Positions 1 through 60,247 of a stretch of 60,247 bases of DNA are shown here, in pieces. The notes under the pieces are model-generated. The model saw nothing but the letters and a program-made list of their open reading frames with translations. It made no database searches and had not been told where the DNA came from. Made by a program: the position numbers and the translations under genes. Every line of letters begins with the position of its first letter. The first letter of the stretch is position 1. This DNA comes from a virus (Duplodnaviria; Caudoviricetes), in the IMG/VR virus record IMGVR_UViG_3300028392_000069, positions 1-60,247 of that record; one strand, written 5' to 3'.

Positions 1-190
1 GGCTGAAGTTACCGGAGCGACTGTTGGGGCAAGCGTAGGGGCTGAAGTTACCGGAGCGACTGTTGGGGCAAGCGTAGGGGCTGAAGTTACCGGAGCGACT
101 GTTGGGGCAAGCGTAGGGGCTGGAGTTACCGGAGCAACCGTAGGTTCAAGCGTAGGGGCTGGAGTTACCGGAGGAACTGTTGGGGCAACG
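1..190. repeat. 39-bp tandem repeat (3 perfect copies at 1-117 plus degenerate copies) encoding PTLAPTVAPVTSA on the minus strand
   Basis: Unit ggctgaagttaccggagcgactgttggggcaagcgtagg at 1-39, 40-78 and 79-117; related Pro/Thr repeats continue to about 380. Confidence 0.95.
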
Positions 191-3100
191 GTAAAAATTG
201 GGGGGACTACTGGAGGAACTGTTGGAGTTACCGGAGCAACTGTAGGTTTAATTGTTGGAGTTACCGGAGCAACTGTTGGAGTTACCGGAGCAACTGTAGG
301 TTTAATTGTTGGAGTTACCGGAGCAACTGTTGGGGCCGTAGTTGGGGCTTCGGTTACTGGGGTTTCTACTGGGGTTGGGTCAAACCCTACAAATTTTCCG
401 GTAGTGTCGTATATGGGGCGTTTTAACCCGGCAGTACCCAAAGTTTGTTTAGTTTCTGGGTCTTCAGTGTAAATAGTGTCTTCCCCTGCCGGAGGGGGGT
501 TATTTGAATCCCTAAAATATAATTTGCCAGTAATGGTATCGTATATTTGTGTGTATGTAGCGCCAGATTTATCGTGCACATAGGTATATATAAGATTAGG
601 GTAGTTCTTTTCTACATTAAATCCGCCGTATACAGTATCGCCGGGATTGGCTGCTGAAAGCGCATTCCAAGCTTTTCCTTGCGCCGATTCTGTCCAGTCA
701 TACCCAGTTACTTTTTTAAACTCTTCATTCCATACAGAATTTGTAGGTTCTGTTAAAAGGGCAGTTGATAGCTCTCTCTTAAATCCATCATTTGCAATTG
801 AAATAGCCCAAGGCGAAGTTATGACACCCAAAAAATCATCTGCTGCGTTACTTTTTAAAGTATTAGCAATTTGCGCAGAGGTCATACCCCCAATTGCATT
901 TTTTAAAAACTCAAGGGGGTCTACTGTTTTTGCAGCTTCGCTGCTACTCATAGCCGACTTGAGCCTGTCGTATACGTCACCGACTATGCTTGTATCTACA
1001 AAGCCCCTTTGACCGGGTGGTATAAACTTGCTAGTGATTGCGCTATCAATAAGTCTTTTTACTGAATCTGAAGCCGCTTTGTTTTCGGTTACTAACTTAT
1101 CGGTAAATACTTTTGCTTGAGAATCAGCAGTTCTTTCGCTAGCTTGGGATAATTTATTTAGTTCAGTTCCCGCGCCCTTTGCTGCATCAACAACATAATC
1201 AATATTGGCATCAGAAACACCTTGCGCTTTTAAATAACTTCTAAAAGCTTCTACATCTGGAGAGTTAGCGTTTTGAAATTGTGAATTGGGATTAACCCTT
1301 AACCAATCAGTTATTTTTTGCGTTAAACCCCGCGCCTCGGCGTCCCCAATTTTGTTTTCTTTAAGGCTGTTTCTAATTGCTTCTTCAGCAAGGCCCATTG
1401 CCATACCCTGTTGGACAATATCATCTTTATACGCAATGTCGTTTTGGTACGCAGTTTTATCCCCGTTGTATTGCTGGTATGTAACATAGTCAGGAAACCC
1501 TGCCTTGTACGCATCTAAATTGCCACGATACTCAATGTACTTTGCATAATCAGGAAATCCCGCTTTTGTAGCCGTATTTTTATCATTTATGTAGTCGTTT
1601 AAACCGCCACCATATTGCTGGTAAGTCTCATAGTCCGGAAATCCTTGGTAACTAGCTAAATCTCCCCCAAACTTCTGGTATGTAGCATAGTCAGGAAACC
1701 CTGCTTTTGCGGCATTAAATTCATTAACATCTCCCCCAAACTCTTGGTACTTTGCATAGTCAGGAAACCCTGCTTGTACAGCGCTTTGATCAAGTGCAAC
1801 TTCGGCAGCAGTTTTATCAGCATCAGATTGGTCAGAAGTAATTTGGTTATCGTTTGCATTTCCAAGTACGTTTACTTGGGAATTAGATAACGCTGCAATG
1901 GTGTTGTCTGCTCCACCTGTGGCATCGACTGAAGCTACAGCATCGCCGCCAGTATTATCAAGCCCATCGGCTTCAGATACTTTATTAACGTTGGTCGGTG
2001 ACTTTAATAAGTCTCTCCCCACTTGATTAGCAATCGTGTTTAAAGCATTGCTGATTGCACCTTTTTCACCACCAGTAACAGCGCCGCTTACGGTAGCGCC
2101 AAGAACTTGGGCTGTCTTAGGGTCTACATCCTGCATAGCAGTGCTAAACACGTCAGTTGCTGCGCTACTCGCAAGGCTACCAACCAATGAATTTGCTATT
2201 TGGTCAGCGTTACCTCCAGCCGCAGCGGTTTTTACTACGCTAGCCCCGGCATTTACGATGGCTTTGGTTAAATCTGGATGGGACAATAAGTCAGGCAAGG
2301 CATCGGTTAAAGCCGTTGTTATCCCGGTGTTGTTAAGACTTAAAGCGGTGCTAGTAACCCCATTAATTATGGCTTGGTCAAGGGGAACACCTTGCGCTAC
2401 CTGCACAGCGGTGCTTGCTACAGCAGTACCAATAGTAGTAGCGGTTGCAGTAGCGGCGGCAGCGGCGGCGTTGGCTGCGGCGGCAGTACCATCAGCAGCG
2501 ATAACAGAGAAAAATGCTGCGTCGGCAGATGTAACAACGCCAGCCGACATTAACGCTTCACCAATGTACTCACCAATGACGGGAAGAAAAACTGCTGCCG
2601 CTATAGCTAAGAACGGTTCAAGTCCTTGAAGCCCATGTTGCCTATTCTGCGTATTTTGGTATGTGCCGCTTGCATCAAAGTTGACGTACTGGCTTTTGCC
2701 GTTGTCAAAGCGATACCCAACAGGAGGGCCGTATTCTACTGTTCGTGTAATTCCATGAGGGCCATTTTCTTGGCTGGAAGAATATATAGGCTCCATTGTT
2801 GTGCCAAATTGCTTTTCATATGCAAGTATGGAATCTGGTTTTGCTACTTCAATTATTCCATTGCTGGGTAAATAGCTATACCCAAGAAACTTTCCTCCGG
2901 GGTCTATCAAAGTTTGTCCGGCCCCGTGCGGATTATCTTTCCATTGAGGAGAAGAGTAAGAAGCAGTCATCCCCGGGTCTTGGACTTGACTGTACGGAAA
3001 TTTATACCCAAGAAAAGCACCTTTTTCGCCGCGTCGATCCGGTTCGTAAACAGGTTCCATCCCATCAAACTGAATCTGGGACATTTCCTTGCCCCGCAAC

Positions 3101-3258
3101 ATTGCATCAGTTGGTTTGGGAGCTTCAACAACGGGAGCAATAGTTACGGCAGCGGGAGCAGCAACTTCCGCAGCAGCGGTAGTAGCATCAATAAAGTCAG
3201 ACCCTCCTTGGTCTGCATCCTCCGTTTCGCTCAACCAGCCTAAGTTGATCGGTTTCAT
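1..3258 (-). CDS. Very large virion/ejection-type protein, N-terminal part (runs off the left edge; missed by the ORF track)
   Basis: ATG at 3258 overlaps the TGA of the upstream gene (ATGA). I read the frame to base 1 with no stop (1086 codons): MKPINLGWLSETEDADQGG..., hydrophobic LEPFLAIAAAVFLPVIGEYIGEAL, an Ala/Thr-rich segment, five GFPDY repeats, ending in PTVAPVTSAPTLA repeats. Confidence 0.9.
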   Translation of the reverse strand, partial: MKPINLGWLSETEDADQGGSDFIDATTAAAEVAAPAAVTIAPVVEAPKPTDAMLRGKEMSQIQFDGMEPVYEPDRRGEKGAFLGYKFPYSQVQDPGMTASYSSPQWKDNPHGAGQTLIDPGGKFLGYSYLPSNGIIEVAKPDSILAYEKQFGTTMEPIYSSSQENGPHGITRTVEYGPPVGYRFDNGKSQYVNFDASGTYQNTQNRQHGLQGLEPFLAIAAAVFLPVIGEYIGEALMSAGVVTSADAAFFSVIAADGTAAAANAAAAAATATATTIGTAVASTAVQVAQGVPLDQAIINGVTSTALSLNNTGITTALTDALPDLLSHPDLTKAIVNAGASVVKTAAAGGNADQIANSLVGSLASSAATDVFSTAMQDVDPKTAQVLGATVSGAVTGGEKGAISNALNTIANQVGRDLLKSPTNVNKVSEADGLDNTGGDAVASVDATGGADNTIAALSNSQVNVLGNANDNQITSDQSDADKTAAEVALDQSAVQAGFPDYAKYQEFGGDVNEFNAAKAGFPDYATYQKFGGDLASYQGFPDYETYQQYGGGLNDYINDKNTATKAGFPDYAKYIEYRGNLDAYKAGFPDYVTYQQYNGDKTAYQNDIAYKDDIVQQGMAMGLAEEAIRNSLKENKIGDAEARGLTQKITDWLRVNPNSQFQNANSPDVEAFRSYLKAQGVSDANIDYVVDAAKGAGTELNKLSQASERTADSQAKVFTDKLVTENKAASDSVKRLIDSAITSKFIPPGQRGFVDTSIVGDVYDRLKSAMSSSEAAKTVDPLEFLKNAIGGMTSAQIANTLKSNAADDFLGVITSPWAISIANDGFKRELSTALLTEPTNSVWNEEFKKVTGYDWTESAQGKAWNALSAANPGDTVYGGFNVEKNYPNLIYTYVHDKSGATYTQIYDTITGKLYFRDSNNPPPAGEDTIYTEDPETKQTLGTAGLKRPIYDTTGKFVGFDPTPVETPVTEAPTTAPTVAPVTPTIKPTVAPVTPTVAPVTPTIKPTVAPVTPTVPPVVPPIFTVAPTVPPVTPAPTLEPTVAPVTPAPTLAPTVAPVTSAPTLAPTVAPVTSAPTLAPTVAPVTSA

Positions 3259-3557
3259 GTTTTTACCTTCAGCACATTACTTGCCGAAGTATCGTAGTAA
3301 ATATCGCCTACCCGCAGTGAGGCTAAGTCTGCTTGTGTTGGTAGGCTTGGTGTAGTTGAGGTTCCCGTGGGGAAAAAGCTCAAGCCCGCCACAATATCTG
3401 TGCCGTTACGTTGCGTACTAGCTACCATTGGCCCTGCATTATCTAGCTGATTAAAGTACAGCCGCAATACGTTTGTAAGTTGGTTTATAAGCGCGGGGTC
3501 GTACTCATTACCTATTGCTGCGGGTAGCTTAGGGGCTGTTACATTTTTCTGCGCCAT
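3255..3557 (-). CDS. Hypothetical virion-arm protein (100 aa)
   Basis: Tiles between the tail nozzle-like gene and the giant gene; ends with a GDIYYDT beta motif typical of tail proteins. Confidence 0.75.
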   Translation of the reverse strand: MAQKNVTAPKLPAAIGNEYDPALINQLTNVLRLYFNQLDNAGPMVASTQRNGTDIVAGLSFFPTGTSTTPSLPTQADLASLRVGDIYYDTSASNVLKVKT

Positions 3558-3559
3558 AT

Positions 3560-6136
3560 CTACCTTCTACCATCCGAACGCATGTCAATGCGCGGTGCCC
3601 CAAGCTGCCACTGCGTACCAAGAGTATTGGATGTGATCTTCATCTGCATCTGGCGACCACGAATACGAATGTAAACCTGCCCCGTAAACTCATCAACGTT
3701 AATAACTGCGGGTACAGCGCCGTTGTACGTAACTCCAGCGCTACCAGACTGTGTAATACCTGAGCCCGAATTGTTTAAGCCTTGTAGGTACATAGTTATA
3801 GTAGGTGTCGTACCAGAAGTAGAACCACGGAATGTCAAGTCAGGAATCATACGGTAGACAAATGCAAAATTATGCCCGTCGCCAATGTCGTACTGGGATG
3901 AGGTAATTGATGCCTCAATAGCTACTGGTGTGCCAGAGGTGTTGTCATCTACACCGTTTTCGTGTTCAACAATGTTATAGCTGTAAGTAGCCGCAAGTGG
4001 GTAGTTGCGAAGACCGCTATCTAACCAAGCTGTACGGGCCATTGAGCCGTATTGCCAAAGGTCTTCGGTATAGTTATAGACAACATAGCTGTCAATGGCG
4101 CTACTGCTTGCGGAACAGTAAAACCACCAGACTTCATTAAAGCCTTCATTGGTACTACCAAATACTTGGTCAGATTGCTGAAGATTAATATTACTATAAA
4201 TATATTGGCGCAGGTCACAACGTAGCGTTTGTACACGACCATCGTATTTGTAGAACTTATCTACACCCATCCAATAGGAAACACCTGAAGCCATTACTGT
4301 AGCATTAGGGCCAATAATAGAAACATTGTCTGCTAGAAGCTGTACCCCCCAAACAACAGGAGGTCCAAGGTATTGCAATGAATACATGGTTGAATCTGTC
4401 CATACCAAAATCTCTTGACGGCTTTGCAAAGTAGTAACAATCTTGGAGCCGTGAGACAGGCGCAAGCTACCTGCCTGATTGGTAACAGCAGGGAACCATG
4501 TGGTCAAAGATTCTTGATCCGACCAACGTATGAGCATAGGGTCAAGCGTAGTACTGCCGTAGTCGTTTGTACCAAAAACAAGTAAGAACCTGCTGGCATC
4601 AGATACAGCAAATGTATTTTGATAGAGCGGGCAAGAGCTGTCAGAGCCAGCAAGACTAGACAACAAAATACCACGGGGGGAAACAGATTGTGTACCTGAT
4701 TGTGTGCCGGTAGTATTAATAATTGTTGATAAAGTAAAAGTAAGCCCCGTTGGAGTACCTACCATAGTTGGAACACCTGAACCACCAGCCGTAGTGGATA
4801 GGGTAAATGTCGTTGACCCATTAGTAGCAACGATGTAATACGTTGTAGGGTTGGTGTAGCCGGAAATAGGACCACCAGTACTAGAAGAAACACCTATAGT
4901 TCCAGTAGCACCAGAAGCTACATTACCTTTGTTTATACCGCTAGCGCTAACAAGTATAGTTCCTGTAGCACCGAAAGCTACACTACTGGATTGAGTACTA
5001 ACGCTAGTAGCTATAGTTCCAGCAGCACCAACGGCTTGATTTCCTGCTAACGCAACAGCGTAACTAACGCTACTTATTGTTATTGATTGACCAACTACTA
5101 ACGTAATACTTGAGGCAGTACAACTAAATTGTCCTGCTGTACCTGCGATAGTTACTCCCGATAATATTGCATTTGCGGTAGCAGATGTTGCTAAATTAAA
5201 TGAGCCCGAAGATATATATCTTACGTAGTATGTAATACCGGGTATTAATTCTGGTGGTAGCGCTCCAGTTGTAGCAAGCGTTATAGGCGTTAAATCTACT
5301 AGACCAAGGCTGCAAATAACTACACACGGAGAAGCAATAGATATTGTAATCGTTGTATTTGAATACCCTACAGTGGCATTCCAGTAATACAAAGGAAAAC
5401 CACGGGGGCCATAAACTAAGTCTTGCCCCCAATTTGTTTGGTTCCAAATACGAGCGCCTGTAGCTGAAAGCGTAACCGTTAAGCCATACCCCCATGTGCC
5501 TACAGTAGAGGGTAATGCAACCGCCGGAGGAGTTCCCCAAGTGCTCGCACCCCATCCATCAGAAGGAGTATAGGTAACAGACCCAGACGTAACTTGGTAA
5601 ACCGCGTAGACAGTGCCGCCGCCAGTGGTAGAAGAAGATGCCGTGCCTAAAACACTAATTGAATACGTAGAGGAAGTCAGGTAGGTTAATTGGTATTCCC
5701 CCAACACAGTAACACCACCAACAGCAGACCCACCATAAAAAGTAACGTAATCCCCGTTGGCAAACCCCGGAGGCGCTGTTACTGTTACCGTTGTATAACC
5801 ACCAGAATTAGTCGTTGTGTTGGTAGTAAACGGGTTAGTTAAAGTATTTTCTATGCGGATTGGGGTTACGTCGTAATACGCGCCGCCGTTCTCAATGTAA
5901 AACTTAACGGAAGTCCCGATGCCAAGCAGGTTCTGCCCTGTCAGAGTTACCCAGTTCCACAAAGAACGGCATACTCCAAGAAATGTATTAGCTGAAATCC
6001 GTTGCCAACCGCCAATTTTTTCGGGTGTGCCTTGGCGAAAACGCACCTTGTCGGACTCGTACCAACCACCCTCGTTAGTGTACCGAGTGTTTTCCCGGTT
6101 TACCCCCGGCTTGAGCGTCAGTTTCTGTAAGGGCAT
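3560..6136 (-). CDS. Putative tail nozzle/stabilisation protein (podovirus-like) with Ser/Thr/Gly-rich insertion
   Basis: 858 aa; N-terminal WYESDKVRFRQG; C-terminal IRWSDQES, FYKYDG, EVWWFY, IRIRGRQ motifs resembling beta-propeller nozzle proteins; position in tail module. Confidence 0.65.
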   Translation of the reverse strand: MPLQKLTLKPGVNRENTRYTNEGGWYESDKVRFRQGTPEKIGGWQRISANTFLGVCRSLWNWVTLTGQNLLGIGTSVKFYIENGGAYYDVTPIRIENTLTNPFTTNTTTNSGGYTTVTVTAPPGFANGDYVTFYGGSAVGGVTVLGEYQLTYLTSSTYSISVLGTASSSTTGGGTVYAVYQVTSGSVTYTPSDGWGASTWGTPPAVALPSTVGTWGYGLTVTLSATGARIWNQTNWGQDLVYGPRGFPLYYWNATVGYSNTTITISIASPCVVICSLGLVDLTPITLATTGALPPELIPGITYYVRYISSGSFNLATSATANAILSGVTIAGTAGQFSCTASSITLVVGQSITISSVSYAVALAGNQAVGAAGTIATSVSTQSSSVAFGATGTILVSASGINKGNVASGATGTIGVSSSTGGPISGYTNPTTYYIVATNGSTTFTLSTTAGGSGVPTMVGTPTGLTFTLSTIINTTGTQSGTQSVSPRGILLSSLAGSDSSCPLYQNTFAVSDASRFLLVFGTNDYGSTTLDPMLIRWSDQESLTTWFPAVTNQAGSLRLSHGSKIVTTLQSRQEILVWTDSTMYSLQYLGPPVVWGVQLLADNVSIIGPNATVMASGVSYWMGVDKFYKYDGRVQTLRCDLRQYIYSNINLQQSDQVFGSTNEGFNEVWWFYCSASSSAIDSYVVYNYTEDLWQYGSMARTAWLDSGLRNYPLAATYSYNIVEHENGVDDNTSGTPVAIEASITSSQYDIGDGHNFAFVYRMIPDLTFRGSTSGTTPTITMYLQGLNNSGSGITQSGSAGVTYNGAVPAVINVDEFTGQVYIRIRGRQMQMKITSNTLGTQWQLGAPRIDMRSDGRR

Positions 6137-6139
6137 ACG

Positions 6140-6583
6140 TTAATCCAGTAATCGGCATTCCGCATTTCTGCGTTTGAGTAATCCCGGCAAGACTCGTCCG
6201 CCACCTTTTGTCCAGAGCAAAAGTTGTTCTTTTGCGCCGTCCCAGTCCTGTGCATTTATCTTACGCTTGAGGGTGCTAGTCTGCAAACGTCCAGTGCCTA
6301 AATTGTAGGCGAAATCCACAATAGCGTTGCACTTTTTCTCGTCGGTCAGCAGGACAGGACAGTTCCGTAAAACGCCCGGTAGATACGTGTGCTGTAGTTC
6401 TTGTAGCAGCAGTACAGCGGCATCAGGCTCAGACATTGGATGGTCATTCAAAGTCACCTTGCGCCCATCAGCGTAGTAGGTGCTGCCATAACCAATCGTA
6501 GGAATGCCCGCAGGGCATAGATAGGGTTTACCCCTATACCCTTCAAACTGTTTACACAGTGCTGCGGCTATGTCCAGATTCAT
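6140..6583 (-). CDS. Phage lysozyme/endolysin (GH24)
   Basis: FEG...YLCPAGIPTIGYG catalytic region, FAYNLG, and C-terminal LPGLLKRRNAE. Confidence 0.93.
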   Translation of the reverse strand: MNLDIAAALCKQFEGYRGKPYLCPAGIPTIGYGSTYYADGRKVTLNDHPMSEPDAAVLLLQELQHTYLPGVLRNCPVLLTDEKKCNAIVDFAYNLGTGRLQTSTLKRKINAQDWDGAKEQLLLWTKGGGRVLPGLLKRRNAECRLLD

Positions 6584-7074
6584 ATCCCACGCTTTGCCAG
6601 CGTCCTATCAAGGAACCAGTAGTTCAACGTACCCGATACCAACGCGGCAAAGTCAGCGGTCATGATTAGTTTAAACACAGCCTCTGGGGGAGAACCCGCC
6701 ATCCACGCTGTCAAGGCAAACCAGATGTGAGCAAAGCTCCACAATAGCAAAATCCAGTAGGTTGCTACTGGGCGTACCGAAGCAGATAGACTTGCAGCCC
6801 ATCCACCGGCAACTTTAACCATGTCGGTCTGTTGATTAATCGCTGCGTTAAACGCATCCATGACCCCGGAGTCCACCGTTGCCTCGCGCTGTGCGCCAAT
6901 CTCAGCTAGTTTTTGCTGGCCCCGCACGGTTTCCAGTTGGCACTGCTGGCTGAACATTGCCAGTTCATGCGCACGCTCGTTTTTCTTGTCCACCCATTTA
7001 AGGACTTCAGGAGCCAAACGAAATAAGCCCCCAAGTAGGGAACCAGCTATACCGCCACTTAGTAGTTCAAACAT
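6580..7074 (-). CDS. Putative holin-like membrane protein (3-TM type)
   Basis: Adjacent to the endolysin; N-terminal GG-rich hydrophobic helix, SVRP motif, hydrophobic helices, YWFLDR C-terminus. Confidence 0.6.
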   Translation of the reverse strand: MFELLSGGIAGSLLGGLFRLAPEVLKWVDKKNERAHELAMFSQQCQLETVRGQQKLAEIGAQREATVDSGVMDAFNAAINQQTDMVKVAGGWAASLSASVRPVATYWILLLWSFAHIWFALTAWMAGSPPEAVFKLIMTADFAALVSGTLNYWFLDRTLAKRGI

Positions 7075-7075
7075 A

Positions 7076-7321
7076 TCAGTCCTTTTCGCATTCGGGTTTG
7101 TCTTCTTTGTGTGCGCCTACTTTGAGGCCCGATAACCAACCGATTAAGCCTCCGATGATGGTCTGAAAAGCAGGGCCAATGATCTCAAATATCTTGGTGT
7201 TGTCTACTTCCTTGACAAACAAACCGTGGATCAGCGCCCATATCAAAGATAGCACAACGGCACACAGAGTAGCGGTGACCATGTAGGTTACGACATTTAC
7301 TAGCTTGTCTTTACTGTTCAT
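7076..7321 (-). CDS. Small two-TM membrane protein (lysis module)
   Basis: Two hydrophobic segments and a charged C-terminus; tiles with neighbouring genes. Confidence 0.65.
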   Translation of the reverse strand: MNSKDKLVNVVTYMVTATLCAVVLSLIWALIHGLFVKEVDNTKIFEIIGPAFQTIIGGLIGWLSGLKVGAHKEDKPECEKD

Positions 7322-7653
7322 CTTGCCTTCTCCATGATTTTGGCTCTAAGCAAAGGACTGTCTGATGTGCCTGCCCACTCCGGCAAGGCGTTCCAAATAA
7401 GGACGTAATCGTCCGAACTGCATGATGTCTTATCCAGCCAATCCAGCATGGCCTTGTGGCGCTCTGCTGGGTCGTGCATTGTCCAACCAATAACGTACAA
7501 ATCCTGTACCGCGCAAACCGTTTGTTTGGGTTTTGGCTTTGGTAGAGGAGGCGGCTCCGTAGACAGTATGAGCTTGTCCTGCGCCGACGACCCTGTTACC
7601 AGCATCAAAAAACAAAACAGAAACAAACGCATAGAACATGGCTCAAATTCCAA
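7318..7653 (-). CDS. Secreted/periplasmic hypothetical protein (start may be the MRLFLF ATG)
   Basis: Signal-peptide-like MRLFLFCFLMLVTGSSA followed by a Pro-rich linker; located in the lysis region. Confidence 0.6.
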   Translation of the reverse strand: MEFEPCSMRLFLFCFLMLVTGSSAQDKLILSTEPPPLPKPKPKQTVCAVQDLYVIGWTMHDPAERHKAMLDWLDKTSCSSDDYVLIWNALPEWAGTSDSPLLRAKIMEKAR

Positions 7654-7679
7654 CTAGTTTTTTACTAACTTACTCTTAG

Positions 7680-7889
7680 TTATGCGTTTACTGCGGTTTC
7701 AAAAGGCGTTAAATCCTCAGTTGTCCAATAATCTTGGGCTAACATAAATTGCAAATGTTTCTTGTTTCTCTGCATTGTGTCTTGGTCATTCTCGGTCATA
7801 GTCTCTTGTGCCGCCAGTGCGGTAATTAAATTGACGGAATCCATAGCAGCAGAGTAGTGCCTAGCAATTTGTTCTGGGGTATTTTTCAT
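7680..7889 (-). CDS. Small hypothetical protein following the tail fibre (possible fibre chaperone)
   Basis: 69-aa ORF immediately downstream of the tail fibre; function inferred from position only. Confidence 0.6.
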   Translation of the reverse strand: MKNTPEQIARHYSAAMDSVNLITALAAQETMTENDQDTMQRNKKHLQFMLAQDYWTTEDLTPFETAVNA

Positions 7890-7909
7890 TTTTAAATTTT
7901 CTTAAATGT

Positions 7910-10213
7910 TTAAGTTGAAGTTACCGTTTCCCAAGCCGAAACCCCGCCAATGCGAAGTTTGTTAAGGGTTGTATCAAAGTACATTGCGCCAAGTACCCAT
8001 GCAGGCGCAGCGGCGGTGGTAAATTTTGGAATATTTACCCGGCCAAAAAAGTAATTATCTACGATAGATGAATTACCTAAAACAGCAGTATTTGCCCCTT
8101 GACCAACAGCGTTGTACCCAATAACAATTGAGTTGCTGTTTGTAGCTACTGCTAGGTTAGCGCCAGAACCGATAACCGTGTTTTGTGCGCCAGTGGTAAT
8201 TATTGTCCCGGCACTTTTTCCAACTGCCGTATTATCAGCGCCTGTGGTGTTGTTAATGAGCGCATTGTGCCCAAAAGCTGCGTTGTTTGAGGCTGAAACA
8301 TTATAATAAAGTGCAGAATAACCGGTTGCTGTATTGTTGTTGCCTGAAACGTTATTATAAAGTGCAAAAGAACCGATTGCTGTATTGCTATAGCCTTGCG
8401 CAGTGTTAAGTGAAGCTTGTGCTCCAATAGCTACGTTATAGTCGCCTGATGCTAGCGTAGCAGGTGATATAGCAAAACCAGAGCCCGCGCCAATAGAAGT
8501 GCATGACATTACCGTTGTTGTATCTTGAAATCCATAACCGCCCGATACCCCGAAAGCAGAAACTACCAGAGTTACAGCAGTAACTACGCCACTAGCATTA
8601 GTTGTAATAAGTACGGATGGGTAAGATATGGCAGTTGAACCTGATACATAAGATAGGGTTGCTGCTACAGCAGTAAGGTTTGGTGTGTAACCTGTGCCAC
8701 CTGTAATAGCCCCAAAAGTACTAACAACAGTAGTATTACGTTGAAGCGCGCTTAGACCCACGGCTACGTTATAAGTACCTGTGGTAGTATATAAAAGTGC
8801 ACTACTTCCCACGGCTAGGTTTCTAGTACCCGTAGTATTGTTAAGTAACGCGTCGGTTCCTAATGCCATATTAAGAGAACTACCCCCACTACCAAAAGAA
8901 CCACGCAATGAATTAGCCCCGCTAATAGTTTGGCTACCTGTGAATGTATTAGCGCCTAAAGTTGCACCACCAGAAGGAGTTGCCCAAGCACCATCTCCAC
9001 GCCAAAATGTTGTAGCTGAAGCAGAAGTGCCTGAGTTTAAATTAGTAACGGGAAGATTTCCTGTTACACCTGTAGTTAGAGGCAAACCTGTTGCACTAGT
9101 TAAAACAATGGCTGAAGGCGTGCCAAGAGCAGGGGTTACTAATGTTGGACTAGTAGCAAGAACAACTGCTCCTGAACCAGTAGATGAGTTAAAAGATGTA
9201 AGATTACCTACAGACGTAACTACACCTGTTAAGTTAGCGTTTGTTGCATCATTACCGTTTAACTTTTGAATTGCTTGCAGAATTGAATCCGTGGCTGCAA
9301 CTGTTCCTGCTCCAGAAACGTACCCTGTCAGTACCTTACCTATTACTGATGCATTGGGTAGTGTAGTTGTATTGCCAACACTGGTAACGTCGCCCGTTAG
9401 ATTGGCGTTGGTAGTAACATTACTTGCTGTAAACGCTGTAGCTGTGCCTGTAATATTTGTACCCACTAACGCGGAGGGTGTTCCTAATGCGGGAGTTACC
9501 AAAGTTGGGCTAGTTGATAAAACAACACTGCCTGAACCAGTGGAAGTGGTAACCCCTGTACCTCCATTGGCAACTGGGAGTGTTCCTGTCACGCCCGTAG
9601 AAAGCGGTAATCCAGTAACATTTGTCATTACCCCAGATGTGGGCGTGCCTAGCAAGGGGGTGACTAGTGTTGGGCTAGTTGATAAAACAACACTGCCTGA
9701 ACCAGTGGAAGTGGTAACCCCTGTGCCCCCGTTAGCAACAGGAAGAGTGCCGGTTAAATTAGACACCACGCTAGATGAAATTTTTACATAGTCAGTGCCA
9801 TTCCAAGCCACAATTGCTTTTTCGCCATCAACTAACGTAACCCCAGAAGTAGCTGCGCCTTTAACTGTAAGTAAAAATCCTCCTGTGGCTGCGGCGTTAT
9901 TGATGACGTAGTGCCTGCTGCTACTTGGAAGGATTAAGTTTCGCGCTGCTGTTTTAGCACCTGTAATGTTTAGGATTGCGTATTGAGCAGTACTACCAGT
10001 GGCTCCGGTAGAAATAATTCCAGTTGCTACGCTTGTACCCTGAGTTAGCGTAAGTGTGATATCTGTTGTAGTAATTGCAATCGCCAAACCGCCAGCAATG
10101 GCAATGTCTAAGTAAGACGTAACTGAGTTGTTTACGTCATCGCCCCATGTACCAGACTCTGTTCCGGTTACAGGTTGCCCAAGCTGTAAACTAGTTGTGT
10201 AATTAACGGTCAT
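7910..10213 (-). CDS. Tail fibre protein
   Basis: 767 aa, Thr/Gly/Ser-rich; N-terminal GTESGTWG anchor; repeated [12 protein letters not shown] and [12 protein letters not shown] motifs; NTAxGxxAL beta-roll repeats near the C-terminus. Confidence 0.85.
9504..9724. repeat. 56-bp exact direct repeat within the tail fibre gene (9504-9559 and 9669-9724)
   Basis: gttgggctagttgataaaacaacactgcctgaaccagtggaagtggtaacccctgt occurs twice, 165 bp apart. Confidence 0.9.
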
Positions 10214-10225
10214 GATATTTTCTCT

Positions 10226-10675
10226 TTAATATGTATTCGTATTAATAAGCGTCCAATTAGCGTTTTCAGCGTTATCAATATTACCCCATCCAACTGGGAT
10301 AATAGTACCAGTAGACCCTAATGCCCTTGCGCCTGTTAACGTTGGTAATATTCCTGCACTACCGGTAGCTGATATACCAACTAAATCTATTGAAACAGCT
10401 TGAAAAGTTGCAATCGTTCCTGTGCTACCTATAGCTAACCCACCTACAGATGCATAAATTGAAGTTAGCGTTCCTGTACTACCGGTAGCTGATCCGCCTG
10501 TAAGTGCATTAACTGAAGTTAGTGTTCCTGTACTACCGGTAGCTGATCCGCCTGTAAGTGCATTAACTGAAGTTAGTGTTCCTGTACTACCGGTAGCTGA
10601 TCTGCCTGTAAGTGCATTAACTGAAGTTAGTGTTCCTCTACTACCGGTAGCAAAACTGCCTATAAGTGTTGCCAT
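10226..10675 (-). CDS. Thr/Gly-rich tail-associated protein with 18-aa tandem repeats
   Basis: Repeats of ATGSTGTLTSVNALTGGS; C-terminal WGNID...NWT motif. Confidence 0.75.
   Translation of the reverse strand: MATLIGSFATGSRGTLTSVNALTGRSATGSTGTLTSVNALTGGSATGSTGTLTSVNALTGGSATGSTGTLTSIYASVGGLAIGSTGTIATFQAVSIDLVGISATGSAGILPTLTGARALGSTGTIIPVGWGNIDNAENANWTLINTNTY
10461..10649. repeat. 54-bp tandem repeat, about 3.5 copies
   Basis: Near-identical units start at 10461, 10515, 10569 and 10623. Confidence 0.92.
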
Positions 10676-10751
10676 ACTTTACTCCGTCAATACATCAACA
10701 GAAAAAGCAATATTTACCATGAATTACACGGCGTTTAGCCGTACCCCACTA

Positions 10752-11243
10752 TTAAGCTGTAGCCAGACGTACTAATGCAAGAGTTGATGAATTAGTAGGC
10801 ATAGTCAACGTTAATGTACCAGCCGTAATGGTCTGGGCGGTAAACGTATAAACACCAATAGCTTTATTACTCTGTGTGGAGTTATAAATCAATACGGTAT
10901 CAAACGTAGTAGCTAATGTCACAGTTGTGTACACAATACTTGCAGAGGGAGTCCAGTAGCCTACGCCTGCTGTAGAACTAGTGTTGGCAGAAGTTGGTGC
11001 AGTGGCGTTTGTTACCGTTACACCACCGGCTGTATAGTTTGTGCCCGATACTTCGTTTGTAGCCGAATATACGGTAGTTGCAGCATTAATGGTGGCTGTA
11101 GTTATGTATAAAGCGGCTTTTACCGTGTCCGTAGTAGGCGCGGTCAAGCTAGTACGTGAAACAATAGTCGAAGTACCAAGCTGGTGTTGACCCAGCATTA
11201 GTTCCCCGAGGAATGATGTGCATAGTGATTGAGTATTTGCCAT
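10752..11243 (-). CDS. Putative tail/baseplate-associated structural protein (paralog of 11441..11857)
   Basis: Shares KxALY, TTVYSATNEVSGTxYTAGG, LIYNxTQxNK and TxTMP motifs with 11441..11857. Confidence 0.8.
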   Translation of the reverse strand: MANTQSLCTSFLGELMLGQHQLGTSTIVSRTSLTAPTTDTVKAALYITTATINAATTVYSATNEVSGTNYTAGGVTVTNATAPTSANTSSTAGVGYWTPSASIVYTTVTLATTFDTVLIYNSTQSNKAIGVYTFTAQTITAGTLTLTMPTNSSTLALVRLATA

Positions 11244-11252
11244 GATATTTCC

Positions 11253-11444
11253 TTAAAAGAAAGCAGTTTCGCCACCTGCAACGGTAAGCATTTTTTTCAA
11301 CGTAATATGAACAGATCGGTGAACCAATTCGCCATCCAGCCAGTACTCTGTCCAAGCTGTTGACTCATTGTCATTGTCAGTTTCGCCTGAACGGTGTTCC
11401 AACAAGGAATCGTCCATATCGCCTTTGGTGGTAGTGACTATCAA
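11253..11444 (-). CDS. Small hypothetical protein (63 aa)
   Basis: Tiles between the two paralogous structural genes; EYWLDGELVHRS motif. Confidence 0.7.
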   Translation of the reverse strand: MIVTTTKGDMDDSLLEHRSGETDNDNESTAWTEYWLDGELVHRSVHITLKKMLTVAGGETAFF

Positions 11445-11857
11445 TTTGAACTCCTAATAAGTGCAGTGGTTGAAGTGTTAGCTGGCATGGTGATTGTAAA
11501 CGTGGTGGTCGATGTTTTGTCAGAGCCAAAGTCCAGAACCGCAATAGACTTGTTACCTTGCGTAACGTTGTAGATTAAAGCACACCGAGCGGTCAAAGCT
11601 GCTGTCCAAGACACATTGTCCCAGTTTGCGTAGGCCACGTAGCCCGATGAGCTAATGGCTACCCCAGTCATGGTAGCCCCGCCAGCCGTGTAGCCTGTAC
11701 CTGAGACTTCGTTGGTAGCGCTGTAGACTGTTGTAGTCTCATTCAAGTCAGCATTACCCGTGTACAACGCAATCTTAATTGTGTCCGTAGCCAAGTTGTG
11801 AACAGCCGTGTACAACTCCTTCTTGAAGCTGGTGGTTTGGGTCTGGACAATGCTCAT
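11441..11857 (-). CDS. Putative tail/baseplate-associated structural protein
   Basis: TSFKKEL...IKIALY...ALIYN...AVLDFG; paralog of 10752..11243. Confidence 0.8.
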   Translation of the reverse strand: MSIVQTQTTSFKKELYTAVHNLATDTIKIALYTGNADLNETTTVYSATNEVSGTGYTAGGATMTGVAISSSGYVAYANWDNVSWTAALTARCALIYNVTQGNKSIAVLDFGSDKTSTTTFTITMPANTSTTALIRSSN

Positions 11858-12705
11858 GGCACTTGAATCCTTATTTGCCCACTACGGTATGCGTCTTGAC
11901 GTTCCATACCATCACCCAGACGTTTAGCCAATGTAAGCGCTTGAACGTACTTCTGATTGTATAAAGCTACTATGTCCGCTTCACCTTTCATAAAGGTGTA
12001 CGCTTCTACCAAAGCCCCATACAACAACACAGAATCAAAGTTATCGCCCAACCAAGTTTGTCCACTAGCGACTGTGGTAATTGACTCAGGGTAATAGTAG
12101 TAGTGAAGTTCTGCGGAGTAGGCGGCATCTGGCGTGGGGCCAAGGATAAAACTTAATTCATTAGTTATCACAGAACTAGCAATCGTAGGCCCAAACAGCG
12201 CGTAGTACTTTGGCGTTCCTGTGCTTGTTGGGCCGGGGTAAGCCTCACGCATAAAATTTACATCTTTGTTCAGAAGATATATGTAATCACCGCCACCATA
12301 AGGGTAAATAGCCAAAGAGTAAGGCGCTAAGAAGTCGTCTGGAGCGGACAAGTACTTGTTGTTTGCAGTAATTGTTCCTGTCACGTTTTTGCGTATCGAC
12401 GGAAACTGTACCGAGTTGTAGATGCGCTGCTCTGCCTGTTGGATAAACCGGTTAATCTGAGTCGTAGATGTAGAAGTTAATACCGCTGTGCCAGTTCCAG
12501 AACCAACTCCGGTAGCAGTAAAAACTACACCAACCGCGCTAGATGAAGCGCCAATTGCTATAAAGTTGGTTGTACCAACTGAAGTAATTGTGTAAATTGA
12601 CCCAACAGTGAAACTTCCAGCCGTATACGAACTTGCAGTAGTAATCGTCGGAAAATAATTTTCCGTGTAAGTTTGTATTGCCGTTGAAAGCTCAGCGTAG
12701 TTCAT
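11854..12705 (-). CDS. Putative head-tail adaptor/tail tubular protein
   Basis: MNYAEL...FIQQAEQRI...GTPKYYA...LGPTPD...LLYGAL pattern typical of adaptor/tubular proteins; small beta insertion near the N-terminus. Confidence 0.7.
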   Translation of the reverse strand: MNYAELSTAIQTYTENYFPTITTASSYTAGSFTVGSIYTITSVGTTNFIAIGASSSAVGVVFTATGVGSGTGTAVLTSTSTTQINRFIQQAEQRIYNSVQFPSIRKNVTGTITANNKYLSAPDDFLAPYSLAIYPYGGGDYIYLLNKDVNFMREAYPGPTSTGTPKYYALFGPTIASSVITNELSFILGPTPDAAYSAELHYYYYPESITTVASGQTWLGDNFDSVLLYGALVEAYTFMKGEADIVALYNQKYVQALTLAKRLGDGMERQDAYRSGQIRIQVP

Positions 12706-12962
12706 GCCATCGGACCTCGTGCCATTACGCCTTTAGTGGCTGCGCCAGTACCACGAATTTTAATGCCGTCAGTTTTGGTTGGCTTATCGGGACCGTTGTT
12801 GTACATACCAACACTCATACGCATATCAGCCGTGCTGGATATCTCAGAATTCTTACCGGGGTTGCTAGAAATTTTCATGGCCTTACCATCCATCGTATGC
12901 GGTTTTGCATAGACGGCAGCGGAGCCAACTTCTTTACCACCTTTTTTCATACTGTAGGCCAT
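12702..12962 (-). CDS. Small basic protein with MKKGG motif
   Basis: 86 aa, Lys/Gly/Met-rich; ends RGTGAATKG...GPMA. Confidence 0.75.
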   Translation of the reverse strand: MAYSMKKGGKEVGSAAVYAKPHTMDGKAMKISSNPGKNSEISSTADMRMSVGMYNNGPDKPTKTDGIKIRGTGAATKGVMARGPMA

Positions 12963-12965
12963 GAT

Positions 12966-13166
12966 TTACCCCGTTTTCTGGTTAGCTGCGCGGGACAGAT
13001 TACGGCCCATACGCATACGGTCTTCACCGGTAGGGCCACCTTTTTTAAGCTTCAAAGTTGTACCCTTGCCGCCCTTATGCTCTTGAGCATCGTGCTGCTT
13101 AAATGCTTTTTTAATCATGGCCTTGTCTTGCGCCGTGTCATTTTTCATGTTTTCTTTAGCCATCAT
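12966..13166 (-). CDS. Small basic protein with LKKGG motif
   Basis: 66 aa, Lys-rich; RBS (GGAG) upstream. Confidence 0.75.
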   Translation of the reverse strand: MMAKENMKNDTAQDKAMIKKAFKQHDAQEHKGGKGTTLKLKKGGPTGEDRMRMGRNLSRAANQKTG

Positions 13167-13172
13167 GGACTC

Positions 13173-13556
13173 CTATGAAACCGTTACTGTACCAACACTT
13201 GTGGTTCCAACCAAGTAATTGGGTGTTAAACCTACGTCAAAAAAACTAGCTCCGCCTACCGGAGCCCAGCCCCACTGGATATCCCGCGAACCGCTAGCAG
13301 GAAACCCGTTTACATTGTTACCCGAAGTCACGTAAGTTGTATCTTTACGAGGGTTACGCAGTGCTTGCGGGTCATCTACTGGAAATGTACCCAGCATTAA
13401 TTGCGGCTGGTCGGGGTCCCAACATGTAGGACATACAAGTAATTCATATTTCCGTTGCTTGATTATCTCTGTTTTTAACTTCTTTAGCAGAAATTGTTGA
13501 CCACAACGATCACATTCCGCAATCGCCTTTTTACCAGAGGCAAATCTATTACCCAT
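13173..13556 (-). CDS. Cys4 zinc-binding hypothetical protein
   Basis: CDRC...CPTC followed by PDQPQ...DPQALRNPR. Confidence 0.8.
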   Translation of the reverse strand: MGNRFASGKKAIAECDRCGQQFLLKKLKTEIIKQRKYELLVCPTCWDPDQPQLMLGTFPVDDPQALRNPRKDTTYVTSGNNVNGFPASGSRDIQWGWAPVGGASFFDVGLTPNYLVGTTSVGTVTVS

Positions 13557-14476
13557 TACGATATAAACATTTGGCGGGGTACAAAGCGTATAGCCGCTTT
13601 TTCCCGGTCTTCATCTGCGGCTAACTGCCAAGCTTCATCGTACTGAGCTTTTAGGATTGGTAGGCGCTCCATGCCGCCCGGTATCTTTTGAGCTATGTAA
13701 TACGACAAGCCCGCAATCATGCAAGGCATAAATCTAAAAGGTACATCCATTGTGTTTACACCAGTGCCAGCATCATCAATACGGCGCATACGCCAGTAGA
13801 CAAATTGGTAGGTTGTAGAGTTATCCGGGGTAGGCCAAAGAGTTACCCGTGGGAGGTTCTGAATAGCCACCGCATCGCCTGATGTATGTGCAGCGGCAGT
13901 TGTATTGTTCTGCCCACGAGCAATGCTATATAGGGTATTCCCTGATATGTATCCGTAATAAATGGTTTCTGTGCCTATCAGCAAGTAACCAGTAGCGGGT
14001 AAGTTGGTAGCAGACGTTACAGAAATAGTAGTGTCTGTAGCTGTAATAGTGGCACTCAGCGTAGTAGCCGAAGCTGTAATCTGCCCATCAAGCCGCTGGA
14101 ACCACATTTGGATTGGGCGGGCTTGCTGAAGCTTGTTGGGGATCGTAGCGTAGGTGCTAACACTAATCCGCGTAATGGTTAAATCCGACTGAGTAGACGC
14201 CGTATTAGAGCCAGTACGAATCACATGTTCTAATAGGTCTACTGTATCTGTAGGAATAGGGTAAGTGTTTAACCCCGAAACCAAAGTAATAGTCCCTTGC
14301 TCAAACGTCCACATGTTTATGCCACGGTTTGCCCAATCAGCAAACATGATGTTTAAACTGCGTCTAGCAGTGCGCAGGTCATAGCCCGTGCGTAACTCAG
14401 AACCTGCACGTTCAAACGCTTCCTCCACAATTTCCGTGAGGTCAAGGTCAAAAGTAGCGGTTCCCGAAGTGCTCAT
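13556..14476 (-). CDS. Putative head-tail adaptor/neck protein with inserted beta domain
   Basis: EIVEEAFERAG...ARRSLN...WANRG...LWPTPD...YDEAWQLA; an inserted ARGQNNTTAAAH domain. Confidence 0.7.
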   Translation of the reverse strand: MSTSGTATFDLDLTEIVEEAFERAGSELRTGYDLRTARRSLNIMFADWANRGINMWTFEQGTITLVSGLNTYPIPTDTVDLLEHVIRTGSNTASTQSDLTITRISVSTYATIPNKLQQARPIQMWFQRLDGQITASATTLSATITATDTTISVTSATNLPATGYLLIGTETIYYGYISGNTLYSIARGQNNTTAAAHTSGDAVAIQNLPRVTLWPTPDNSTTYQFVYWRMRRIDDAGTGVNTMDVPFRFMPCMIAGLSYYIAQKIPGGMERLPILKAQYDEAWQLAADEDREKAAIRFVPRQMFIS

Positions 14477-14646
14477 TTAAGCCCTTTAAGGGTCTGTGCT
14501 AACCTAGCACGTTGCCCCATTTTACCCGGGGCTTTAGCTGCTGCGGCTAGTTTTTTTGCCGGGATAGGTTTATCACCTTTAACGCCAAGCTGGGCCTTTA
14601 AGGCACCGGGCTTTTTAATTGCCTTTTGAATCCATTTTTCAGCCAT
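14473..14646 (-). CDS. Small basic protein (57 aa; below ORF track cutoff)
   Basis: Read by eye: MAEKWIQKAIKKPGALKAQLGVKGDKPIPAKKLAAAAKAPGKMGQRARLAQTLKGLK; TAATG and ATGA overlaps with both neighbours. Confidence 0.85.
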   Translation of the reverse strand: MAEKWIQKAIKKPGALKAQLGVKGDKPIPAKKLAAAAKAPGKMGQRARLAQTLKGLK

Positions 14647-14879
14647 TATCTGTACCTCGCTGTTTTCTTTGCTATGGTTTTAGGCTGCACCACAAACTGT
14701 TTACCTGCTGCCTTACCCGCACGTTTTGCTTTGGTAGTCGCTGCATACTCAGCCGATGACAAAGATTTTATAGCAGCTTCAGGCAGGTATCGCTCACCTG
14801 TTTTGGACGACGGCTTCCCCGACTTGGTGCGCCATTTCTGGTCGCCCCAAGCTTTTAGGGATTGCTGCGGTGCTTTCAA
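14646..14879 (-). CDS. Small basic protein resembling the C-terminal half of DUF5872
   Basis: QQSLKAWGDQKWRTKSG...ERYLPEAAIKSLS motif; family recalled, not searched. Confidence 0.65.
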   Translation of the reverse strand: MKAPQQSLKAWGDQKWRTKSGKPSSKTGERYLPEAAIKSLSSAEYAATTKAKRAGKAAGKQFVVQPKTIAKKTARYR

Positions 14880-15151
14880 TCTCTGTACCCTCCGCCAGCA
14901 GCTTTGTACTTCTTAGCCACAAGTTGCGCTTTACGGGCTGACCACTGACCAGCACCTGTACCTTGTGTAGCCGCAGCTTTGACTTGAGACACAATGCGTT
15001 TACGCAGACTTGGCTTAGTATAGTTTCCCGCAGCATTTACCTTGCCGCCTTCAGCGTATTGCGTGAAGTCAGTATTGTCCCGACGTGCTTTTTTCTTAGC
15101 ACCGGGCATTTTGGAAGGATTGATATCACCCATGCCGCGTGAAGCTCTCAC
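14876..15151 (-). CDS. Small basic protein resembling the N-terminal half of DUF5872, with YAEGG motif
   Basis: NYTKPSLRKRI...GQWSARKAQLVAKKYKAAGGGY. Confidence 0.65.
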   Translation of the reverse strand: MRASRGMGDINPSKMPGAKKKARRDNTDFTQYAEGGKVNAAGNYTKPSLRKRIVSQVKAAATQGTGAGQWSARKAQLVAKKYKAAGGGYRD

Positions 15152-15432
15152 CGCATCATTCCTTTAGTTTTCCCACGTTGGGCACAGCCATCAGCGCGTG
15201 AGGAAGCAGAACCGCCCTTAGCCATCTTCTTTATCGGCTCATCTACAGGAACACTATCCTTATAGATCGGCATTTTTGGTTTTGGCTTAGGCATAGGTTT
15301 TGGCTTAAGCATAGGTTTTTTACCTTGAACTACTGTAGCCGCGGAAGTTCCCGTATCCGGTTCGTAATCTTCACCCTCAGTAATATCAGAAATATCACCG
15401 CCACTACCAAAACGTGTTTTTTTATGCGCCAT
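15148..15432 (-). CDS. Small GG-motif protein
   Basis: FGSGG, MAKGG, and C-terminal RADGCAQRGKTKG. Confidence 0.75.
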   Translation of the reverse strand: MAHKKTRFGSGGDISDITEGEDYEPDTGTSAATVVQGKKPMLKPKPMPKPKPKMPIYKDSVPVDEPIKKMAKGGSASSRADGCAQRGKTKGMMR

Positions 15433-15441
15433 GATTAATCC

Positions 15442-15840
15442 TTAGCAGGCCATGCCGCCCTTGTTCATTTTAATTTGTTTAGCTTTGGTTTTACCTTTGG
15501 AAACAATACCGTCGGCAGAACGAGTAAAACCGCCAGAAGCCATCTTTTTAACGCCGCCGCCTTTTTTCATTCCCATCATTTGTTTCTTGTCCAGCATCAT
15601 GTCAGCTTTAGAGCCTTCTTTCATGCCCTTTTTCTCGACATCCTTACCGGATTTCTCAAATTTTGCAAAGGGATTCACACCTTTTGTAGCCATATCACCA
15701 CCTCGTTTAAAAGTTTTGCCTTTATCGGCCTTGCTGAAATCTTGCCCCACAGATTGTGGGACTCCTGCTTTCTTGGCAAACGATGGCGAGTGAGCTATCG
15801 CTTCCATGAAATTGTGTTGCTTCTTGCTAGTTGAAGGCAT
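15442..15840 (-). CDS. Small basic GG-motif protein
   Basis: FKRGG, MKKGG, MASGG, MNKGG; SADGIVSKGKTK. Confidence 0.8.
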   Translation of the reverse strand: MPSTSKKQHNFMEAIAHSPSFAKKAGVPQSVGQDFSKADKGKTFKRGGDMATKGVNPFAKFEKSGKDVEKKGMKEGSKADMMLDKKQMMGMKKGGGVKKMASGGFTRSADGIVSKGKTKAKQIKMNKGGMAC

Positions 15841-16079
15841 TATTTATTCCACCAGTGCAGTACTTGCATAAGCCCTGCGCCAACAACTCCAGCGAAACCA
15901 CCAACTGCTAGAAGCATTTTCCAGCCACCTTTGGCTTCGGACAGAGTTTTATCAATGTCAGCAAGCATTTTCTTAATATCATTTATGTCCGCAGCCATCT
16001 TGTCCATATCTGATTGCAGGTGTGCAATGTCAGAAGCATGGGTAGCTAGTTCACGGGCAGTTTGTATTGCGTCTTCCAT
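15840..16079 (-). CDS. Small coiled-coil protein with C-terminal TM helix
   Basis: Heptad-like N-terminus followed by GGWKMLLAVGGFAGVVGAGL. Confidence 0.75.
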   Translation of the reverse strand: MEDAIQTARELATHASDIAHLQSDMDKMAADINDIKKMLADIDKTLSEAKGGWKMLLAVGGFAGVVGAGLMQVLHWWNK

Positions 16080-16080
16080 A

Positions 16081-16662
16081 TCAGCACATCCTACCTTTGG
16101 TTTTACCGCGTTGAGCTATGCCATCAGCCCGCTTAGAAGCGCTGGATACCTTACCACCAGAAGCCATTTTCTTTACTTTGCCACCTTTTTTCATGCCAAA
16201 GTCACCTTCTGAGTACTGGGGTTTAAACTTATCTGGGCCAGAATCAGAGTCATCTAAGTCAGCAACTTTTTCTTTTGCTCGTGGACTAAGTTCTACCTTA
16301 TCGCGCATGTTCACGACTTTATCTACAACGTCACCAAGGCCAGATTTGTCTACAATCTTTTTACCTATGCCGGTCTTTTCGTCTATTGCACGTCCCAATT
16401 CATATCCGGCCTCTAAAGCTAAACTACCAAGTCCAGCACGGCCTCCACTGCGTGTTGTACCCCTACCACCAGCTTCTTGTTGCATCCTGCGGTTGTACTC
16501 ACTTTGAGCAGTGGGGTTTAGCCCCCTACGTATACGTTCGGCATCGGCTCTTTGGGACGCAACTACATCTTCGTTCAGATTAGGGAGTAAATCCCTAGCA
16601 TTAGTTTGTCCGGGAGAGCGGTATGTATACCCTTCTTGCGCTGGTCTATTTAAGCGGCCCAT
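16081..16662 (-). CDS. GG-motif protein (193 aa)
   Basis: C-terminal MKKGGKVKKMASGG...RADGIAQRGKTKGRMC, similar to 15148..15432. Confidence 0.75.
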   Translation of the reverse strand: MGRLNRPAQEGYTYRSPGQTNARDLLPNLNEDVVASQRADAERIRRGLNPTAQSEYNRRMQQEAGGRGTTRSGGRAGLGSLALEAGYELGRAIDEKTGIGKKIVDKSGLGDVVDKVVNMRDKVELSPRAKEKVADLDDSDSGPDKFKPQYSEGDFGMKKGGKVKKMASGGKVSSASKRADGIAQRGKTKGRMC

Positions 16663-16671
16663 AATTTACTC

Positions 16672-16926
16672 CTAACACTTCCATCTTGCTAGTGAAGCAG
16701 CCTTACGAGTAGGCTTACCTTTTTCGTCTTTCATCGGCCCCGGCATACCAGACATCCGCGCACAAAATGAGTTTTTGCGTGCGCCACCTTGGGGTTGTGG
16801 AGCCTTGAGGTTACTGCCTGTTGCTGCATTGTATTTAGCACGGCCTTTGGCAGTCAGCCCAGCCCCTTTGGAAACAGGCAACTTCTCGCCACGACCTACT
16901 GCAAGGGATGGGGTCTTCTTAGCCAT
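16672..16926 (-). CDS. Small basic hypothetical protein
   Basis: GLTAKGRAKYN...RKNSFCARM...SLARWKC; tiles with neighbours. Confidence 0.75.
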   Translation of the reverse strand: MAKKTPSLAVGRGEKLPVSKGAGLTAKGRAKYNAATGSNLKAPQPQGGARKNSFCARMSGMPGPMKDEKGKPTRKAASLARWKC

Positions 16927-17662
16927 TTGCTACTTTAAGTTTAAGCCGGGCATGTTCTTTAAGGAGCGGTTGCAAGGCATCTTGTTCAAAGTTACGCGTG
17001 AATTCTTTTGAACCTATATGTGGCAAACTAATCATAGGGTCTAAGTAAATCTTAAACCCTTCCTCGCGAGCGCGACGGCAAAATGCATAGTCCTCGCCAA
17101 TGTACTGCCCATCAATCAACAGGAAGTCAAAGATAGCATATTCATCTTCTCCATCACCATCCCCGGCGTAACGCCACTCAGGATGTTTCTCCATCATGTA
17201 ATCAATCACATGGCGGCGGATAAGCATGAACCCAGTAGGCGCACTCTCCACCCGCATAAGTCCATTCTCATCAAATTCTAACTGGTGGTCTTCATCCAAA
17301 TAAAAGTCAAGGAAGAACTTGGCGTCATCTGCACGGCGCGGATAAGTACCGGCAACCACATCTTTGTCCGTGGACAGCGCCAGTAAGCGGGTTACGGCTT
17401 CTACGTTAATGACCACATCTGCATCTACAAACAACAGGTCAGTGCAGTCAGTTTCGGTGAAGTTGCGTACCAGCTTGTTACGAGCCTTGGAGATGATAGA
17501 GCAACCAGACAGGTGAACCAGATGAATCTGGACACCCATCTTATCCAACTTGGGGACGAGTTGGGCTATGGCAAATGCAGTTCTAATATTGACTTTGCCG
17601 TCATAACACGGGATAGCAAGCATAAGCTTGCGTCCCACCAAGTTGAAGCTCTTATCAGCCAT
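16919..17662 (-). CDS. GT-A fold glycosyltransferase-like protein
   Basis: LMLAIPCY, ARNKLV, LLFVDADV (DxD), TGFMLIRR, GEDYAFC and HIG motifs. Confidence 0.8.
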   Translation of the reverse strand: MADKSFNLVGRKLMLAIPCYDGKVNIRTAFAIAQLVPKLDKMGVQIHLVHLSGCSIISKARNKLVRNFTETDCTDLLFVDADVVINVEAVTRLLALSTDKDVVAGTYPRRADDAKFFLDFYLDEDHQLEFDENGLMRVESAPTGFMLIRRHVIDYMMEKHPEWRYAGDGDGEDEYAIFDFLLIDGQYIGEDYAFCRRAREEGFKIYLDPMISLPHIGSKEFTRNFEQDALQPLLKEHARLKLKVANG

Positions 17663-18167
17663 AGAAAATGTTTACCGCCAATAGGTTAGACATCTGCGCG
17701 TAGACGCCATTTACAGCTATAACGCCATCATCAGGGATAAATGGAGAGTTGTTAAAGCTATCACTTGCGCTTACATCGTAGCTCATCAGCCAACGATCCG
17801 AATACACCATTGCTGCGCCTGCCGTAATAGACCCGGTGTTGATATCAGTAATCGTAAACGTGCTGGAGGTCAATACCGTAACTGGATAGTTGCCGTTAGT
17901 AGCTGTGCCGCCTGTGCCCGCTGCAAAATCAATACCAATCACTTGCCCAGTTACTAGGCCATGTGCTGTTTGCGTAACGGTAACTGTATATGCAGACCGC
18001 GCATAAGTTCCGGTTGTTACTGGAGCCGTAGTGGTATCAAATAGCGCCACATAGCCCGCAGTAGCAGTCCCAACAAAGGAAATGCCTTTTACGCGGTTAC
18101 GCCCAAGTACCAGAAAACCACTGGCGTTTATGTGTGCCTGTTTTACAGGTGTCTGGTTCATAATCAA
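17655..18167 (-). CDS. Structural-module protein with inserted beta domain
   Basis: TVTVTQTAHGL...NGNYPVTV...TFTI insertion typical of virion decoration domains. Confidence 0.7.
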   Translation of the reverse strand: MIMNQTPVKQAHINASGFLVLGRNRVKGISFVGTATAGYVALFDTTTAPVTTGTYARSAYTVTVTQTAHGLVTGQVIGIDFAAGTGGTATNGNYPVTVLTSSTFTITDINTGSITAGAAMVYSDRWLMSYDVSASDSFNNSPFIPDDGVIAVNGVYAQMSNLLAVNIFYG

Positions 18168-18204
18168 TCTCCTATAAAGCAGGGGCCGAAGCCCCTAAGA
18201 TTAA

Positions 18205-18732
18205 TTAAGCAGACACGGGAGACTGAGTTCCGTCCGAGTTTGCAACGGCATACACGATAGTGTATTGAACAGTTCCTGCGGTTACATCAGCAACGGTAGG
18301 AGTTAATGCTGCTTGAATAATAACGTCAGTTGCGCCAACACCAATACCGTTAGGAGATGCAGTACTTGTTGCGCCAGCCCAATTAACCAATTTAGCAGCA
18401 GCATTAGTATTAGCCAAGCGGCCTTGGGCGGTGATGTCTGTAGAAGCCCAGAACAAATTTGTAGTGGCTGAAGTTCCAACTACCACATTGGCTGCGGTAG
18501 AGCCAGTAAAAGCCACTAAAGTGTCAATAAAAATACTGACAATCTGTGATCCTGCTGGGATGGTAAACAGCGTTGTAGTAGCAGTGGCTGCAGCTACAGT
18601 GCCGGTATAAACTACTTTTTTAGTCTGGGAGACTAGGGTAGTACCAGTGTTTTGAATGGTTCCAGCAGTAGTGCCGGTGGTGTTTTTTACCGTGCCAAGC
18701 AGCCAAGGGCCAAGGTGAGTTGCGAATCCCAT
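18205..18732 (-). CDS. Putative capsid-associated/decoration protein
   Basis: Thr/Ala-rich beta protein directly downstream of the MCP; IPAGSQIV motif. Confidence 0.65.
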   Translation of the reverse strand: MGFATHLGPWLLGTVKNTTGTTAGTIQNTGTTLVSQTKKVVYTGTVAAATATTTLFTIPAGSQIVSIFIDTLVAFTGSTAANVVVGTSATTNLFWASTDITAQGRLANTNAAAKLVNWAGATSTASPNGIGVGATDVIIQAALTPTVADVTAGTVQYTIVYAVANSDGTQSPVSA

Positions 18733-18734
18733 GA

Positions 18735-18812
18735 TAATTCCTTACATACAAGTTAGGTACATCAATCGGTATGTCGTCTGCCGGGACAGTTTGATGCACC
18801 GGAAAGCCCGGG
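18735..18812 (-). ncRNA. Structured RNA element downstream of the gpT-like capsid gene (probable Mu-gpT-DE-like motif)
   Basis: On the minus strand: 10-bp stem GGUGCAUCAA/UUGAUGUACC, inner hairpin CUGU-CCCG-GCAG, and loop ACAUAC complementary to GUAUGU next to the RBS (pseudoknot). Location matches the described Mu-gpT-DE motif; not searched. Confidence 0.55.
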
Positions 18813-18820
18813 TTGGATGC

Positions 18821-18850
18821 AATATATCACAAATTTAAACACCTGTGCAA
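18821..18850 (-). promoter_or_regulatory. Putative sigma70 promoter
   Basis: Minus-strand TTGCAC-N18-TATATT with a TG extended -10, immediately after the MCP terminator. Confidence 0.5.
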
Positions 18851-18852
18851 AT

Positions 18853-18877
18853 AAAAAAAGCCCCCGAAGGAGCCTTT
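18853..18877 (-). terminator. Intrinsic terminator after the major capsid gene
   Basis: Minus-strand GGCUCC-UUCG-GGGGCU stem-loop followed by a U run. Confidence 0.85.
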
Positions 18878-18893
18878 CTTAAAGCCCGAAGGC

Positions 18894-19805
18894 TTAGGAC
18901 GAACCGGGCGATCCAAAGATACCCAGAGGGTCAGACACGCCGAAGCTGTAACGCTCGCGGGCCTTGTAGCGCACGTTGCCGGTATCGAAGTCGCCGTCCA
19001 TGCTGTTAGCCAGCGGAGTACGGACAAAATGCTTCAAACCGTTAGGTACATCAGTGGTCAAGAACCAGCCGTTTGTGTCGGTCAAGAAGTGGTTAACGGT
19101 GTAACCTTCAGGGATCGAACCGTTGTTCTTCAGAGCGTTGATATCGTTGTCGGTAGTACCAACACGCAGGCTGGTTTCCAACAAACGGGTAGCAACGAAC
19201 ATCAGAGATGGAGGAACAATCAGCTTAGCGGGCTTAGCTGCAATCAGCAGGCCACGCTCGTCTGTCCAGCCAGCGATCTGAATAACTGCGTTTTCCAACG
19301 AAGTCTCATTCAAGTCAGCGCCGGTAGAAGGACGATTGCTGTTAGTACCACCAGAAATCAGCGGGTGTGCTGTATTACATAAAGACACACCATCGCCATA
19401 AACGACGGTAGTGGTAAATGCATTGTTCAACACGTAAGCTGCTTTGACTTGCTTGGTATAAGCCATACCACGAGCCAGTGCCTTGGTGTAACGAGCAGAC
19501 AGCGAGTCATACAAGTTATCTTCCACAGCTTCTTCAGTGATAGAGAATCCCATTGCAATGGTTTCGTGGTTGTAACGAGCAGTCCATGCTTCCTGTGCAT
19601 TGTCATAAGCGATGGCAGAACCCTCGTTTTTGACTGGTGCGGCAGAAAAGCCCGACAGTTTCGTTTCTTCTTCAAAGCTACGCTCCGACGTTTCGGTTTC
19701 GTAGATTTCCTTGTGCTCTTCGCCGTATTTAGCGTACTCCAGACCAAACAATGCATTCAGACCGGGGAGCAGTTCTTTAAGTAGTTGTGCGCGTGAAATA
19801 GCCAT
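18894..19805 (-). CDS. Major capsid protein (Mu gpT-like)
   Basis: MAISRAQLLKELLPGLNALFG...KNEG...ITEEAVEDNLY...KARERYSFG; strong RBS AAGGAG; follows the scaffold genes; followed by a terminator. Confidence 0.9.
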   Translation of the reverse strand: MAISRAQLLKELLPGLNALFGLEYAKYGEEHKEIYETETSERSFEEETKLSGFSAAPVKNEGSAIAYDNAQEAWTARYNHETIAMGFSITEEAVEDNLYDSLSARYTKALARGMAYTKQVKAAYVLNNAFTTTVVYGDGVSLCNTAHPLISGGTNSNRPSTGADLNETSLENAVIQIAGWTDERGLLIAAKPAKLIVPPSLMFVATRLLETSLRVGTTDNDINALKNNGSIPEGYTVNHFLTDTNGWFLTTDVPNGLKHFVRTPLANSMDGDFDTGNVRYKARERYSFGVSDPLGIFGSPGSS

Positions 19806-19815
19806 GATTTACTCC

Positions 19816-20412
19816 TTAAACACCAGTGGTGTTGTTATATTGGTGAGTGTTAATCTTCACCAATAGTTCGGTGTAGGTATCGGCTGCGGTAGCAGTCTCA
19901 GGCACTACGTCGATAACACGGATTGGGATAGTCGCAGTAGTACCAGCACCAGTCAAGGTAACTGCATACGCGGAATCACCAGTGGTGGTGTTGCCAGCAT
20001 TCAGTACCAAAGCCAAGTTAGCTCCTACTACGGTGCGACCTGCGGAACTCATGGTCGTGCCAGACGAAACCACGGCTACTTTAAACAGTGCCATAGGATC
20101 ATCCACAACGTATGCATAAGCAAGGTTAGTAGACGTAGAAATCAAAGCAGGCAGATATTGGCCCTGAACGGTTTGACCGCTAGAGTTTACATACTGACCG
20201 CCAATACAGACGCCAACGACTGCACCAGAGTTGGTAGTGGTAGAAAGAACCAGATAACCGGTGCTGTCAATTTGTACAGTGTCGCCATTAAAAATAGCGG
20301 TTGCAAAACTAGCAGCTACGGGAATCTGACGAATAGCACCAGCATAAGGGAGGCCGTCAATTCGATTGACAGGCTTTAGACCGTATGGGGCGCTAACTGT
20401 AGGATAAGCCAT
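19816..20412 (-). CDS. Putative capsid cement/decoration protein
   Basis: APYGLKPV...IFNGD...DDPMALF...LLVKIN; immediately upstream of the MCP. Confidence 0.65.
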   Translation of the reverse strand: MAYPTVSAPYGLKPVNRIDGLPYAGAIRQIPVAASFATAIFNGDTVQIDSTGYLVLSTTTNSGAVVGVCIGGQYVNSSGQTVQGQYLPALISTSTNLAYAYVVDDPMALFKVAVVSSGTTMSSAGRTVVGANLALVLNAGNTTTGDSAYAVTLTGAGTTATIPIRVIDVVPETATAADTYTELLVKINTHQYNNTTGV

Positions 20413-20429
20413 AGTTAAACTCCAAAAAA

Positions 20430-20885
20430 TTAAATACCTTTACCGAAAGTAACGCTAGAGCTTCGTTCTTTAAACAAAGGCATCCGAGGGTCGCTCTCGC
20501 GCATGTAAGTGTTATCTACAGAGTTCATTTGCGCTTCTGCTTGCCCAGCAAAATATGCATCACGTTGCTCTATAAATTCCACTGGGGTTTTGCATAGCAT
20601 CAAACCACCCACAATAACGCTATCAGGAAACTGTCCAACAGTAGAACCAAATAAACGAATCTCAGGGTGGTCAGAAGACTTTACAGGCTCCCAGCCTTCA
20701 CGTAACTTCGAAGAAAGATTTGTAGCATCGTCTTTGTTCAAAACTGAAATACGAATCCAACGAAACGCATATCCCGGTTCCGGGTTAGGGTCGGGTAGAA
20801 GTTGGGGAGGCATCCAGCGTTTAGGGCGCTCAAATTTCTCACGGGTTTCAAGTTCACGAGCTAGTTTAGATTCAGCCATAATCAT
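20430..20885 (-). CDS. Head-module hypothetical protein
   Basis: WMPPQLL...FRWIR...REGWEPV...GGLMLCK; lies between scaffold and capsid genes. Confidence 0.75.
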   Translation of the reverse strand: MIMAESKLARELETREKFERPKRWMPPQLLPDPNPEPGYAFRWIRISVLNKDDATNLSSKLREGWEPVKSSDHPEIRLFGSTVGQFPDSVIVGGLMLCKTPVEFIEQRDAYFAGQAEAQMNSVDNTYMRESDPRMPLFKERSSSVTFGKGI

Positions 20886-21799
20886 TTCCTCATTTGTTCT
20901 TCAGCAACCTTACGAGCATAGAGTTCCAATGGAACACCAAGCTTTTTGGCGAGACTCACCTGTGTCTGAGTAAGCACGATTTTTCGCGGTGCAGTACTTC
21001 TAGTAGCAGGTGCTACGTTTGATTTTCGAGGCGAAGTTTGCGCATCCGCCGGTTTCTCAGATTCAAACTCATCGGGAAACACTTTTCGTAATCGAGAGTT
21101 AATTCTCTCATAATATTCATCTGACTGAGGATCGACTCCTGATTTAACTAGCTTGGTATGGAGTCCAAGGGCAAAGCTAGTCATTTCCTCGTCAACACCA
21201 AACCACTTATTGTTCTTCTGCTGCCATGATAACGCTTTTTGGTCAGGAGGAGGCGCAGAAGGTTCCGGGGTAGTTTGTACACTAGATTCTTCATCTTGTA
21301 AAGGGGCTGGGCGGTAGTTGTTAACTTTTTCAAGCTTACTTCTTACCACAGCTATATCTTCTTGGGCCTGAATAATAGCGTCGGCATCCCCAGAATACAT
21401 GGCTTGTTTGTACTTTTCCTTAGCCTCTTCCATCTCATTGGAAACCACTTTTTTGGCTTGCTCCAACAAGGCGGCTTGGTTAGTATTTAGCGAGCCTTTG
21501 AGTTTTTTGTTCTCCTCGACAACTTGCTGCGTTAACCGTAAAGCTTCATCCTTTTCCCGAAGCGCGGCATCAGCCCTACGCCTTTCTTCGTGGTACCCTT
21601 TAGAAAAATGTTTGATCCGCTTCTTTACGCTTTCGTCGTACTTAGCAAGCTCATCATCCGTAACTTCCTTTGGGGCTTCATCCATTGGGGTTCGGTTACG
21701 ATCTTCTTCGGGGGTATCGTCTTCAATCTCAATTTCAATCTCGGACTCGTTTTTGTTTTCCTGCTCATCAGGAAACTTATATTCTTCTTTAGTAGCCAT
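20882..21799 (-). CDS. Putative capsid scaffolding protein
   Basis: Acidic N-terminus, long coiled coil, NKWFG, and C-terminal AKKLGVPLELYA; position upstream of the MCP. Confidence 0.7.
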   Translation of the reverse strand: MATKEEYKFPDEQENKNESEIEIEIEDDTPEEDRNRTPMDEAPKEVTDDELAKYDESVKKRIKHFSKGYHEERRRADAALREKDEALRLTQQVVEENKKLKGSLNTNQAALLEQAKKVVSNEMEEAKEKYKQAMYSGDADAIIQAQEDIAVVRSKLEKVNNYRPAPLQDEESSVQTTPEPSAPPPDQKALSWQQKNNKWFGVDEEMTSFALGLHTKLVKSGVDPQSDEYYERINSRLRKVFPDEFESEKPADAQTSPRKSNVAPATRSTAPRKIVLTQTQVSLAKKLGVPLELYARKVAEEQMRK

Positions 21800-21808
21800 A
21801 ACAACTCC

Positions 21809-22216
21809 TTATGGACGTTGGATTCCACGGGGGTCTTGTACCACCGCTTCCACCGAGTCGTCGTTAATTAAGCGCCATTCTGTCCCGTGAATTTTCATTC
21901 GGGTTCCGGTATTGGGGCGGGTAAGAATAAAGTCACCCACCTTGCAGCTTGGGCCACTTGGAAAGCGTTTTTCATCTTTAAATGCATCTGGCCCTACTTT
22001 TGCCACAAACAATACGGGGGATAAAAGCTCCTCGTGGTGCATCATTTGTACAGTTTTTACCAGTCCAGTTGCGCTTAATTCTTCTTCCGCTTTGGGGAGC
22101 ATACAAAGAAGATGATAAGTAACCGGATCGGGTACTTGTTTTGCTTTTTCTTCCGTGGAGGTGTTAAGCACTCCAGAAAGGTTTACAGCATTAATATTAA
22201 AGTCATTCATTGGCAA
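21809..22216 (-). CDS. groES: GroES-like co-chaperonin
   Basis: P..YHLL, VAKVGPDA, CKVGDFIL, GTRMKIHGTEWRLINDDSVEAVV match the GroES fold pattern. Confidence 0.8.
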   Translation of the reverse strand: MPMNDFNINAVNLSGVLNTSTEEKAKQVPDPVTYHLLCMLPKAEEELSATGLVKTVQMMHHEELLSPVLFVAKVGPDAFKDEKRFPSGPSCKVGDFILTRPNTGTRMKIHGTEWRLINDDSVEAVVQDPRGIQRP

Positions 22217-22394
22217 ATTTCTCCGCTTGTTTACGCAGGTCTTGAATATCTGACTTCACAAGGTTAAGACCGTAAATCACCCCGCAAATTCTTTGGTACT
22301 CACCAAAGTCCTTACAACCGCCGCTAGATATAGCAATGGTCATATTAGCTTTATTTTCTTCAATCTTTGATTCAATAACGTCTAGTTCAGTCAT
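22203..22394 (-). CDS. Small hypothetical protein (63 aa)
   Basis: GGCKDFGEYQRICGVIYGL; overlaps both neighbours. Confidence 0.75.
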   Translation of the reverse strand: MTELDVIESKIEENKANMTIAISSGGCKDFGEYQRICGVIYGLNLVKSDIQDLRKQAEKFANE

Positions 22395-23349
22395 TTCCTA
22401 TCCTTTTGTAGTCACTCCAAGCTTTAGGAGATACAGTTTTTGCTTTGTAATCAATTCCAGAAAACGCTGCATACTCTTCCAAAGTACGTACTTTGCCTAG
22501 GGAATACACCCCCAAGTCCTCGCCTTCTATCAGTCTAGACAGGCGTTTCTCGGCTAAAGCAAGTAATGATGCGGCCTTTTCGTGGGCAACCTTATCGCTC
22601 TCTGGGTTTTCCCGACGTGGACGACGTTCTGAACTAAGGGGGTTGTCGTACAAATGGTATACGGGGGCAGCAGGTGGGCTAAAAATGTCCCAACCGTGCG
22701 TATAAGACCTAATTGCAAGCCCTTGTTCTTCCCCAGAAAAATAAAAATTAGGGTCGTAAGGTATTTCTTGTATCCAATTACCAGAGGTAAATATAAACCC
22801 GGCAAGGAGTGTAAATGTTTTAACTGGAGCCCCAGAAATTATATACCCCGGTTCATTATGCAATAAGTAAGAATTAGGTTCAAAAATTGAATTTACTTTC
22901 AAAGCCCCTAAATTTATACCCGCGTTTATAACTTCTAGCGCTACTTGCCCCTCTTTTATATAAAACGCTGTAGGAAAAGATGAAAGTATACTCTTTGGAT
23001 TTATATGCTGCATTGCAGCAAGAGTATTAATCATCCATAAATCCCAATCTTGCCCAAATAGCATGTGCGCATCAATCTGCAAATGCCATTTTTCCCCCCT
23101 ATAAAGCGTATTAGTTATGCTTCTAGCCCAGCAACAACCACGAGATTCCTCTGGATTAATGCCAATATATCTAATAGTGTCTCGCCATTCTTCTTTAATA
23201 ACGAGCCTTTTATTCACATCTTCTTGTTCCACTATACCTATGTAAATATTTTCTGGGTATTTAGCTCTTTCCAGCATATTTACAATGGTATCTAAAAGCC
23301 TCGTATCTTTATACGAGGCTATGGCAACATAGATAGTGTTGTCGCTCAT
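22387..23349 (-). CDS. GT60-like (Skp1/polypeptide) N-acetylglucosaminyltransferase
   Basis: TIYVAIASYKD, RGCCWAR, LQIDAHMLF...WD (DxH), AGFIF, PYDP..YF.GEE..LAIR.YTHGWD and YHLY motifs characteristic of the GT60/GlcNAc family. Confidence 0.85.
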   Translation of the reverse strand: MSDNTIYVAIASYKDTRLLDTIVNMLERAKYPENIYIGIVEQEDVNKRLVIKEEWRDTIRYIGINPEESRGCCWARSITNTLYRGEKWHLQIDAHMLFGQDWDLWMINTLAAMQHINPKSILSSFPTAFYIKEGQVALEVINAGINLGALKVNSIFEPNSYLLHNEPGYIISGAPVKTFTLLAGFIFTSGNWIQEIPYDPNFYFSGEEQGLAIRSYTHGWDIFSPPAAPVYHLYDNPLSSERRPRRENPESDKVAHEKAASLLALAEKRLSRLIEGEDLGVYSLGKVRTLEEYAAFSGIDYKAKTVSPKAWSDYKRIGND

Positions 23350-25814
23350 TGGACGGGTCCTTGCTGACCTTGGGTCTGTTTAGCAACTGCTATTGCTTGT
23401 TGTAACTTAGCGGCTTGGTCCATTTGGCCCAGTTTCTGGTCGTGTATTTGCTGTTGCTGCATCATTTCTTGTTGGTGACGTTGCATCAACATTTGGGGAG
23501 ATTCGCCAATCTTCTTGGCTGTCTCATCTGCTTTAAGCTGCAACTCTTGGGCTTTAAGAGCAAGGTCACCATCGACTTTCTTAGCCTTGGTATCAGCTTC
23601 TTGCTTGCGAATTTGCAGTTCAGCCTGCTGCGCCTGCATCATTGGGTCTTGCGCCATCTGCTCGTTCTGTTTCTGCTGGGCTTGGGCCATATTAATCTGC
23701 ATCAATTGGGTAGCAGCCTGTGCTGTCAGACGAGACAGTTGAACCTCAATCTCAGGGGGCAGTGGCTTATCTGGAGGCGGCAGCGGTACACCCATCTGCT
23801 CCTCAATCTTTTTGCGGTAAGAGAACGCCAAGTGTTCAGACAAGTGAGCTTGGATAGCCCCCATCATCTGCTGCGCCGCTGGGCTCTGTCCTATTTGTTG
23901 CGCAATCATGGGGTCTTGCATAAACGTCGTATGCACAGCGATATGCGCATCATGGTCTTGATACATGAACGCCTTTGTAGGCTCGCCCTTTAAGAAACCC
24001 ATATTCTCCGAGATCGGGTCTTTGGGCGTCTCGTCGTCCTCTACCGGTACAAGCTTCTCGGCGTTTTTTATGCCCAACACCTCAATCATCTGGCGATGCA
24101 AATTAGGCAAGTTGTAAATCTGCGGCGCTGTCTGCGATAGCTGGATGACCGCTTGGTACTGCATGATCCGCTGCGCCATCGTGCTGCTGTTAGGGTCGCT
24201 AACAGGAATAACCTCGCACATGTCATAGTCAGCTTGCTTAACTTGACGGTCTCCGTCCTGCGGATCGTAGTCATAGTCCGCTGGGGTGTAGTCTCTGATG
24301 AGAGCTTTGAGTAATTTGAACTCCTGCTTCATCGAATAGTGGACACGAGCCTGCACCGCGCTCATCACCTTTAGCTGGCGTTCCAAAAGAGCCAACGTAG
24401 TGCCTACCGGGGCGTTAGCACTCATATCGCTGATGTTCATGTCAGCAATCGAACCCAGTCGGCGACCTTCTTCGGTAATCCTGTCAAGAAGCCCAGCCAA
24501 AACCTGCGACGGTTCTTTGTACGGCAGGGGCATGATGTTGTCGCGGATCGAACCACTTGGCACGTCCACATCTCGGAACTCACCGGGTGCAATTGGCGTA
24601 TCGTCACCCTTTACACGCAACCCACGCGACTTCAGGCCACCGGGTAAATTGCTCAAAGTACCCGCATCAATAAGCTGCCTAATAAGAGAAGTACCAGCGC
24701 GAGCGTAGCCACCAATCAGGTGAACAAAACCAAAACCGTATGCCCCAAAGCCGGGGATATAGTCGTACTGCACAAAGTGTTGGCGCTTGAGTTTGAGGTC
24801 ATCTTCTTCTTCCCAGTTACGGTAGATAGCCAAAATCTCATCCGTGCCCTTGTCAATAGTAATAATATACGGCAGTGCAATACCATCCTCGTCCTCATAC
24901 CCGGGCAAGTCATAGTCCACTTGGATTTCATAGACTTGATAGCGGTCATCCTCGGTTATTGAATAGCCTTGACCCTCTGCTTTCTTTTTCTCTATGTCCG
25001 TGTGAATCTGCGTCGGCTCACCAAGATCAACATCTTTATAGAAGCCAGCAACTTGTAGCTTCTTAATATCATTCTTCGTCTTACGCATCATGTGCGTAAC
25101 CCGCTCAGCAGTGCGCGTGCCACTGGAGCCATAGGGAATAATTAAATCTTCTGCGGGGATAAAGATAGAAGTCTCACGCCCGAGTCCGGGGTCGTAGTAC
25201 ACCTTCTTAAACGCAGCCCCTGCAAGTCCTAGGTTAAACAACATACGCTCATGTTCAGGGCGATATTCCGGCATACCCTCAGTGAGCCTGTAGTTCATAT
25301 CATCACGAACACGGTCCGCTGCCTGCTCTTTTACCCGACTAATCGCGCCAATAATCTCGGTCTTAACCGGCCCAGCAGAGGGGAACGTCTCGATAATTGT
25401 CTCGCTCTGAAAGCGCACGGCAGCTTCCGTAAGGATAGTAGAGTACACACCACATGCACCAAGCCAAGGTTCTGTGCGCTCTTCGTACTTCATTCCTAGT
25501 ACTTCAAGACCGGTAACAAACATGTCTACCCAGTCCTTGCGACTATTGATGTCGGCATCAATCAGCCCCATCAAATCGCTAGCAATTTTTTGCAACTCAC
25601 CTTCGTCTATAAACTCAGCTAAATTAGAGTCAAACTTTTCACCCTTGTCGTCATCTGGCATCAAGTCAATTTCCACCCCATCAAGTCCTATTTTGACTCC
25701 ATCAGGGTTTTCAATTTCAATCTCAATACCACCAATCCCAGAATCTTCTAAGTCCAAATCATCCATGCTTGAAAAGCCCGGACCAATTGATTTATCAATA
25801 CTAGAGGTAGCCAT
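23346..25814 (-). CDS. Portal protein with Gln-rich C-terminal extension
   Basis: 822 aa directly after TerL; AAVRFQ, FKKVYYD, GFGAYGFG, DAGTLSNLPGG, PVGTTLAL; helical Q-rich tail. Confidence 0.88.
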   Translation of the reverse strand: MATSSIDKSIGPGFSSMDDLDLEDSGIGGIEIEIENPDGVKIGLDGVEIDLMPDDDKGEKFDSNLAEFIDEGELQKIASDLMGLIDADINSRKDWVDMFVTGLEVLGMKYEERTEPWLGACGVYSTILTEAAVRFQSETIIETFPSAGPVKTEIIGAISRVKEQAADRVRDDMNYRLTEGMPEYRPEHERMLFNLGLAGAAFKKVYYDPGLGRETSIFIPAEDLIIPYGSSGTRTAERVTHMMRKTKNDIKKLQVAGFYKDVDLGEPTQIHTDIEKKKAEGQGYSITEDDRYQVYEIQVDYDLPGYEDEDGIALPYIITIDKGTDEILAIYRNWEEEDDLKLKRQHFVQYDYIPGFGAYGFGFVHLIGGYARAGTSLIRQLIDAGTLSNLPGGLKSRGLRVKGDDTPIAPGEFRDVDVPSGSIRDNIMPLPYKEPSQVLAGLLDRITEEGRRLGSIADMNISDMSANAPVGTTLALLERQLKVMSAVQARVHYSMKQEFKLLKALIRDYTPADYDYDPQDGDRQVKQADYDMCEVIPVSDPNSSTMAQRIMQYQAVIQLSQTAPQIYNLPNLHRQMIEVLGIKNAEKLVPVEDDETPKDPISENMGFLKGEPTKAFMYQDHDAHIAVHTTFMQDPMIAQQIGQSPAAQQMMGAIQAHLSEHLAFSYRKKIEEQMGVPLPPPDKPLPPEIEVQLSRLTAQAATQLMQINMAQAQQKQNEQMAQDPMMQAQQAELQIRKQEADTKAKKVDGDLALKAQELQLKADETAKKIGESPQMLMQRHQQEMMQQQQIHDQKLGQMDQAAKLQQAIAVAKQTQGQQGPVQ

Positions 25815-25823
25815 TTGTTATCC

Positions 25824-27353
25824 TTAATAATAAGATGCGCGACGACCAGATTTAAAATACCGCACTGGTTCTGGCTCATCGCTTGGAAGCCGTAAAAACC
25901 CACCCTGACGGAACCTCATAAGCGCCAATGTAGTTGCATCCACCAAGTCATCGTGTTCGCCTGACGGAAACGCAGCAATTTCATCAACGAGTTCTTCGGC
26001 CCACCTAGTTCTGGGAACCCATACTTTCTTTGACGCAATTATGTCACTCACCGAGTTGAGCCGTGCTATCTTATCCTGCCCCTTACCCGGTGTGTACTCC
26101 TGTACAGGTATGCCCATCGCCCTCAATTCATAGATCAGCGGAGCCCCTGTAGCTTTCTTTTCAATTAGTATGCCATCAGGCTCCCACTCGTTGTACTCAC
26201 GCAGCACATCACGCTTCAAGTCAACCCACTCCACCCGCTTTTTGTAAGTGTTAAGCAAGATGATATTGGGTAGTGATTGGTCCTCGTCGTTCGTCCATAT
26301 ACCCCACGTCGTCCCTGCGGAGTAATCGGCACGGTTGTTCTTTTCAAAGGCCGTGTCCCATGTTTGAAGAATGTATTCGCACTTAGGTGGGTCATCTTTC
26401 TCCCACCACTGCCACCAATCCCTCTTAACAATAGCACTCTCGTTACCTACCGGGTTCTGCTGATACTGGGCTTGCCATTTAGAGTTAGGCAGTTCGTTGC
26501 GCAGAGCCTCAAGCTCATCAAAGCTCCAAAACTCCGGCCATAAGGGTTTACCCGAAGGCATGATTGCGGGAAACTCAATGACTTCCCACTCTTCACCGCC
26601 CCTTGCAGCGGCAGCTTTAAGCACTTGCCCAGTCAAATCTCTCTGACTCCAGCGCGTCATAACTATAACAATAGACCCACCGGGCTGTAAACGCTGGCGT
26701 GGCCCAGATGTGTACCACTCATAAGTCTTGTCGTAGATTTCCGGGTTACTTGCTGCCATTGCAGCCTCTTGTTCGGAGTGTGGGTCATCAATTATGAGTA
26801 CGTCAGCACCCTTACCGGTTACTGCACCCCCAATTCCGATAGCAAAGTAGTCACCACCCCTGCTAGTGTTCCACCTCCCGGCTGCTTTTGAGTCTGCTTG
26901 TAGGTGTAGGTCGGGGAAAATCTCTGAAAACGCCTCAGAATCCACTAAGTTACGCACTTTTCGGCCAAAACCCACCGCTAGCTCAGCAGTATGGGACGCT
27001 TGGATCACTTTTTTACCCGGAAACTGCCCTAAAAACCAAGCTGGGAGCAGGTAGGAGGCAAATTCTGACTTAGTATGCCGAGGCGGCATGTTAATAATGA
27101 GTCGTTTGCACTCCCCACGGGCCACTCTTTCAAACGCTTCAGCCATCCGAGCATGGTGCCTGCCCGAAATAAACGAAGGCCAGACCTTTTGCGTAAACTT
27201 AATGAATTTGGTTTGGCAAAGCTCTCGGTCTTTAAGCTTTTCTAAGTGTGTTAGCTCCTTCTCTAATACCCGTAGATCGGTATCGGTGAGCTTGCCAGAA
27301 CTCATTAGGAGTTCTAGGTCTTTGAGGGACACTCTTTCTTGCACAGCCGTCAC
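25824..27353 (-). CDS. terL: Terminase large subunit
   Basis: MPPRHTKS Walker A, LIIDDP Walker B, MTRW, WDTA...DYSA nuclease motif, IEKKATG, HDDLVDA. Confidence 0.95.
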   Translation of the reverse strand: MTAVQERVSLKDLELLMSSGKLTDTDLRVLEKELTHLEKLKDRELCQTKFIKFTQKVWPSFISGRHHARMAEAFERVARGECKRLIINMPPRHTKSEFASYLLPAWFLGQFPGKKVIQASHTAELAVGFGRKVRNLVDSEAFSEIFPDLHLQADSKAAGRWNTSRGGDYFAIGIGGAVTGKGADVLIIDDPHSEQEAAMAASNPEIYDKTYEWYTSGPRQRLQPGGSIVIVMTRWSQRDLTGQVLKAAAARGGEEWEVIEFPAIMPSGKPLWPEFWSFDELEALRNELPNSKWQAQYQQNPVGNESAIVKRDWWQWWEKDDPPKCEYILQTWDTAFEKNNRADYSAGTTWGIWTNDEDQSLPNIILLNTYKKRVEWVDLKRDVLREYNEWEPDGILIEKKATGAPLIYELRAMGIPVQEYTPGKGQDKIARLNSVSDIIASKKVWVPRTRWAEELVDEIAAFPSGEHDDLVDATTLALMRFRQGGFLRLPSDEPEPVRYFKSGRRASYY

Positions 27354-28018
27354 TTGTCGGTTTCCTCTTCTTTGGTCTCTTCTACTTCTTCTACAGTTTC
27401 TATTTCTTCGGGGTCCGATAAGCCTAATTGCGCATCCAGATCATCTAGGGGGGTTATATCTATTACGTCAGAGTGCAGCAACCGCTTGATTCTCTCCTTA
27501 ATGGAATTCTCTAGGGACTGACTTGTGGTGTGGCGCACAGTAATTTCACTGCGCTCGGTAAATATCCCAACATCGCTATGTTTGCCCAGAAGCTCCAGCG
27601 CTTTAATTTCAATCTTGGGGTCGCCGCAGTCGCTAAGCTCAATGAGCTTGTTGGTGATTAAGTTACGTGCTTGCTGCGCGTCGGCTACTACCGCAAAGTC
27701 ATACCGTTTGAGAATCTCCGAAGCTGCTTTCGCTTGGCTAGGGCTAGTAATATGTTTGGGTACGTTGGGCGCAGCTTTGGTTACCAGATTAACTGCTTCC
27801 TTACCATCCTTCTCGTTGAAGTCAATACTCCCGCCGAGTTGTTCAAGAAAGCTAGCTGTGTTTGCCGCAATAGCAATGCTGTCCTTATGACTCGCAGGTT
27901 GCTCGTCGGACATGTCGAATGGAACAGGATGTTCCGCTGTGGGTTCAATGTTTATCACCGGGTATACGCACCAATGAAAGTAATGGGCCGACTGTAGCAC
28001 AAAAAATAAAAAATGCAA
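27350..28018 (-). CDS. Putative terminase small subunit (start uncertain, possibly GTG at 27958)
   Basis: Immediately upstream of terL; IKALELLGK helical motif; acidic tail. Confidence 0.6.
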   Translation of the reverse strand: MHFLFFVLQSAHYFHWCVYPVINIEPTAEHPVPFDMSDEQPASHKDSIAIAANTASFLEQLGGSIDFNEKDGKEAVNLVTKAAPNVPKHITSPSQAKAASEILKRYDFAVVADAQQARNLITNKLIELSDCGDPKIEIKALELLGKHSDVGIFTERSEITVRHTTSQSLENSIKERIKRLLHSDVIDITPLDDLDAQLGLSDPEEIETVEEVEETKEEETDK

Positions 28019-28254
28019 CGGGTACTTTGGGACTCCTACCGGGGGGTGTTTCTATATAGAGGGGGGTGGGTCTAACAGACTGGGAATATTTTGTACCACA
28101 TGAGTTTAAAAATTTTGCAAAAATTTAAAAATGAGTATCGCTTGAGTGGATTAGTGTGTAGGGAAATTCTGGGACTCCTTCTTGGGTACTTGGTCGGTGG
28201 GGGGATAGTGGGCCTGTTGCTTTGAAAACATTTTATTTATTGTTCACTGAGGGT

Positions 28255-28284
28255 TTGACTTTGCATGGCATTTTGTGGTACAAT
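28255..28284 (+). promoter_or_regulatory. Early sigma70 promoter P1
   Basis: TTGACT-N18-TACAAT with TG extended -10 and AT-rich upstream tract. Confidence 0.7.
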
Positions 28285-28361
28285 CCACCTATGTAAATCA
28301 AATCCGGTTTACATACCTAACAATGTTAGGTTTATTAGAGTAGTTAGAAAAGGAAAACATC

Positions 28362-28874
28362 ATGTTAGATATTACAGTAACACAAGCCCCTGAAGTCAAC
28401 GTCATTGACGTTTTACGTAACGCAGTTGCTGAAGCAACGGTTCGCGCCTATGGTGCAGAACGTGAATACGCCATTGCATTGTGCGGGACTTTGCCCTTTG
28501 CTTGGTATTCAGTGGAGCATAGCGATAAGTCTGAAGGGGCAAAGCCTACGCATGCTGAGAAAAAAGCATTGTTCAAAGTGCTCAATGCCGCAAAGCATAC
28601 TAACCCGTCGACGGTGTGGGCGCGTGTACGCAAATATGCTCAGGAACATGTAGAGGGTAAGCCCGAAAATGCTGAGGGCGAAAGTGCTGAGGGCGAATCA
28701 GTGGGCGCAAAAGCTCGACGTTCGCTAACCCTGCGTTTTGTTGAAGAGCTTACTACTCTCTACAAAGCTGGAAAGAATGCTGAATCGATGTCCGCAAAGG
28801 AAACCGATGCGCATACGTACATAGCAAGCGCATTGAAAGCTCTAGGGATTGACTTAGCCACAATCCAATCGTAA
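28362..28874 (+). CDS. Early hypothetical protein (170 aa)
   Basis: RBS AAGGA; first gene after P1. Confidence 0.85.
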   Translation: MLDITVTQAPEVNVIDVLRNAVAEATVRAYGAEREYAIALCGTLPFAWYSVEHSDKSEGAKPTHAEKKALFKVLNAAKHTNPSTVWARVRKYAQEHVEGKPENAEGESAEGESVGAKARRSLTLRFVEELTTLYKAGKNAESMSAKETDAHTYIASALKALGIDLATIQS

Positions 28875-28936
28875 ACCCGAGGGTAAGAGGGGAAACCCTC
28901 TTACCTAACATTGTTAGGTAAACTGGAGAAAATTTT

Positions 28937-29167
28937 ATGGCATACGCAAATGAATATCTTACCGATGAAGAGCATGAGCAAAATCTAGTCACGCAACAAA
29001 ACATGAGGGCAATAAATCAGGGTATAAATGTACATGTTCAATTGTGGCTTGACGGTTTAATTACTGATAGGGAAATAACCGCATACTTTGCCAAACTGAA
29101 CGAACGGTTTTCCCGCGCCGATGTGCGCGGTTTGATTGACCCGAATACGGGCCTGCGTTACGAATAA
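28937..29167 (+). CDS. Early hypothetical protein (76 aa)
   Basis: RBS GGAG; followed by a terminator. Confidence 0.8.
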   Translation: MAYANEYLTDEEHEQNLVTQQNMRAINQGINVHVQLWLDGLITDREITAYFAKLNERFSRADVRGLIDPNTGLRYE

Positions 29168-29185
29168 CCCCCCCTCTCCAAACCC

Positions 29186-29210
29186 AAGCCCGCGCAATGC
29201 GGGCTTTTTT
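29186..29210 (+). terminator. Intrinsic terminator
   Basis: AAGCCCGC-GCAAT-GCGGGCTT followed by further T residues. Confidence 0.85.
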
Positions 29211-29875
29211 ACGTCTGGGCTTTTCTCCCTCCCCCTATTTGAATTGACCTAACAATGTTAGGTCGGATGGAATGCCAGTTCTCGGGTCGGCGGTAGCGTA
29301 CCACGTTGTTACAATGTTACAATGTTACGCGAATTTTTAAGTCCCACTGCCAGCATGGTTATTCGGCGAACCTAACAATGTTATGCTTTTTTCGATGTTA
29401 CGGGCTAATGTTACGTGCGTAACATTGCTAAGTCCTTGATTTATAAGGATATTTTCGTAAAGTTACAATGTTACGCGATTTTCGGAATGGGTGTCGGTTG
29501 GCGCAAGAAAATTTAGAGGCACGATAATAACGGCAAATGCAATTCATACCACAAAAACTAATTTTTCCCCGCCTCATACCCTCTCTTAAAAACACATAAC
29601 ATTATAACATTATATATATCTACTACTTTTTCTTTTATGAATCAACAACTTGCGAACCTTTTTCCGTTATGTTTGCCTTTTTATAACCATAACTTTGCTG
29701 TAACATTGCCCCATTTCCATAACGCACAAGTCTACCCATTTCATAACACCCCAAACCCAACCCGCAAAAACCCCCCCGAAACGTAACAAAGCACAGAAAT
29801 GTAACAAAGCACCGAAATGTAACAAAGCACCGAAATGTAACAAACTAAAGCACTCTAATCTTTTGTCGAGCCTAA
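29211..29875. other. Origin-like non-coding region with TGTTAC/GTAACA repeats, two IHF consensus sites and an AT-rich core
   Basis: About 660 bp with no credible CDS; WATCAANNNNTTR matches at 29429-29441 (-) and 29640-29652 (+); AT-rich 29586-29640. Confidence 0.55.
29778..29849 (+). repeat. 18-bp tandem repeat x4 (iteron-like)
   Basis: GAAAYGTAACAAAGCACM units at 29778, 29796 and 29814, and a degenerate unit at 29832. Confidence 0.9.
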
Positions 29876-29886
29876 GACTAAAGGAC

Positions 29887-29915
29887 TTGACATTGCCATA
29901 ACATTGTGGTATAAT
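29887..29915 (+). promoter_or_regulatory. Early sigma70 promoter P2 (perfect consensus)
   Basis: TTGACA-N17-TATAAT with TG extended -10. Confidence 0.9.
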
Positions 29916-30025
29916 ATACGCTGGCACGGAGAAATATAACCCGTAGTCAAACGAGCCCAAGTGCGCCAAAGTGCGCCCAAGCAAAACCCACCTAACAATG
30001 TTAGGTACTTTCAGAAAGGTTAGAT

Positions 30026-30274
30026 ATGTTAGATGTAGATAAAGACACAAGTAGTCAATGGTGCGAGTGCGCTAGATGTGGGGATGAATTCCCCGTGCGC
30101 CGCAAGCAACTAGGGTATAAGTTATGCCTATGGTGTGGCGAAGAAGCCGCAACTGTAGAACGCAGTTCGTGGTGCATTGTGCAGGAATACTCAAAGGGCG
30201 CATACCAATTGGTTACACCTGCCGCCGCACACATAACCCTCAAGCAAACCAACCCCAAGGAGCAACGCGCATGA
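30026..30274 (+). CDS. C4 zinc-finger protein (DksA/TraR-like finger)
   Basis: CARCGDEFPVRR...LCLWC spacing resembles the TraR/DksA C4 finger. Confidence 0.6.
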   Translation: MLDVDKDTSSQWCECARCGDEFPVRRKQLGYKLCLWCGEEAATVERSSWCIVQEYSKGAYQLVTPAAAHITLKQTNPKEQRA

Positions 30275-30444
30275 ACACAAAGTCCGAAACCATTTCCCAC
30301 ATCGGGATTGCAGTCCTTACCACAATCATTCTTTTCACTTGCTGGGACAGAGAGGGCTGGCTATTCGAAGCTGGCCTAGTATGGGCTGGAGCCAACATCG
30401 GGTTTTTAGTGACAGTCTATTTGAACCAAGGAGAAGATGAATGA
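30271..30444 (+). CDS. Small membrane protein (57 aa)
   Basis: RBS AAGGAG, ATG at 30271; two hydrophobic segments; ends GEDE. Confidence 0.75.
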   Translation: MNTKSETISHIGIAVLTTIILFTCWDREGWLFEAGLVWAGANIGFLVTVYLNQGEDE

Positions 30445-30623
30445 AAGTCAAAGAGTTAATCCATTACCTGCAAGGGCGCAACCCTGAGCATGACGTAGTT
30501 ATATCTGGACATGAGCTAGGGTTAGGCAGCGACCTTATCCTTGTAGGTGCATACCAGTATGACAACACCACCTACGTTTGCCTGATAACAGGTGATAGTT
30601 TTGAAGAAGGAGAAGATGAATGA
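30441..30623 (+). CDS. Small hypothetical protein (60 aa)
   Basis: MKVKELI...; ATGA overlaps at both ends; ends GEDE. Confidence 0.8.
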   Translation: MKVKELIHYLQGRNPEHDVVISGHELGLGSDLILVGAYQYDNTTYVCLITGDSFEEGEDE

Positions 30624-30850
30624 ACACCTACTGGAACTATCGCATCGTCAATGCCAAATCAGAAAACGGCGGCGAGGATTGGTACTGCCTGAAAGAAGTC
30701 GTGTACCAAGACGGTAAGCCTTGGGGCTATAACGACCCCTGCATTGGGTCTGATGACATGGACTCTATGCGTGACGTATGGCGCTTGATGAGCCTAGCAA
30801 TGGAAGTGCCGCCGATGCAAGAATCAGACTTTGTAGGAGAAGATGAATGA
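30620..30850 (+). CDS. Small hypothetical protein (76 aa)
   Basis: WNYRIV...LKEVVY; ends GEDE. Confidence 0.8.
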   Translation: MNTYWNYRIVNAKSENGGEDWYCLKEVVYQDGKPWGYNDPCIGSDDMDSMRDVWRLMSLAMEVPPMQESDFVGEDE

Positions 30851-31062
30851 CTATGGTAACTAACACATTCGTAACCGAAGGCAATAAGTACCACGTCGAG
30901 GTATTCGGCAATGGCTGGGCATATTGCGTGACGTGCCAACGCACAGGCGATAACTTTTTTGTCCAAGACCATGATGCCGAGCAACTGCAAAACGAGACTG
31001 ATAACTTTGAGTGCATCGGTGCGATTGATATGTATATGGAAGCATTGGGAGGTTCAACATGA
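30847..31062 (+). CDS. Small hypothetical protein (71 aa)
   Basis: RBS supplied by the junction repeat; ATGA overlaps. Confidence 0.75.
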   Translation: MTMVTNTFVTEGNKYHVEVFGNGWAYCVTCQRTGDNFFVQDHDAEQLQNETDNFECIGAIDMYMEALGGST

Positions 31063-31262
31063 ATACAGAATTATTGGTAGAGCCACGCGACAAGTACGGG
31101 GAGACCCGTATCTACCCCAAGTGCGACAAGTCCAAACTGTTCTGTCAGATGCTCAATCAAAAGACGCTGACCCCACGGGACATCCACAACATCATCCGGC
31201 TTGGATTCACCATCAAAGCAGAACACCCGCCGATTACATTCGGCACAACTCAAGGAGCCTAA
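31059..31262 (+). CDS. Small hypothetical protein (67 aa)
   Basis: YGETRIYP.C....F......KTLT.....I..LGF pattern; RBS GGAGG. Confidence 0.8.
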   Translation: MNTELLVEPRDKYGETRIYPKCDKSKLFCQMLNQKTLTPRDIHNIIRLGFTIKAEHPPITFGTTQGA

Positions 31263-31264
31263 CA

Positions 31265-31438
31265 ATGTTAGCTAGATACTGCGTAACAGGATGGAGCCCA
31301 CGCTTTGGGGTGTGGGAGACAGAGATGATTGAGGCTAAGAATATGGAGGCGGCGAAGGTGCGCTACTCCATGAAGTTCTCAAGCAACAAGCGAGTCAAGG
31401 CGTACTTACTACGCACGAATGCAGAGATGATGGAATAA
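31265..31438 (+). CDS. Small hypothetical protein (57 aa)
   Basis: RBS AAGGAG; the ATG lies inside a palindrome copy; C-terminal part of track ORF 30959..31438. Confidence 0.7.
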   Translation: MLARYCVTGWSPRFGVWETEMIEAKNMEAAKVRYSMKFSSNKRVKAYLLRTNAEMME

Positions 31439-31472
31439 ACAAACGTAACAAACTAAACGAAAGAAGGGCAAC

Positions 31473-32531
31473 ATGGCTTTTAATTCAACAACCCGACTGC
31501 CTTACATACGTTCGTATGCCACGGCGAAAGCAATATACGAGAAGGTCGCGCCGATTCGGGGCGACGAGAACAATCGGCGACCACTAGCCAAGCGAAGCGA
31601 CAAGCACATGCACATAAGCAAGGTGCAAAAGGACGCCGACGAGGTTTATGTCTGCCACTGCTACGACAAGCCGATGGTGACGTACTACCCCGACGACACC
31701 GTGGAAATCCATGATGCACCGCACAGTACAGCGTACACCCGAGAATTCTACGGACAGTTGTTAAGTGGTATGCACGTATACGTAATTAATAGTAAGACTG
31801 TAATGCAACTAAAGGACAGCAAGGATAAGTACGTAATAGCCAAGGGCAACACAATCCGACTGAAGCACGACTACATTAAAAATACTTGGGTGGTGGTGCA
31901 AGCCGAGGGCGCACTTGAGTGGACGCTGAACAAGGCCAAGGCTAACATTGTTAGGCGACCATACGCTGAGTTCTTGGGCTACTACAAGGGGATGACATCG
32001 CTACTCAATGAAGCCGTGGACTTTGATGTGAAGTATGCCCGACGCTACAGCAGACCAGATGCCGACACCCCGTTCATTGCGAAGCACGAGGTTGTACTGC
32101 CTATGCCTACGCTAGTATCCATGTTTGGTGTGAACACAACAACATATTTCGGAGGTGAAACCCTGAACACCACGGAGATAGACAAGGCGAGCAACACATG
32201 GGTTCCGCACTGGGGTGATAAGGATAAATGTGCAGAGTTAATCGGTAAGACCAAGGCCAAGCAACAGGAGGTATTGGCGCTGATGCGTAGTGACCAGCCC
32301 GAAGATACCAAGGGCGACAACTTCTACAAGGCGGCGCTGATGATGCTGATGCAGGGCATGTCGTATGTGAGTGTTAAGAAAGATACAGTCAAGATAGCGA
32401 CATCGACTGCGCGAAAGAAAGCCGACGAGTTCATACTGAGGATGCACAAGGGCGAGGTGCTGGAGCAAAAGCGTATGCCGATGGGCAAGGTGTCAAGCAC
32501 CAACTACCACACATGGTTTGAGTACATATAA
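31473..32531 (+). CDS. Early hypothetical protein (352 aa)
   Basis: Long ORF with purine-rich upstream sequence; no family recognised. Confidence 0.85.
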   Translation: MAFNSTTRLPYIRSYATAKAIYEKVAPIRGDENNRRPLAKRSDKHMHISKVQKDADEVYVCHCYDKPMVTYYPDDTVEIHDAPHSTAYTREFYGQLLSGMHVYVINSKTVMQLKDSKDKYVIAKGNTIRLKHDYIKNTWVVVQAEGALEWTLNKAKANIVRRPYAEFLGYYKGMTSLLNEAVDFDVKYARRYSRPDADTPFIAKHEVVLPMPTLVSMFGVNTTTYFGGETLNTTEIDKASNTWVPHWGDKDKCAELIGKTKAKQQEVLALMRSDQPEDTKGDNFYKAALMMLMQGMSYVSVKKDTVKIATSTARKKADEFILRMHKGEVLEQKRMPMGKVSSTNYHTWFEYI

Positions 32532-32576
32532 GCAGGAAGGGTTGGGAATATTTAGTCTTACACATGACTAAAGTAC

Positions 32577-32605
32577 TTGACTTAGGTATAACATTGTGGT
32601 ATACT
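32577..32605 (+). promoter_or_regulatory. Early sigma70 promoter P3
   Basis: TTGACT-N17-TATACT with TG extended -10; the 46-bp block is 40/46 identical to that of P2. Confidence 0.85.
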
Positions 32606-32708
32606 ATACGCACAGTAAGAGATAACAATGAGTGAGCAGGGGGGTTTCAGTCCTAACCTAACAATGTTAGGTTGGGGTTCATTAGTGGTTAGTTAGAAGG
32701 AGTTAGAT

Positions 32709-33773
32709 ATGTCAGAAGTTAATTTTGGTAAGACCGTAACGCTAAAGCAAGCGGTCAATTTGATTTGCACCAACCCCGAGATTCGGTTCATGCTACGGGG
32801 CGAGCCGGGTATTGGTAAGAGTTCGATGCTTGAAGCTATCGCCGAGCGTCTTGGTTATGACTATGCGTATATTGACGTACCCAATATGGATTTGGGTGAC
32901 GTTGCAATGCCTGTCATCGACCACGAGACACGTACCACGAAGTATTACCCCAATGCTCGGTTCAAGGTGCATCTAGGCAAGCCGGTGGTGATGATGTTCG
33001 ACGAGTTCAGTAAGGGCGCAGACCCAGTGAAGAACATGCTCCATCCATGCTTGGAGAAAGCCAACCCACGACTAGGCGACATCAGCCTGAACAACAGTAA
33101 CGTGGTTTTTCTTACGGGCAATTTGGCTACGGACGGAGTGGGAGACGTGCTCAAGGCGCATACCCGCAATCGTATCGTTGAGATAACTGTGGCAAAGCCG
33201 AGCGCCGAGGAGTGGATTGAGTGGGCTATCAACAAGGGACTGGAAGCCGAGGTGATTGCTTGGGTGAATCAGTACCCCCATGCTCTAGCTTCATACATTG
33301 ACCCAGCCCAAGCGGGGAATCCATACATCTACAACCCACGCAAGTCTCAGAGTGCGTTCGTATCCCCACGTTCATTGGAGACTGCATCTAACATTGTTAG
33401 GTCAAGGAAGGACAACGATACCGATGCGGTCATAGCAGCATTGGCTGGCGCAGTAGGTGAGTCAGCGGCGAGAGACTTGCAAGCGTACATCGAGTTCTCA
33501 GACCAACTGCCGACATGGGAGGCGACCATCGTGCAACCTAAGACTACCAAGATACCCACAAGTCCGGGCGCTAACGCAATCGTGGTATTCGGTGCAATTG
33601 CGCGAATCGACAAGGCAAACATTAACCCGTTCATGGAGTATCTCGGGCGTATGGAACCTGAGTGGCAAGCGGTGTTTGCTATCAACATAGCGAAGAATCC
33701 AACCAAGCAGAACATTGCGTTCGCTAGCGGTGCGTTCAAGGATTGGTTGGCTAAGAACCAAGATTTGCTGTAA
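32709..33773 (+). CDS. AAA+ ATPase (MoxR/AAA_5-like)
   Basis: Walker A GEPGIGKS, Walker B MMFDE, TGN sensor, SPRS motif. Confidence 0.88.
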   Translation: MSEVNFGKTVTLKQAVNLICTNPEIRFMLRGEPGIGKSSMLEAIAERLGYDYAYIDVPNMDLGDVAMPVIDHETRTTKYYPNARFKVHLGKPVVMMFDEFSKGADPVKNMLHPCLEKANPRLGDISLNNSNVVFLTGNLATDGVGDVLKAHTRNRIVEITVAKPSAEEWIEWAINKGLEAEVIAWVNQYPHALASYIDPAQAGNPYIYNPRKSQSAFVSPRSLETASNIVRSRKDNDTDAVIAALAGAVGESAARDLQAYIEFSDQLPTWEATIVQPKTTKIPTSPGANAIVVFGAIARIDKANINPFMEYLGRMEPEWQAVFAINIAKNPTKQNIAFASGAFKDWLAKNQDLL

Positions 33774-33797
33774 TCAACAAACGAAAGGAACCTAACA

Positions 33798-35009
33798 ATG
33801 TTAGAAGAAAGACGAGTTCAGAAAGCAAAGGTTACATTGATGCGTAACCCTAAGTTTGCTTTGCTGTCGGGCATCCTCATGGTGGGGCGCACGTATGTGA
33901 AAGATGATTTGCCGACTGCGTGTACTAACGGACGCGATGAGTCTTACGGGCGTGAGTTCGTTAAGAAACTACGTGACCCCGAGTTGGCGTTTGTGATAGC
34001 GCACGAAGCAGGACACAAGATGTACCGCCACTTGACAACGTGGAAGAAGCTACACGACGAGAACCACGAGCTAGCTAACCAAGCGTGTGACTACGTTATT
34101 AACCTGATGCTCAGGGACTTAGACCCAACAGAGCAGGTCGTTGCTATGCCGAGGTACAAAGATGGGCCTATGCGCGGTAATCACATGGGCCTGATTGATG
34201 AGAAGTTCCGAGGTATGAATACCAAGCAGGTGTTCGACATTCTCAAGCAGGAGGAGGAAGGAGGAGACGCGGGTAAAGGTGAAGGTGGGAACGGGCATAG
34301 TTTTGACGACCACGACTGGGACGGCGCAAAAGAAATGACCGAGGAAGAGAAGAAGGACTTGGCGCGAGACATAGACCAAGCTATTCGCCAAGGTCAGATG
34401 GCACGGCAAAAGATTGCGGGTGCTGGCGCTGGTGGATTGGACAGGGAGTTGCAGGATTTGCTTGAGCCCAAGGTGGATTGGCGCGAGGTGCTACGTGAGT
34501 ATGTGAAGGCAGTATGCAGAGCCAAAGATGCATCATCGTGGCGCAGAGTCAATCGTAGGTTTCTATCTATGGGCACTTACATGCCTAGCATGATTGGTGA
34601 AAAGATGGGGCACTTGGTTATAGGCATAGATACGTCAGGTTCGATTGGTGGGCAAGAGCTAGCCGACTTTCTTTCCGAGGTGAAGGGGATTGCTGAGGAG
34701 GTTATGCCCAGTCAGGTAGACCTAATCTACTGGGACAGCGCGGTAGCTGCGCATGAGGAATACAGCGAGCAGGATGTACCTAACATTGTTAGCTCTACTA
34801 AACCACGAGGTGGTGGGGGTACAAGCCCATCATGTGTATCTGCGTACTTGAAGGAGAAGAACATCAAGCCTGAGTGCACCATCATTCTGACCGATGGGTA
34901 TGTGGGTGACGATTGGGGTAGCGAGTGGACATCCGAGGTTCTGTGGTGCATCGTAGGTGGTAACACCGAGGTCGCACCGAATGGTAAGACGATTCATATT
35001 AAGGAGTAA
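33798..35009 (+). CDS. Metallopeptidase plus VWA-like domain protein (DUF2201-like)
   Basis: TACTNG, HEAGH (HExxH), N.ACDYVIN; MIDAS DTSGS; GGGGT; LTDGY. Confidence 0.88.
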   Translation: MLEERRVQKAKVTLMRNPKFALLSGILMVGRTYVKDDLPTACTNGRDESYGREFVKKLRDPELAFVIAHEAGHKMYRHLTTWKKLHDENHELANQACDYVINLMLRDLDPTEQVVAMPRYKDGPMRGNHMGLIDEKFRGMNTKQVFDILKQEEEGGDAGKGEGGNGHSFDDHDWDGAKEMTEEEKKDLARDIDQAIRQGQMARQKIAGAGAGGLDRELQDLLEPKVDWREVLREYVKAVCRAKDASSWRRVNRRFLSMGTYMPSMIGEKMGHLVIGIDTSGSIGGQELADFLSEVKGIAEEVMPSQVDLIYWDSAVAAHEEYSEQDVPNIVSSTKPRGGGGTSPSCVSAYLKEKNIKPECTIILTDGYVGDDWGSEWTSEVLWCIVGGNTEVAPNGKTIHIKE

Positions 35010-35012
35010 AGC

Positions 35013-35357
35013 ATGGACAAAGATTGGATGACTGAAGAGTACGGAATCCCACACAAAAACGGACATGTGCGGTTCTACATGATTGGATTTAATGAAGATG
35101 TGCATGGCTATTTAGGGTGGTTCGACATGACCGACTGGGATAAAGGTTGGGATGAATTATGGGAGACCGCAAAGCAAAGCCGAAATGGTGGTGAGGAATT
35201 CTCAATACTACGGCACGACCAATTACTTGACCTACAAAGAAACGTAATAAATGCGCTGGAAGAAGCGTTAGAGGATAAAGATGAGACCACGTTCTATTGG
35301 TGGTACAAGAAAGAAGCAAAATCTGAATCTAAAGGAGTGAACGATGAAAACCTATGA
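35013..35357 (+). CDS. Acidic, Trp-rich hypothetical protein (114 aa)
   Basis: RBS AAGGAG; tiles with neighbours. Confidence 0.75.
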   Translation: MDKDWMTEEYGIPHKNGHVRFYMIGFNEDVHGYLGWFDMTDWDKGWDELWETAKQSRNGGEEFSILRHDQLLDLQRNVINALEEALEDKDETTFYWWYKKEAKSESKGVNDENL

Positions 35358-35505
35358 AGTGGAGTTGGAATACATAGCATATATGGTTGTAACTGTAGAA
35401 GCCGAGAACGAAGACGAAGCCGAGGAGATTGCGTATAAGTCTGTTGAATCATCGAAGGCTGGGGGTAGTTGGCGTACCGAATCAGTGGAAGAAATTTTTA
35501 ATTAA
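35344..35505 (+). CDS. Small acidic protein (53 aa; below ORF track cutoff)
   Basis: RBS AAGGAG; MKTYEVELEY...VTVEAENEDEAEEIA, a DpnD/PcfM-like pattern. Confidence 0.75.
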   Translation: MKTYEVELEYIAYMVVTVEAENEDEAEEIAYKSVESSKAGGSWRTESVEEIFN

Positions 35506-35518
35506 CCGGAGAAATGAA

Positions 35519-36376
35519 ATGAGTATTAGTTCATCAGCGTTATTAGTGGAGTTGAATATCAGCGTATGGCCTGCGTCAAAGATTGACCGCGAGATTACCG
35601 ACAAGGTAAACAACGATGCGGGTGCAGTACACGGGGCGTCGCAGACTAAGAAGAACCTATTCGCAGGTACTAGTATGCGTAGCAACATCGAGAAGTTTGC
35701 GGCGAGAGTTCGGTTGTATCACAACCAATGCACCCTGCCGTGGGCTGACAAGGGTGAGCGCATGTTGCCGACTAAGTTGTTCATTGAGTACAAGCAGACA
35801 ATGGACAAGTACAACGACACATTCGACATGATGTGCGATGAGTTCTTTGTTGCGTATCCTGACCTAGTGGCAGCAGCACCTATTGCATTGAAGGGTATGT
35901 TCAAGGTAGAGGACTACCCCGACATAAATGCGGTGAAAACTAAGTTCGGATTTCGTCGAGCGGTCAAGCCACTGCCCGACGCTGGAGACTTTCGCTTAGA
36001 CATACCAGCGCAGGACTTGCAAGATATACGTGAAGAGTACGAGAAGCAGTACTCGGTCAAGTTAGCCGACGCTATGCGAGCGCCGTGGGAGAGACTGCAC
36101 ACCATGCTCAAGACCATCAGCGAGAAAGTTGCAGAGACAGGCAACGATGACGACAAACCTAAGCGGTATCACGATACGTTTATCTCCAACCCGTTGGAGC
36201 TATGTGAGTTGTTGACTAAGTTGAACGTGACTAATGACCCCAAGTTAGAGGAAGCACGTAAGCAGCTAGAGGTAACAATGTTAGGTACTAACCTTGAGGT
36301 AATTAAGGAGGACTCGGTGGCGCGTACTGTACTGAAGTCTAAGGTAGATGCAATCCTCGGTAAATTTGAATGGTAA
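35519..36376 (+). CDS. Helical protein resembling DUF3150 (start corrected to ATG 35519)
   Basis: RBS GGAG; LLVELNISVW, KKNL, TLPW..G.R.LP and DYP motifs; this family often accompanies AAA/VWA pairs. Confidence 0.65.
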   Translation: MSISSSALLVELNISVWPASKIDREITDKVNNDAGAVHGASQTKKNLFAGTSMRSNIEKFAARVRLYHNQCTLPWADKGERMLPTKLFIEYKQTMDKYNDTFDMMCDEFFVAYPDLVAAAPIALKGMFKVEDYPDINAVKTKFGFRRAVKPLPDAGDFRLDIPAQDLQDIREEYEKQYSVKLADAMRAPWERLHTMLKTISEKVAETGNDDDKPKRYHDTFISNPLELCELLTKLNVTNDPKLEEARKQLEVTMLGTNLEVIKEDSVARTVLKSKVDAILGKFEW

Positions 36377-36386
36377 GGAGAACCAA

Positions 36387-37223
36387 ATGACAGAACACAC
36401 ACGGACTTTTTCTAATCTTTTGTTTGCAGATAAATGCAGACCAACACCCGAACAGACTGTTCAGTGGAAAACAACAACACTAAGGGACGTAAGTTATTTC
36501 TTATGCGAACGTAATCCTACGTGGAATTTTATTGTCACGGAAAAAGATTGGGGTGGTGGCGATAAACTTTGTATAAAGAGAGTAGATGTAGTTAGCAAGG
36601 GAGAAATAATCGGTAAGCTTGTCGGCGCGTATAGCCGTGGCAATAATGGTGTGGAAATAATTGCAAAGAGTTCGCGCAAGTTTACGTCAGACTCTAAGAG
36701 GGCTATATCCATAGCAAAGAAATTACTACTACTCAAGACCAAGCAGGAGAGACTGCATGAATCAGTAGCTGCTGCTGAAAATTGCATATCTAATGCTGTG
36801 TATAACCATGATAGAGCAATGCAGAAAGTTAGGTACAGCCTCAACGAAGTAATTTTTAAGTACATGTTGAAGGACGCAAGAGCGTATGTCGAAGCTAACA
36901 TAAGCCACATGGATAGCAATGGTTTGCAAATGCTAGAGAAATACGATGAGCAATTAGCGCAAGTAAAAACCATTGACCGAATTAAATCATTGTTCGATGA
37001 TAAGAAAACAGCATTGCTTATTTTAGATGAGGGTAAATACCTAGTGAAGATAGGTGACGCCATTGATTTGTACAACGATACTACGCTTCCGATTTCCATG
37101 CGTGGTAATTTAGGCGTACTTAAATTGGTGGAGGTAGGTCAGATGGTTTCAGATATTGGCTGTAAGGTGAACGATGAAACCTTTGTACTAGTGATGGACG
37201 AACAACCTAACATTGTTAGCTAA
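36387..37223 (+). CDS. Early hypothetical protein (start corrected to ATG 36387)
   Basis: RBS AAGGAG; C-terminal LP..MRGNLGVLKLVE.GQ.VSDIG motif. Confidence 0.85.
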   Translation: MTEHTRTFSNLLFADKCRPTPEQTVQWKTTTLRDVSYFLCERNPTWNFIVTEKDWGGGDKLCIKRVDVVSKGEIIGKLVGAYSRGNNGVEIIAKSSRKFTSDSKRAISIAKKLLLLKTKQERLHESVAAAENCISNAVYNHDRAMQKVRYSLNEVIFKYMLKDARAYVEANISHMDSNGLQMLEKYDEQLAQVKTIDRIKSLFDDKKTALLILDEGKYLVKIGDAIDLYNDTTLPISMRGNLGVLKLVEVGQMVSDIGCKVNDETFVLVMDEQPNIVS

Positions 37224-37234
37224 GGAGAAACAAA

Positions 37235-37435
37235 ATGCGTAAAGTAAGATTTATGGAACTAATGAAGGAGCCCTTCAAGAAACCCACACCCCTTGAGATG
37301 ATTGCTGCTGAGTTATCAGACGCACACCTTGAGAAACTAAACGCTGAGACTGCTGTGGAATACGCACAGTCAATCGTGGACTACAACACTACCCGCATTG
37401 AGCGGCTCAACACACGACTGGAGGAATACAAATGA
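37235..37435 (+). CDS. Small coiled-coil protein (66 aa)
   Basis: RBS AAGGAG; tiles with neighbours. Confidence 0.8.
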   Translation: MRKVRFMELMKEPFKKPTPLEMIAAELSDAHLEKLNAETAVEYAQSIVDYNTTRIERLNTRLEEYK

Positions 37436-37662
37436 AAGATCAACCGATATCTATGGAATTACTTGCCGCCAAGCAGTACACAGACTGGATGGTAAAGACT
37501 GGAGGCTACGCCAAGGACATGACCCTGCGTGACCACTTTGCTGGGCTGGCTTTACCATTGATGCTCCAAGCAAACGTAGGTAGATGGGCCGGTAATCATT
37601 CTTTATATGCGGAGCAGGCCTATGAGTTCGCAGACGCAATGCTCAAGGAGCGTGCTAAATGA
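37432..37662 (+). CDS. Small phage protein with MTLRDHFA...ADAML motif
   Basis: Motif common in small phage early proteins; RBS GGAGG. Confidence 0.8.
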   Translation: MKDQPISMELLAAKQYTDWMVKTGGYAKDMTLRDHFAGLALPLMLQANVGRWAGNHSLYAEQAYEFADAMLKERAK

Positions 37663-37838
37663 CATTACAAGAACACGTTAAAGCACTACCGGAAGAAGAG
37701 CGGATTAAATTCTTTCGCGCAATTATGGCTGTGGTTGATGCAGGCCGCGCAGCGGGCGTTCCTGCTAAGGAGTGGGCAAAAACATACGCTGACGTGTACA
37801 GGGGAGTAAATGATTTAATCGAGGGGGGTTCCAAATGA
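37659..37838 (+). CDS. Small hypothetical protein (59 aa; below ORF track cutoff)
   Basis: RBS AAGGAG; MTLQEHVKALPEEERIKFFRAIM...EGGSK; ATGA overlaps at both ends. Confidence 0.75.
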   Translation: MTLQEHVKALPEEERIKFFRAIMAVVDAGRAAGVPAKEWAKTYADVYRGVNDLIEGGSK

Positions 37839-38053
37839 ACTGCTGTAATTCTCATGGTGAATGCACACAAGGGCGTGACTGCCCTATACGCAAGCAACGC
37901 GCCAAGGAAACCGATGATGCGTATATGAGTGGTGGCTGGGACAGGGTTGCTGACCCCTATGATGACATTACCTCGACTTTCAAAGCACTGATTGCAGTGA
38001 TAGCAGTGACCGCAGCTTTGACGCTGCTGGCTTTTTTGATTTGGGGGAAATGA
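37835..38053 (+). CDS. Small Cys-rich protein with C-terminal TM helix
   Basis: CC...CTQGRDCP followed by a hydrophobic C-terminus. Confidence 0.75.
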   Translation: MNCCNSHGECTQGRDCPIRKQRAKETDDAYMSGGWDRVADPYDDITSTFKALIAVIAVTAALTLLAFLIWGK

Positions 38054-38262
38054 TGGCCGGATTTCCAAGCAAGAAGGCAGCGGCGCAAGCCAAGCTGGAT
38101 GAAGATGACGACATCCAAGTCTATAAGCGCCCGTGGGTAAGCCTGACAGACGATCAGATAAAAGAAATCGTTGGGCCGTGGGGCGACACACCCATTAAGG
38201 GTTACACCCGCAAACTTATTGACCAAATTGAAGCCAAACTCAAGGAGAAGAACAATGTATGA
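38050..38262 (+). CDS. Small protein with WVSLTD...IEAKLKEKN module
   Basis: ATGA overlap at 38050; C-terminal module shared with neighbours. Confidence 0.75.
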   Translation: MMAGFPSKKAAAQAKLDEDDDIQVYKRPWVSLTDDQIKEIVGPWGDTPIKGYTRKLIDQIEAKLKEKNNV

Positions 38263-38479
38263 CGACAAACTGCATGAGCAAGCATCTACGTACGCCAGCA
38301 ATCGTAAAGATGCCTATCTTGAAAAGATGAAGAAAGGTGACGTTGAAAAGAAAACCCAAGACGAATTGAATTGGATTTGGGTAGCGCACTACGAAGGCTA
38401 CAAGGAAGGCTACTGGACGGCAAAAGGTGATGACCATTACACGACAGACCCTGCCAAACTCAAGGAGAAGAACACATGA
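38255..38479 (+). CDS. Small hypothetical protein ending AKLKEKNT (start ATG 38255)
   Basis: RBS AAGGAG lies inside the 22-bp junction repeat. Confidence 0.75.
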   Translation: MYDDKLHEQASTYASNRKDAYLEKMKKGDVEKKTQDELNWIWVAHYEGYKEGYWTAKGDDHYTTDPAKLKEKNT

Positions 38480-38688
38480 CTATTGCATGGTACGACCCCA
38501 CTAACCACCACGTTAGCACGGACAAGAACGACCCCCTGTTTACACCGCTTGGTCAGTTGTGGCCTTTGGTTGTGCAGCGTGAGTGGGTAAGCCTGACGGA
38601 TGGGGATGAGATTGATTGGGATGGTGGCGATTTAAAGTCACTTATTGCCTCAGTTGAAGCCAAGTTGCGAGAAAAGAACAGTGCGTAA
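38476..38688 (+). CDS. Small protein with WVSLTD...VEAKLREKN module
   Basis: RBS lies inside the junction repeat. Confidence 0.75.
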   Translation: MTIAWYDPTNHHVSTDKNDPLFTPLGQLWPLVVQREWVSLTDGDEIDWDGGDLKSLIASVEAKLREKNSA

Positions 38689-38929
38689 GTCATACCACCA
38701 CGCTGTAAGGATGGCGCTACAAAAGTATCATGATGGCCTGACCGTATCGGAATTAGCCGAGCGACTGGAGAAACCCCCCGAACCCGTTCGACGGGCGCTA
38801 ATAGCAATGTCCGATGCGTACATAGACAGATGGATTTCCGGTAGGGAACATAGAAAACAATGGGCCGCTGTATGGTGCGTAATAGTGCCGCCACAGAACT
38901 GCCCTAAACCAAAGGAAAAACCTATATGA
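38681..38929 (+). CDS. Putative HTH DNA-binding protein (start probably GTG 38681)
   Basis: GLTVSELAERLEKPPEPVRRAL helix-turn-helix pattern. Confidence 0.65.
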   Translation: MRKSYHHAVRMALQKYHDGLTVSELAERLEKPPEPVRRALIAMSDAYIDRWISGREHRKQWAAVWCVIVPPQNCPKPKEKPI

Positions 38930-39126
38930 CCGAACACGAAACCAACCTACGAGACTTAGCAGCAATGTTTGCTATGGCAGGACTATTAGTACGTAACTTC
39001 ACTGAACATGGAGAAGCTATTGTCCCCACTGCATTTAACTTAGCTAACGAATTTATGCAAGCCCGTAATCCTATTAAGGAAGAAGGCATAGCTGCGATTA
39101 AACCTAAGCGTACAAAAGGAGAGTAA
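38926..39126 (+). CDS. Small hypothetical protein (LRDLAAMFAM motif)
   Basis: RBS AAGGA; tiles with neighbours. Confidence 0.75.
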   Translation: MTEHETNLRDLAAMFAMAGLLVRNFTEHGEAIVPTAFNLANEFMQARNPIKEEGIAAIKPKRTKGE

Positions 39127-39128
39127 AC

Positions 39129-39329
39129 ATGACTACGGGGATTGAATTTTTAAAACCTGAGAAAAAACGGACAGGGCGGGGACTCGGCAAGAAACCCGCG
39201 CTGTTCAGTACGAGCTTGCGACTATCGAAAGAGGTGATGGATTATTTCAACACCAATTTTCCACGGTCAAAGCAAGCCAAAATTAGAGAAATTCTTGCCG
39301 ATTACGTTAAAAAACAAACTTTGGAGTGA
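39129..39329 (+). CDS. BrnA-like ribbon-helix-helix DNA-binding protein
   Basis: GRG..KKP...TSLRLSKEVMDYF...QAKIREIL pattern. Confidence 0.6.
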   Translation: MTTGIEFLKPEKKRTGRGLGKKPALFSTSLRLSKEVMDYFNTNFPRSKQAKIREILADYVKKQTLE

Positions 39330-39667
39330 ACATGAAAAAGCCAACTGAAACAAAAGTGCAACCAGTAAAGCGGGCGCGTGGCCGACCACGTAAAAGTCCT
39401 TTGCCGGTAGTTCAAAAATACAGCGCAAGCCAACTAAAAACTGCTTTTCTACCGGATATGGTGAACCATCCACCGCACTACAAAGTAGGCGGCATTGAGA
39501 CCATTGACTTTATTAGGGCTAAGCTAACGCCCGATGAATTCCGTGGATATCTAAAAGGCAACGTGCTCAAATACTTGACTCGCGCAGGGCACAAGGGCAA
39601 TGCAAACGAGGACATTGACAAGATGGTGTGGTATGCCAACCGACTAAAAGAAACACAACACACCTAA
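39326..39667 (+). CDS. DUF3310 (SaV-like) protein with N-terminal AT-hook
   Basis: DMVNHPPHY..GGIETIDFI...GNVLKY..R...K...EDIDK..WY; KRARGRPRK AT-hook. Confidence 0.85.
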   Translation: MNMKKPTETKVQPVKRARGRPRKSPLPVVQKYSASQLKTAFLPDMVNHPPHYKVGGIETIDFIRAKLTPDEFRGYLKGNVLKYLTRAGHKGNANEDIDKMVWYANRLKETQHT

Positions 39668-39686
39668 CATTGTTAGGGTAAACACC

Positions 39687-39709
39687 AACCCGCTTCGGCG
39701 GGTTTTTTT
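39687..39709 (+). terminator. Intrinsic terminator ending the early arm
   Basis: AACCCGC-TTCG-GCGGGTT followed by a T run. Confidence 0.9.
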
Positions 39710-39720
39710 ACGTCTGTGTG

Positions 39721-39748
39721 TTGACAAAGTACAAGCATGTGATAAAGT
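39721..39748 (+). promoter_or_regulatory. Putative promoter for the replication arm
   Basis: TTGACA-N16-TAAAGT with TGTGA before the -10. Confidence 0.55.
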
Positions 39749-39774
39749 AGGGGGGTAAACAACTGGAGAATTCG

Positions 39775-40113
39775 ATGACACCACGTATGGAAAACGCTCT
39801 AATCCTAGCTGACAAGTGCTGGGGGAAAGCCAGCATAGCCAACCCCGAATTTGTTGAGCGTTATTTAGAGTTAGCTGAGCAATTGTTAGCATCCAAGTCC
39901 GTAGTCCTTGGCGATGAGTTCCGAGAGTACTGCGCCGACAACCGACTATTTAGACCCCCCACATTGCACCCTAACGTATGGGTATCGGGCGTTCGAACCC
40001 TTAAAACACTTGGGTGGATAGAGCACAAGGGGTACACAACCCCAACTAAGTCGCACAACCACATGCCCTCAGTATCACTATGGAAGAGCATGTTGTATGG
40101 CGCAGACACCTGA
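39775..40113 (+). CDS. Hypothetical protein (112 aa)
   Basis: RBS GGAG; HPNVW...SH......WKS motifs. Confidence 0.8.
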   Translation: MTPRMENALILADKCWGKASIANPEFVERYLELAEQLLASKSVVLGDEFREYCADNRLFRPPTLHPNVWVSGVRTLKTLGWIEHKGYTTPTKSHNHMPSVSLWKSMLYGADT

Positions 40114-40396
40114 AGCTAAAGTCAAGGCCAAGATTAAGGCTATCCTCAAAGAGCAGGGTATCTACTACGCCATGCCAATCGGCACAGGCTACGGTAATAG
40201 CGGTGTGCCTGACTTCCTCTGCTGCGTCAATGGCTATTTTCTAGCTATAGAAGCCAAGGCTGGCAAGGGTAAAGCTACCGCGCTACAAATAAAAAATATC
40301 AACGCAATTCACGATTGCGGTGGACAGGCATGGATTGTCAATGAAGATGACTTAGACAGCCTTGTTGAACACATTAAATTTTTAGAGGAGAAGTAA
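40097..40396 (+). CDS. VRR-NUC domain nuclease
   Basis: PEAKVK...GVPDFL...FLAIEAK...TALQ PD-(D/E)XK pattern. Confidence 0.88.
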   Translation: MAQTPEAKVKAKIKAILKEQGIYYAMPIGTGYGNSGVPDFLCCVNGYFLAIEAKAGKGKATALQIKNINAIHDCGGQAWIVNEDDLDSLVEHIKFLEEK

Positions 40397-42214
40397 ATGA
40401 ACATCCTCACCATAGACTTTGAAACGTACTACTCACCCGAGTACGGACTAAAGAAGCTCACTACTGAGGAATACATACGCGACCCTCAGTTTGAGGTTAT
40501 TGGTGTATCAGTGCAGGTCAACGCTGGGGAGCCGGTATGGTTCAGCGGCAGTATGGTTGAAACCGCCGAATACCTTGCGCAGTTTGACTGGGGCAATTCT
40601 CTGGCCTTAGCACACAATGCGCCATTTGACGGAGCGATTCTTAGCTGGCATTTTGGGATAAAACCAAAGGGCTGGCTGGACACGCTTAGCATGGGGCGTG
40701 CGTTACATGGTACGGAGGTAGGTGGTAGCTTAGCGGTACTTGCGTCTTACTATGCATTAGGCGTTAAGGGGGACGAGGTTGTTAACGCTTTGGGCCTTAC
40801 ACGCGAGGACTTCCCCGCCGACCAGCTTGCACGATACGGTGAATACTGCAAAAACGATGTGGCCCTGACATGGGCGCTGTTCAACGCAATGGGGGATTTC
40901 CCGCCGACTGAGTTGCGACTCATTGACTTGACGGTGCGTATGTTCACCGAGCCTACCCTTGCTTTAGATTTAGCAATTTTGAATGAGAATTTAGAACGGA
41001 TAAGGTTTATAAAAGCACAGGCGCTAAGTGGGTACAAAAAAGAAGAATTGATGAGTAACCCCAAGTTCGCCGATTTGCTACGGGCGTTTAATGTACTCCC
41101 CCCAATGAAAGTTAGCCCCGCCACAGGCAGGCAGACGTATGCGTTTTCTAAGACCGACGAGGAGTTCAAAGCCCTACTTGACTACCCAATACATCAGGTG
41201 CAAGCATTGGTAGCTGCGCGATTAGGAACCAAGTCAACCATCGAAGAGACACGAACCGAGCGGTTTATTGGGATTGCCAGCCGAGGACTTATGCCAGTTC
41301 CCCTACGCTACTATGCAGCGCACACAGGGCGTTGGGGCGGTGATGACAAATTGAACCTCCAAAACCTACCACGCAATTCCCAACTCAAACAAGCCATCAT
41401 TGCGCCAGTTGGTTACGTAATCATCGACTCAGACTCTTCTCAGATTGAAGCCCGTACGTTAGCATGGCTAGCAGGGCAGGATGATTTGGTTCAAGCGTTT
41501 GAGGATGGTGAGGACGTATACAAAATAATGGCCTCGGCTATCTACGGCAAGCCCGAGAGCGAAATTACTAAAGATGAGCGGTTTGTAGGTAAGACAACCA
41601 TTCTTGGTGCAGGGTACGGCATGGGGGCGGCTAAGTTCCAAATGCAGCTTAAAAACTTTGGTGTTGAGGTTGGGTTAGATGAAGCCAAGCGCATCATTGA
41701 TACCTACCGTCAGACTTACCCAAAGATTACAGAGCTATGGAAAACCGCAGGGCAAGCACTGGAGAGCATTTTGCGTGGCAACGCAATGGATTTTGGTAGG
41801 GGCGGCATCCTAAAAGTAGATGGTAGGGATGGTACTTTGCTGCCTAATGGTCTGTACCTCAAGTACCCCAACTTACGTAAGCGCACCGACCCTGATACTG
41901 GTAAATCCGAATTGGTTTACGACACTAAAAAGGGTAAAACCACTATACCTAACCGCATATATGGTGGTAAAGTGATTGAGAACATGTGCCAAGCCCTTGC
42001 TCGTATTGTGATCGGTGAGCAGATGCTTATGATTGCCAAGAAGTACAAAGTGGTGATGACGGTACATGATGCTATTGCTTGTGTAGTGCCTGAAAATGAA
42101 ACAGAAACTGCTAAAGAGTACATCGAACTATGTATGCGCGTACGCCCCAAGTGGGCGCTTGAACTACCTTTGAACTGTGAGGCTGGATATGGAAAAAGCT
42201 ATGGGGACTGCTAG
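40397..42214 (+). CDS. polA: DNA polymerase, family A (3'-5' exonuclease + polymerase)
   Basis: IDFETY ExoI, AHNA.FD ExoII, YCKND ExoIII; HTGRW, NLQNLP, DSSQIEAR (motif A), RFVGKTTILGAGYG (motif B), TVHD (motif C). Confidence 0.95.
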   Translation: MNILTIDFETYYSPEYGLKKLTTEEYIRDPQFEVIGVSVQVNAGEPVWFSGSMVETAEYLAQFDWGNSLALAHNAPFDGAILSWHFGIKPKGWLDTLSMGRALHGTEVGGSLAVLASYYALGVKGDEVVNALGLTREDFPADQLARYGEYCKNDVALTWALFNAMGDFPPTELRLIDLTVRMFTEPTLALDLAILNENLERIRFIKAQALSGYKKEELMSNPKFADLLRAFNVLPPMKVSPATGRQTYAFSKTDEEFKALLDYPIHQVQALVAARLGTKSTIEETRTERFIGIASRGLMPVPLRYYAAHTGRWGGDDKLNLQNLPRNSQLKQAIIAPVGYVIIDSDSSQIEARTLAWLAGQDDLVQAFEDGEDVYKIMASAIYGKPESEITKDERFVGKTTILGAGYGMGAAKFQMQLKNFGVEVGLDEAKRIIDTYRQTYPKITELWKTAGQALESILRGNAMDFGRGGILKVDGRDGTLLPNGLYLKYPNLRKRTDPDTGKSELVYDTKKGKTTIPNRIYGGKVIENMCQALARIVIGEQMLMIAKKYKVVMTVHDAIACVVPENETETAKEYIELCMRVRPKWALELPLNCEAGYGKSYGDC

Positions 42215-42872
42215 TGTCGTATGGTCATTCAGTAGCTTAAAGACATTTCAACAATGCCCTCGGAAGTACTATCACACCAAGATAGCTAGGGATGTGGTTG
42301 AGCCTGACACAAAAGATACGTTGTACGGCAAAACGGCACATACTGTTGCCGAAGAATACATACGTGATGGAACCCCGATCCCCCCTGCGTTTGACTACAT
42401 GAAACCAACGCTGGACATATTAAAAGCGATACCGGGGGAGAAGTTATGCGAAGTAAAGCTTGGGTTGACAGAGAACTTAGAAAGCTGCGATTTCGATGCA
42501 CCGAATGTATGGTGGCATGGAATAGCCGACTTGGTGATTATCAATCAGGGGAAGAAGATAGCTCACTCGGTGGACTACAAGACAAGCAAGAGTGCGAGAT
42601 ATGCGGACGTGAAGCAACTCGATCTTGTAGCTTGTGGCCTGTTCGCCAAATTCCCCCAACTGGAGAAGATTAAATCGGCGCTAGTGTTTACAGTTTCTAA
42701 AGAATTTGTAAAGGCTATTCACCACAAAGAGATGTTTGTTAAGTACATGGAAACACCAGCTAAGGATGTTGCAAGGATTGAGACCGCGAAAGAAAATGGT
42801 GTGTGGAACCCTAAGAGCGGCCCGCTGTGTAAGTTCTGTGCAGTTAAAGATTGTGAATACAACAGGAGCTAA
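42177..42872 (+). CDS. PD-(D/E)XK Cas4/RecB-like exonuclease
   Basis: WSFSSL..F..CP, G...H, E..L, GIADL...VDYKT, QL, and C-terminal CKFC...C. True start may be a downstream ATG. Confidence 0.88.
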   Translation: MRLDMEKAMGTASVVWSFSSLKTFQQCPRKYYHTKIARDVVEPDTKDTLYGKTAHTVAEEYIRDGTPIPPAFDYMKPTLDILKAIPGEKLCEVKLGLTENLESCDFDAPNVWWHGIADLVIINQGKKIAHSVDYKTSKSARYADVKQLDLVACGLFAKFPQLEKIKSALVFTVSKEFVKAIHHKEMFVKYMETPAKDVARIETAKENGVWNPKSGPLCKFCAVKDCEYNRS

Positions 42873-43153
42873 TGATGCCCTACGTCAATAAACCAAGACC
42901 ATACAAAAAAGAATACCAGCAGCAAGTAGAGCGAGGCGAATTGCCAAAGCGCATGGAGCGCCAACGTGCTCGAAACGAAATGGATGCTAAGGGTATTGAC
43001 CGTACAGGTAAAGACATAGACCATGCCATACCGCTATCCAAAGGTGGTACTAATGCGCCAAGCAACTTGAAGCTAAAAGCACCGAGTGCCAACCGTTCCT
43101 TTAGCCGCAACTCAGACCACACAGTCAAGGTCAACAAACCAAAGAAAAAATGA
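42872..43153 (+). CDS. HNH endonuclease-like protein
   Basis: DIDHAIPLSKGGTN..SNL......NRS. Confidence 0.8.
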   Translation: MMPYVNKPRPYKKEYQQQVERGELPKRMERQRARNEMDAKGIDRTGKDIDHAIPLSKGGTNAPSNLKLKAPSANRSFSRNSDHTVKVNKPKKK

Positions 43154-44535
43154 ACCTATCAGAATACGAATGGCCTAGGCCACACGGTTTTACACCGTTC
43201 GATCATCAGAAGTCCACTTCAGAATTTTTAATAAACAACCGTAAAGCCTTTTGCTTCAACGAGCAGGGCACAGGTAAAACGGCATCAGTGATTTGGGCGG
43301 TTGACTACTTGATGCAAGTAAGGGTAATTAAGCGCGTATTGATTGTCTGCCCCTTGTCGGTTATGAAGGCGGCATGGCAAGAGGACTTGTTTAAGTTTGC
43401 TATACACCGCAGAGTAGCTGTAGCGCATGGTGATCGTGAGAAACGCAAGCGCATTTTGCAGAGCAATGCTGAGTTTGTCATAGTCAACTTTGATGGTGTG
43501 CAGATCATCAAGAAAGAAATCTTAGACGGTGGATTTGACCTAATCGTCGTAGACGAGGCATCAGCCTACAAGAACGCGCAGACTGACAGATGGAAAACCA
43601 TGCGCGACCTGAGCCGTAGCATCAAAGGGTTATGGATGCTGACAGGTACTCCAGCAGCGCAGTCCCCCGTAGATGCGTATGGGCTAGCTAAATTGGTGAA
43701 CCCCAAAGGAGTGCCTTTGTTTTTCGGGCAGTTCAGGGATTCGGTCATGTACAAGATCAGTGACTACCGCTGGATACCCAAAGACTCTGCTAAGACTACA
43801 GTACACACTGTGCTGCAACCAGCCATCAGGTTTGAGAAGTCCCAGTGTTTGGACTTGCCCGATGTAACTTTTGTAGAGCGCGAAGCCCCCCTCACCCCAC
43901 AGCAAGTTAAGTACTACAACGTATTAAAGAAGCAGATGCTTTTTGAGGCAGCAGGGGAAGAAATCTCTGCGGTCAACTCAGCAGTAAAAATCAACAAGCT
44001 GCTTCAGATATCTGGCGGCGCAGTGTACTCGGATAACAAAGAAGTAATAGAGTTTGACGTGTCCAACCGATTGCAAGTGGTCAAAGAGATCATTGATGAG
44101 TCGAGCCACAAGGTGCTGGTGTTTGTTCCCTTCACGCACACCATTGAACTTCTAAACAAGTACCTAGCTAAGCACCATATCACATGCGACACAATCAATG
44201 GGGCAGTGTCGGCAAACCGCCGAGCCGAGATCGTTAAAGAGTTTCAGAACAACCCTGACCCCAAAGTGCTAATCATCCAGCCGCAAGCTGCATCCCACGG
44301 GTTAACCCTAACTGCGGCTAACACTGTTATTTGGTACGCTCCCACCTCCAGCGTAGAGACCTACCTCCAAGCCAATGCGCGTATTGATAGGCCGGGGCAG
44401 CGCAACCCTATGACCGTAGTACACATAACGGGTAGTCCAGTAGAGGCCCGCTTATACAGTTTACTGCGTGGAAACATCACAAATCATAACAAAATAATTG
44501 ATCTGTACCAACAAGAAATCATGGGAGCCCCTTGA
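43150..44535 (+). CDS. SNF2-family helicase
   Basis: QGTGKT, CPLS, VVDEA, LTGTP, KLLQI, HGLTL, QANARIDRPGQ. Confidence 0.92.
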   Translation: MNLSEYEWPRPHGFTPFDHQKSTSEFLINNRKAFCFNEQGTGKTASVIWAVDYLMQVRVIKRVLIVCPLSVMKAAWQEDLFKFAIHRRVAVAHGDREKRKRILQSNAEFVIVNFDGVQIIKKEILDGGFDLIVVDEASAYKNAQTDRWKTMRDLSRSIKGLWMLTGTPAAQSPVDAYGLAKLVNPKGVPLFFGQFRDSVMYKISDYRWIPKDSAKTTVHTVLQPAIRFEKSQCLDLPDVTFVEREAPLTPQQVKYYNVLKKQMLFEAAGEEISAVNSAVKINKLLQISGGAVYSDNKEVIEFDVSNRLQVVKEIIDESSHKVLVFVPFTHTIELLNKYLAKHHITCDTINGAVSANRRAEIVKEFQNNPDPKVLIIQPQAASHGLTLTAANTVIWYAPTSSVETYLQANARIDRPGQRNPMTVVHITGSPVEARLYSLLRGNITNHNKIIDLYQQEIMGAP

Positions 44536-44559
44536 CAATGTTCAATCCTGTGATACATT
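44532..44559 (+). promoter_or_regulatory. Putative promoter
   Basis: TTGACA-N16-TACATT with TGTGA before the -10; same layout as 39721. Confidence 0.6.
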
Positions 44560-44605
44560 AGATGCGTGGGGAGTCACCCACACCTTAACCAATTAGGAGA
44601 ATTAG

Positions 44606-45025
44606 ATGGAAGAAGTTCTAGAAGCACCGAGAGTGTCAGTTGACAAGTTAGCTGCGCTCTACATACGCATACGCGACAAACGCGCTGAAGACAAACGAGC
44701 ATTTGAGGCCACGGATTCTGACTTGGAAGAGCAGATGAAAGTGCTGGCTACAGAGATGCTTGATGTATGCAAAAGCATGAACGCCGACAGCATCCGCACA
44801 GAACATGGCACGATCATTCGTTCAGTTAAGTCACGGTATTGGACTAATGATTGGGATTCAATGTACAACTTCATCGAGGAGCACAGTGCATTTGGCCTAT
44901 TGGAGAAACGACTTCATCAAACAAACATGAAGGACTTTCTTGTTGAGAATCCCGATGTTTACCCAAAAGGCATGAACGTCGAAAGCGAATACACCGTGGT
45001 AGTTAGACGAGCAAAGGAAAAATGA
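44606..45025 (+). CDS. Replication-module hypothetical protein (coiled coil + beta)
   Basis: RBS AGGAG; YIRIRD...SIRTEHGT...DWDS..FI....LLEKR. Confidence 0.8.
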   Translation: MEEVLEAPRVSVDKLAALYIRIRDKRAEDKRAFEATDSDLEEQMKVLATEMLDVCKSMNADSIRTEHGTIIRSVKSRYWTNDWDSMYNFIEEHSAFGLLEKRLHQTNMKDFLVENPDVYPKGMNVESEYTVVVRRAKEK

Positions 45026-45026
45026 A

Positions 45027-45194
45027 ATGGCAGATTCAGAATTGAAAGTACGTGCGTTGCAATTTATTTTGCAGATATCGGAGAACGTACTGTTATCCGA
45101 CCAAGAAATGGAACCGTTGGCTATGGATAACTTAGACAACATATTGACTGGCGCACAGCAGATTTATGATTTTTTAAAAGGTGAAACTAAATGA
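45027..45194 (+). CDS. Small hypothetical protein (55 aa; below ORF track cutoff)
   Basis: MADSELKVRALQF...AQQIYDFLKGETK; RBS AAGGA; ATGA overlap with the next gene. Confidence 0.7.
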   Translation: MADSELKVRALQFILQISENVLLSDQEMEPLAMDNLDNILTGAQQIYDFLKGETK

Positions 45195-46075
45195 GTAATT
45201 TGACTATTCTTGACCAATCGTTACCCGACTTCTTGCAAACTGCTGGAGTCAGTGAGCTTACGAAGCAATTGGCTGGCCGTAGCGGGGTTAAACGTATTGT
45301 CCCTAAGAACGGCATATTCCGCAAAATGGTAGGCGGCGAAGAGATGGGTAAAGTTAAGGGCGACCTTGATACTATTGTTGTTAACGCATCCCCCCATGTT
45401 GGACGTATTTTCTACGCGCAAGCATGGACTCCTGATGCCGAGCCGACTGCGCCTGACTGCTTCTCTAACGATGGACGTGCTCCCGATGCAGGTTCAACAA
45501 ACCCCCAAGCAGAGCGCTGCGATAGTTGCAATCAGAACATCAAAGGTTCGGGCCAAGGTAACTCCAAAGCTTGCCGGTATTCCCGCCGCATTGCACTGAC
45601 TTTGGTTGAAGACTTTAATACTTCTTTAGAAGGTTCTGTGTATCAAATGAACTTGGCATCTAAGTCTTTGTTTGGTGATAGCGCAGGGGACAATACCCAT
45701 ACGTTTGAAAACTACTCTAAGTACTTGAGCAACAACGGCAAGAGCTTGGACTACGTTATTACACAGATCAGCTTCAACGAAGAGAACGACAACCAATCCG
45801 TTCTGTTCACGCCGACTGGTTACATTAACAAAGCGCAGTACGCTGTAACTAGTAAGGTAGCCGCATTACCGGAAGTTCAGAAGATGGTAGTTATGACTCC
45901 GTATCAAGCGGATGTATCGGGACGTGCGCCTAAGTTGGAAGCCCCTAGAGCCCCTGCGCCTAAAGCCGAAGACCCTATTGGTGAGCCAGTGAAGCGGGCA
46001 TCGAAAGCGCCTGCTGTGCCGGTCACTAGAAAAGACCTTGACTCGGTAGTAAAAGCTTGGAGCGACGAGGAGTAA
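45191..46075 (+). CDS. Putative ssDNA-binding/annealing protein with Cys cluster
   Basis: PDCFSNDG..P...C.SC..N..GS....KAC; Pro/Ala linker and acidic C-terminus WSDEE typical of SSBs. Confidence 0.55.
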   Translation: MSNLTILDQSLPDFLQTAGVSELTKQLAGRSGVKRIVPKNGIFRKMVGGEEMGKVKGDLDTIVVNASPHVGRIFYAQAWTPDAEPTAPDCFSNDGRAPDAGSTNPQAERCDSCNQNIKGSGQGNSKACRYSRRIALTLVEDFNTSLEGSVYQMNLASKSLFGDSAGDNTHTFENYSKYLSNNGKSLDYVITQISFNEENDNQSVLFTPTGYINKAQYAVTSKVAALPEVQKMVVMTPYQADVSGRAPKLEAPRAPAPKAEDPIGEPVKRASKAPAVPVTRKDLDSVVKAWSDEE

Positions 46076-46078
46076 TCC

Positions 46079-46318
46079 ATGAGCTACGGATATAGCCAAC
46101 GACTTGTAGAAGCCAATAAAACGGCAGACCCTAGTTCGTGGGGCGTTCTCCTTGGTTCACGTTGCATTGAGTACGGCATACCTGTCAGTTATGTAGCTGG
46201 AAAAATTGGTGTAAGTCGGACAACGGTTTACAACTGGTTTTGGGGAGCTCGCTCCCCCAGCGTGAATCATTGCCAGCGTATCGCCGTACTTTTGCCCAAG
46301 CTTAAAAAGCTCAAATAA
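46079..46318 (+). CDS. Cro/XRE-like HTH protein
   Basis: VSYVAGKIGVSRTTVYNWFWG helix-turn-helix. Confidence 0.8.
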   Translation: MSYGYSQRLVEANKTADPSSWGVLLGSRCIEYGIPVSYVAGKIGVSRTTVYNWFWGARSPSVNHCQRIAVLLPKLKKLK

Positions 46319-46376
46319 ACCCAAGCGAATGTTTGGGGGCATCGCCCCCAGCGTAGCTGTCTCTAAAAGAAACACA

Positions 46377-49217
46377 ATGCCCACTTTTGACCTATTGGAC
46401 GCTGTACTTCCCGCTGAGGGTAGGTACTGTGTACTAGGGTTAGGGCGATATTCGGATCAAAAGTTTTATGATACAAGAGCAGAGGTAGACGAACAGGCAA
46501 AGACGCTTGTAGGTGGAAAGTTTGATGTGTATTTTGGGTGCGCCAAGTTCGGCCCGCTTAACAACCGTACACACAAAAATGCCACGTACTTTCGCGCACT
46601 GTGGATGGATATTGATTGCGGCCCCACAAAGGCTGCACCTGATGATAAGGGCGTCATCAAAGGTTATATTGACCAAGCCACAGGTCTTACCGAATTCAAA
46701 AAGTTTTGTTCTAGAGTAGGATTACCACGCCCAATTTTGGTTAGTTCAGGTTACGGCATCCACGCATATTGGCTGCTAGAAGAAACCATTGACCGACTAA
46801 GTTGGGAGCCCATTGCTAACCGCCTTCGTGAGTTGTGCGTTGAGCAGGGGTTGATTGTTGACCCTTCTGTATTTGAAGCATCCCGAGTACTGCGCATACC
46901 CGGTACATTTAACTTTAAACAGGATGAACCTATAGAGGTAACTGTACTTAATGAAGTAAGCGAGCGTATATCCTATGCCCAATTACGCGACATTCTCGGA
47001 GCACCGGAACCACAGCCGGTAGAAGAGAAGCCTGACTTTATACCCCGCAGCATGAGTCCTTTGATGGAGTCCGTGCTACAGAATAAGATCAAGCGATTTA
47101 AAACAATAATGATGAAGTCCGCAGCAGGGGAAGGTTGTAACCAACTTCTTTATTGCTACGAGAACCAAGCCACACTCGACTACAACTTATGGCGCTCTGC
47201 GCTTTCCATAGCAACCTTTTGCGTGGATAGAGACTCTGCGGTACACAAAATGTCTGCGGAGCATCCTGACTATGACAGGTACAAAACTGAACATAAAGTA
47301 GATGACATACAACGTACTGGAGGCCCACACCATTGCGCTACGTTTGAGAAGCAGAACCCCGGTGGGTGCGATGGATGTAAGCACAAGGGGAACATAAAGT
47401 CCCCCATCGTATTGGGCGTTGAGATTGAAGAAGCCGATGACGGTGAGCTTGAGGTTGAAACCGACGGTGAAGTGGAAGTTGTACAAGTACCTGAGTATCC
47501 GTTTCCATTTTTCCGTGGCAAGAATGGCGGGGTCTACTGTAGACCCGCTGAAGGTGAAGAGGCAGACCCGGCTTTGGTGTATGAGCACGACTTGTACATC
47601 ATTAAGAGGCTGACTGACCCTGACATCGGTGAGACCCTGTTGTTTAGATTGCACCTACCGCGAGATGGCATGAAGGAATTCTCTATCCCGTTAGGTGTGA
47701 TTTCATCAAAGGAAAAACTTCGTGAAGCATTAGCAAGTAGAGGCGTAGGCTTGTTTACCAAACAGGTTGACCTCATGTGTACTTACATAATGACTTCGGT
47801 AAAAAACTTACAAGTAGTAAAGAAAGCAGAAATTATGAGAACTCAATTTGGTTGGGCCGACAACGATAGCAAGTTCATTCTCGGCGAACGAGAGATTACA
47901 AAGGATGGGGTGTTCTATAGCCCGCCTTCGCACATAACTAGGACGGTTGCTGAGAACCTCAACGAGCATGGCAGCTTTGAGCTATGGAAGCAGGTGTTTA
48001 ACATGTACGCCAAGCCGGGGCTTGAACCTCACGCATTTGCAGCCCTCACCGCATTCGGCTCCCCCTTGTTGAAATTTACCGGCATGTCGGGGGCAATCAT
48101 CAATGTCATCCACAGTAGCTCAGGCTCAGGCAAATCGACAGCACTCTTTATGTGCAACAGCGTGTGGGGGCACCCTACAAAGCTTGCTTCTATTTGGAAA
48201 GACACATTTAACGCAAAGATGCACCGACTTGGTGTAATGAACAACCTGCCCAATACCATTGACGAGATTACCAATACGAGTCCGATGGAGTTCTCTGACT
48301 TGTCTTATAGCATTTCGCAGGGGCGGGGTAAGAACAAAATGAAGGGCTCGGTTAATGAAGAGCGAATCAATCACACAAGTTGGCAAGGTATAACCCTATC
48401 TTCTTCTAACGCTAGTTTTTACCAAAAGCTTGGGGCAGCTAAGGACTCACCAGATGGTGAATCAATGCGGTTGCTAGAGTATGAGATTAAGCCCACAGAC
48501 ATCATAAATGTTGCCGAGGGTAAGCACATGTTTGACCATCAATTGCGGGAGAACTATGGACACGCAGGGGAAATCTATGCTCAGTGGTTGGTAAACAACC
48601 TTGAAGATGCCAAAGACTTAGTGCGCCAAATACAGGCAAAGCTGGATAAAGAAGTGCAGTTCACCGCACGGGAAAGGTTTTGGTCAGCCGTTGCAGCCTG
48701 CAACATAGCAGGTGGCTTAATTGCTAGAAGTTTGAAGCTGCACGATTATGATATGGGGAAGGTATATAGCTGGCTTAAAGGTATGCTTGGTGAGATGCGG
48801 GAGGACATTCGACCCCCATCTATTAACCCAGTCGCTTCTCTGGGTGACTACATCAACTCCCACATGAACAACGCATTGGTGGTCAATGGTGAGAACGATG
48901 CTAGAAACAACATGCTGCCTATGCCAACTCTGGAGCCCAAAGGCCCACTCTACATACGATACGAACCCGATACAAAGCAGCTATGGGTGACTGCCAAAGC
49001 GTTTAAAGACTTTTGTGTTGACCGTCAAATCAACTACAAGGAACTACTGAAGCAGTTGAAGGATGCCGGTATGTTTAAAGACGCTGTTAATAAGCGCATG
49101 GCTAAAGGGATGAAGGTTGTTTCCCCTGCGGTTCGTGCGCTGTTGTTCGATGCTTCGCAGTCTGACTTTATACAGATAGAGGCTAGTGGAAATGAAGATA
49201 GAGACAGTAAGCTATAA
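46377..49217 (+). CDS. Primase-helicase fusion (primase N-terminus, DUF927-like central domain, P-loop helicase)
   Basis: WMDID, SG.GIHAYW and RVLRIPGT primase motifs; Cys cluster C......CDGC.H; QFGW; SGSGKST Walker A; IDE Walker B. Start taken as ATG 46377. Confidence 0.85.
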   Translation: MPTFDLLDAVLPAEGRYCVLGLGRYSDQKFYDTRAEVDEQAKTLVGGKFDVYFGCAKFGPLNNRTHKNATYFRALWMDIDCGPTKAAPDDKGVIKGYIDQATGLTEFKKFCSRVGLPRPILVSSGYGIHAYWLLEETIDRLSWEPIANRLRELCVEQGLIVDPSVFEASRVLRIPGTFNFKQDEPIEVTVLNEVSERISYAQLRDILGAPEPQPVEEKPDFIPRSMSPLMESVLQNKIKRFKTIMMKSAAGEGCNQLLYCYENQATLDYNLWRSALSIATFCVDRDSAVHKMSAEHPDYDRYKTEHKVDDIQRTGGPHHCATFEKQNPGGCDGCKHKGNIKSPIVLGVEIEEADDGELEVETDGEVEVVQVPEYPFPFFRGKNGGVYCRPAEGEEADPALVYEHDLYIIKRLTDPDIGETLLFRLHLPRDGMKEFSIPLGVISSKEKLREALASRGVGLFTKQVDLMCTYIMTSVKNLQVVKKAEIMRTQFGWADNDSKFILGEREITKDGVFYSPPSHITRTVAENLNEHGSFELWKQVFNMYAKPGLEPHAFAALTAFGSPLLKFTGMSGAIINVIHSSSGSGKSTALFMCNSVWGHPTKLASIWKDTFNAKMHRLGVMNNLPNTIDEITNTSPMEFSDLSYSISQGRGKNKMKGSVNEERINHTSWQGITLSSSNASFYQKLGAAKDSPDGESMRLLEYEIKPTDIINVAEGKHMFDHQLRENYGHAGEIYAQWLVNNLEDAKDLVRQIQAKLDKEVQFTARERFWSAVAACNIAGGLIARSLKLHDYDMGKVYSWLKGMLGEMREDIRPPSINPVASLGDYINSHMNNALVVNGENDARNNMLPMPTLEPKGPLYIRYEPDTKQLWVTAKAFKDFCVDRQINYKELLKQLKDAGMFKDAVNKRMAKGMKVVSPAVRALLFDASQSDFIQIEASGNEDRDSKL

Positions 49218-49386
49218 CGTCAATTGGGCTAAGTTCCGCAAGGGGTATTCCTTTTTTGTACCCTGCATTGACCATGTGGAAGCAAGAGCAGAACTTGGCC
49301 GAGTAGCTCGCCGACTCAAACTAAAAATCATAACAAAGTTGATAGTTGAGGATGGCATAAAAGGTTTGCGAGTGTGGAGACTATGA
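49186..49386 (+). CDS. Small hypothetical protein (66 aa)
   Basis: SFFVP...GLRVWR motif; last gene of the replication arm. Confidence 0.75.
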   Translation: MEMKIETVSYNVNWAKFRKGYSFFVPCIDHVEARAELGRVARRLKLKIITKLIVEDGIKGLRVWRL

Positions 49387-49394
49387 GCTAAACT
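49366..49394 (+). promoter_or_regulatory. Putative sigma70 promoter for a small RNA
   Basis: TTGCGA-N17-TAAACT; predicted +1 near 49400. Confidence 0.45.
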
Positions 49395-49399
49395 AAACT

Positions 49400-49466
49400 G
49401 TTGGTAAGCAGTTGCCGACTGTCATGTGTTCTCCTTTTACTCCCGGCTTACCACCGGGGGTTTTTT
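49400..49466 (+). ncRNA. Candidate anti-Shine-Dalgarno small RNA
   Basis: 5' hairpin GUUGGUAA-GCAG-UUGCCGAC, unpaired UGUCAUGUGUUCUCCUUUU, terminator hairpin plus U run. Confidence 0.5.
49439..49466 (+). terminator. Intrinsic terminator at the convergence of the two arms
   Basis: ACTCCCGG-CTTACCA-CCGGGGGT followed by a T run. Confidence 0.85.
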
Positions 49467-52400
49467 CATTCCTTCGCCGCTTCGCGTTCCAGTTTTCCAA
49501 TCGGCACATCAAGCAGATCAGCCAAAGCAGGATAGAACTTTTCTTCAATTGGAAACCCACGGTAAGATTTAAGCCGCTGTTCTAAACGCTTTTGCAGCAT
49601 ATTGGGTAGGTCGTCTGTATTGACTCCGTTTGCAGGATTGCGGTAGTTAAATTTAAGCACGTTTCCAATAGCATCATCTACTGCTTTGTCGCTACCCAAT
49701 TCGGCCTCTCTATCTAACCGTTTAATCAACTCCCCTTTTTCCTGTATGACCTTAGCTTTAAGCGCATTAGCTTTAAATAGAGCTTCTTGCTGGGAAGCAA
49801 GCCCCGTAGTGCGTGCGCCGAGTCCTTGTGCGATCAATTGCGCTTTAGTAAATTCTTCAGGTTCTTTAATCACTGCTCCTGTACTGGTACGAACACCTTC
49901 TTGGCTATACCTATATGCAGTTACTGGAGCGCGTAACACAGCGGGTAAAAGTTTCTCTATACCCTGTAATGTTTTACCCTGCTTGAACGAATCTATTGCC
50001 GACGGTATTTGATTAAGCATCAAACTAGCAAATGGGCCAGCCATAGATAGCGCGTATTGCTGCGCAGTGGCTACCTCGGTAGCTTGTTCTTTTTGGTCTG
50101 GGAACCACATGTTGTTCATAGACAAGCTGTTAGACATGTTGTACCCAGTAAGCGTATCTAACACACCAGCATCCAGTAATTCCGAAATCTTATAGCCCCC
50201 AATCTGGGCCTCACCAAACATACGAGGTATAACTACATTGCGGAAATATGTTTCTAGATCGCGTTCTTCTAATGGGTCATCGTCATCTTCATCCCGCATT
50301 TGGTTGATAATTCCCTGTACAGCGCCCATAGCAGCACTGATACCCGGTATGCCAACGTAACCAGCTATTAATCCAGACATAGCTAAAGAACCAAAGAACT
50401 GTATAGCCGCTTCTTTTTTAGCCGCGCTATCCATACCAGCCATCATGCGGTAAGCATTACGTGTAAAGTAAGTGGTTACAAAGGTTGGGTATGATTTAAA
50501 TTGCAACAGGGTACGACCAAGCGGGCCACGCATAATTCGACCACGATTGCTTTCTTTGAAGTTGCCGAGCGAGTCGTGGGTATCTTTGACTGCTTGCTCT
50601 ACTGCGTCATCAAAAGACATACCCTCTTTGCGACTTAAACGGAAGGAAGTCATAAACATAACTTCGCGGTTCAAGCGCTCTACGTGATGAAATAGTGCGC
50701 CCATCATGTTAGTTGCAGTCCTCCACGCACCGGAATACTTTGCAGTTGGAGTACTACGGCGGTCCATTAGGTCATAAGTCATTGTGACTTCGCTAATACC
50801 CCTATCTATCATGGCTTCACCAGCCCGCTGCTCTTCTGGATTAAGCTTAACTCTACTAGAATTTAAGAGCGTCGGCATAGAGAACTTGCCATCTTTATCT
50901 CTGACGCCGACATCGTTATATACCGTCATCATTTTGCCCATTTCGAGAAACACACTGGGGGCGCTATGACGAGACAACAGCACGGGCAGTCCCATGACCG
51001 GTAAAGAAGCTGCCTGTACAACTGCGGTTTTTACCGAAGTCATAAAGTATAGAAACGCCGACTTGTTTGCAAAGTTTGCTACACCACGGGCCATAGAATC
51101 TATTGGGGGTGGAGCGATATCTAGCTCGACACGTTTTCCAAGTTCATCTACTAGCATTACTAGCTTATCTTTTTCTGGGTTGCCTTTAAGCCCTTCTTTA
51201 GCAGAATCTATTGCAAGCAACAGCGGCTGGCTGTACTTCAACCGAGCAAGCTGGCTTGCCATGTTTGTGGACGAGGTGATAAAGTTGCGCAGAGCATCCC
51301 CTGAAAAACCAGCCGTACCTTTGCGGTGAATAAACTGCCGACGGAAACTCTGCTCAGGCATTGTCTGCAAGTACAACTGATAGATTTGGTCCTTCAGTTT
51401 TTCTGCTTCTACGTTCTCTAGGCTATTCCCAATTAACTCAAAAATTTCTTTGAGTAGCGGGGCCGAGTTGTTATCAATGCTTTTGTTGCGCAGTGCGGTT
51501 AAGTCATTACCGGTTTCGATATCTTCGTCACCTTTCATCTGGTCTAAAGTGCGAGCGTCGCCCTCTGCGTTTAATTGACGCACCTGCTTACGCATAAAGA
51601 GTTCTCTATCGACCACGCTTTCAAACATGTAGAACTCTTTTTTCTTGCCAGAACCTATGCGCAACCAGTAATCGCCATAGCGCATCAGTGGGAAATACGG
51701 AGCAAGCTTTTTACCTGCCTCGTACATCTTCTTGATCTCTACCATCAACTGCCCTTTAGGTGTATCAGGATTGTTTGGGTCACCGGGAATCTTTAGGTTA
51801 TTAATGCGCTCGTTTAATAAAGTGCGATATAAATCATAGTTAGATTTATAAAAATCACGCACTTCTGCGTACACTTCCTTAGCGGTATCGCTAAGGCCAT
51901 TCCACATCTTGTTAAGTACGGGGTCTTTTGTATTGTTAGACGGGTCTATGCCTTTATCCGTGCTGTAGTGCATTACAGCAGACAAATCAATTAGCTCGTT
52001 TCGCTTACCTTTGATGTACTTACCGTACATACCCGAATTTATTTCAAGCCATTTTTCTACAACATTAGCGGCACCGCTTAACATTTTGGAGCGCATGGAA
52101 TCCATGTCATCCATAAGACGAGTAGCCCTATCCATGTTAGTTATGCCAAGATTTTTGCCCCACTCTGCTAGTACATTAGTTTGTATAGCAGGTAACAGGG
52201 CTTGTAGTTTTTTAACATTGAGCCCACTCCAAATAGCTTTGAGTGTGTCTAAGAAAACTCTAGGGTCACGCATCCCAATGAGAGAGTCAATACCATCTAT
52301 AGTTTCCTGCGCATCTTTGCTTTTTTGTATTTTGCGCTGAATAGCGGTAATTTTTTTGGAGGCTTTCTTAGCTTCCAAAGCGACTTCTTCTTTACCCTTA

Positions 52401-55400
52401 GCTGCTTCACTAGCTAGCTTGCGCTCCGACTTAGCAACCATCTGCATGTCAGGGGTCAGCCTAGAAGATAGCACTTTGTCAGTAACTGCAATCAGATCAG
52501 ACAACGCATTGAACTTGTCAGGTGTCATGCCGAGTAGTTCGCGCATTGTGTTTACAAACTTGTTGTAAAGCGAGGACAACGGCTGAATCAGTTTTTCCCC
52601 TACGAACTCACCTTTTTCCTTCATCCCTTCAGCACCCATCAGGAATTTTTGGAAAGCAGGGTCAGTCATACCGTAGGATATGAACTCATGCGGGTTAGAG
52701 AATGCCTCCGACTTATTTTTTAAGTCAACTATACCTTCTGGTAATTTGCCTTCGCTTTCTAGTCGGTTGTACTCTGCTTCCGCATTTTTCATTACCTTGA
52801 CCAGATCGGTATACGCACGGGTCAGTTTTGCATCGCCAGAAAAGCCCCTGTCAAAAGCTAATTTAGCAAGAGAGAGTTTTTGCTGTAACGCTGCATGAAG
52901 CACTTCATGCGCAACAACCGTGGGGTTTATGCCTTGGTACTCACCGCCACTTGAACCGCGCACATAGATAGTTTTTTCACCAGTAGCTCTGTTCTCTATG
53001 TAAACACCACGAGAACGGTTTTCATCTTCGCCCCAAGCTTCTTTGTGCCGCTCCAGTTGCTCAGGTAACGGCTCGCTTTCTTCTACCACTATAAACTTGG
53101 TATTCATTACAAAGGGCAGCAAACGTTTAGCCAAGAAAGCTTGGAATGGGGTACCGGTATCTATGATGCGTTTAAGAGCTTGGCTAGCATTGGTATCCTT
53201 TTTAAACCCTTCGTTTGGCGCTTCAGCTTCTACATTACCAGCATTGCTTTTAGAGGCGCGTTCTTGCGCTTTGACTTTACGGCCCTTGATAATGTCATCA
53301 AGCTCTTTTTTAGAGATGCGGGAAGTATCGTTAAGTACTTCTTTGATGCGTTTGCCTAACTCAGTACCACGATGTTTAGCCTCAAGATCAAGCAGATCAT
53401 TGATAGCATCACGTTTGTCACCTTGCTTTTCACGCGACTGATTGATTACGTCGGCTTCACTTTCAACATCTTCGGGCTTGATGTCTTCGTTAGCTTTGTC
53501 AAGTTTGCCTAAGACTTTGGGTAGAGTGCGCTCACCCTTCATGTACTCACGTCTAGCGGTCTTACGCTCGTCAGCTTTCTGTGCCTTTTCTTCTTCCGTA
53601 AGTTCAGCCTTTGGCCGACCACGTTTGCTTACTCCGGCTGCTGGTGCTTTTTGTTCTTGCGCTTTTGCTTCGACGGTTTCAACGGTTTTAATGCCACTTG
53701 GTTTTCCTTTGGTTTCTGTATTTCGGGTTGCGTCAAGCGCGTTTATTGCATCAGTTTCTTCTTGAGTTCTTTCCACTTTTGCACGGGGAGGCGGCGGTGG
53801 AGGTGGTGGGACTATTGCAGGGGCTGGCTTTCCTTTTCCTTCAGCAAGCTCTCCAACATCCTGCTCAGTAGAAACCACTCCATCTCGTTTAGGTGCTCCA
53901 AGTCCTTCGGTGGTGGCAGCATCGGGTAGGGGTTGTACAGCACTTTCATCGCCGACTCCAGTTGTATCTGGGACAGGTCTTGCAACATTTGTCGCTCCTT
54001 GTTGGTCTGCTTGTTTTGCATCTAGGGCTTCCTGCACAGCTTGTTCAACTGCTTTGTTGTGGGCTGTCTGTGGGTTTTCCCCAGCAGAAACCATGTCGAT
54101 TCTAAGTTGCTCAACACGTTGAGGGTCAGCTTGTTCTTCAAATGCCACCCGTGCAAGGCGTTCGGCATCATCAGTCATGTAACCTTTTTTGCGGAAGTCC
54201 GCTACAAGCGCCGCAAAGTTAGCATCAACCGTAGGTATTAGCGCAGTAGTAGTTAACGCTTCGTCGGTAAGCTTAGGTTCTACTCTTCCTTCTGTTGGCG
54301 CAGCTTCGGCTGGCGGTTGTACTTCTTCAAGGTTAGGCTCTACTCTCCCCGGTACTGGGGCAATTTGGGCTTCCGGTGTAAGTACAGGTTCAGCACCTTT
54401 AGAGGCAGGTAATTTTTTCCGTGTGAGTTTTGGTTCTACTCTTTGCACGGGAGCAGGAGCGGCAGGAGCAGCAGGAGCAGCAGGAGCAGCAGGAGCGGCA
54501 GGAGCGGCAGGAGCGGCAGGAGCGGCAGGTTCTTCTGAAAGCTTAATTATTTTGCTAGGGTCAGCTATAGGTTTGGTCAAATCAAGTATTTTGCCCGCTG
54601 CTTTCCCTGCTCCACGGAGTCCAACACCCATCATCCCTGCTTGGATGGCAGTATCACGCAACCCATCTATGAACTCTTCCATTGTAAGGTTTGGATTCAA
54701 ACCAATACCGGGGAGCAAATCAACACCTGCTTGTCCTGAATATTGAACCAGTGAAACAGGGACTTCCCTTACACCCGCTTGCAATAATTGATTGCCCGCA
54801 AGTTTTTTAAGTTCGATAGATGCGTTTTGATCTAAAAGTGTTTTTATAGAGTTACCAACTTTGTCAAGCCCAATAAGTTTGTTGCTTACTAACGCAAACG
54901 CGCCAGAGGGGACGGCATTTCCAAATGCTTCAAGCGGTGTTTTACCTTGCTCTCTTGCTTTTGAATACTGTTGGGAACCAATCATTACCCCAAACAAAGG
55001 AGCAGCAGCTTCGGGGCCAAATGCGGAAAGAGCTAATATTTGTGCTGCACCGGACGCAGCCGATTCGCCTTGGCTAGTTAAGTAGTTAGTTAGCGTAGGT
55101 ACAACACTCTTAGGCCCAAAACCTTCAACACCACCAGTCCTAGCTGGCCCCATTGCTGCTTCGCGCTCTTCTGCATTTAATCCCGCGCCCCGGCCAATTT
55201 CTTGAAAAGTTTCGTTTCCTGTTACATCCCCCGCAAGACGATAAAGCCCTGCTATACCTTTTTCACCACCTACTAAAGCTTTCGCCGTAACACGAGCAGG
55301 AAAGCTAGCGCCCTGCATTTTTTCACCAGAAATTGTGGCAGCAGAAGGGACGACCCTAATGCCTTGAGTCATGTTTGGGGCAGTTTGGATTTTGTTTTGT

Positions 55401-55897
55401 TGCTCAGCATACTTACGGTTAGACAGGCGGTTTAGTTCCTCTTCGTTGTACGGAGCCTCGGGCATTTTTTTGCCCTCTAACACTGACTTACCTACATCCC
55501 CAACATTTATAGGAACCCCAGTCGCCCAATCCCGTACGGTGTTCATTACATTACCGACGCTATCCAGCATAGATGGAGATGCCGGTTTTGGCACGGGCGC
55601 TGGGGGTGCAGCTTGGGGCGCTGGGGGTGCAGCTTGGGGCGCTGGGGGTGCAGCTTGGGCTACAGGGGTTTCCGATACAACTTCCCAGCTAGCAGCGTTG
55701 TATGCACGCAGTACATCTTTGGCGGTAGCATCTCCCGCGTTAGCGCTAGCTTGTAACTGCTGTAGTTTTTGAGGGGGTAAAGTTGTCCCTGTCCACCGAG
55801 TTTGTGCAGCAGGGGTTTCAGAAACAACTTCCCAGCCAGTGTTTACGGCTGCACTAGCTGGGGTTTCGGAAACAACTTCCCAATCAGTTTGCGCCAT
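49466..55897 (-). CDS. Giant internal virion/ejection (polyvalent-type) protein, 2143 aa
   Basis: Last gene of the virion arm; WEVVSETP x3, Pro/Ala repeats, AHEVLH zincin motif, YFPLMRYG, and a helical C-terminus with LQFKSY. Confidence 0.75.
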   Translation of the reverse strand: MAQTDWEVVSETPASAAVNTGWEVVSETPAAQTRWTGTTLPPQKLQQLQASANAGDATAKDVLRAYNAASWEVVSETPVAQAAPPAPQAAPPAPQAAPPAPVPKPASPSMLDSVGNVMNTVRDWATGVPINVGDVGKSVLEGKKMPEAPYNEEELNRLSNRKYAEQQNKIQTAPNMTQGIRVVPSAATISGEKMQGASFPARVTAKALVGGEKGIAGLYRLAGDVTGNETFQEIGRGAGLNAEEREAAMGPARTGGVEGFGPKSVVPTLTNYLTSQGESAASGAAQILALSAFGPEAAAPLFGVMIGSQQYSKAREQGKTPLEAFGNAVPSGAFALVSNKLIGLDKVGNSIKTLLDQNASIELKKLAGNQLLQAGVREVPVSLVQYSGQAGVDLLPGIGLNPNLTMEEFIDGLRDTAIQAGMMGVGLRGAGKAAGKILDLTKPIADPSKIIKLSEEPAAPAAPAAPAAPAAPAAPAAPAAPAPVQRVEPKLTRKKLPASKGAEPVLTPEAQIAPVPGRVEPNLEEVQPPAEAAPTEGRVEPKLTDEALTTTALIPTVDANFAALVADFRKKGYMTDDAERLARVAFEEQADPQRVEQLRIDMVSAGENPQTAHNKAVEQAVQEALDAKQADQQGATNVARPVPDTTGVGDESAVQPLPDAATTEGLGAPKRDGVVSTEQDVGELAEGKGKPAPAIVPPPPPPPPRAKVERTQEETDAINALDATRNTETKGKPSGIKTVETVEAKAQEQKAPAAGVSKRGRPKAELTEEEKAQKADERKTARREYMKGERTLPKVLGKLDKANEDIKPEDVESEADVINQSREKQGDKRDAINDLLDLEAKHRGTELGKRIKEVLNDTSRISKKELDDIIKGRKVKAQERASKSNAGNVEAEAPNEGFKKDTNASQALKRIIDTGTPFQAFLAKRLLPFVMNTKFIVVEESEPLPEQLERHKEAWGEDENRSRGVYIENRATGEKTIYVRGSSGGEYQGINPTVVAHEVLHAALQQKLSLAKLAFDRGFSGDAKLTRAYTDLVKVMKNAEAEYNRLESEGKLPEGIVDLKNKSEAFSNPHEFISYGMTDPAFQKFLMGAEGMKEKGEFVGEKLIQPLSSLYNKFVNTMRELLGMTPDKFNALSDLIAVTDKVLSSRLTPDMQMVAKSERKLASEAAKGKEEVALEAKKASKKITAIQRKIQKSKDAQETIDGIDSLIGMRDPRVFLDTLKAIWSGLNVKKLQALLPAIQTNVLAEWGKNLGITNMDRATRLMDDMDSMRSKMLSGAANVVEKWLEINSGMYGKYIKGKRNELIDLSAVMHYSTDKGIDPSNNTKDPVLNKMWNGLSDTAKEVYAEVRDFYKSNYDLYRTLLNERINNLKIPGDPNNPDTPKGQLMVEIKKMYEAGKKLAPYFPLMRYGDYWLRIGSGKKKEFYMFESVVDRELFMRKQVRQLNAEGDARTLDQMKGDEDIETGNDLTALRNKSIDNNSAPLLKEIFELIGNSLENVEAEKLKDQIYQLYLQTMPEQSFRRQFIHRKGTAGFSGDALRNFITSSTNMASQLARLKYSQPLLLAIDSAKEGLKGNPEKDKLVMLVDELGKRVELDIAPPPIDSMARGVANFANKSAFLYFMTSVKTAVVQAASLPVMGLPVLLSRHSAPSVFLEMGKMMTVYNDVGVRDKDGKFSMPTLLNSSRVKLNPEEQRAGEAMIDRGISEVTMTYDLMDRRSTPTAKYSGAWRTATNMMGALFHHVERLNREVMFMTSFRLSRKEGMSFDDAVEQAVKDTHDSLGNFKESNRGRIMRGPLGRTLLQFKSYPTFVTTYFTRNAYRMMAGMDSAAKKEAAIQFFGSLAMSGLIAGYVGIPGISAAMGAVQGIINQMRDEDDDDPLEERDLETYFRNVVIPRMFGEAQIGGYKISELLDAGVLDTLTGYNMSNSLSMNNMWFPDQKEQATEVATAQQYALSMAGPFASLMLNQIPSAIDSFKQGKTLQGIEKLLPAVLRAPVTAYRYSQEGVRTSTGAVIKEPEEFTKAQLIAQGLGARTTGLASQQEALFKANALKAKVIQEKGELIKRLDREAELGSDKAVDDAIGNVLKFNYRNPANGVNTDDLPNMLQKRLEQRLKSYRGFPIEEKFYPALADLLDVPIGKLEREAAKE
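54450..54528. repeat. 9-bp tandem repeat encoding (PAA)n
   Basis: ggagcggca/ggagcagca units, about 8 copies. Confidence 0.9.
55597..55659. repeat. 21-bp tandem repeat x3 encoding QAAPPAP
   Basis: ggcgctgggggtgcagcttgg repeated. Confidence 0.9.
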
Positions 55898-55898
55898 A

Positions 55899-57557
55899 TT
55901 AATTTACTTTTGTTGGCTGGCCGTTTTTAAGAGTCCACTTCCCCTTGCCTCTAAACTCAGTGATTACACCTTCTTTTAACATACTAGCAGGAGGGGTAGT
56001 TGAAGCCGCCGCAGGAGCCGCAGGAGCCGCAGGAGCCACAGGGGGAGGGGTAGCTATACCTGATTTATCTCTAGTAGCCCTAAACCTCTTACGATAATCG
56101 TCTTCTAGTTTTGCTAACGCTGCTTGATCTTCAGGTTCTGTAGACTGCGAAAGCTTGCGTGCTGTCTTATCCATCAGCTTATGGGAACTCCAAGCTTTAT
56201 CTTCCTCTTCGCTAGCTTTTTCACCAACCGCTGCCATCTGTGGGGCTTGTCTAAGGCCATACACTTTTGCTAAAGCTGCTTTTTCTTCGTCGGTTCCAGA
56301 AGTCATTATCCGCATTGCTTCACTTTGGTCGGTAAGTCTTGGTGGTGATTTAGGTGCAAATGGTCGTTTGTTACGTTCCGCAGCAGCTTCCACTGCACCT
56401 TTAGCCGACTCTTTACGCCCAGCAACACCGAGGATACCTGTAGCCATTTTACCGAGTAAGGTGTTTAAGGATACGTTGTTGTCCTTAGCAATTTTAGCTA
56501 AATCTACTTGGGCTTTTTGCTCTGCTACTACATCGCCATTCAACTGTGCGCGTCGTAGCTCTTGAACTTTGTACTTTGCTTCATTGAGCATCACTTGTTC
56601 TTTAAGTGCGTCACCACGCAGCCCTTGCTCACGGGCAATATCTTCAGCAGCAGCTTTACTCCATGAAGCGCCAAACCCACCAAACAAACCACCAATACCG
56701 GTTTGCCCGCGAGTGCCTTCTCCAGCATCAATCAACGATTTAAAAAAAGCCGATTTTGCTAACCTTTTATTTTCTTCACGTTGCGTGTCTGATTCAGCAG
56801 CGTTTGCTTTTCGTTGCGCTTCTAAACCTTTAAGATAGTCCGCGCCAATTGGGGCGGTTGTATCAACCCCGTAATCTCTACCACCTTCACCTGTTAGGCG
56901 TTTTAGTATGGCTGCACGATTGTCAACCGTAGGAAGTTTTTTTCCTTGCTGCGCTTGTATTTGAGCCTTTAAAGCTTCAAACTCACTAGCTGTATCAATA
57001 CCGGAACCTTCTGCGCTACCACCTGTGTCATCATTTGTGTCATCACCTGCGTTATCACCATCTTCTTCATCCGCATTGGGATCAGAAACTTGGCTCGGCC
57101 CGTTTCCAGCAAACGCCACAATTCCACCCGAGCCGTACTCAAAGTTGCTGGAATCAACGGGTAAATTCATCAACCCACCATCTGCGGCGGAAACCGGTTG
57201 TCCTTCAGGGGGAGCTTGTGGAGGCATACCTTGTTGGGGCATACCTTGTTGTGGCTGGGCTGGCATACCTTGTTGGGGCATACCTTGTTGTGGCATACCT
57301 TGTTGTGGCATACCCATTGTGCCCGCCATTAGCTGCTGAGCAATTTCTTTAGGCAACGAAGCGTTCAGGGGTTCTGTTGGGGGGTTTTTAGGTATTCCAC
57401 GTTCTTTAATATTTCGATTGATTTCGTTCAACCGTATGAGTGCCATATATGGCGGGATATTAAGATTCATGCCTTTAGCCGCAGCGGACAACAACTGGAT
57501 TGACTGCGGAGTAGGGGGCAGCATATTAAGCTGCTCTTGGGTTTTGATTAGATTCAT
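55899..57557 (-). CDS. Internal virion/ejection protein (552 aa)
   Basis: GMPQQ repeats, AADGG and YGSGG motifs, acidic stretch, helical C-terminal half with a GG-rich segment. Confidence 0.7.
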   Translation of the reverse strand: MNLIKTQEQLNMLPPTPQSIQLLSAAAKGMNLNIPPYMALIRLNEINRNIKERGIPKNPPTEPLNASLPKEIAQQLMAGTMGMPQQGMPQQGMPQQGMPAQPQQGMPQQGMPPQAPPEGQPVSAADGGLMNLPVDSSNFEYGSGGIVAFAGNGPSQVSDPNADEEDGDNAGDDTNDDTGGSAEGSGIDTASEFEALKAQIQAQQGKKLPTVDNRAAILKRLTGEGGRDYGVDTTAPIGADYLKGLEAQRKANAAESDTQREENKRLAKSAFFKSLIDAGEGTRGQTGIGGLFGGFGASWSKAAAEDIAREQGLRGDALKEQVMLNEAKYKVQELRRAQLNGDVVAEQKAQVDLAKIAKDNNVSLNTLLGKMATGILGVAGRKESAKGAVEAAAERNKRPFAPKSPPRLTDQSEAMRIMTSGTDEEKAALAKVYGLRQAPQMAAVGEKASEEEDKAWSSHKLMDKTARKLSQSTEPEDQAALAKLEDDYRKRFRATRDKSGIATPPPVAPAAPAAPAAASTTPPASMLKEGVITEFRGKGKWTLKNGQPTKVN

Positions 57558-57566
57558 TATTGACTC

Positions 57567-58433
57567 CTACCCTAATGTAATTCCAAGTTTTGCTAGCGCA
57601 TCAGTCAACTGCCCAAGCCCACCAACAGTAGAAGTTAGTTGTCCAAGGGTTGACTGGGGCAAAGGTTGGTTGCTAACTGTGGAAATGGGCAGCCCTTGGA
57701 GCAAAGACTGTTGGAACTGTATTTGTTTTTGCGGGTAATCACGTTGCGCTAAGAACTCGTTATAGTCAGAAGTAAGACCTTGTTGCTCAATACCGCGTTG
57801 CTCTTGCCCTTGTTGCGTCATCATATCGGCTAGTGTTTTTGCTTGGCCTTGCTCTGTATTGAACTGACCCATAGCTTTATCGTAGGCATTAGCGTAGCCT
57901 TGGCCGACAGTTTTGTTTTGCTCTTGCATCAAGTTACGTTGGGTTTCGGAATCCATAATAGCTTGACGACCACCACCAAACGCGCCTGCACTAGCCATTT
58001 TTCCAGCGTTTTGGTTTTGGGTAATTTGAGACTGTCGGCGTAGCTCATCTAGCTGTGGGTTTAATACAGATTGCAAGTACGGGTTCATGTATTGCCCAGC
58101 AATACCAGTTCCCCCTTTACCACCCGTAATTGACCCGTTAGCTCCGTATTGCGGCAATTGATACGCCCCAGCAGAACTAAAACTTTGCCCAAGATTACTA
58201 GGAAAATCTAACCCACCAAGCCCGCCAAAAACTTTGTTTTGTAAATCAGAAGCGCCTGCAACCTGTGCGCCTTGATAGGTTTGATATGGTTGGTCAGCTA
58301 AAGCCGATGCTTTACCAAGCATACTTGTTACGTATGGCCCCGCCCATTCAGATAAGGTAGAGGAAGATGTGCCCCCCGCAGCAGGGAGAGAAGAGGCCGA
58401 AGTTCCGGCAGTATTAGTAAGAGCGGTTGCCAT
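57567..58433 (-). CDS. Putative DNA ejection/pilot protein
   Basis: YMNPY...GAFGGGR...QQ..L..DY.EF.AQ..YP pattern; Gln/Gly/Ala-rich; C-terminal G-rich hydrophobic helix. Confidence 0.65.
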   Translation of the reverse strand: MATALTNTAGTSASSLPAAGGTSSSTLSEWAGPYVTSMLGKASALADQPYQTYQGAQVAGASDLQNKVFGGLGGLDFPSNLGQSFSSAGAYQLPQYGANGSITGGKGGTGIAGQYMNPYLQSVLNPQLDELRRQSQITQNQNAGKMASAGAFGGGRQAIMDSETQRNLMQEQNKTVGQGYANAYDKAMGQFNTEQGQAKTLADMMTQQGQEQRGIEQQGLTSDYNEFLAQRDYPQKQIQFQQSLLQGLPISTVSNQPLPQSTLGQLTSTVGGLGQLTDALAKLGITLG

Positions 58434-58442
58434 TTTTAGTCC

Positions 58443-59549
58443 TTATGTGGGAAGGTACTTATCTACATTGGTGTTGGCTGCAATATTGTTTGTTGCACTC
58501 CTAGCCTGCTTAATTCGATCCATCATAGCGTACAGTTTTCGTGCGCCAGCTTCGGATGAGCCATTGCCAATTTCAGAGACAATTCTAGCTGGGAGCACAA
58601 ACTCCCCATCAGCTAACTTGGCTTTTTGCGATTCCCCGATTGTGGCAGGAATATCATCGGACACCCCATCGCCGGGGCCACGCAAAAGCTGCCCACCATC
58701 TGAATACGCCCCTAGGTTAGAAATACCCCCAGAAGCCATACGCACGCTACCGCCTTCGGCATAGTTTTTAGCTACGTCAATATCAGCTTGGGATATACCA
58801 TATCTAGCCATATCCTCCATTAATTGTTGGGGGGTGGGATATGTACTTAAATAAGTTTTAATATTTTTATAGTATTGAGATAGCCCAACACCGCCGGGAG
58901 CTACAGCCTTTGCGTATCCTTGGGAAACTAGGGAACCAACTGGAGCTACTGTTGGGGCTACTGTTGGGGCTACCGTTGGGGCTCTAGTTGGGGCAACCAT
59001 GACGGCGGTAGTTGGGGCTATTGTTGGGGCTTGGGTTGGAGCAAAGGTTGTACCCGGCGCTGGAGTTGGAGCCACTGTTGGGGCTAAAGTCTCTCTGGAA
59101 ATGTTTGAAAGCAAAGTGTATAACCCCGTATTTGGATCGGGGGCGCTATTAAGTGCGGGAGCAGCACCTTGCTGCGTGTATTGCATAGGAGAGAAGTAAG
59201 TAATACCTCCAGACCCCGGACGCCTAGGGGTTACACCAGCGTTTGAAGTAGCAGGATTTGCTAAAGTATTTGTAGGTATAGGTAGCATTTGCCGATTAGC
59301 TGTATAAGTAGGAATGCCATACTTATACCCAGCAGGAGAACTAGATGAACCACTGCCCAACAAAGAACTTATACCGTAAAGCCCAGCAATTTGACCTGCT
59401 GTGCCCAGACTGCTAGTGCCACTAAGTAAGTTTTTTGCGCCTGTCCATAGGTCATTTACGTTCCAATCGGTTGCGCCACTTTGTACTCCAGTACTAAAAT
59501 CTCCGGGGTTGTAACTAGATGCATCAAATTGGGTAAGCTCGTTCGACAT
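58443..59549 (-). CDS. Virion-arm protein with Pro/Thr repeats and a GPG..SDDIPA..GEFV C-terminal domain
   Basis: APTV repeats; YAEGG, MASGG, YSDGG; GPGDGVSDDIPA...LADGEFV. Confidence 0.75.
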   Translation of the reverse strand: MSNELTQFDASSYNPGDFSTGVQSGATDWNVNDLWTGAKNLLSGTSSLGTAGQIAGLYGISSLLGSGSSSSPAGYKYGIPTYTANRQMLPIPTNTLANPATSNAGVTPRRPGSGGITYFSPMQYTQQGAAPALNSAPDPNTGLYTLLSNISRETLAPTVAPTPAPGTTFAPTQAPTIAPTTAVMVAPTRAPTVAPTVAPTVAPVGSLVSQGYAKAVAPGGVGLSQYYKNIKTYLSTYPTPQQLMEDMARYGISQADIDVAKNYAEGGSVRMASGGISNLGAYSDGGQLLRGPGDGVSDDIPATIGESQKAKLADGEFVLPARIVSEIGNGSSEAGARKLYAMMDRIKQARSATNNIAANTNVDKYLPT

Positions 59550-59550
59550 A

Positions 59551-60246
59551 TCATCCCTTTCCTAAAATTCGGAGGATTTCATCTGTGGTTGTGGGGGTAC
59601 TTGATGTACCCATAATTTGTTGGATGTAATCATTTACATCTGAAGTCTTAGCATTTTCGCTTTTCTCTTTGTTTTCTGCAAGGCTTTCAAGCAATTGATC
59701 TGGCTCTGCTCCAGCTTGGGTAACGCTTAAGGGTTTATAAATCTCTTCTTGCAATTCTCCGTCTTTTAACTTTTGCTTCTTAGACCCAAATTCTTTCCCA
59801 TAGTAAAACACATTAGCAAGCTGCGGTACATTTTGTTGGGTTGAAGCTGCTGGGATGCCTGTATACGCATAAGGCGATGGGGCTCGTGTAGGTTTAACTG
59901 TAGGTTTAACTGTGGGTTTAACAGTTGGGGCTACCGTTGGGGCTACCGTTGGAGTTACCGTTGGAGTTACCGTTGGAGTTACCGTTGGAGTTACCGTTGG
60001 AGTTACCGTTGGAGTTACCGTTGGAGTTACCGTTGGGGCGAGCGTAGGCTGAAGAGTAGGCTGAAGAGTAGGCTGAAGGGTAGGCTGAAGGGTAGGCTGA
60101 AGGGTAGGCTGAAGGGTAGGCTGAAGGGTAGGCTGAAGAGTTGGGGCAAGCGTAGGGGCGAGCGTAGGCTCAAGTGTTGGGGCAAGCGTAGGCTGAAGAG
60201 TTGGGGCGAGCGTAGGGGCAAGCGTAGGCGCAAGTGTAGGGGCAAG
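59551..60246 (-). CDS. C-terminal part of the giant gene that begins at 3258 (runs in from the right edge)
   Basis: Frame is open from 60246 to the stop at 59551: (LAPT)n(LQPT)n(TVTP)7(TVKP)3...NVFYYGKEF...ILGKG. Track ORF 59551..59811 is its tail. Confidence 0.85.
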   Translation of the reverse strand, partial: LAPTLAPTLAPTLAPTLQPTLAPTLEPTLAPTLAPTLQPTLQPTLQPTLQPTLQPTLQPTLQPTLQPTLAPTVTPTVTPTVTPTVTPTVTPTVTPTVTPTVAPTVAPTVKPTVKPTVKPTRAPSPYAYTGIPAASTQQNVPQLANVFYYGKEFGSKKQKLKDGELQEEIYKPLSVTQAGAEPDQLLESLAENKEKSENAKTSDVNDYIQQIMGTSSTPTTTDEILRILGKG

Positions 60247-60247
60247 C
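59890..60247. repeat. 12-bp tandem repeat array encoding PTVK/PTVA/PTVT/PTLQ/PTLA
   Basis: Seven perfect ggagttaccgtt units at 59951-60034 and eight ggctgaagrgtw units at 60047-60142. Confidence 0.95.

What the first reader, a model, noticed from the sequence alone, without database searches (positions are those of the whole stretch)
28316..39677. Fourteen copies of a 15-bp palindrome mark exactly the early arm, including sites inside genes
Seen: CCTAACAWTGTTAGG (invariant core TAACAWTGTTA) at 28316, 28904, 29248, 29371, 29991, 31258, 31941, 32657, 33387, 33791, 34779, 36271, 37206 and 39663. The first lies just after the first early promoter and the last just before the early-arm terminator. 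By eye I saw no exact core in the other 49 kb. One perfect copy follows each early promoter by 30-80 bp, two overlap start codons, and five are embedded in CDSs (read as ANIVR, SNIVR, PNIVS, VTMLG, PNIVS), so they are kept despite coding constraints. Spacing is 0.1-2.5 kb. This exceeds what a simple operator needs. Inference: a domain-level system that silences, condenses, protects or pulls in the whole early segment, analogous in layout to matS (GTGACRNYGTCAC, which it partly resembles) or parS arrays.
Basis: partly seen in the sequence, partly recalled or inferred. Interest (0 to 1): 0.82.

Follow-up and report, generated by a model that had tools for sequence, protein, structure and literature searches.

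The report
Dispersed palindromic operators on phage early arm
An uncultured freshwater phage and hundreds of its relatives carry 14-26 near-identical copies of a short palindrome only along their early genes, most likely binding sites through which one phage protein controls the whole early operon.

Summary
TAACAWTGTTA occurs 14 times, all between 28316 and 39677, against 0.07 expected.

The window is a near-complete 60-kb virus record. The same motif marks the same arm in 5 of 5 complete relatives and in 78 of 80 loci fetched through an unrelated criterion. In-gene copies are held at synonymous positions.

Evidence for a duplex-DNA protein site rather than a hairpin:
- Flank positions vary independently.
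- The half-site also occurs as direct repeats 7-8 bp apart.
- It also occurs in the untranscribed spacers of early promoters.

In 82 of 90 cases an early sigma-70-like promoter is followed by a site 28-83 nt downstream. Related lineages carry different palindromes, so the binder is probably phage-encoded.

Best candidate binder: a small ribbon-helix-helix-like protein (39129-39329) at the far end of the early operon, found in 6 of 6 complete genomes with this motif and 0 of 5 with the other. An HTH protein (46079-46318) is the runner-up. Binding itself is untested.

I read this as a dispersed-operator early shut-off, a new variant of the stoperator/KorB kind.

The parts
28316..28330 (.). site 1, perfect CCTAACAATGTTAGG, 32 nt after the -10 of promoter P1 and 32 nt before ATG 28362
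28904..28918 (.). site 2, perfect, intergenic, abuts a G+C hairpin and lies 19 nt before ATG 28937
29248..29262 (.). site 3, perfect, 42 nt after terminator-like hairpin 29186-29206
29371..29385 (.). site 4, one flank mismatch, inside the non-coding repeat region
29991..30005 (.). site 5, perfect, 76 nt after the -10 of P2 and 21 nt before ATG 30026
31258..31272 (.). site 6, one flank mismatch, overlaps the stop of ORF 31059-31262
31941..31955 (.). site 7, in gene 31473-32531 (reads ANIVR)
32657..32671 (.). site 8, perfect, 52 nt after the -10 of P3 and 38 nt before the ATPase ATG 32709
33387..33401 (.). site 9, in the AAA ATPase gene (SNIVR); core kept in 34 of 48 distinct orthologues
33791..33805 (.). 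site 10, overlaps start codon 33798 of the DUF2201 gene
34779..34793 (.). site 11, in the DUF2201 gene (PNIVS); kept wherever the peptide is xNIVS
36271..36285 (.). site 12, in gene 35429-36376 (VTMLG); 33 of 37 orthologues with LELTMLG keep the core
37206..37220 (.). site 13, last codons of gene 36348-37223 (PNIVS-stop), 15 nt before ATG 37235
39663..39677 (.). site 14, perfect, overlaps the stop of the DUF3310 gene and lies 10 nt before the early terminator; this position is conserved in relatives
28255..28284 (+). P1, sigma-70-like early promoter (TTGACT-18-TACAAT, TG before the -10)
29887..29915 (+). P2, consensus sigma-70 promoter with ATAACATTGT (a partial site) in its spacer
32577..32605 (+). 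P3, sigma-70-like promoter with the same ATAACATTGTGGTATA spacer element
29263..29886 (.). non-coding region packed with the half-site: tandem TGTTACAA units, an everted pair AATGTTACGTGCGTAACATT, and four 17-bp direct repeats of GTAACAAAGCAC
39687..39704 (+). intrinsic-terminator-like hairpin plus T-run that closes the site-bearing arm
39129..39329 (+). 66-aa ribbon-helix-helix-like protein with a basic N-terminal arm; first candidate binder
46079..46318 (+). 79-aa HTH_3 (Xre-type) protein; second candidate binder
44319..44329 (.). outlying core with a C centre (TAACACTGTTA) in the helicase gene; relatives have a site at the same place

Best explanation
The palindromes are high-affinity binding sites on duplex DNA for a phage-encoded, sequence-specific protein.

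The unit recognised is the half-site (W)TGTTA(G/C). Two units head to head, 7 or 8 bp apart, make the 15-17-bp palindrome.

Proposed course of events (inferred):
1. Host sigma-70 RNA polymerase starts at several strong early promoters.
2. Each promoter is followed at about +20 to +80 by a site. Further sites sit between, and inside, the early genes.
3. Some promoters also carry a partial site in their spacer.
4. The binder is made from the far end of the same 11-kb operon.
5. It then occupies all sites, blocking elongation (roadblocks) and initiation. This shuts the whole early arm at once as the replication and late programme takes over.

The most likely binder is the 66-aa ribbon-helix-helix-like protein gp39129, with one dimer per half-site. 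The HTH_3 protein gp46079 is the alternative.

Shown: the anatomy, the conservation, and the lineage-specific switching of the motif. Inferred: binding, the identity of the binder, and repression.
For: 1. Non-random and arm-restricted.
- 14 copies against 0.07 expected.
- 5 of 5 complete relatives hold 6-26 cores in one contiguous arm, with 0 hits to the reversed control pattern.
- In 80 loci fetched by homology to gp39129, not by motif, 78 hold a site. Density is 1.14 per kb upstream of the gene and 0.041 per kb beyond 1.6 kb downstream.

2. Sequence is read, not structure.
- In 1.16 Mb of related loci there are 742 exact cores with a W centre and only 56 one-mismatch variants. The shuffle gave 22.
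- Flank pairs -6/+6 and -7/+7 pair no more often than independence predicts: 536 against 531 and 360 against 368, of 629 sites.
- The logo is symmetric, and the centre is A in 371 and T in 243 sites in the direction of transcription.

3. The half-site is used in arrangements that cannot form hairpins.
- Direct repeats of TGTTA at 7 bp (34 against 3 in shuffles) and at 8 bp (41 against 3).
- An everted pair conserved between the window and a relative.
- ATAACAWTGT inside the untranscribed spacer of 19 distinct early promoters, with W varying.

4. Link to transcription.
- Of 106 distinct extended -10 promoter matches on the early strand (4 on the other strand), 90 have a site downstream in the locus.
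- In 82 of those 90 the site begins 28-83 nt after the -10.

5. Selection. In-gene copies are kept at synonymous positions: ATPase 34 of 48, gp35429 LELTMLG 33 of 37.

6. A phage-specific binder. Related lineages carry other palindromes.
- TTTCGTAC-N-GTACGAAA: 95 distinct sites, invariant at +-1 to +-7.
- GTTACC-N4-6-GGTAAC, 26 copies in the 20-61 kb examined of Rhizobium phage RHph_TM27A: 23 on its rightward arm, 3 in the late region.

7. The candidate, gp39129.
- The model has an extended segment followed by two helices.
- The best fold matches are ParD-type ribbon-helix-helix antitoxins, at 1.6-1.7 A over 41-42 columns but with E above 1.
- BrnA_antitoxin is matched by 6 of 26 members, best E 1.3e-4, below the cut-off.
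- It is present in 6 of 6 complete genomes with this motif and in 0 of 5 with the second motif.
- It is encoded two genes before the early terminator.

From recalled knowledge, not from a call: MetJ and omega repressors bind tandem units 8 and 7 bp apart, in direct or inverted order.
Against: - No binding, repression or expression data exist. The host is unknown and no close isolate exists.
- The ribbon-helix-helix assignment is weak: all family and fold matches fall below curated or significance thresholds.
- A relative with a weak gp39129 homologue in the same position has almost no array.
- Phages that use 1-nt centres (41 loci) and 2-nt centres (34 loci; 2 mixed) have gp39129 proteins up to 89% identical. 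No alignment column separates the two groups. If gp39129 sets the spacing, the sequence does not show how.
- The HTH protein also covaries. Its recognition helix reads SRxT[VI]YNWF with this motif and SRQA[VA]YMWF with the second motif.
- Several other early proteins (28362, 31473, 36348) are also lineage-specific.
- No candidate binder was found for the second motif class.
- Sites lie downstream of promoters, inside the transcript, so an RNA-level role is not excluded.
- No integrase was found. A lysogenic-repressor role like that of stoperators is therefore unsupported.
Confidence: 0.5

Rival explanations
1. RNA element: each copy folds in the early transcripts into a 6-7-bp hairpin with a 3-4-nt loop. 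A protein reads this hairpin for antitermination (nut/boxB-like), mRNA stabilisation, processing or translational control.
For: - Every site in the arm is transcribed, and 82 of 90 promoters have one in the 5' leader.
- Many sites lie 15-40 nt upstream of start codons.
- About half of 717 sites are outside or at the edges of ORFs, although ORFs cover 82% of the arms.
- The centre tolerates 1 or 2 nt, and RHph_TM27A has loops of 4-6 nt of free sequence. Hairpins tolerate this more easily than rigid dimers do.
Against: - There is no compensatory variation at +-6 or +-7 in 629 sites.
- Stem sequences are invariant.
- Predicted stabilities are low: -6.1, -7.4 and -3.8 kcal/mol.
- The centre base shows no orientation preference.
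- The half-site recurs as direct repeats and in untranscribed promoter spacers.
- No T-run follows the sites.
Confidence: 0.17
2. Recombination linkers: the identical short repeats, alone or with their promoters as composite cassettes like the PeSLs of T4-type phages, serve mainly as points of homologous exchange that shuffle early-gene modules among co-infecting relatives.
For: - The early arm is the most variable part. Many small ORFs have no counterpart in 5 complete relatives.
- Contigs of a DNA run skip 2.8-2.9 kb between the P2 and P3 promoter-plus-site modules. Two loose ends fall at 28317 and 39662, at sites 1 and 14.
- High-identity alignment endpoints between relatives lie within 25 bp of a site in 92 of 711 cases, against roughly 46 expected.
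- PeSLs are described in PMC4122927 (abstract read) and PMC2839356 (search listing only).
Against: - The enrichment is only about twofold. It is confounded by the sites lying between genes. Within 12 bp it is 33 against 23.
- 15 bp is short for homologous exchange.
- Copies inside conserved genes, kept at synonymous positions, and the strict promoter-to-site distance are not explained.
- This role could be a by-product of the regulatory one.
Confidence: 0.1
3. Architectural or domain system: a protein loads at the sites and bridges, spreads or condenses the 11-kb arm (MatP/matS- or ParB/parS-like), for segregation, protection from nucleases or DNA entry, rather than to control transcription directly.
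For: - Number, spacing (0.1-2.5 kb) and strict identity of the sites resemble centromere or macrodomain arrays.
- Sites are tolerated in genes.
- Small ribbon-helix-helix proteins serve as centromere binders in plasmids (recalled; the one PDB profile hit, 2q2k at E 0.68, is such a protein by my recollection).
Against: - No ParB_N domain is encoded. No ParA-like partner was seen in the family scans.
- No integrase or plasmid-prophage signature was found.
- The tight coupling to promoters and the partial sites within promoters point to transcription.
- In the complete relatives the arm lies mid-record, but record starts are arbitrary, so entry order is unknown.
Confidence: 0.1
4. Host-factor box: the sites bind a regulator or nucleoid protein of the unknown host. 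Different lineages have different motifs because they infect different hosts.
For: - The motif is identical across phages whose conserved genes are only 63-78% identical in DNA.
- A plasmid antitoxin, MtvA, binds TAACATTGTTA in EMSA (PMC11826091, passages read). Cellular-type proteins with this specificity therefore exist.
Against: - Closely related phages from the same kind of samples differ discretely in centre length (41 against 34 loci, 2 mixed) and in motif.
- No MazE/AbrB-type domain is in the window.
- The host genome could not be examined, because terminase relatives sit in mis-binned MAG contigs of many phyla.
Confidence: 0.06
5. Hairpin signals on single-stranded or extruded DNA for a phage enzyme: promoters of an injected RNA polymerase (as in N4), priming signals for the 962-aa primase-helicase, or nicking sites.
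For: - The stem of 6-7 bp with a 3-nt loop matches the N4 early-promoter geometry (recalled).
- A 2143-aa virion-type giant protein is encoded at 49466-55897.
Against: - The giant protein matches no RNA polymerase in Pfam, PHROGs or PDB sequences.
- The sites are symmetric with no orientation bias, although all early genes run one way.
- Consensus sigma-70 promoters already serve the arm.
- Direct-repeat use of the half-site does not fit.
Confidence: 0.04

Closest known systems
Stoperators of Cluster A mycobacteriophages (L5 gp71-type repressor)
   Same: - Tens of near-identical short repressor sites are dispersed through transcribed DNA, many between genes.
- The motif and repressor diverge together among related phages.
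- The sites act as blocks to elongation as well as at the promoter.

Sources: PMC6550527, passages read; PMC9283540, start of abstract in the search listing.
   Different: - Stoperators are asymmetric 13-bp sites in one orientation and occur in both arms. They are bound by a monomeric HTH immunity repressor of temperate phages.
- Here the sites are palindromes built of two units and occur only in the early arm.
- No integrase or sign of lysogeny was found.
- The candidate binder is a ribbon-helix-helix-like protein.
KorB operators (OB) of plasmid RK2
   Same: A strictly conserved palindrome is repeated about a dozen times on a 60-kb replicon, beside promoters and far from them, and is used for global silencing (PMC11790492, start of abstract in the listing; the number and classes of sites are recalled).
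   Different: KorB is a ParB-family CTP-dependent sliding clamp. No ParB_N domain is encoded here.
Tandem-unit operators of ribbon-helix-helix repressors (MetJ metboxes, omega of pSM19035, Arc, CopG)
   Same: - Short units sit 7-8 bp apart.
- They are used in direct and inverted order, with one dimer per unit (recalled knowledge).
- Here direct repeats peak at 7 and 8 bp, and inverted units at the same spacings.
   Different: - Those operators sit at a few promoters, not in 14-26 places along an operon.
- Membership of gp39129 in the fold is only weakly supported.
PeSL promoter/stem-loop cassettes of T4-type phages
   Same: Repeated composite of a strong sigma-70 early promoter and a nearby stem-loop in the variable early regions, with deletions and exchanges between copies (PMC4122927, abstract read; one search shows variants that skip from the P2 module to the P3 module).
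   Different: - PeSL stem-loops are terminators and vary in sequence.
- Here only some sites accompany promoters, the sequence is invariant, no T-run follows, and copies lie inside genes.
matS/MatP and parS/ParB arrays; conserved inverted repeats of phage phiC31
   Same: Domain-restricted arrays of a 13-17-bp palindrome, also found within genes. The phiC31 repeats are bound by the phage repressor in its early region (all recalled, none read here).
   Different: - The sequences differ from matS and parS.
- Those are chromosome-organising systems of cells, and phiC31 is temperate.
- No homologue was tested or found here, apart from the absence of ParB_N.

Membership tests
Stoperator-type dispersed repressor sites | many copies of one short site dispersed through the transcribed region, beyond the promoters | tested here: met
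   14 in the window; 6-26 in 5 complete relatives; half of 717 sites lie inside ORFs by a mechanical ORF call
Stoperator-type dispersed repressor sites | asymmetric site, one orientation relative to transcription | tested here: not met
   symmetric logo; centre A 371 against T 243
Stoperator-type dispersed repressor sites | bound by the immunity repressor of a temperate phage | tested here: inconclusive
   no Phage_integrase match in the window; terminase relatives are ~60-kb free contigs with no clear prophage; binding cannot be tested with these tools
Stoperator-type dispersed repressor sites | stops elongating RNA polymerase | not testable with these tools
   only the position (+20 to +80 after 82 of 90 promoters) is compatible
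ParB/parS or KorB/OB | a ParB_N (CTPase) protein encoded by the element | tested here: not met
   PF02195 six-frame search of the window: 0 matches at E<=1
ParB/parS or KorB/OB | strictly conserved 13-16-bp palindrome in several dispersed copies | tested here: met
Ribbon-helix-helix fold (for gp39129) | N-terminal strand followed by two helices | tested here: inconclusive
   the AlphaFold2 monomer has helices 34-43 and 48-65 (pLDDT above 90) after an extended segment that is not called a strand; best fold matches are ParD antitoxins but with E above 1
Ribbon-helix-helix fold (for gp39129) | match to a curated family of the fold | tested here: inconclusive
   BrnA_antitoxin in 6 of 26 members, best E 1.3e-4, window protein 13.4 bits against a cut-off of 26.1; phrog_4692 antitoxin E 0.0066; PDB profile hit 2q2k E 0.68
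Xre-type HTH (for gp46079) | HTH_3 domain above the Pfam cut-off | tested here: met
   26.4 bits against a cut-off of 23, E 4.5e-7
N4-type hairpin promoters | virion RNA polymerase encoded | tested here: not met
   the 2143-aa protein has only an LPD39 domain and DarB-like PHROG matches, and no PDB sequence match
N4-type hairpin promoters | oriented with the transcription unit | tested here: not met
   palindromic, with no flank asymmetry
PeSL cassettes | sigma-70 early promoter joined to a stem-loop | tested here: met
   82 of 90 promoters with a site 28-83 nt downstream; but 11 of the 14 window sites have no promoter
PeSL cassettes | stem-loop is an intrinsic terminator | tested here: not met
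   no T-run after the sites; hairpins of -3.8 to -7.4 kcal/mol
PeSL cassettes | recombination junctions at the repeats | tested here: inconclusive
   92 of 711 alignment endpoints lie within 25 bp, roughly 2x the expectation and confounded with gene boundaries; skipping contigs between P2 and P3
matS/MatP | consensus GTGACRNYGTCAC and a MatP protein | not tested
   the consensus is recalled and differs from CTAACAWTGTTAG at stem positions 1 and 3 of each arm; the host is unknown, so MatP could not be sought

The most novel reading that the evidence does not exclude
The early arm is a virus-encoded silencing domain. Units of a small DNA-binding protein load on 14-26 identical palindromes and on half-site arrays, then cooperate or bridge along 11 kb to fold and switch off the whole host-takeover module as one object.

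In this reading the motif-binder pairs have diversified among co-occurring lineages in three ways:
- a different palindrome;
- a 1-nt against a 2-nt centre;
- a different spacer.

These differences would act as private specificities, deciding whether co-infecting relatives shut each other down. That would be an immunity-like code in phages that show no sign of lysogeny.
Probability: 0.15. Interest if true: 0.8.

Novelty: new variant of a known kind. Interest (0 to 1): 0.6.

Why it matters
This would be a dispersed-operator system outside the actinophages. It occurs in an abundant, uncultured group of freshwater phages: 480 IMG/VR stretches encode the candidate binder.

Features that make it useful to study:
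- The sites are palindromic and unusually strict.
- They are restricted to the early operon and are maintained even inside genes.
- Three related lineages with three different palindromes, plus the discrete switch between 1-nt and 2-nt centres, form a natural series. It can show how a regulator and its many sites change specificity together.
- The promoters are consensus sigma-70, so the key claims can be tested in E. coli without the unknown host.

The motif also gives a simple marker for calling the early region and the direction of transcription in metagenomic contigs of this group.

Tried and rejected
Identifying the phage and its host
- A megablast of the arm against 50,697 phage records found nothing.
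- The closest isolate by primase is Pseudomonas phage Rollin, at 31.5% identity. Rollin has no arm-wide palindrome, only a local cluster of a 25-bp inverted repeat near its record start.
- Terminase relatives in genome contigs lie in MAGs of many phyla, mostly as ~60-kb contigs, so no host could be named.

Literature
- A search for the two 11-mers found 17 papers, of which 15 were listed. None concerns a phage array. Only the MtvA antitoxin paper is relevant.

Candidate proteins
- Pfam and PHROGs left most early proteins unnamed.
- gp36348 had a weak winged-helix hit. It folded well (pLDDT 85) but matched nothing (TM below 0.25).
- The ESM Atlas gave nothing usable for gp36348, and only unnamed viral clusters for gp31473.
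- A second ribbon-helix-helix-like ORF in one genome of the other motif class is present in only 1 of 5 such genomes and 0 of 5 genomes of this class. It is therefore not the missing binder.
- The palindromic -35 element TTGACAWTGTCAA at the helicase-end promoter first looked like a related operator. It is conserved in lineages with other arm motifs, or with none, so I dropped it as evidence.

Jobs without a verdict or without evidential value
- Complex prediction on two copies of gp39129 gave no verdict (0.39 against a mark of 0.42).
- Sequencing runs: one lake metatranscriptome holds short contigs identical to parts of the arm. These are contigs at low depth and may be DNA, so they show neither transcription nor RNA ends. 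Parts without cover mean nothing.

Other
- All 40 script calls were used. I therefore did not run the HTH-against-centre-length comparison, or a search for a binder specific to the second motif class.

Full report
**The observation**

TAACAWTGTTA occurs 14 times in the 60,247-bp window. The other 49 kb hold none. Dinucleotide-preserving shuffles give a mean of 0.07 and never more than 1. Allowing two mismatches to the 15-mer CCTAACAWTGTTAGG finds the same 14 sites and nothing else. One variant with a C at the centre lies at 44319, in the helicase gene.

Consensus scans place three sigma-70-like promoters at 28255-28284, 29887-29915 and 32577-32605. Terminator-like hairpins lie at 29186-29206 and 39687-39704. 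Each promoter is followed by a perfect copy 32, 76 and 52 nt after its -10. The last copy ends 10 nt before the second terminator. The five in-gene readings are as stated. I could verify only one overlap with a start codon (33798).

**What the window is**

The window is a whole IMG/VR virus record, 95% complete. No near relative exists among 50,697 deposited phage records. The closest isolates by primase are Pseudomonas phage Rollin (31.5%) and four Rhizobium phages (25%).

The map is as follows:
- Structural genes, terminase and portal lie on the minus strand, up to 28018.
- A 21-kb plus-strand block follows.
- Its first 11.4 kb holds small unknown genes, an AAA ATPase, a DUF2201 metallopeptidase/VWA protein, two unknown conserved proteins, a 66-aa protein (39129) and a DUF3310 protein.
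- After the terminator and a new promoter come a VRR-NUC nuclease, DNA polymerase A, a PD-(D/E)XK nuclease, a helicase, an HTH_3 protein (46079) and a 962-aa primase-helicase.
- A 2143-aa virion-type giant protein lies on the minus strand beyond 49.4 kb.
- No integrase, ParB_N or MazE/AbrB domain is encoded.

**Relatives**

Of these, 103 share blastn similarity with the window's genes at 63-78% identity.

Five complete relatives hold 26, 15, 6, 17 and 17 cores, each in one contiguous arm, and none of the reversed control pattern. In 1.16 Mb of these loci there are 742 exact cores with A or T at the centre and 33 with C or G. Only 56 are one-mismatch variants, against 22 in shuffled sequence. 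The site is far stricter than a usual operator.

The candidate binder gene recalls 480 IMG/VR stretches. In the 80 best of these, chosen without regard to the motif, 78 hold a site. Density is 1.14 per kb upstream of the gene and 0.041 per kb beyond 1.6 kb downstream. Site positions are conserved: before the ATPase gene, inside it, at the DUF2201 start, inside DUF2201, at the ends of the next two genes, and after DUF3310.

**Selection inside genes**
- Where the ATPase peptide is SNIVR or close to it, 34 of 48 distinct orthologues keep the core. They do so through TCT-AAC-ATT-GTT-AGG, including a rare arginine codon. One clade uses other synonymous codons and lacks the site.
- In gp35429, 33 of 37 orthologues with LELTMLG keep the core.
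- In DUF2201 every orthologue with xNIVS keeps it.

Codon choice alone would give such a core in well under 1% of cases. These counts are not phylogenetically independent.

**Duplex site or hairpin**

Six results bear on this.
1. In 629 distinct sites the flank pairs -6/+6 and -7/+7 form Watson-Crick or G-U pairs 536 and 360 times. Independence predicts 531 and 368. Variation is therefore not compensatory.
2. The logo is symmetric. The centre is A in 371 and T in 243 sites in the direction of transcription.
3. Predicted RNA hairpins are weak: -6.1, -7.4 and -3.8 kcal/mol.
4. The half-site TGTTA recurs as direct repeats. Peaks are at 7 bp (34 against 3 in shuffles) and 8 bp (41 against 3). Typical forms are AATGTTATAATGTTAT and AATGTTACAATGTTAC.
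   - The window's non-coding region 29263-29886 holds several such arrays.
   - It also holds an everted pair that a relative shares, and four 17-bp repeats.
5. Nineteen distinct early promoters carry ATAACAWTGT in their untranscribed spacer, with W varying.
6. Among 106 distinct extended -10 promoter matches on the early strand (4 on the other strand), 90 have a site further on in the locus. In 82 of those 90 the site begins 28-83 nt after the -10.

Results 1-5 favour a protein that reads half-sites on duplex DNA. Result 6 ties it to transcription, but it also leaves room for a leader-RNA role.

**Spacing**

Inverted units occur with a 1-nt or a 2-nt centre. The window has only the first kind. 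The loci recalled through the candidate binder have 347 sites of the second kind and 127 of the first. Among 77 loci with at least four sites, 41 use 1 nt, 34 use 2 nt and 2 mix them. The centre is A or T in nearly all cases.

If the unit is taken as the 8-mer WTGTTAGG, inverted units lie 7 or 8 bp apart. These are the same two spacings seen for direct repeats. By my recollection, ribbon-helix-helix repressors such as MetJ (8-bp units) and omega (7-bp units, direct or inverted) bind this way, one dimer per unit. A rigid HTH dimer would tolerate the change less well.

**Other lineages have other palindromes**
- Terminase relatives fetched from MAG contigs include one with TTCGTAC-N-GTACGAA seven times.
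- A scan for that pattern found a sister lineage with the same gene set: ATPase 36%, DUF2201 46%, polymerase 56% identity. Its sites occupy the same intergenic positions.
- All 95 distinct sites of that lineage are invariant from +-1 to +-7. The centre can be any base and is always 1 nt.
- Rhizobium phage RHph_TM27A has the same architecture. It carries GTTACC-N4-6-GGTAAC 26 times: 23 along its whole rightward arm and 3 in the late region.
- One relative at 54% ATPase identity has only four copies of yet another repeat.
- Rollin has no array.

The motif therefore changes among lineages. That is expected of a phage-encoded binder and its sites, and it argues against a universal host factor.

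**Candidate binders**

gp39129 (66 aa)
- It has a basic arm (KKRTGRGLGKKP), then TSLRL, then two helices.
- The AlphaFold2 model shows helices 34-43 and 48-65 at pLDDT above 90.
- Its best fold matches are ParD-type antitoxins, at 1.6-1.7 A over about 42 columns but with E above 1.
- Family matches are all below threshold. BrnA_antitoxin is matched in 6 of 26 members, a PHROG antitoxin family at E 0.0066, and PDB entry 2q2k at E 0.68.
- It is present in the window and in all five complete relatives with this motif. It is absent from five complete genomes of the second motif class. It lies two genes before the early terminator.
- Against it: a weak homologue sits in the relative that has almost no array. 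No alignment column separates the 1-nt from the 2-nt phages, whose proteins reach 89% identity.

gp46079
- It is a clear HTH_3 protein.
- It is present in every lineage examined.
- Its recognition helix differs between the two motif classes: SRxT[VI]YNWF against SRQA[VA]YMWF.
- The helix is of the first type in the relative without an array.

Other lineage-specific early proteins exist. One of them, gp36348, folds confidently but matches nothing. I put gp39129 first, gp46079 second, and about a quarter of the probability on neither.

**Mechanism proposed**
1. Host RNA polymerase transcribes the early arm from several strong promoters.
2. The binder is encoded at the far end, so it appears after a delay.
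3. It then occupies the leader sites, the intergenic and in-gene sites, the partial sites within promoters and the half-site arrays.
4. This stops initiation and elongation over the whole arm.
5. The replication module, behind its own terminator and promoter, stays free of sites.

The anatomy is shown. Binding, repression and timing are inferred.

**Rivals**
- An RNA-level element remains possible because the sites are transcribed and sit in leaders.
- A role as recombination linkers has weak support. Alignment endpoints between relatives are about twice as frequent within 25 bp of a site (92 of 711). This is confounded by gene boundaries. One DNA run holds variants that skip from the P2 module to the P3 module. 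This recalls the PeSL cassettes of T4-type phages (PMC4122927, abstract read) and may be a side effect.
- Condensation, partition or entry roles have no specific support.
- Hairpin promoters or priming signals fit poorly with the symmetry and with the sigma-70 promoters.

**Comparison and novelty**

The closest known systems are these:
- Stoperators of Cluster A mycobacteriophages. They are asymmetric, oriented, genome-wide and belong to temperate phages (PMC6550527, passages read).
- KorB operators of RK2, bound by a ParB-family clamp (PMC11790492, listing).
- Tandem-unit operators of ribbon-helix-helix repressors (recalled).
- The conserved inverted repeats of phiC31 (recalled).

The present array works most like the first of these. 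It fails two of its defining features, asymmetry and a lysogenic repressor, and it lacks the ParB protein of the second. I file it as a new variant of a known kind. The motif itself did not appear in print as a phage element in the one search made. A plasmid antitoxin, MtvA, binds the same 11-mer (PMC11826091, passages read), which I treat as a coincidence and a lead.

**Limits**
- All counts across relatives include related sequences and are not independent events.
- ORF calls in scripts were mechanical.
- The complex prediction gave no verdict.

Noticed in passing
window 29263-29886: A 620-bp non-coding stretch between a terminator and promoter P2. It holds half-site arrays, four 17-bp direct repeats (GTAACAAAGCAC-N-GAAAT, about 29785-29850) and an AT-rich run. 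It may be a replication origin or a control region. Relatives have a non-coding stretch at the same place with their own repeats.
   Followed up: partly
window 28025-28044 and 28171-28190: Two copies of TGGGACTCCT in the divergent region between the small-terminase gene and P1. Possibly a late promoter or packaging signal.
   Followed up: no
window 49466-55897 (minus strand): A 2143-aa protein with an LPD39 polyvalent-protein domain. Its C-terminal 700 aa match PHROGs named DarB-like antirestriction. Relatives have equivalents of about 2200-2300 aa. It has no PDB sequence match.
   Followed up: partly
window 29614-30006 to 32576-32871: Contigs of a freshwater DNA run join these places, skipping 2.8-2.9 kb. 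Some strains apparently lack the genes between the duplicated P2 and P3 promoter-plus-site modules.
   Followed up: partly
window 44532-44559 and the same place in relatives: A promoter at the end of the helicase gene beginning TTGACAWTGT. It is conserved in lineages with different arm palindromes and in one with none. It heads the operon that holds the HTH gene, so it may be that protein's own operator.
   Followed up: partly
L210 (MN988461.1, Rhizobium phage RHph_TM27A) 132-38837: 26 copies of GTTACC-N4-6-GGTAAC with free loop sequence. The record annotates the primase-helicase homologue as 'putative integrase protein'.
   Followed up: partly
L129/L209 (OR577172.1, Pseudomonas phage Rollin) about 1-500 and 61282: Six to seven copies of the inverted repeat AAAAGGTAGTAACTTGCTACCTTTT, clustered in about 600 bp across the record start.
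   Followed up: no
L303-L374 (second-class phages), e.g. L347 3435-10018: A sister lineage carries TTTCGTAC-N-GTACGAAA, invariant over 14-16 positions in 95 distinct sites, at the same intergenic positions. Its binder is unknown.
   Followed up: partly
window 36348-37223: A conserved 291-aa early protein folds with high confidence (pLDDT 85) into a beta domain, a long helical hairpin and a small C-terminal domain. It has no structural match. Second-class phages have two divergent paralogue-like ORFs with the same C-terminal motif.
   Followed up: partly
window 30026-30274: An 82-aa protein with four cysteines in CxC...CxxC spacing (zinc-ribbon-like). It is the best conserved small early protein between the two motif classes (58-64% identity).
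   Followed up: no
L258, L266 (genome contigs): Terminase relatives at 51-52% identity lie on ~60-kb contigs in two single-cell Pelagibacteraceae assemblies. This hints that more distant members of the group infect SAR11.
   Followed up: no

What the first reader, a model, noticed from the sequence alone, without database searches (positions are those of the whole stretch)
49366..49466. Candidate anti-RBS small RNA complementary to the phage's own early-gene translation starts
Seen: promoter-like TTGCGA-N17-TAAACT, then an 8-bp hairpin (49400-49419), an unpaired UGUCAUGUGUUCUCCUUUU and an intrinsic terminator. The unpaired part is the reverse complement of AAAAGGAGAACACAUGACA, an SD plus start codon. 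AAGGAGAA occurs at early RBSs 30428, 30607, 36375, 37222, 38242 and 38462. Longer gapped matches are AAGGAGAACcaaAUGACA (36375), AAGGAGaagAACACAUGAC (38462) and AAAAGGAGAguaaACAUGAC (before 39129). The capsid RBS (AAGGAGUA) pairs less. Established: anti-SD toxic sRNAs of similar hairpin/anti-SD/terminator layout exist in Betaproteobacteria. Inference: a trans-acting sRNA that turns off early cassette genes (via their shared linkers) or host mRNAs. Alternative: a real minus-strand RBS and 10-codon ORF (MTVGNCLPTV).
Basis: partly seen in the sequence, partly recalled or inferred. Interest (0 to 1): 0.75.

Follow-up and report, generated by a model that had tools for sequence, protein, structure and literature searches.

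The report
Conserved anti-Shine-Dalgarno small RNA in phage
The 79-base gap where the two gene arms of this uncultured 60-kb phage meet looks like a gene for a short RNA whose exposed part mirrors a ribosome-binding site; relatives keep it, but its targets are unknown.

Summary
Window 49366-49466 (+) carries TTGCGA-N17-TAAACT, an 8-bp hairpin, an unpaired stretch ending in UUCUCCUUUUA, and a strong intrinsic terminator.

Comparison with IMG/VR relatives that keep the same gene order gives these results:
- The -10 hexamer T-A-N-A-(C/A)-T is present in 51 of 51 distinct sequences.
- The Leu codon in the -35 is TTG in 43 of 51, against 22% of Leu codons in this phage's called ORFs.
- The 5' hairpin covaries and has G·U pairs that form only on the plus strand.
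- An anti-SD word lies 5' of the terminator in 49 of 51, against 10.2 expected.
- The minus-strand mini-ORF is not conserved: an ATG is present in 19 of 51, and peptide lengths and frames differ.

Best reading: a ~67-nt plus-strand small RNA that shares the early arm's terminator and has an anti-SD seed.

The claim that it targets the phage's own early genes is not supported across relatives. Seeds fit other phages' start regions as well as their own.

No Rfam family reaches its threshold. There are no expression data, and the host is unknown.

The parts
49186..49386 (+). Last ORF of the plus (early/replication) arm, 66 aa, no Pfam or PHROG family. Its C-terminal codons (G-[IV]-K-G-L-R-V-W-R) hold the -35 element.
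   Evidence: Conserved as protein with free synonymous variation in 51 sequences. Homologue found in 5 of 5 further relatives.
49366..49371 (+). -35-like hexamer TTGCGA, inside the ORF.
   Evidence: TTGCGN in 43 of 51 distinct relatives. The Leu codon here is TTG in 43 of 51 against 22% of 1488 Leu codons in the window's called ORFs, while the neighbouring Gly, Arg and Val third positions vary freely.
49389..49394 (+). -10-like hexamer TAAACT, 2 nt after the ORF's stop codon and 17 nt after the -35.
   Evidence: T-A-N-A-(C/A)-T in 51 of 51. Hexamers are TACACT 19, TAAACT 15, TAGACT 9, TATACT 5, and TACAAT, TATAAT and TAAAAT 1 each, so position 3 is free. The two bases before the hexamer vary.
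49400..49419 (+). 5' hairpin: 8 bp including two G·U pairs, loop GCAG. It starts where a sigma-70 transcript would begin, 6-8 nt after the -10.
   Evidence: Covariation in 24 sequences: 3 of 6 pairs change on both sides, with U·G in 11 of 24 and G·U in 5 of 24, which are pairs only on the plus strand. A helix of at least 5 bp starts 0-9 nt after the -10 in 44 of 51.
49420..49439 (+). Unpaired seed UGUCAUGUGUUCUCCUUUUA. The anti-SD core UUCUCCUU is at 49429-49436, and CAU (complement of AUG) at 49423-49425.
   Evidence: Unpaired in both the minimum-energy and centroid folds. An anti-SD word is present 5' of the terminator in 49 of 51 against 10.2 expected.
49439..49466 (+). Intrinsic terminator: 8-bp G+C-rich stem, 7-nt loop, run of six T. 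It also ends the plus-arm operon. Its last T overlaps the stop codon of the convergent giant ORF.
   Evidence: The stem covaries: 2 of 8 pairs change on both sides and 99% of cells are paired. Of the terminator-like sites in six genomes, only this one is preceded by an anti-SD word: 6 of 6 junction sites against 0 of 35 others.
49466..55897 (-). Convergent last gene of the minus arm, 2143 aa, a large polyvalent protein (LPD39 domain). Context only.
   Evidence: The convergent layout is kept in 68 of the 78 loci where the primase frame reaches its stop; the other 10 showed no long convergent ORF in the stretch held.
38462..38480 (+). Best predicted partner in this phage: SD and start codon of a 70-aa early ORF (38476-38688). 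Prediction only.
   Evidence: Duplex energy -22.7 kcal/mol, rank 1 of 87. The 12-nt exact complement here is not significant: 21% of 200 shuffled bodies reach 12 nt.
39110..39134 (+). Second predicted partner: start region of a 66-aa early ORF (39129-39329). Prediction only.
   Evidence: -21.4 kcal/mol, rank 2 of 87.
36375..36392 (+). Third predicted partner: start region of a 278-aa early ORF (36387-37223). Prediction only.
   Evidence: -20.8 kcal/mol, rank 3 of 87.

Best explanation
The convergent gap 49387-49465 encodes a plus-strand small RNA of about 67 nt (roughly 49400-49466).

How it is made (inferred):
- Host sigma-70 RNA polymerase starts at a moderate promoter. Its -35 lies in the last codons of the 66-aa ORF and its -10 lies just after the stop codon.
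- The transcript ends at the strong intrinsic terminator that also closes the early/replication arm. The same 3' piece could therefore also arise from the long mRNA.

What the RNA looks like:
- a 5'-terminal hairpin (inferred role: protects the 5' end);
- an unpaired pyrimidine stretch whose core, CUCCUU(U), matches the recalled 3' tail of 16S rRNA;
- a U-rich stretch, the terminator hairpin and a U tail, a layout recalled to be typical of chaperone-bound bacterial sRNAs.

How it most likely works (inferred): the exposed CUCCUU pairs with Shine-Dalgarno sequences (AAGGAG) of mRNAs and keeps 30S subunits off them. In this phage the seed runs on to CAU, so it can also cover a start codon.

Shown versus inferred:
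- Shown by sequence comparison: the promoter hexamers, the plus-strand hairpin, the anti-SD word and the terminator are conserved, and there is one copy per genome.
- Inferred: transcription from this promoter, pairing with SDs, and repression.
- Open: which mRNAs are hit, phage or host. The three early genes with the best predicted pairing are specific to this phage.
For: Conservation of the layout:
- 138 IMG/VR stretches encode a relative of the neighbouring primase, and 80 were kept. The junction could be extracted from 76 loci plus the window, giving 60 distinct sequences. I aligned 51 of these, leaving out 9 near-duplicates.

Promoter:
- The -10 hexamer T-A-N-A-(C/A)-T is present in 51 of 51, with position 3 free and the flanking bases variable.
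- The spacing to the -35 is fixed at 17 nt.
- TTGCGN is present in 43 of 51. The Leu codon is TTG in 43 of 51 against 22% of 1488 Leu codons in the window's called ORFs, while adjacent fourfold-degenerate sites vary freely.
- The phage has at least one near-consensus sigma-70-type promoter, TTGACT-N17-TACAAT at about 28255. No RNA polymerase domain was seen in the 15 proteins scanned.

Strand:
- The T run follows the hairpin on the plus strand only.
- The 5' hairpin keeps 94% of cells paired. Three of its 6 pairs change on both sides, and it uses U·G in 11 of 24 and G·U in 5 of 24 sequences, which would be mismatches on the minus strand.
- Over the whole structure 97.0% of cells pair, against 38.6-59.1% when the 3' partners are slid by 1-3 columns, and 0 of 500 shuffles reach the observed covariation score.
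- The plus strand folds with z = -2.34 and the minus strand with z = 0.16.

Anti-SD word:
- CTCCT, TCCTT or CCTCC lies 5' of the terminator in 49 of 51 against 10.2 expected, and is unpaired in the minimum-energy fold in 35.
- Across six genomes only the junction terminator is preceded by such a word: 6 of 6 against 0 of 35 other terminator-like sites.

Copy number and position:
- One strong covariance-model match in each of five of the six genomes searched. The sixth (G004) matched only weakly at the syntenic site, 19.3 bits, E 0.16.
- All 47 evaluable IMG/VR matches to the anti-SD-plus-terminator pattern sit in the same context. 45 have the promoter pattern, and the other 2 have CTGCGA with TATACT.

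Layout: a helix of at least 5 bp starts 0-9 nt after the -10 in 44 of 51.

Targets in the window:
- The three best of 87 start regions are early genes, and only 5 of 4804 background windows reach -20.8 kcal/mol.
- With the anti-SD core kept and the flank shuffled, the top-3 mean is never reached (0 of 200).

A known kind of sRNA has this layout: the Burkholderia 'double-hairpin' CU-rich sRNAs, whose CU stretches cover ribosome-binding sites (PMC5688073, passages seen).
Against: - There are no expression data of any kind.
- The promoter matches the consensus at only 8 of 12 positions, was not listed by the scan, and 18 of 100 shuffles of the window contain the degenerate pattern.
- The -35 lies in coding sequence, so part of its conservation is protein constraint. 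The -10 keeps a non-consensus C at position 5 in 48 of 51, which could mean it is something other than a -10.
- No conserved target was found. Own-genome ranks in the 11 x 11 seed-by-genome matrix average about 6 of 11.
- Early and late start regions differ little: one-sided Mann-Whitney p was 0.015-0.32 in six genomes, and only one was below 0.05.
- The 12-nt exact match to the 38476 start region is reached by 21% of shuffles. The best single target is matched or beaten by 9.5% of flank shuffles.
- Outside the CU word the seed differs between lineages, and a large group of relatives lacks a clear 5' hairpin.
- In 14 of the 49 sequences with an anti-SD word, the word is partly paired in the minimum-energy fold. 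In L032 and L033 (and one of the two words in L026 and L028) it is sequestered by an internal SD-like arm.
- The host is unknown, so host targets and the chaperone idea cannot be examined.
Confidence: 0.5

Rival explanations
1. There is no separate gene. The hairpin, CU stretch and terminator are simply the 3' untranslated end of the early/replication mRNA. The CU stretch acts in cis, for instance by pairing with an SD on the same mRNA (recalled from memory: as described for the icaR 3'UTR of Staphylococcus aureus), or it does nothing beyond termination and stability.
For: The terminator is needed anyway to end the plus arm. The promoter is weak by consensus and not significant in the window alone. 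Half of it lies in coding sequence. The RNA features would be conserved in this case too.
Against: The hexamer T-A-N-A-(C/A)-T in non-coding DNA is present in 51 of 51, with a free third position and variable flanks. The spacing to TTG is fixed at 17 nt. The TTG codon is used far above its share of Leu codons in the window's called ORFs (43 of 51 against 22%). The start region of the adjacent 66-aa ORF has only a weak SD and, by inspection, no extended match to the seed. Other terminators of the same arm lack the CU word: 0 of 35.
Confidence: 0.22
2. It is a cis-antisense RNA. Late minus-strand transcripts have no U tract after the shared hairpin, so they read through the gap. The plus-strand RNA pairs perfectly with that read-through tail. 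This sets the 3' end or stability of the late mRNA through double-strand cleavage, or limits antisense transcription into the early arm. From memory, lambda OOP works in a broadly similar way.
For: On the minus strand the hairpin is followed by UAAAAGGAG, not by U, so read-through is plausible. The RNA lies exactly at the convergent junction, and its terminator touches the stop codon of the giant ORF. Regions with paired terminators between convergent genes are reported in other phages (PMC10914365, passage seen).
Against: Perfect antisense pairing needs no particular sequence, so this does not explain why CUCCUU is kept in 49 of 51 while the rest of the spacer turns over. The overlap with the coding part of the giant gene is a single base of its stop codon.
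Confidence: 0.13
3. It is a real minus-strand translation start. AAAAGGAGAA, 5 nt, then ATG would drive a 10-codon ORF (MTVGNCLPTV) downstream of the giant gene.
For: The SD and its spacing are near-ideal. A minus-strand ATG 4-10 nt after the SD core occurs in 19 of 51 relatives, by my rough estimate more than a random triplet would give. The seed resembles the phage's own early start regions.
Against: 32 of 51 have no ATG, and 30 of 51 have no ATG, GTG or TTG at that spacing. This includes the closest group of relatives. Peptides run from 1 to more than 24 residues. The conserved nucleotide block is read in frame 0 in 3 sequences and frame 2 in 8. The conserved hairpin has pairs that are mismatches on the minus strand. 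The minus strand does not fold better than shuffles.
Confidence: 0.05
4. The pyrimidine stretch is a protein-binding site or decoy rather than a pairing seed. It resembles the 3' tail of 16S rRNA, so it could bind or distract a factor that recognises that tail, such as a maturation or decay enzyme, a ribosome-targeting toxin, ribosomal protein S1 or a chaperone.
For: The conserved core CUCCUU(U) matches the 16S tail heptamer (recalled, not from a call). No specific mRNA partner is conserved.
Against: There is no direct evidence. SD pairing explains the same motif more simply and has precedent in CU-rich sRNAs (PMC5688073).
Confidence: 0.07

Closest known systems
Burkholderia 'double-hairpin' sRNAs (Rfam RF02278, Betaproteobacteria toxic small RNA; ncS03, ncS05, ncS27, ncS62)
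   Same: Size 57-67 nt for ncS03, ncS05 and ncS62. [quoted passage not shown] 55-80% of predicted interactions fall at start regions. Overexpression slows growth (PMC5688073, passages seen). The window RNA has the same layout and size.
   Different: Not a sequence or structure homologue: 17.0 bits against a gathering score of 50. It is encoded by a phage in one copy at a fixed junction, not in three to five chromosomal copies. The phage's anti-SD-plus-terminator pattern has 0 matches in 185,579 species genomes.
3'UTR-embedded sRNAs with a promoter inside the upstream coding region
   Same: The promoter overlaps the end of the upstream ORF. The sRNA shares the mRNA's terminator. The seed is single-stranded and is followed by a U-rich stretch, the terminator and a U tail.
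   Different: Those are host genes with mapped transcripts and known chaperone dependence. Here nothing is mapped and the host is unknown. A phage-related 3'UTR sRNA is in print, but I saw only its search listing (CisR, PMC13250501).
Cyanobacterial PsrR1 (Rfam RF02701)
   Same: It gave the lowest E-value of the permissive scan (0.11), on the plus strand. The aligned part includes the seed segment (G)UUCUCCU followed by a terminator.
   Different: 19.2 bits against a gathering score of 42, E = 0.11 in a search of only 141 bases. By eye, the relatives' seeds do not share the aligned flank beyond the CU word. I treat the match as chance resemblance between two sRNAs of the 'anti-SD plus terminator' type.
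Phage T4 RegB endoribonuclease
   Same: It would be a functional parallel if the RNA acts on phage messages: a phage product that inactivates early mRNAs through the GGAG of their Shine-Dalgarno sequences.
   Different: RegB is a protein nuclease, whereas this would be an RNA that masks the site. A bias towards early genes is seen only in the window phage.
Known phage small RNAs: lambda OOP and PreS, P22 sar, P1/P7 c4, PAK_P3 sRNA1 and sRNA2
   Same: All are short phage transcripts that end at a terminator. c4 and sar block a ribosome-binding site by pairing (PMC12197685, passages seen).
   Different: Those act on one defined phage or host message. The passages I saw (a term search for 'ribosome binding', 'Shine-Dalgarno', 'PAK', 'UTR' and 'lytic phage') describe none as carrying a generic anti-SD word. 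The PAK_P3 sRNAs have no such seed: an 11-nt tRNA-like stretch is discussed instead (PMC4933390, passages seen).

Membership tests
Rfam RF02278 Betaproteobacteria toxic small RNA | Covariance-model score at or above the curated gathering score (50 bits) | tested here: not met
   17.0 bits, E 0.2, plus strand 49427-49467. Nothing at gathering thresholds in the whole window.
Rfam RF02278 Betaproteobacteria toxic small RNA | Two hairpins with CU-rich unpaired stretch(es) complementary to ribosome-binding sites | tested here: met
   Fold. The feature is as described in PMC5688073.
Rfam RF02278 Betaproteobacteria toxic small RNA | Several chromosomal copies in Burkholderia and relatives | tested here: not met
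   One strong match in each of five of six phage genomes and a weak one in the sixth. 0 matches of the phage pattern in bacterial genomes. That pattern was built from the phage copies, so it tests only for near-identical copies.
Rfam RF02701 PsrR1 | Covariance-model score at or above the gathering score (42 bits) | tested here: not met
   19.2 bits, E 0.11.
Trans-acting base-pairing sRNA with an anti-SD seed (general class) | Own promoter | tested here: inconclusive
   Conserved -10 (51 of 51), TTG of the -35 (43 of 51) and fixed spacing. It matches the consensus at only 8 of 12 positions and no start site has been mapped.
Trans-acting base-pairing sRNA with an anti-SD seed (general class) | Intrinsic terminator at the 3' end | tested here: met
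Trans-acting base-pairing sRNA with an anti-SD seed (general class) | Accessible seed complementary to Shine-Dalgarno sequences, conserved among homologues | tested here: met
   49 of 51 against 10.2 expected, and unpaired in 35 of 51.
Trans-acting base-pairing sRNA with an anti-SD seed (general class) | A discrete transcript is made | not testable with these tools
   No RNA holder was listed.
Trans-acting base-pairing sRNA with an anti-SD seed (general class) | Defined target(s) whose pairing is conserved or co-varies | tested here: not met
   For phage targets: own-genome ranks of about 6 of 11, and no homologue of the top target in 5 relatives. Host targets could not be tested because the host is unknown.
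3'UTR-embedded sRNA with internal promoter | Promoter inside or at the end of the upstream ORF, and a terminator shared with the mRNA | tested here: met
   The -35 is in the last codons, the -10 is 2 nt after the stop, and the terminator closes the arm. The promoter's activity itself is not shown.
Small minus-strand protein gene | Conserved start codon and conserved peptide | tested here: not met
   ATG in 19 of 51. Peptide lengths run from 1 to more than 24 residues, and two reading frames cross the shared block.
cis-antisense RNA of the lambda OOP type | Overlaps the 3' part of a convergent gene's transcript | tested here: inconclusive
   It overlaps only one base of the giant ORF's stop codon. 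It would overlap read-through transcripts, whose existence is unknown.

The most novel reading that the evidence does not exclude
A clade of uncultured ~60-kb aquatic phages carries, at a fixed genome junction, a small RNA that copies the 3' tail of 16S rRNA (core CUCCUU(U)). It competes with ribosomes for Shine-Dalgarno sequences in general, or decoys a factor that recognises the 16S tail. This would be an RNA-based way of re-programming translation during lytic infection, an RNA counterpart of T4 RegB, and not the regulation of one message.
Probability: 0.2. Interest if true: 0.8.

Novelty: new variant of a known kind. Interest (0 to 1): 0.55.

Why it matters
Few small RNAs of virulent phages have a known role. 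[quoted passage not shown] In the passages of the 2025 review that I saw, no phage sRNA is described as carrying a generic anti-SD seed (PMC12197685).

Here a whole clade of uncultured phages keeps a compact candidate gene of this kind. At least 60 distinct versions were seen, all at the same junction. They show promoter conservation, covariation specific to one strand, and a motif enrichment of about five-fold.

If it is transcribed and pairs with Shine-Dalgarno sequences, it would show that phages use the same CU-rich logic as bacterial sRNAs. It would also be a simple, testable case of a 3'UTR-embedded phage sRNA.

The 51 aligned natural variants already form a ready-made mutational series for reporter tests.

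Tried and rejected
DNA similarity to cultured phages: none at blastn sensitivity. The nearest cultured primase relative, Pseudomonas phage Rollin at 31.5% identity, has no comparable gap or element at the equivalent place.

The exact 19-nt seed is not conserved: 0 of 80 loci with up to 4 substitutions. This first looked like non-conservation. The aligned junctions showed that the CU word and the layout are kept instead.

RNA evidence: no RNA holder was listed for window 47000-52000.

Host: the phage's anti-SD-plus-terminator pattern has 0 matches in bacterial genomes. No relative of the primase C-terminus was found in bacterial genomes. The window has no tRNA genes. The terminase is nearest to phage DSL-LC04 and pelagiphages HTVC027P and HTVC023P, and the DNA polymerase to Rhizobium and Pseudomonas phages. 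I assigned no host.

Phage targets:
- Specific targets: rejected as a conserved feature.
- Early-versus-late selectivity: weak.

My recollection that PAK_P3 sRNA2 targets ribosome-binding sites was wrong on reading the passages, and I dropped it.

PsrR1 mimicry was considered and rejected. The score is far below threshold, and by eye the relatives' seeds do not share the aligned flank beyond the CU word.

A second copy elsewhere in the genomes: none. One marginal match at 17.4 bits, E 0.45, was not followed.

A role as a replication primer or origin transcript was considered but not tested. Structure prediction, complex prediction and the protein-atlas tools were not relevant and were not used. 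I did not ask for supplements of the papers; those of PMC5688073 (alignment and upstream motif of the double-hairpin RNAs) and PMC4933390 might refine the comparison.
Full report
Setting. The window is a complete or nearly complete uncultured virus record: 60,247 bases, estimated 95% complete. It has a minus-strand arm at 1-28018 (head, portal and terminase genes identified). A plus-strand early and replication arm spans 28362-49386 and includes DNA polymerase, an SNF2-type helicase and a primase-helicase. A second minus-strand arm spans 49466-60246 and ends in a 2143-aa polyvalent protein. The finding lies in the only convergent gap, 49387-49465, which is 79 bases long. It sits between the stop of a 66-aa plus-strand ORF and the stop of the giant minus-strand ORF.

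The observation.
- TTGCGA at 49366-49371, 17 nt, then TAAACT at 49389-49394;
- an 8-bp hairpin at 49400-49419, with two G·U pairs;
- twenty unpaired bases ending in UUCUCCUUUUA;
- a G+C-rich hairpin at 49439-49461 followed by six T.

The plus-strand RNA folds in exactly this way: -23.3 kcal/mol, z = -2.34, and 4 of 200 shuffles fold as well. The minus strand folds no better than shuffles: z = 0.16, 105 of 200. The terminator is the best terminator-like site between 45 and 56 kb.

The promoter matches the sigma-70 consensus at only 8 of 12 positions, so that scan did not list it. Its degenerate pattern turns up in 18 of 100 shuffles of the window. In the window alone it means little.

AAGGAGAA occurs 9 times against 1.77 expected.

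Relatives. The C-terminal part of the primase-helicase found 138 related stretches in IMG/VR, of which 80 were kept. They share 65-82% amino-acid identity. The layout of primase stop, small ORF and convergent long ORF is present in 68 of the 78 loci where the primase frame reaches its stop. The other 10 showed no long convergent ORF in the stretch held. The junction could be cut out of 76 loci plus the window, giving 60 distinct sequences. I aligned 51 of them, leaving out nine near-duplicates. The 19-nt seed itself is not conserved: 0 of 80 loci with up to 4 changes. Four features are.

First, the promoter.
- Two bases after the small ORF's stop codon, every one of the 51 sequences has T-A-N-A-(C/A)-T.
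- The third position takes all four bases: the hexamers are TACACT 19, TAAACT 15, TAGACT 9, TATACT 5, and TACAAT, TATAAT and TAAAAT once each.
- The two bases before the hexamer vary.
- Exactly 17 nt upstream lies TTGCGN in 43 of 51.
- That TTG is a leucine codon of the small ORF. TTG makes up 22% of 1488 leucine codons in the window's called ORFs but 43 of 51 here.
- The third positions of the flanking Gly, Arg and Val codons vary freely.

This is the pattern expected of a sigma-70 -10 and -35 under selection. The phage has a near-consensus promoter of that type at the head of the plus arm, TTGACT-N17-TACAAT near 28255. No RNA polymerase domain turned up in the 15 proteins I scanned.

Second, a 5' hairpin. 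A helix of at least 5 bp starts 0-9 nt after the -10 in 44 of 51. In the 24 sequences that share the window's type of hairpin:
- 94% of cells pair;
- 3 of 6 pairs change on both sides;
- U·G occurs in 11 of 24 and G·U in 5 of 24.

Those wobble pairs would be A·C mismatches on the other strand. The whole structure pairs in 97.0% of cells, against 38.6-59.1% when the partners are slid by 1-3 columns. None of 500 shuffles reaches the observed covariation score. More distant lineages have hairpins of unrelated sequence at the same place, and one large group has none that is convincing.

Third, the anti-SD word. CTCCT, TCCTT or CCTCC lies between the 5' part and the terminator in 49 of 51, where shuffles of the same bodies give 10.2. 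It is unpaired in the minimum-energy fold in 35. The sense words (SD on the plus strand) occur in 4 of 51. Among the 41 terminator-like sites in six genomes of the clade, only the six at this junction are preceded by such a word.

Fourth, the terminator, which itself shows compensatory changes.

A covariance model of the element finds one strong match in each of five of the six genomes searched. The sixth (G004) matched only weakly at the syntenic site: 19.3 bits, E 0.16. A pattern for the CU word plus terminator finds 51 IMG/VR stretches. All 47 that can be judged are in the same context. It finds none in one genome each of 185,579 bacterial and archaeal species.

The minus-strand alternative. 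The reverse strand reads as a near-perfect SD, 5 nt, then ATG and ten codons. But 32 of 51 relatives have no ATG 4-10 nt after the SD core, and 30 have no ATG, GTG or TTG there. These include the window's closest relatives. Where an ATG exists, the peptides run from 1 to more than 24 residues. The shared nucleotide block is read in frame 0 in three sequences and frame 2 in eight. The conserved thing is an RNA structure on the plus strand, not a peptide. The recurrent CAU on the plus strand (19 of 51) is still more than I would expect by chance. It is consistent with a seed that covers a start codon in some lineages.

Targets.
- In this phage the seed's best partners are the start regions of three early genes: 38476 at -22.7, 39129 at -21.4 and 36387 at -20.8 kcal/mol. 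Only 5 of 4804 background windows reach -20.8.
- Keeping the CU core and shuffling the other ten bases never reaches the observed top-3 mean (0 of 200), though 9.5% of shuffles match or beat the single best target.
- Perfect 7-mer sites occur in 6 of 39 plus-arm and 0 of 49 minus-arm start regions (p = 0.006).

It does not generalise.
- In ten relatives the same count is 10 of 355 against 3 of 304.
- The 12-nt exact match at 38469 is reached by 21% of shuffled bodies.
- The top target gene has no homologue in five relatives.
- Early and late start regions differ little: p = 0.015-0.32 in six genomes.
- In an 11 x 11 matrix of seeds against genomes, the own genome ranks 7, 3, 6, 2, 1, 11, 5, 10, 2, 10 and 11 of 11, which is what chance gives.

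What is conserved is complementarity to Shine-Dalgarno sequences as such, plus a second conserved stretch (GGUUGC) in many lineages that has no evident partner in the phage genomes.

Mechanism. I commit to a plus-strand small RNA of about 67 nt. It is made from its own sigma-70 promoter, and possibly also by processing of the long mRNA. It ends at the arm's terminator, and its exposed CUCCUU masks Shine-Dalgarno sequences. The conservation evidence shows that a plus-strand RNA element exists (about 0.85 in my estimate). The promoter is likely (about 0.65). SD pairing is the simplest reading of the motif (about 0.5 overall). Action on the phage's own early genes is possible in this phage but is not a clade-wide property (about 0.2).

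The rivals are:
- a plain 3'UTR element acting in cis;
- a cis-antisense role against read-through late transcripts, plausible because the shared hairpin has no U tract on the minus strand;
- a protein-binding or decoy role for a sequence that resembles the 16S tail;
- the minus-strand mini-ORF.

Comparison with known families. No Rfam family reaches its threshold in the window. A permissive scan of the locus gives only weak matches. Seven of the nine are on the plus strand, including all those named here: PsrR1 at 19.2 of 42 bits, the Betaproteobacteria toxic sRNA at 17.0 of 50, and anti-hemB at 13.5 of 49.5. The Burkholderia 'double-hairpin' RNAs of RF02278 are the closest in design: 57-67 nt for three of the four, two hairpins, CU-rich unpaired stretches covering ribosome-binding sites, and growth effects on overexpression (PMC5688073, passages seen). 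The window RNA works like them on paper but is not a member.

In gene organisation it resembles 3'UTR-embedded sRNAs with an internal promoter (recalled). The passages I saw of a 2025 review of phage-derived sRNAs describe none with a generic anti-SD seed at a convergent junction (PMC12197685, passages seen). The PAK_P3 sRNAs have a different feature (PMC4933390, passages seen). These two term searches within papers, and the listings, are the only basis for saying I found nothing like it in print.

Limits. There are no expression data and no host. Duplex energies ignore target accessibility. My gene calls are rough, and some long ORFs received wrong start codons. The relatives are phylogenetically clustered, so counts such as 49 of 51 overstate the number of independent events. 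By eye the alignment holds roughly 15-20 lineages.

Verdict. The finding is real and better supported than a single sequence could show. It is a conserved candidate small-RNA gene of a known design in an unusual carrier, with its target question open. Interest 0.55; new variant of a known kind.

Noticed in passing
window 28316-39677 (14 sites: 28316, 28904, 29248, 29371, 29991, 31258, 31941, 32657, 33387, 33791, 34779, 36271, 37206, 39663): A 15-bp palindrome, CCTAACAWTGTTAGG, occurs 14 times with up to 2 mismatches against 0.21 expected. All copies lie in the early part of the plus arm. Several sit just upstream of gene starts, and relatives have it next to early-arm terminators. As RNA it would form a 6-bp stem with a 3-nt loop. 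It could be an operator for the arm's HTH protein, an RNA processing site, or a hairpin-type promoter.
   Followed up: partly
window 28255-28283: A near-consensus sigma-70 promoter, TTGACT-N17-TACAAT with TG one base before the -10, lies at the head of the plus arm in the divergent gap 28019-28361.
   Followed up: no
window 38231-38257 and 38452-38478: Two neighbouring small early genes (38255-38479 and 38476-38688) have nearly identical upstream linkers of about 22 nt, GCCAAACTCAAGGAGAAGAACA. This suggests duplication or cassette shuffling of small early genes together with their ribosome-binding sites.
   Followed up: no
L026:4059-4196, L028:4059-4196, L032:4059-4188, L033:4059-4190: In four diverged relatives the anti-SD word next to the terminator is paired with an internal SD-like arm (GGAGG or AAGGAAG), forming a second hairpin. 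In L026 and L028 a further CU word stays unpaired upstream. This could be a self-masked form of the same RNA.
   Followed up: partly
window 49466-55897 (minus): The 2143-aa ORF has an LPD39 'large polyvalent protein' domain and several Pro/Ala-rich tandem stretches near its N-terminus and around residue 470. It is probably an injected polyvalent protein.
   Followed up: no
window 46079-46318 (plus): A 79-aa helix-turn-helix protein (HTH_3, E 5e-06) is encoded just upstream of the primase-helicase. It is a candidate regulator, perhaps of the palindromic sites.
   Followed up: no
window 1-3258 and 59551-60246 (minus): ORFs run off both ends of the record on the same strand. Two relatives have direct terminal repeats. 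The record is probably a permuted or slightly incomplete copy of a genome whose ends join within one gene.
   Followed up: no
A1 alignment, spacer columns (e.g. L001, L040, L019 groups): Many lineages keep GGTTGC 1-3 nt before the CU word, and GTTGC also occurs in the loop and 3' arm of the 5' hairpin. No complementary partner was found in the phage genomes.
   Followed up: partly
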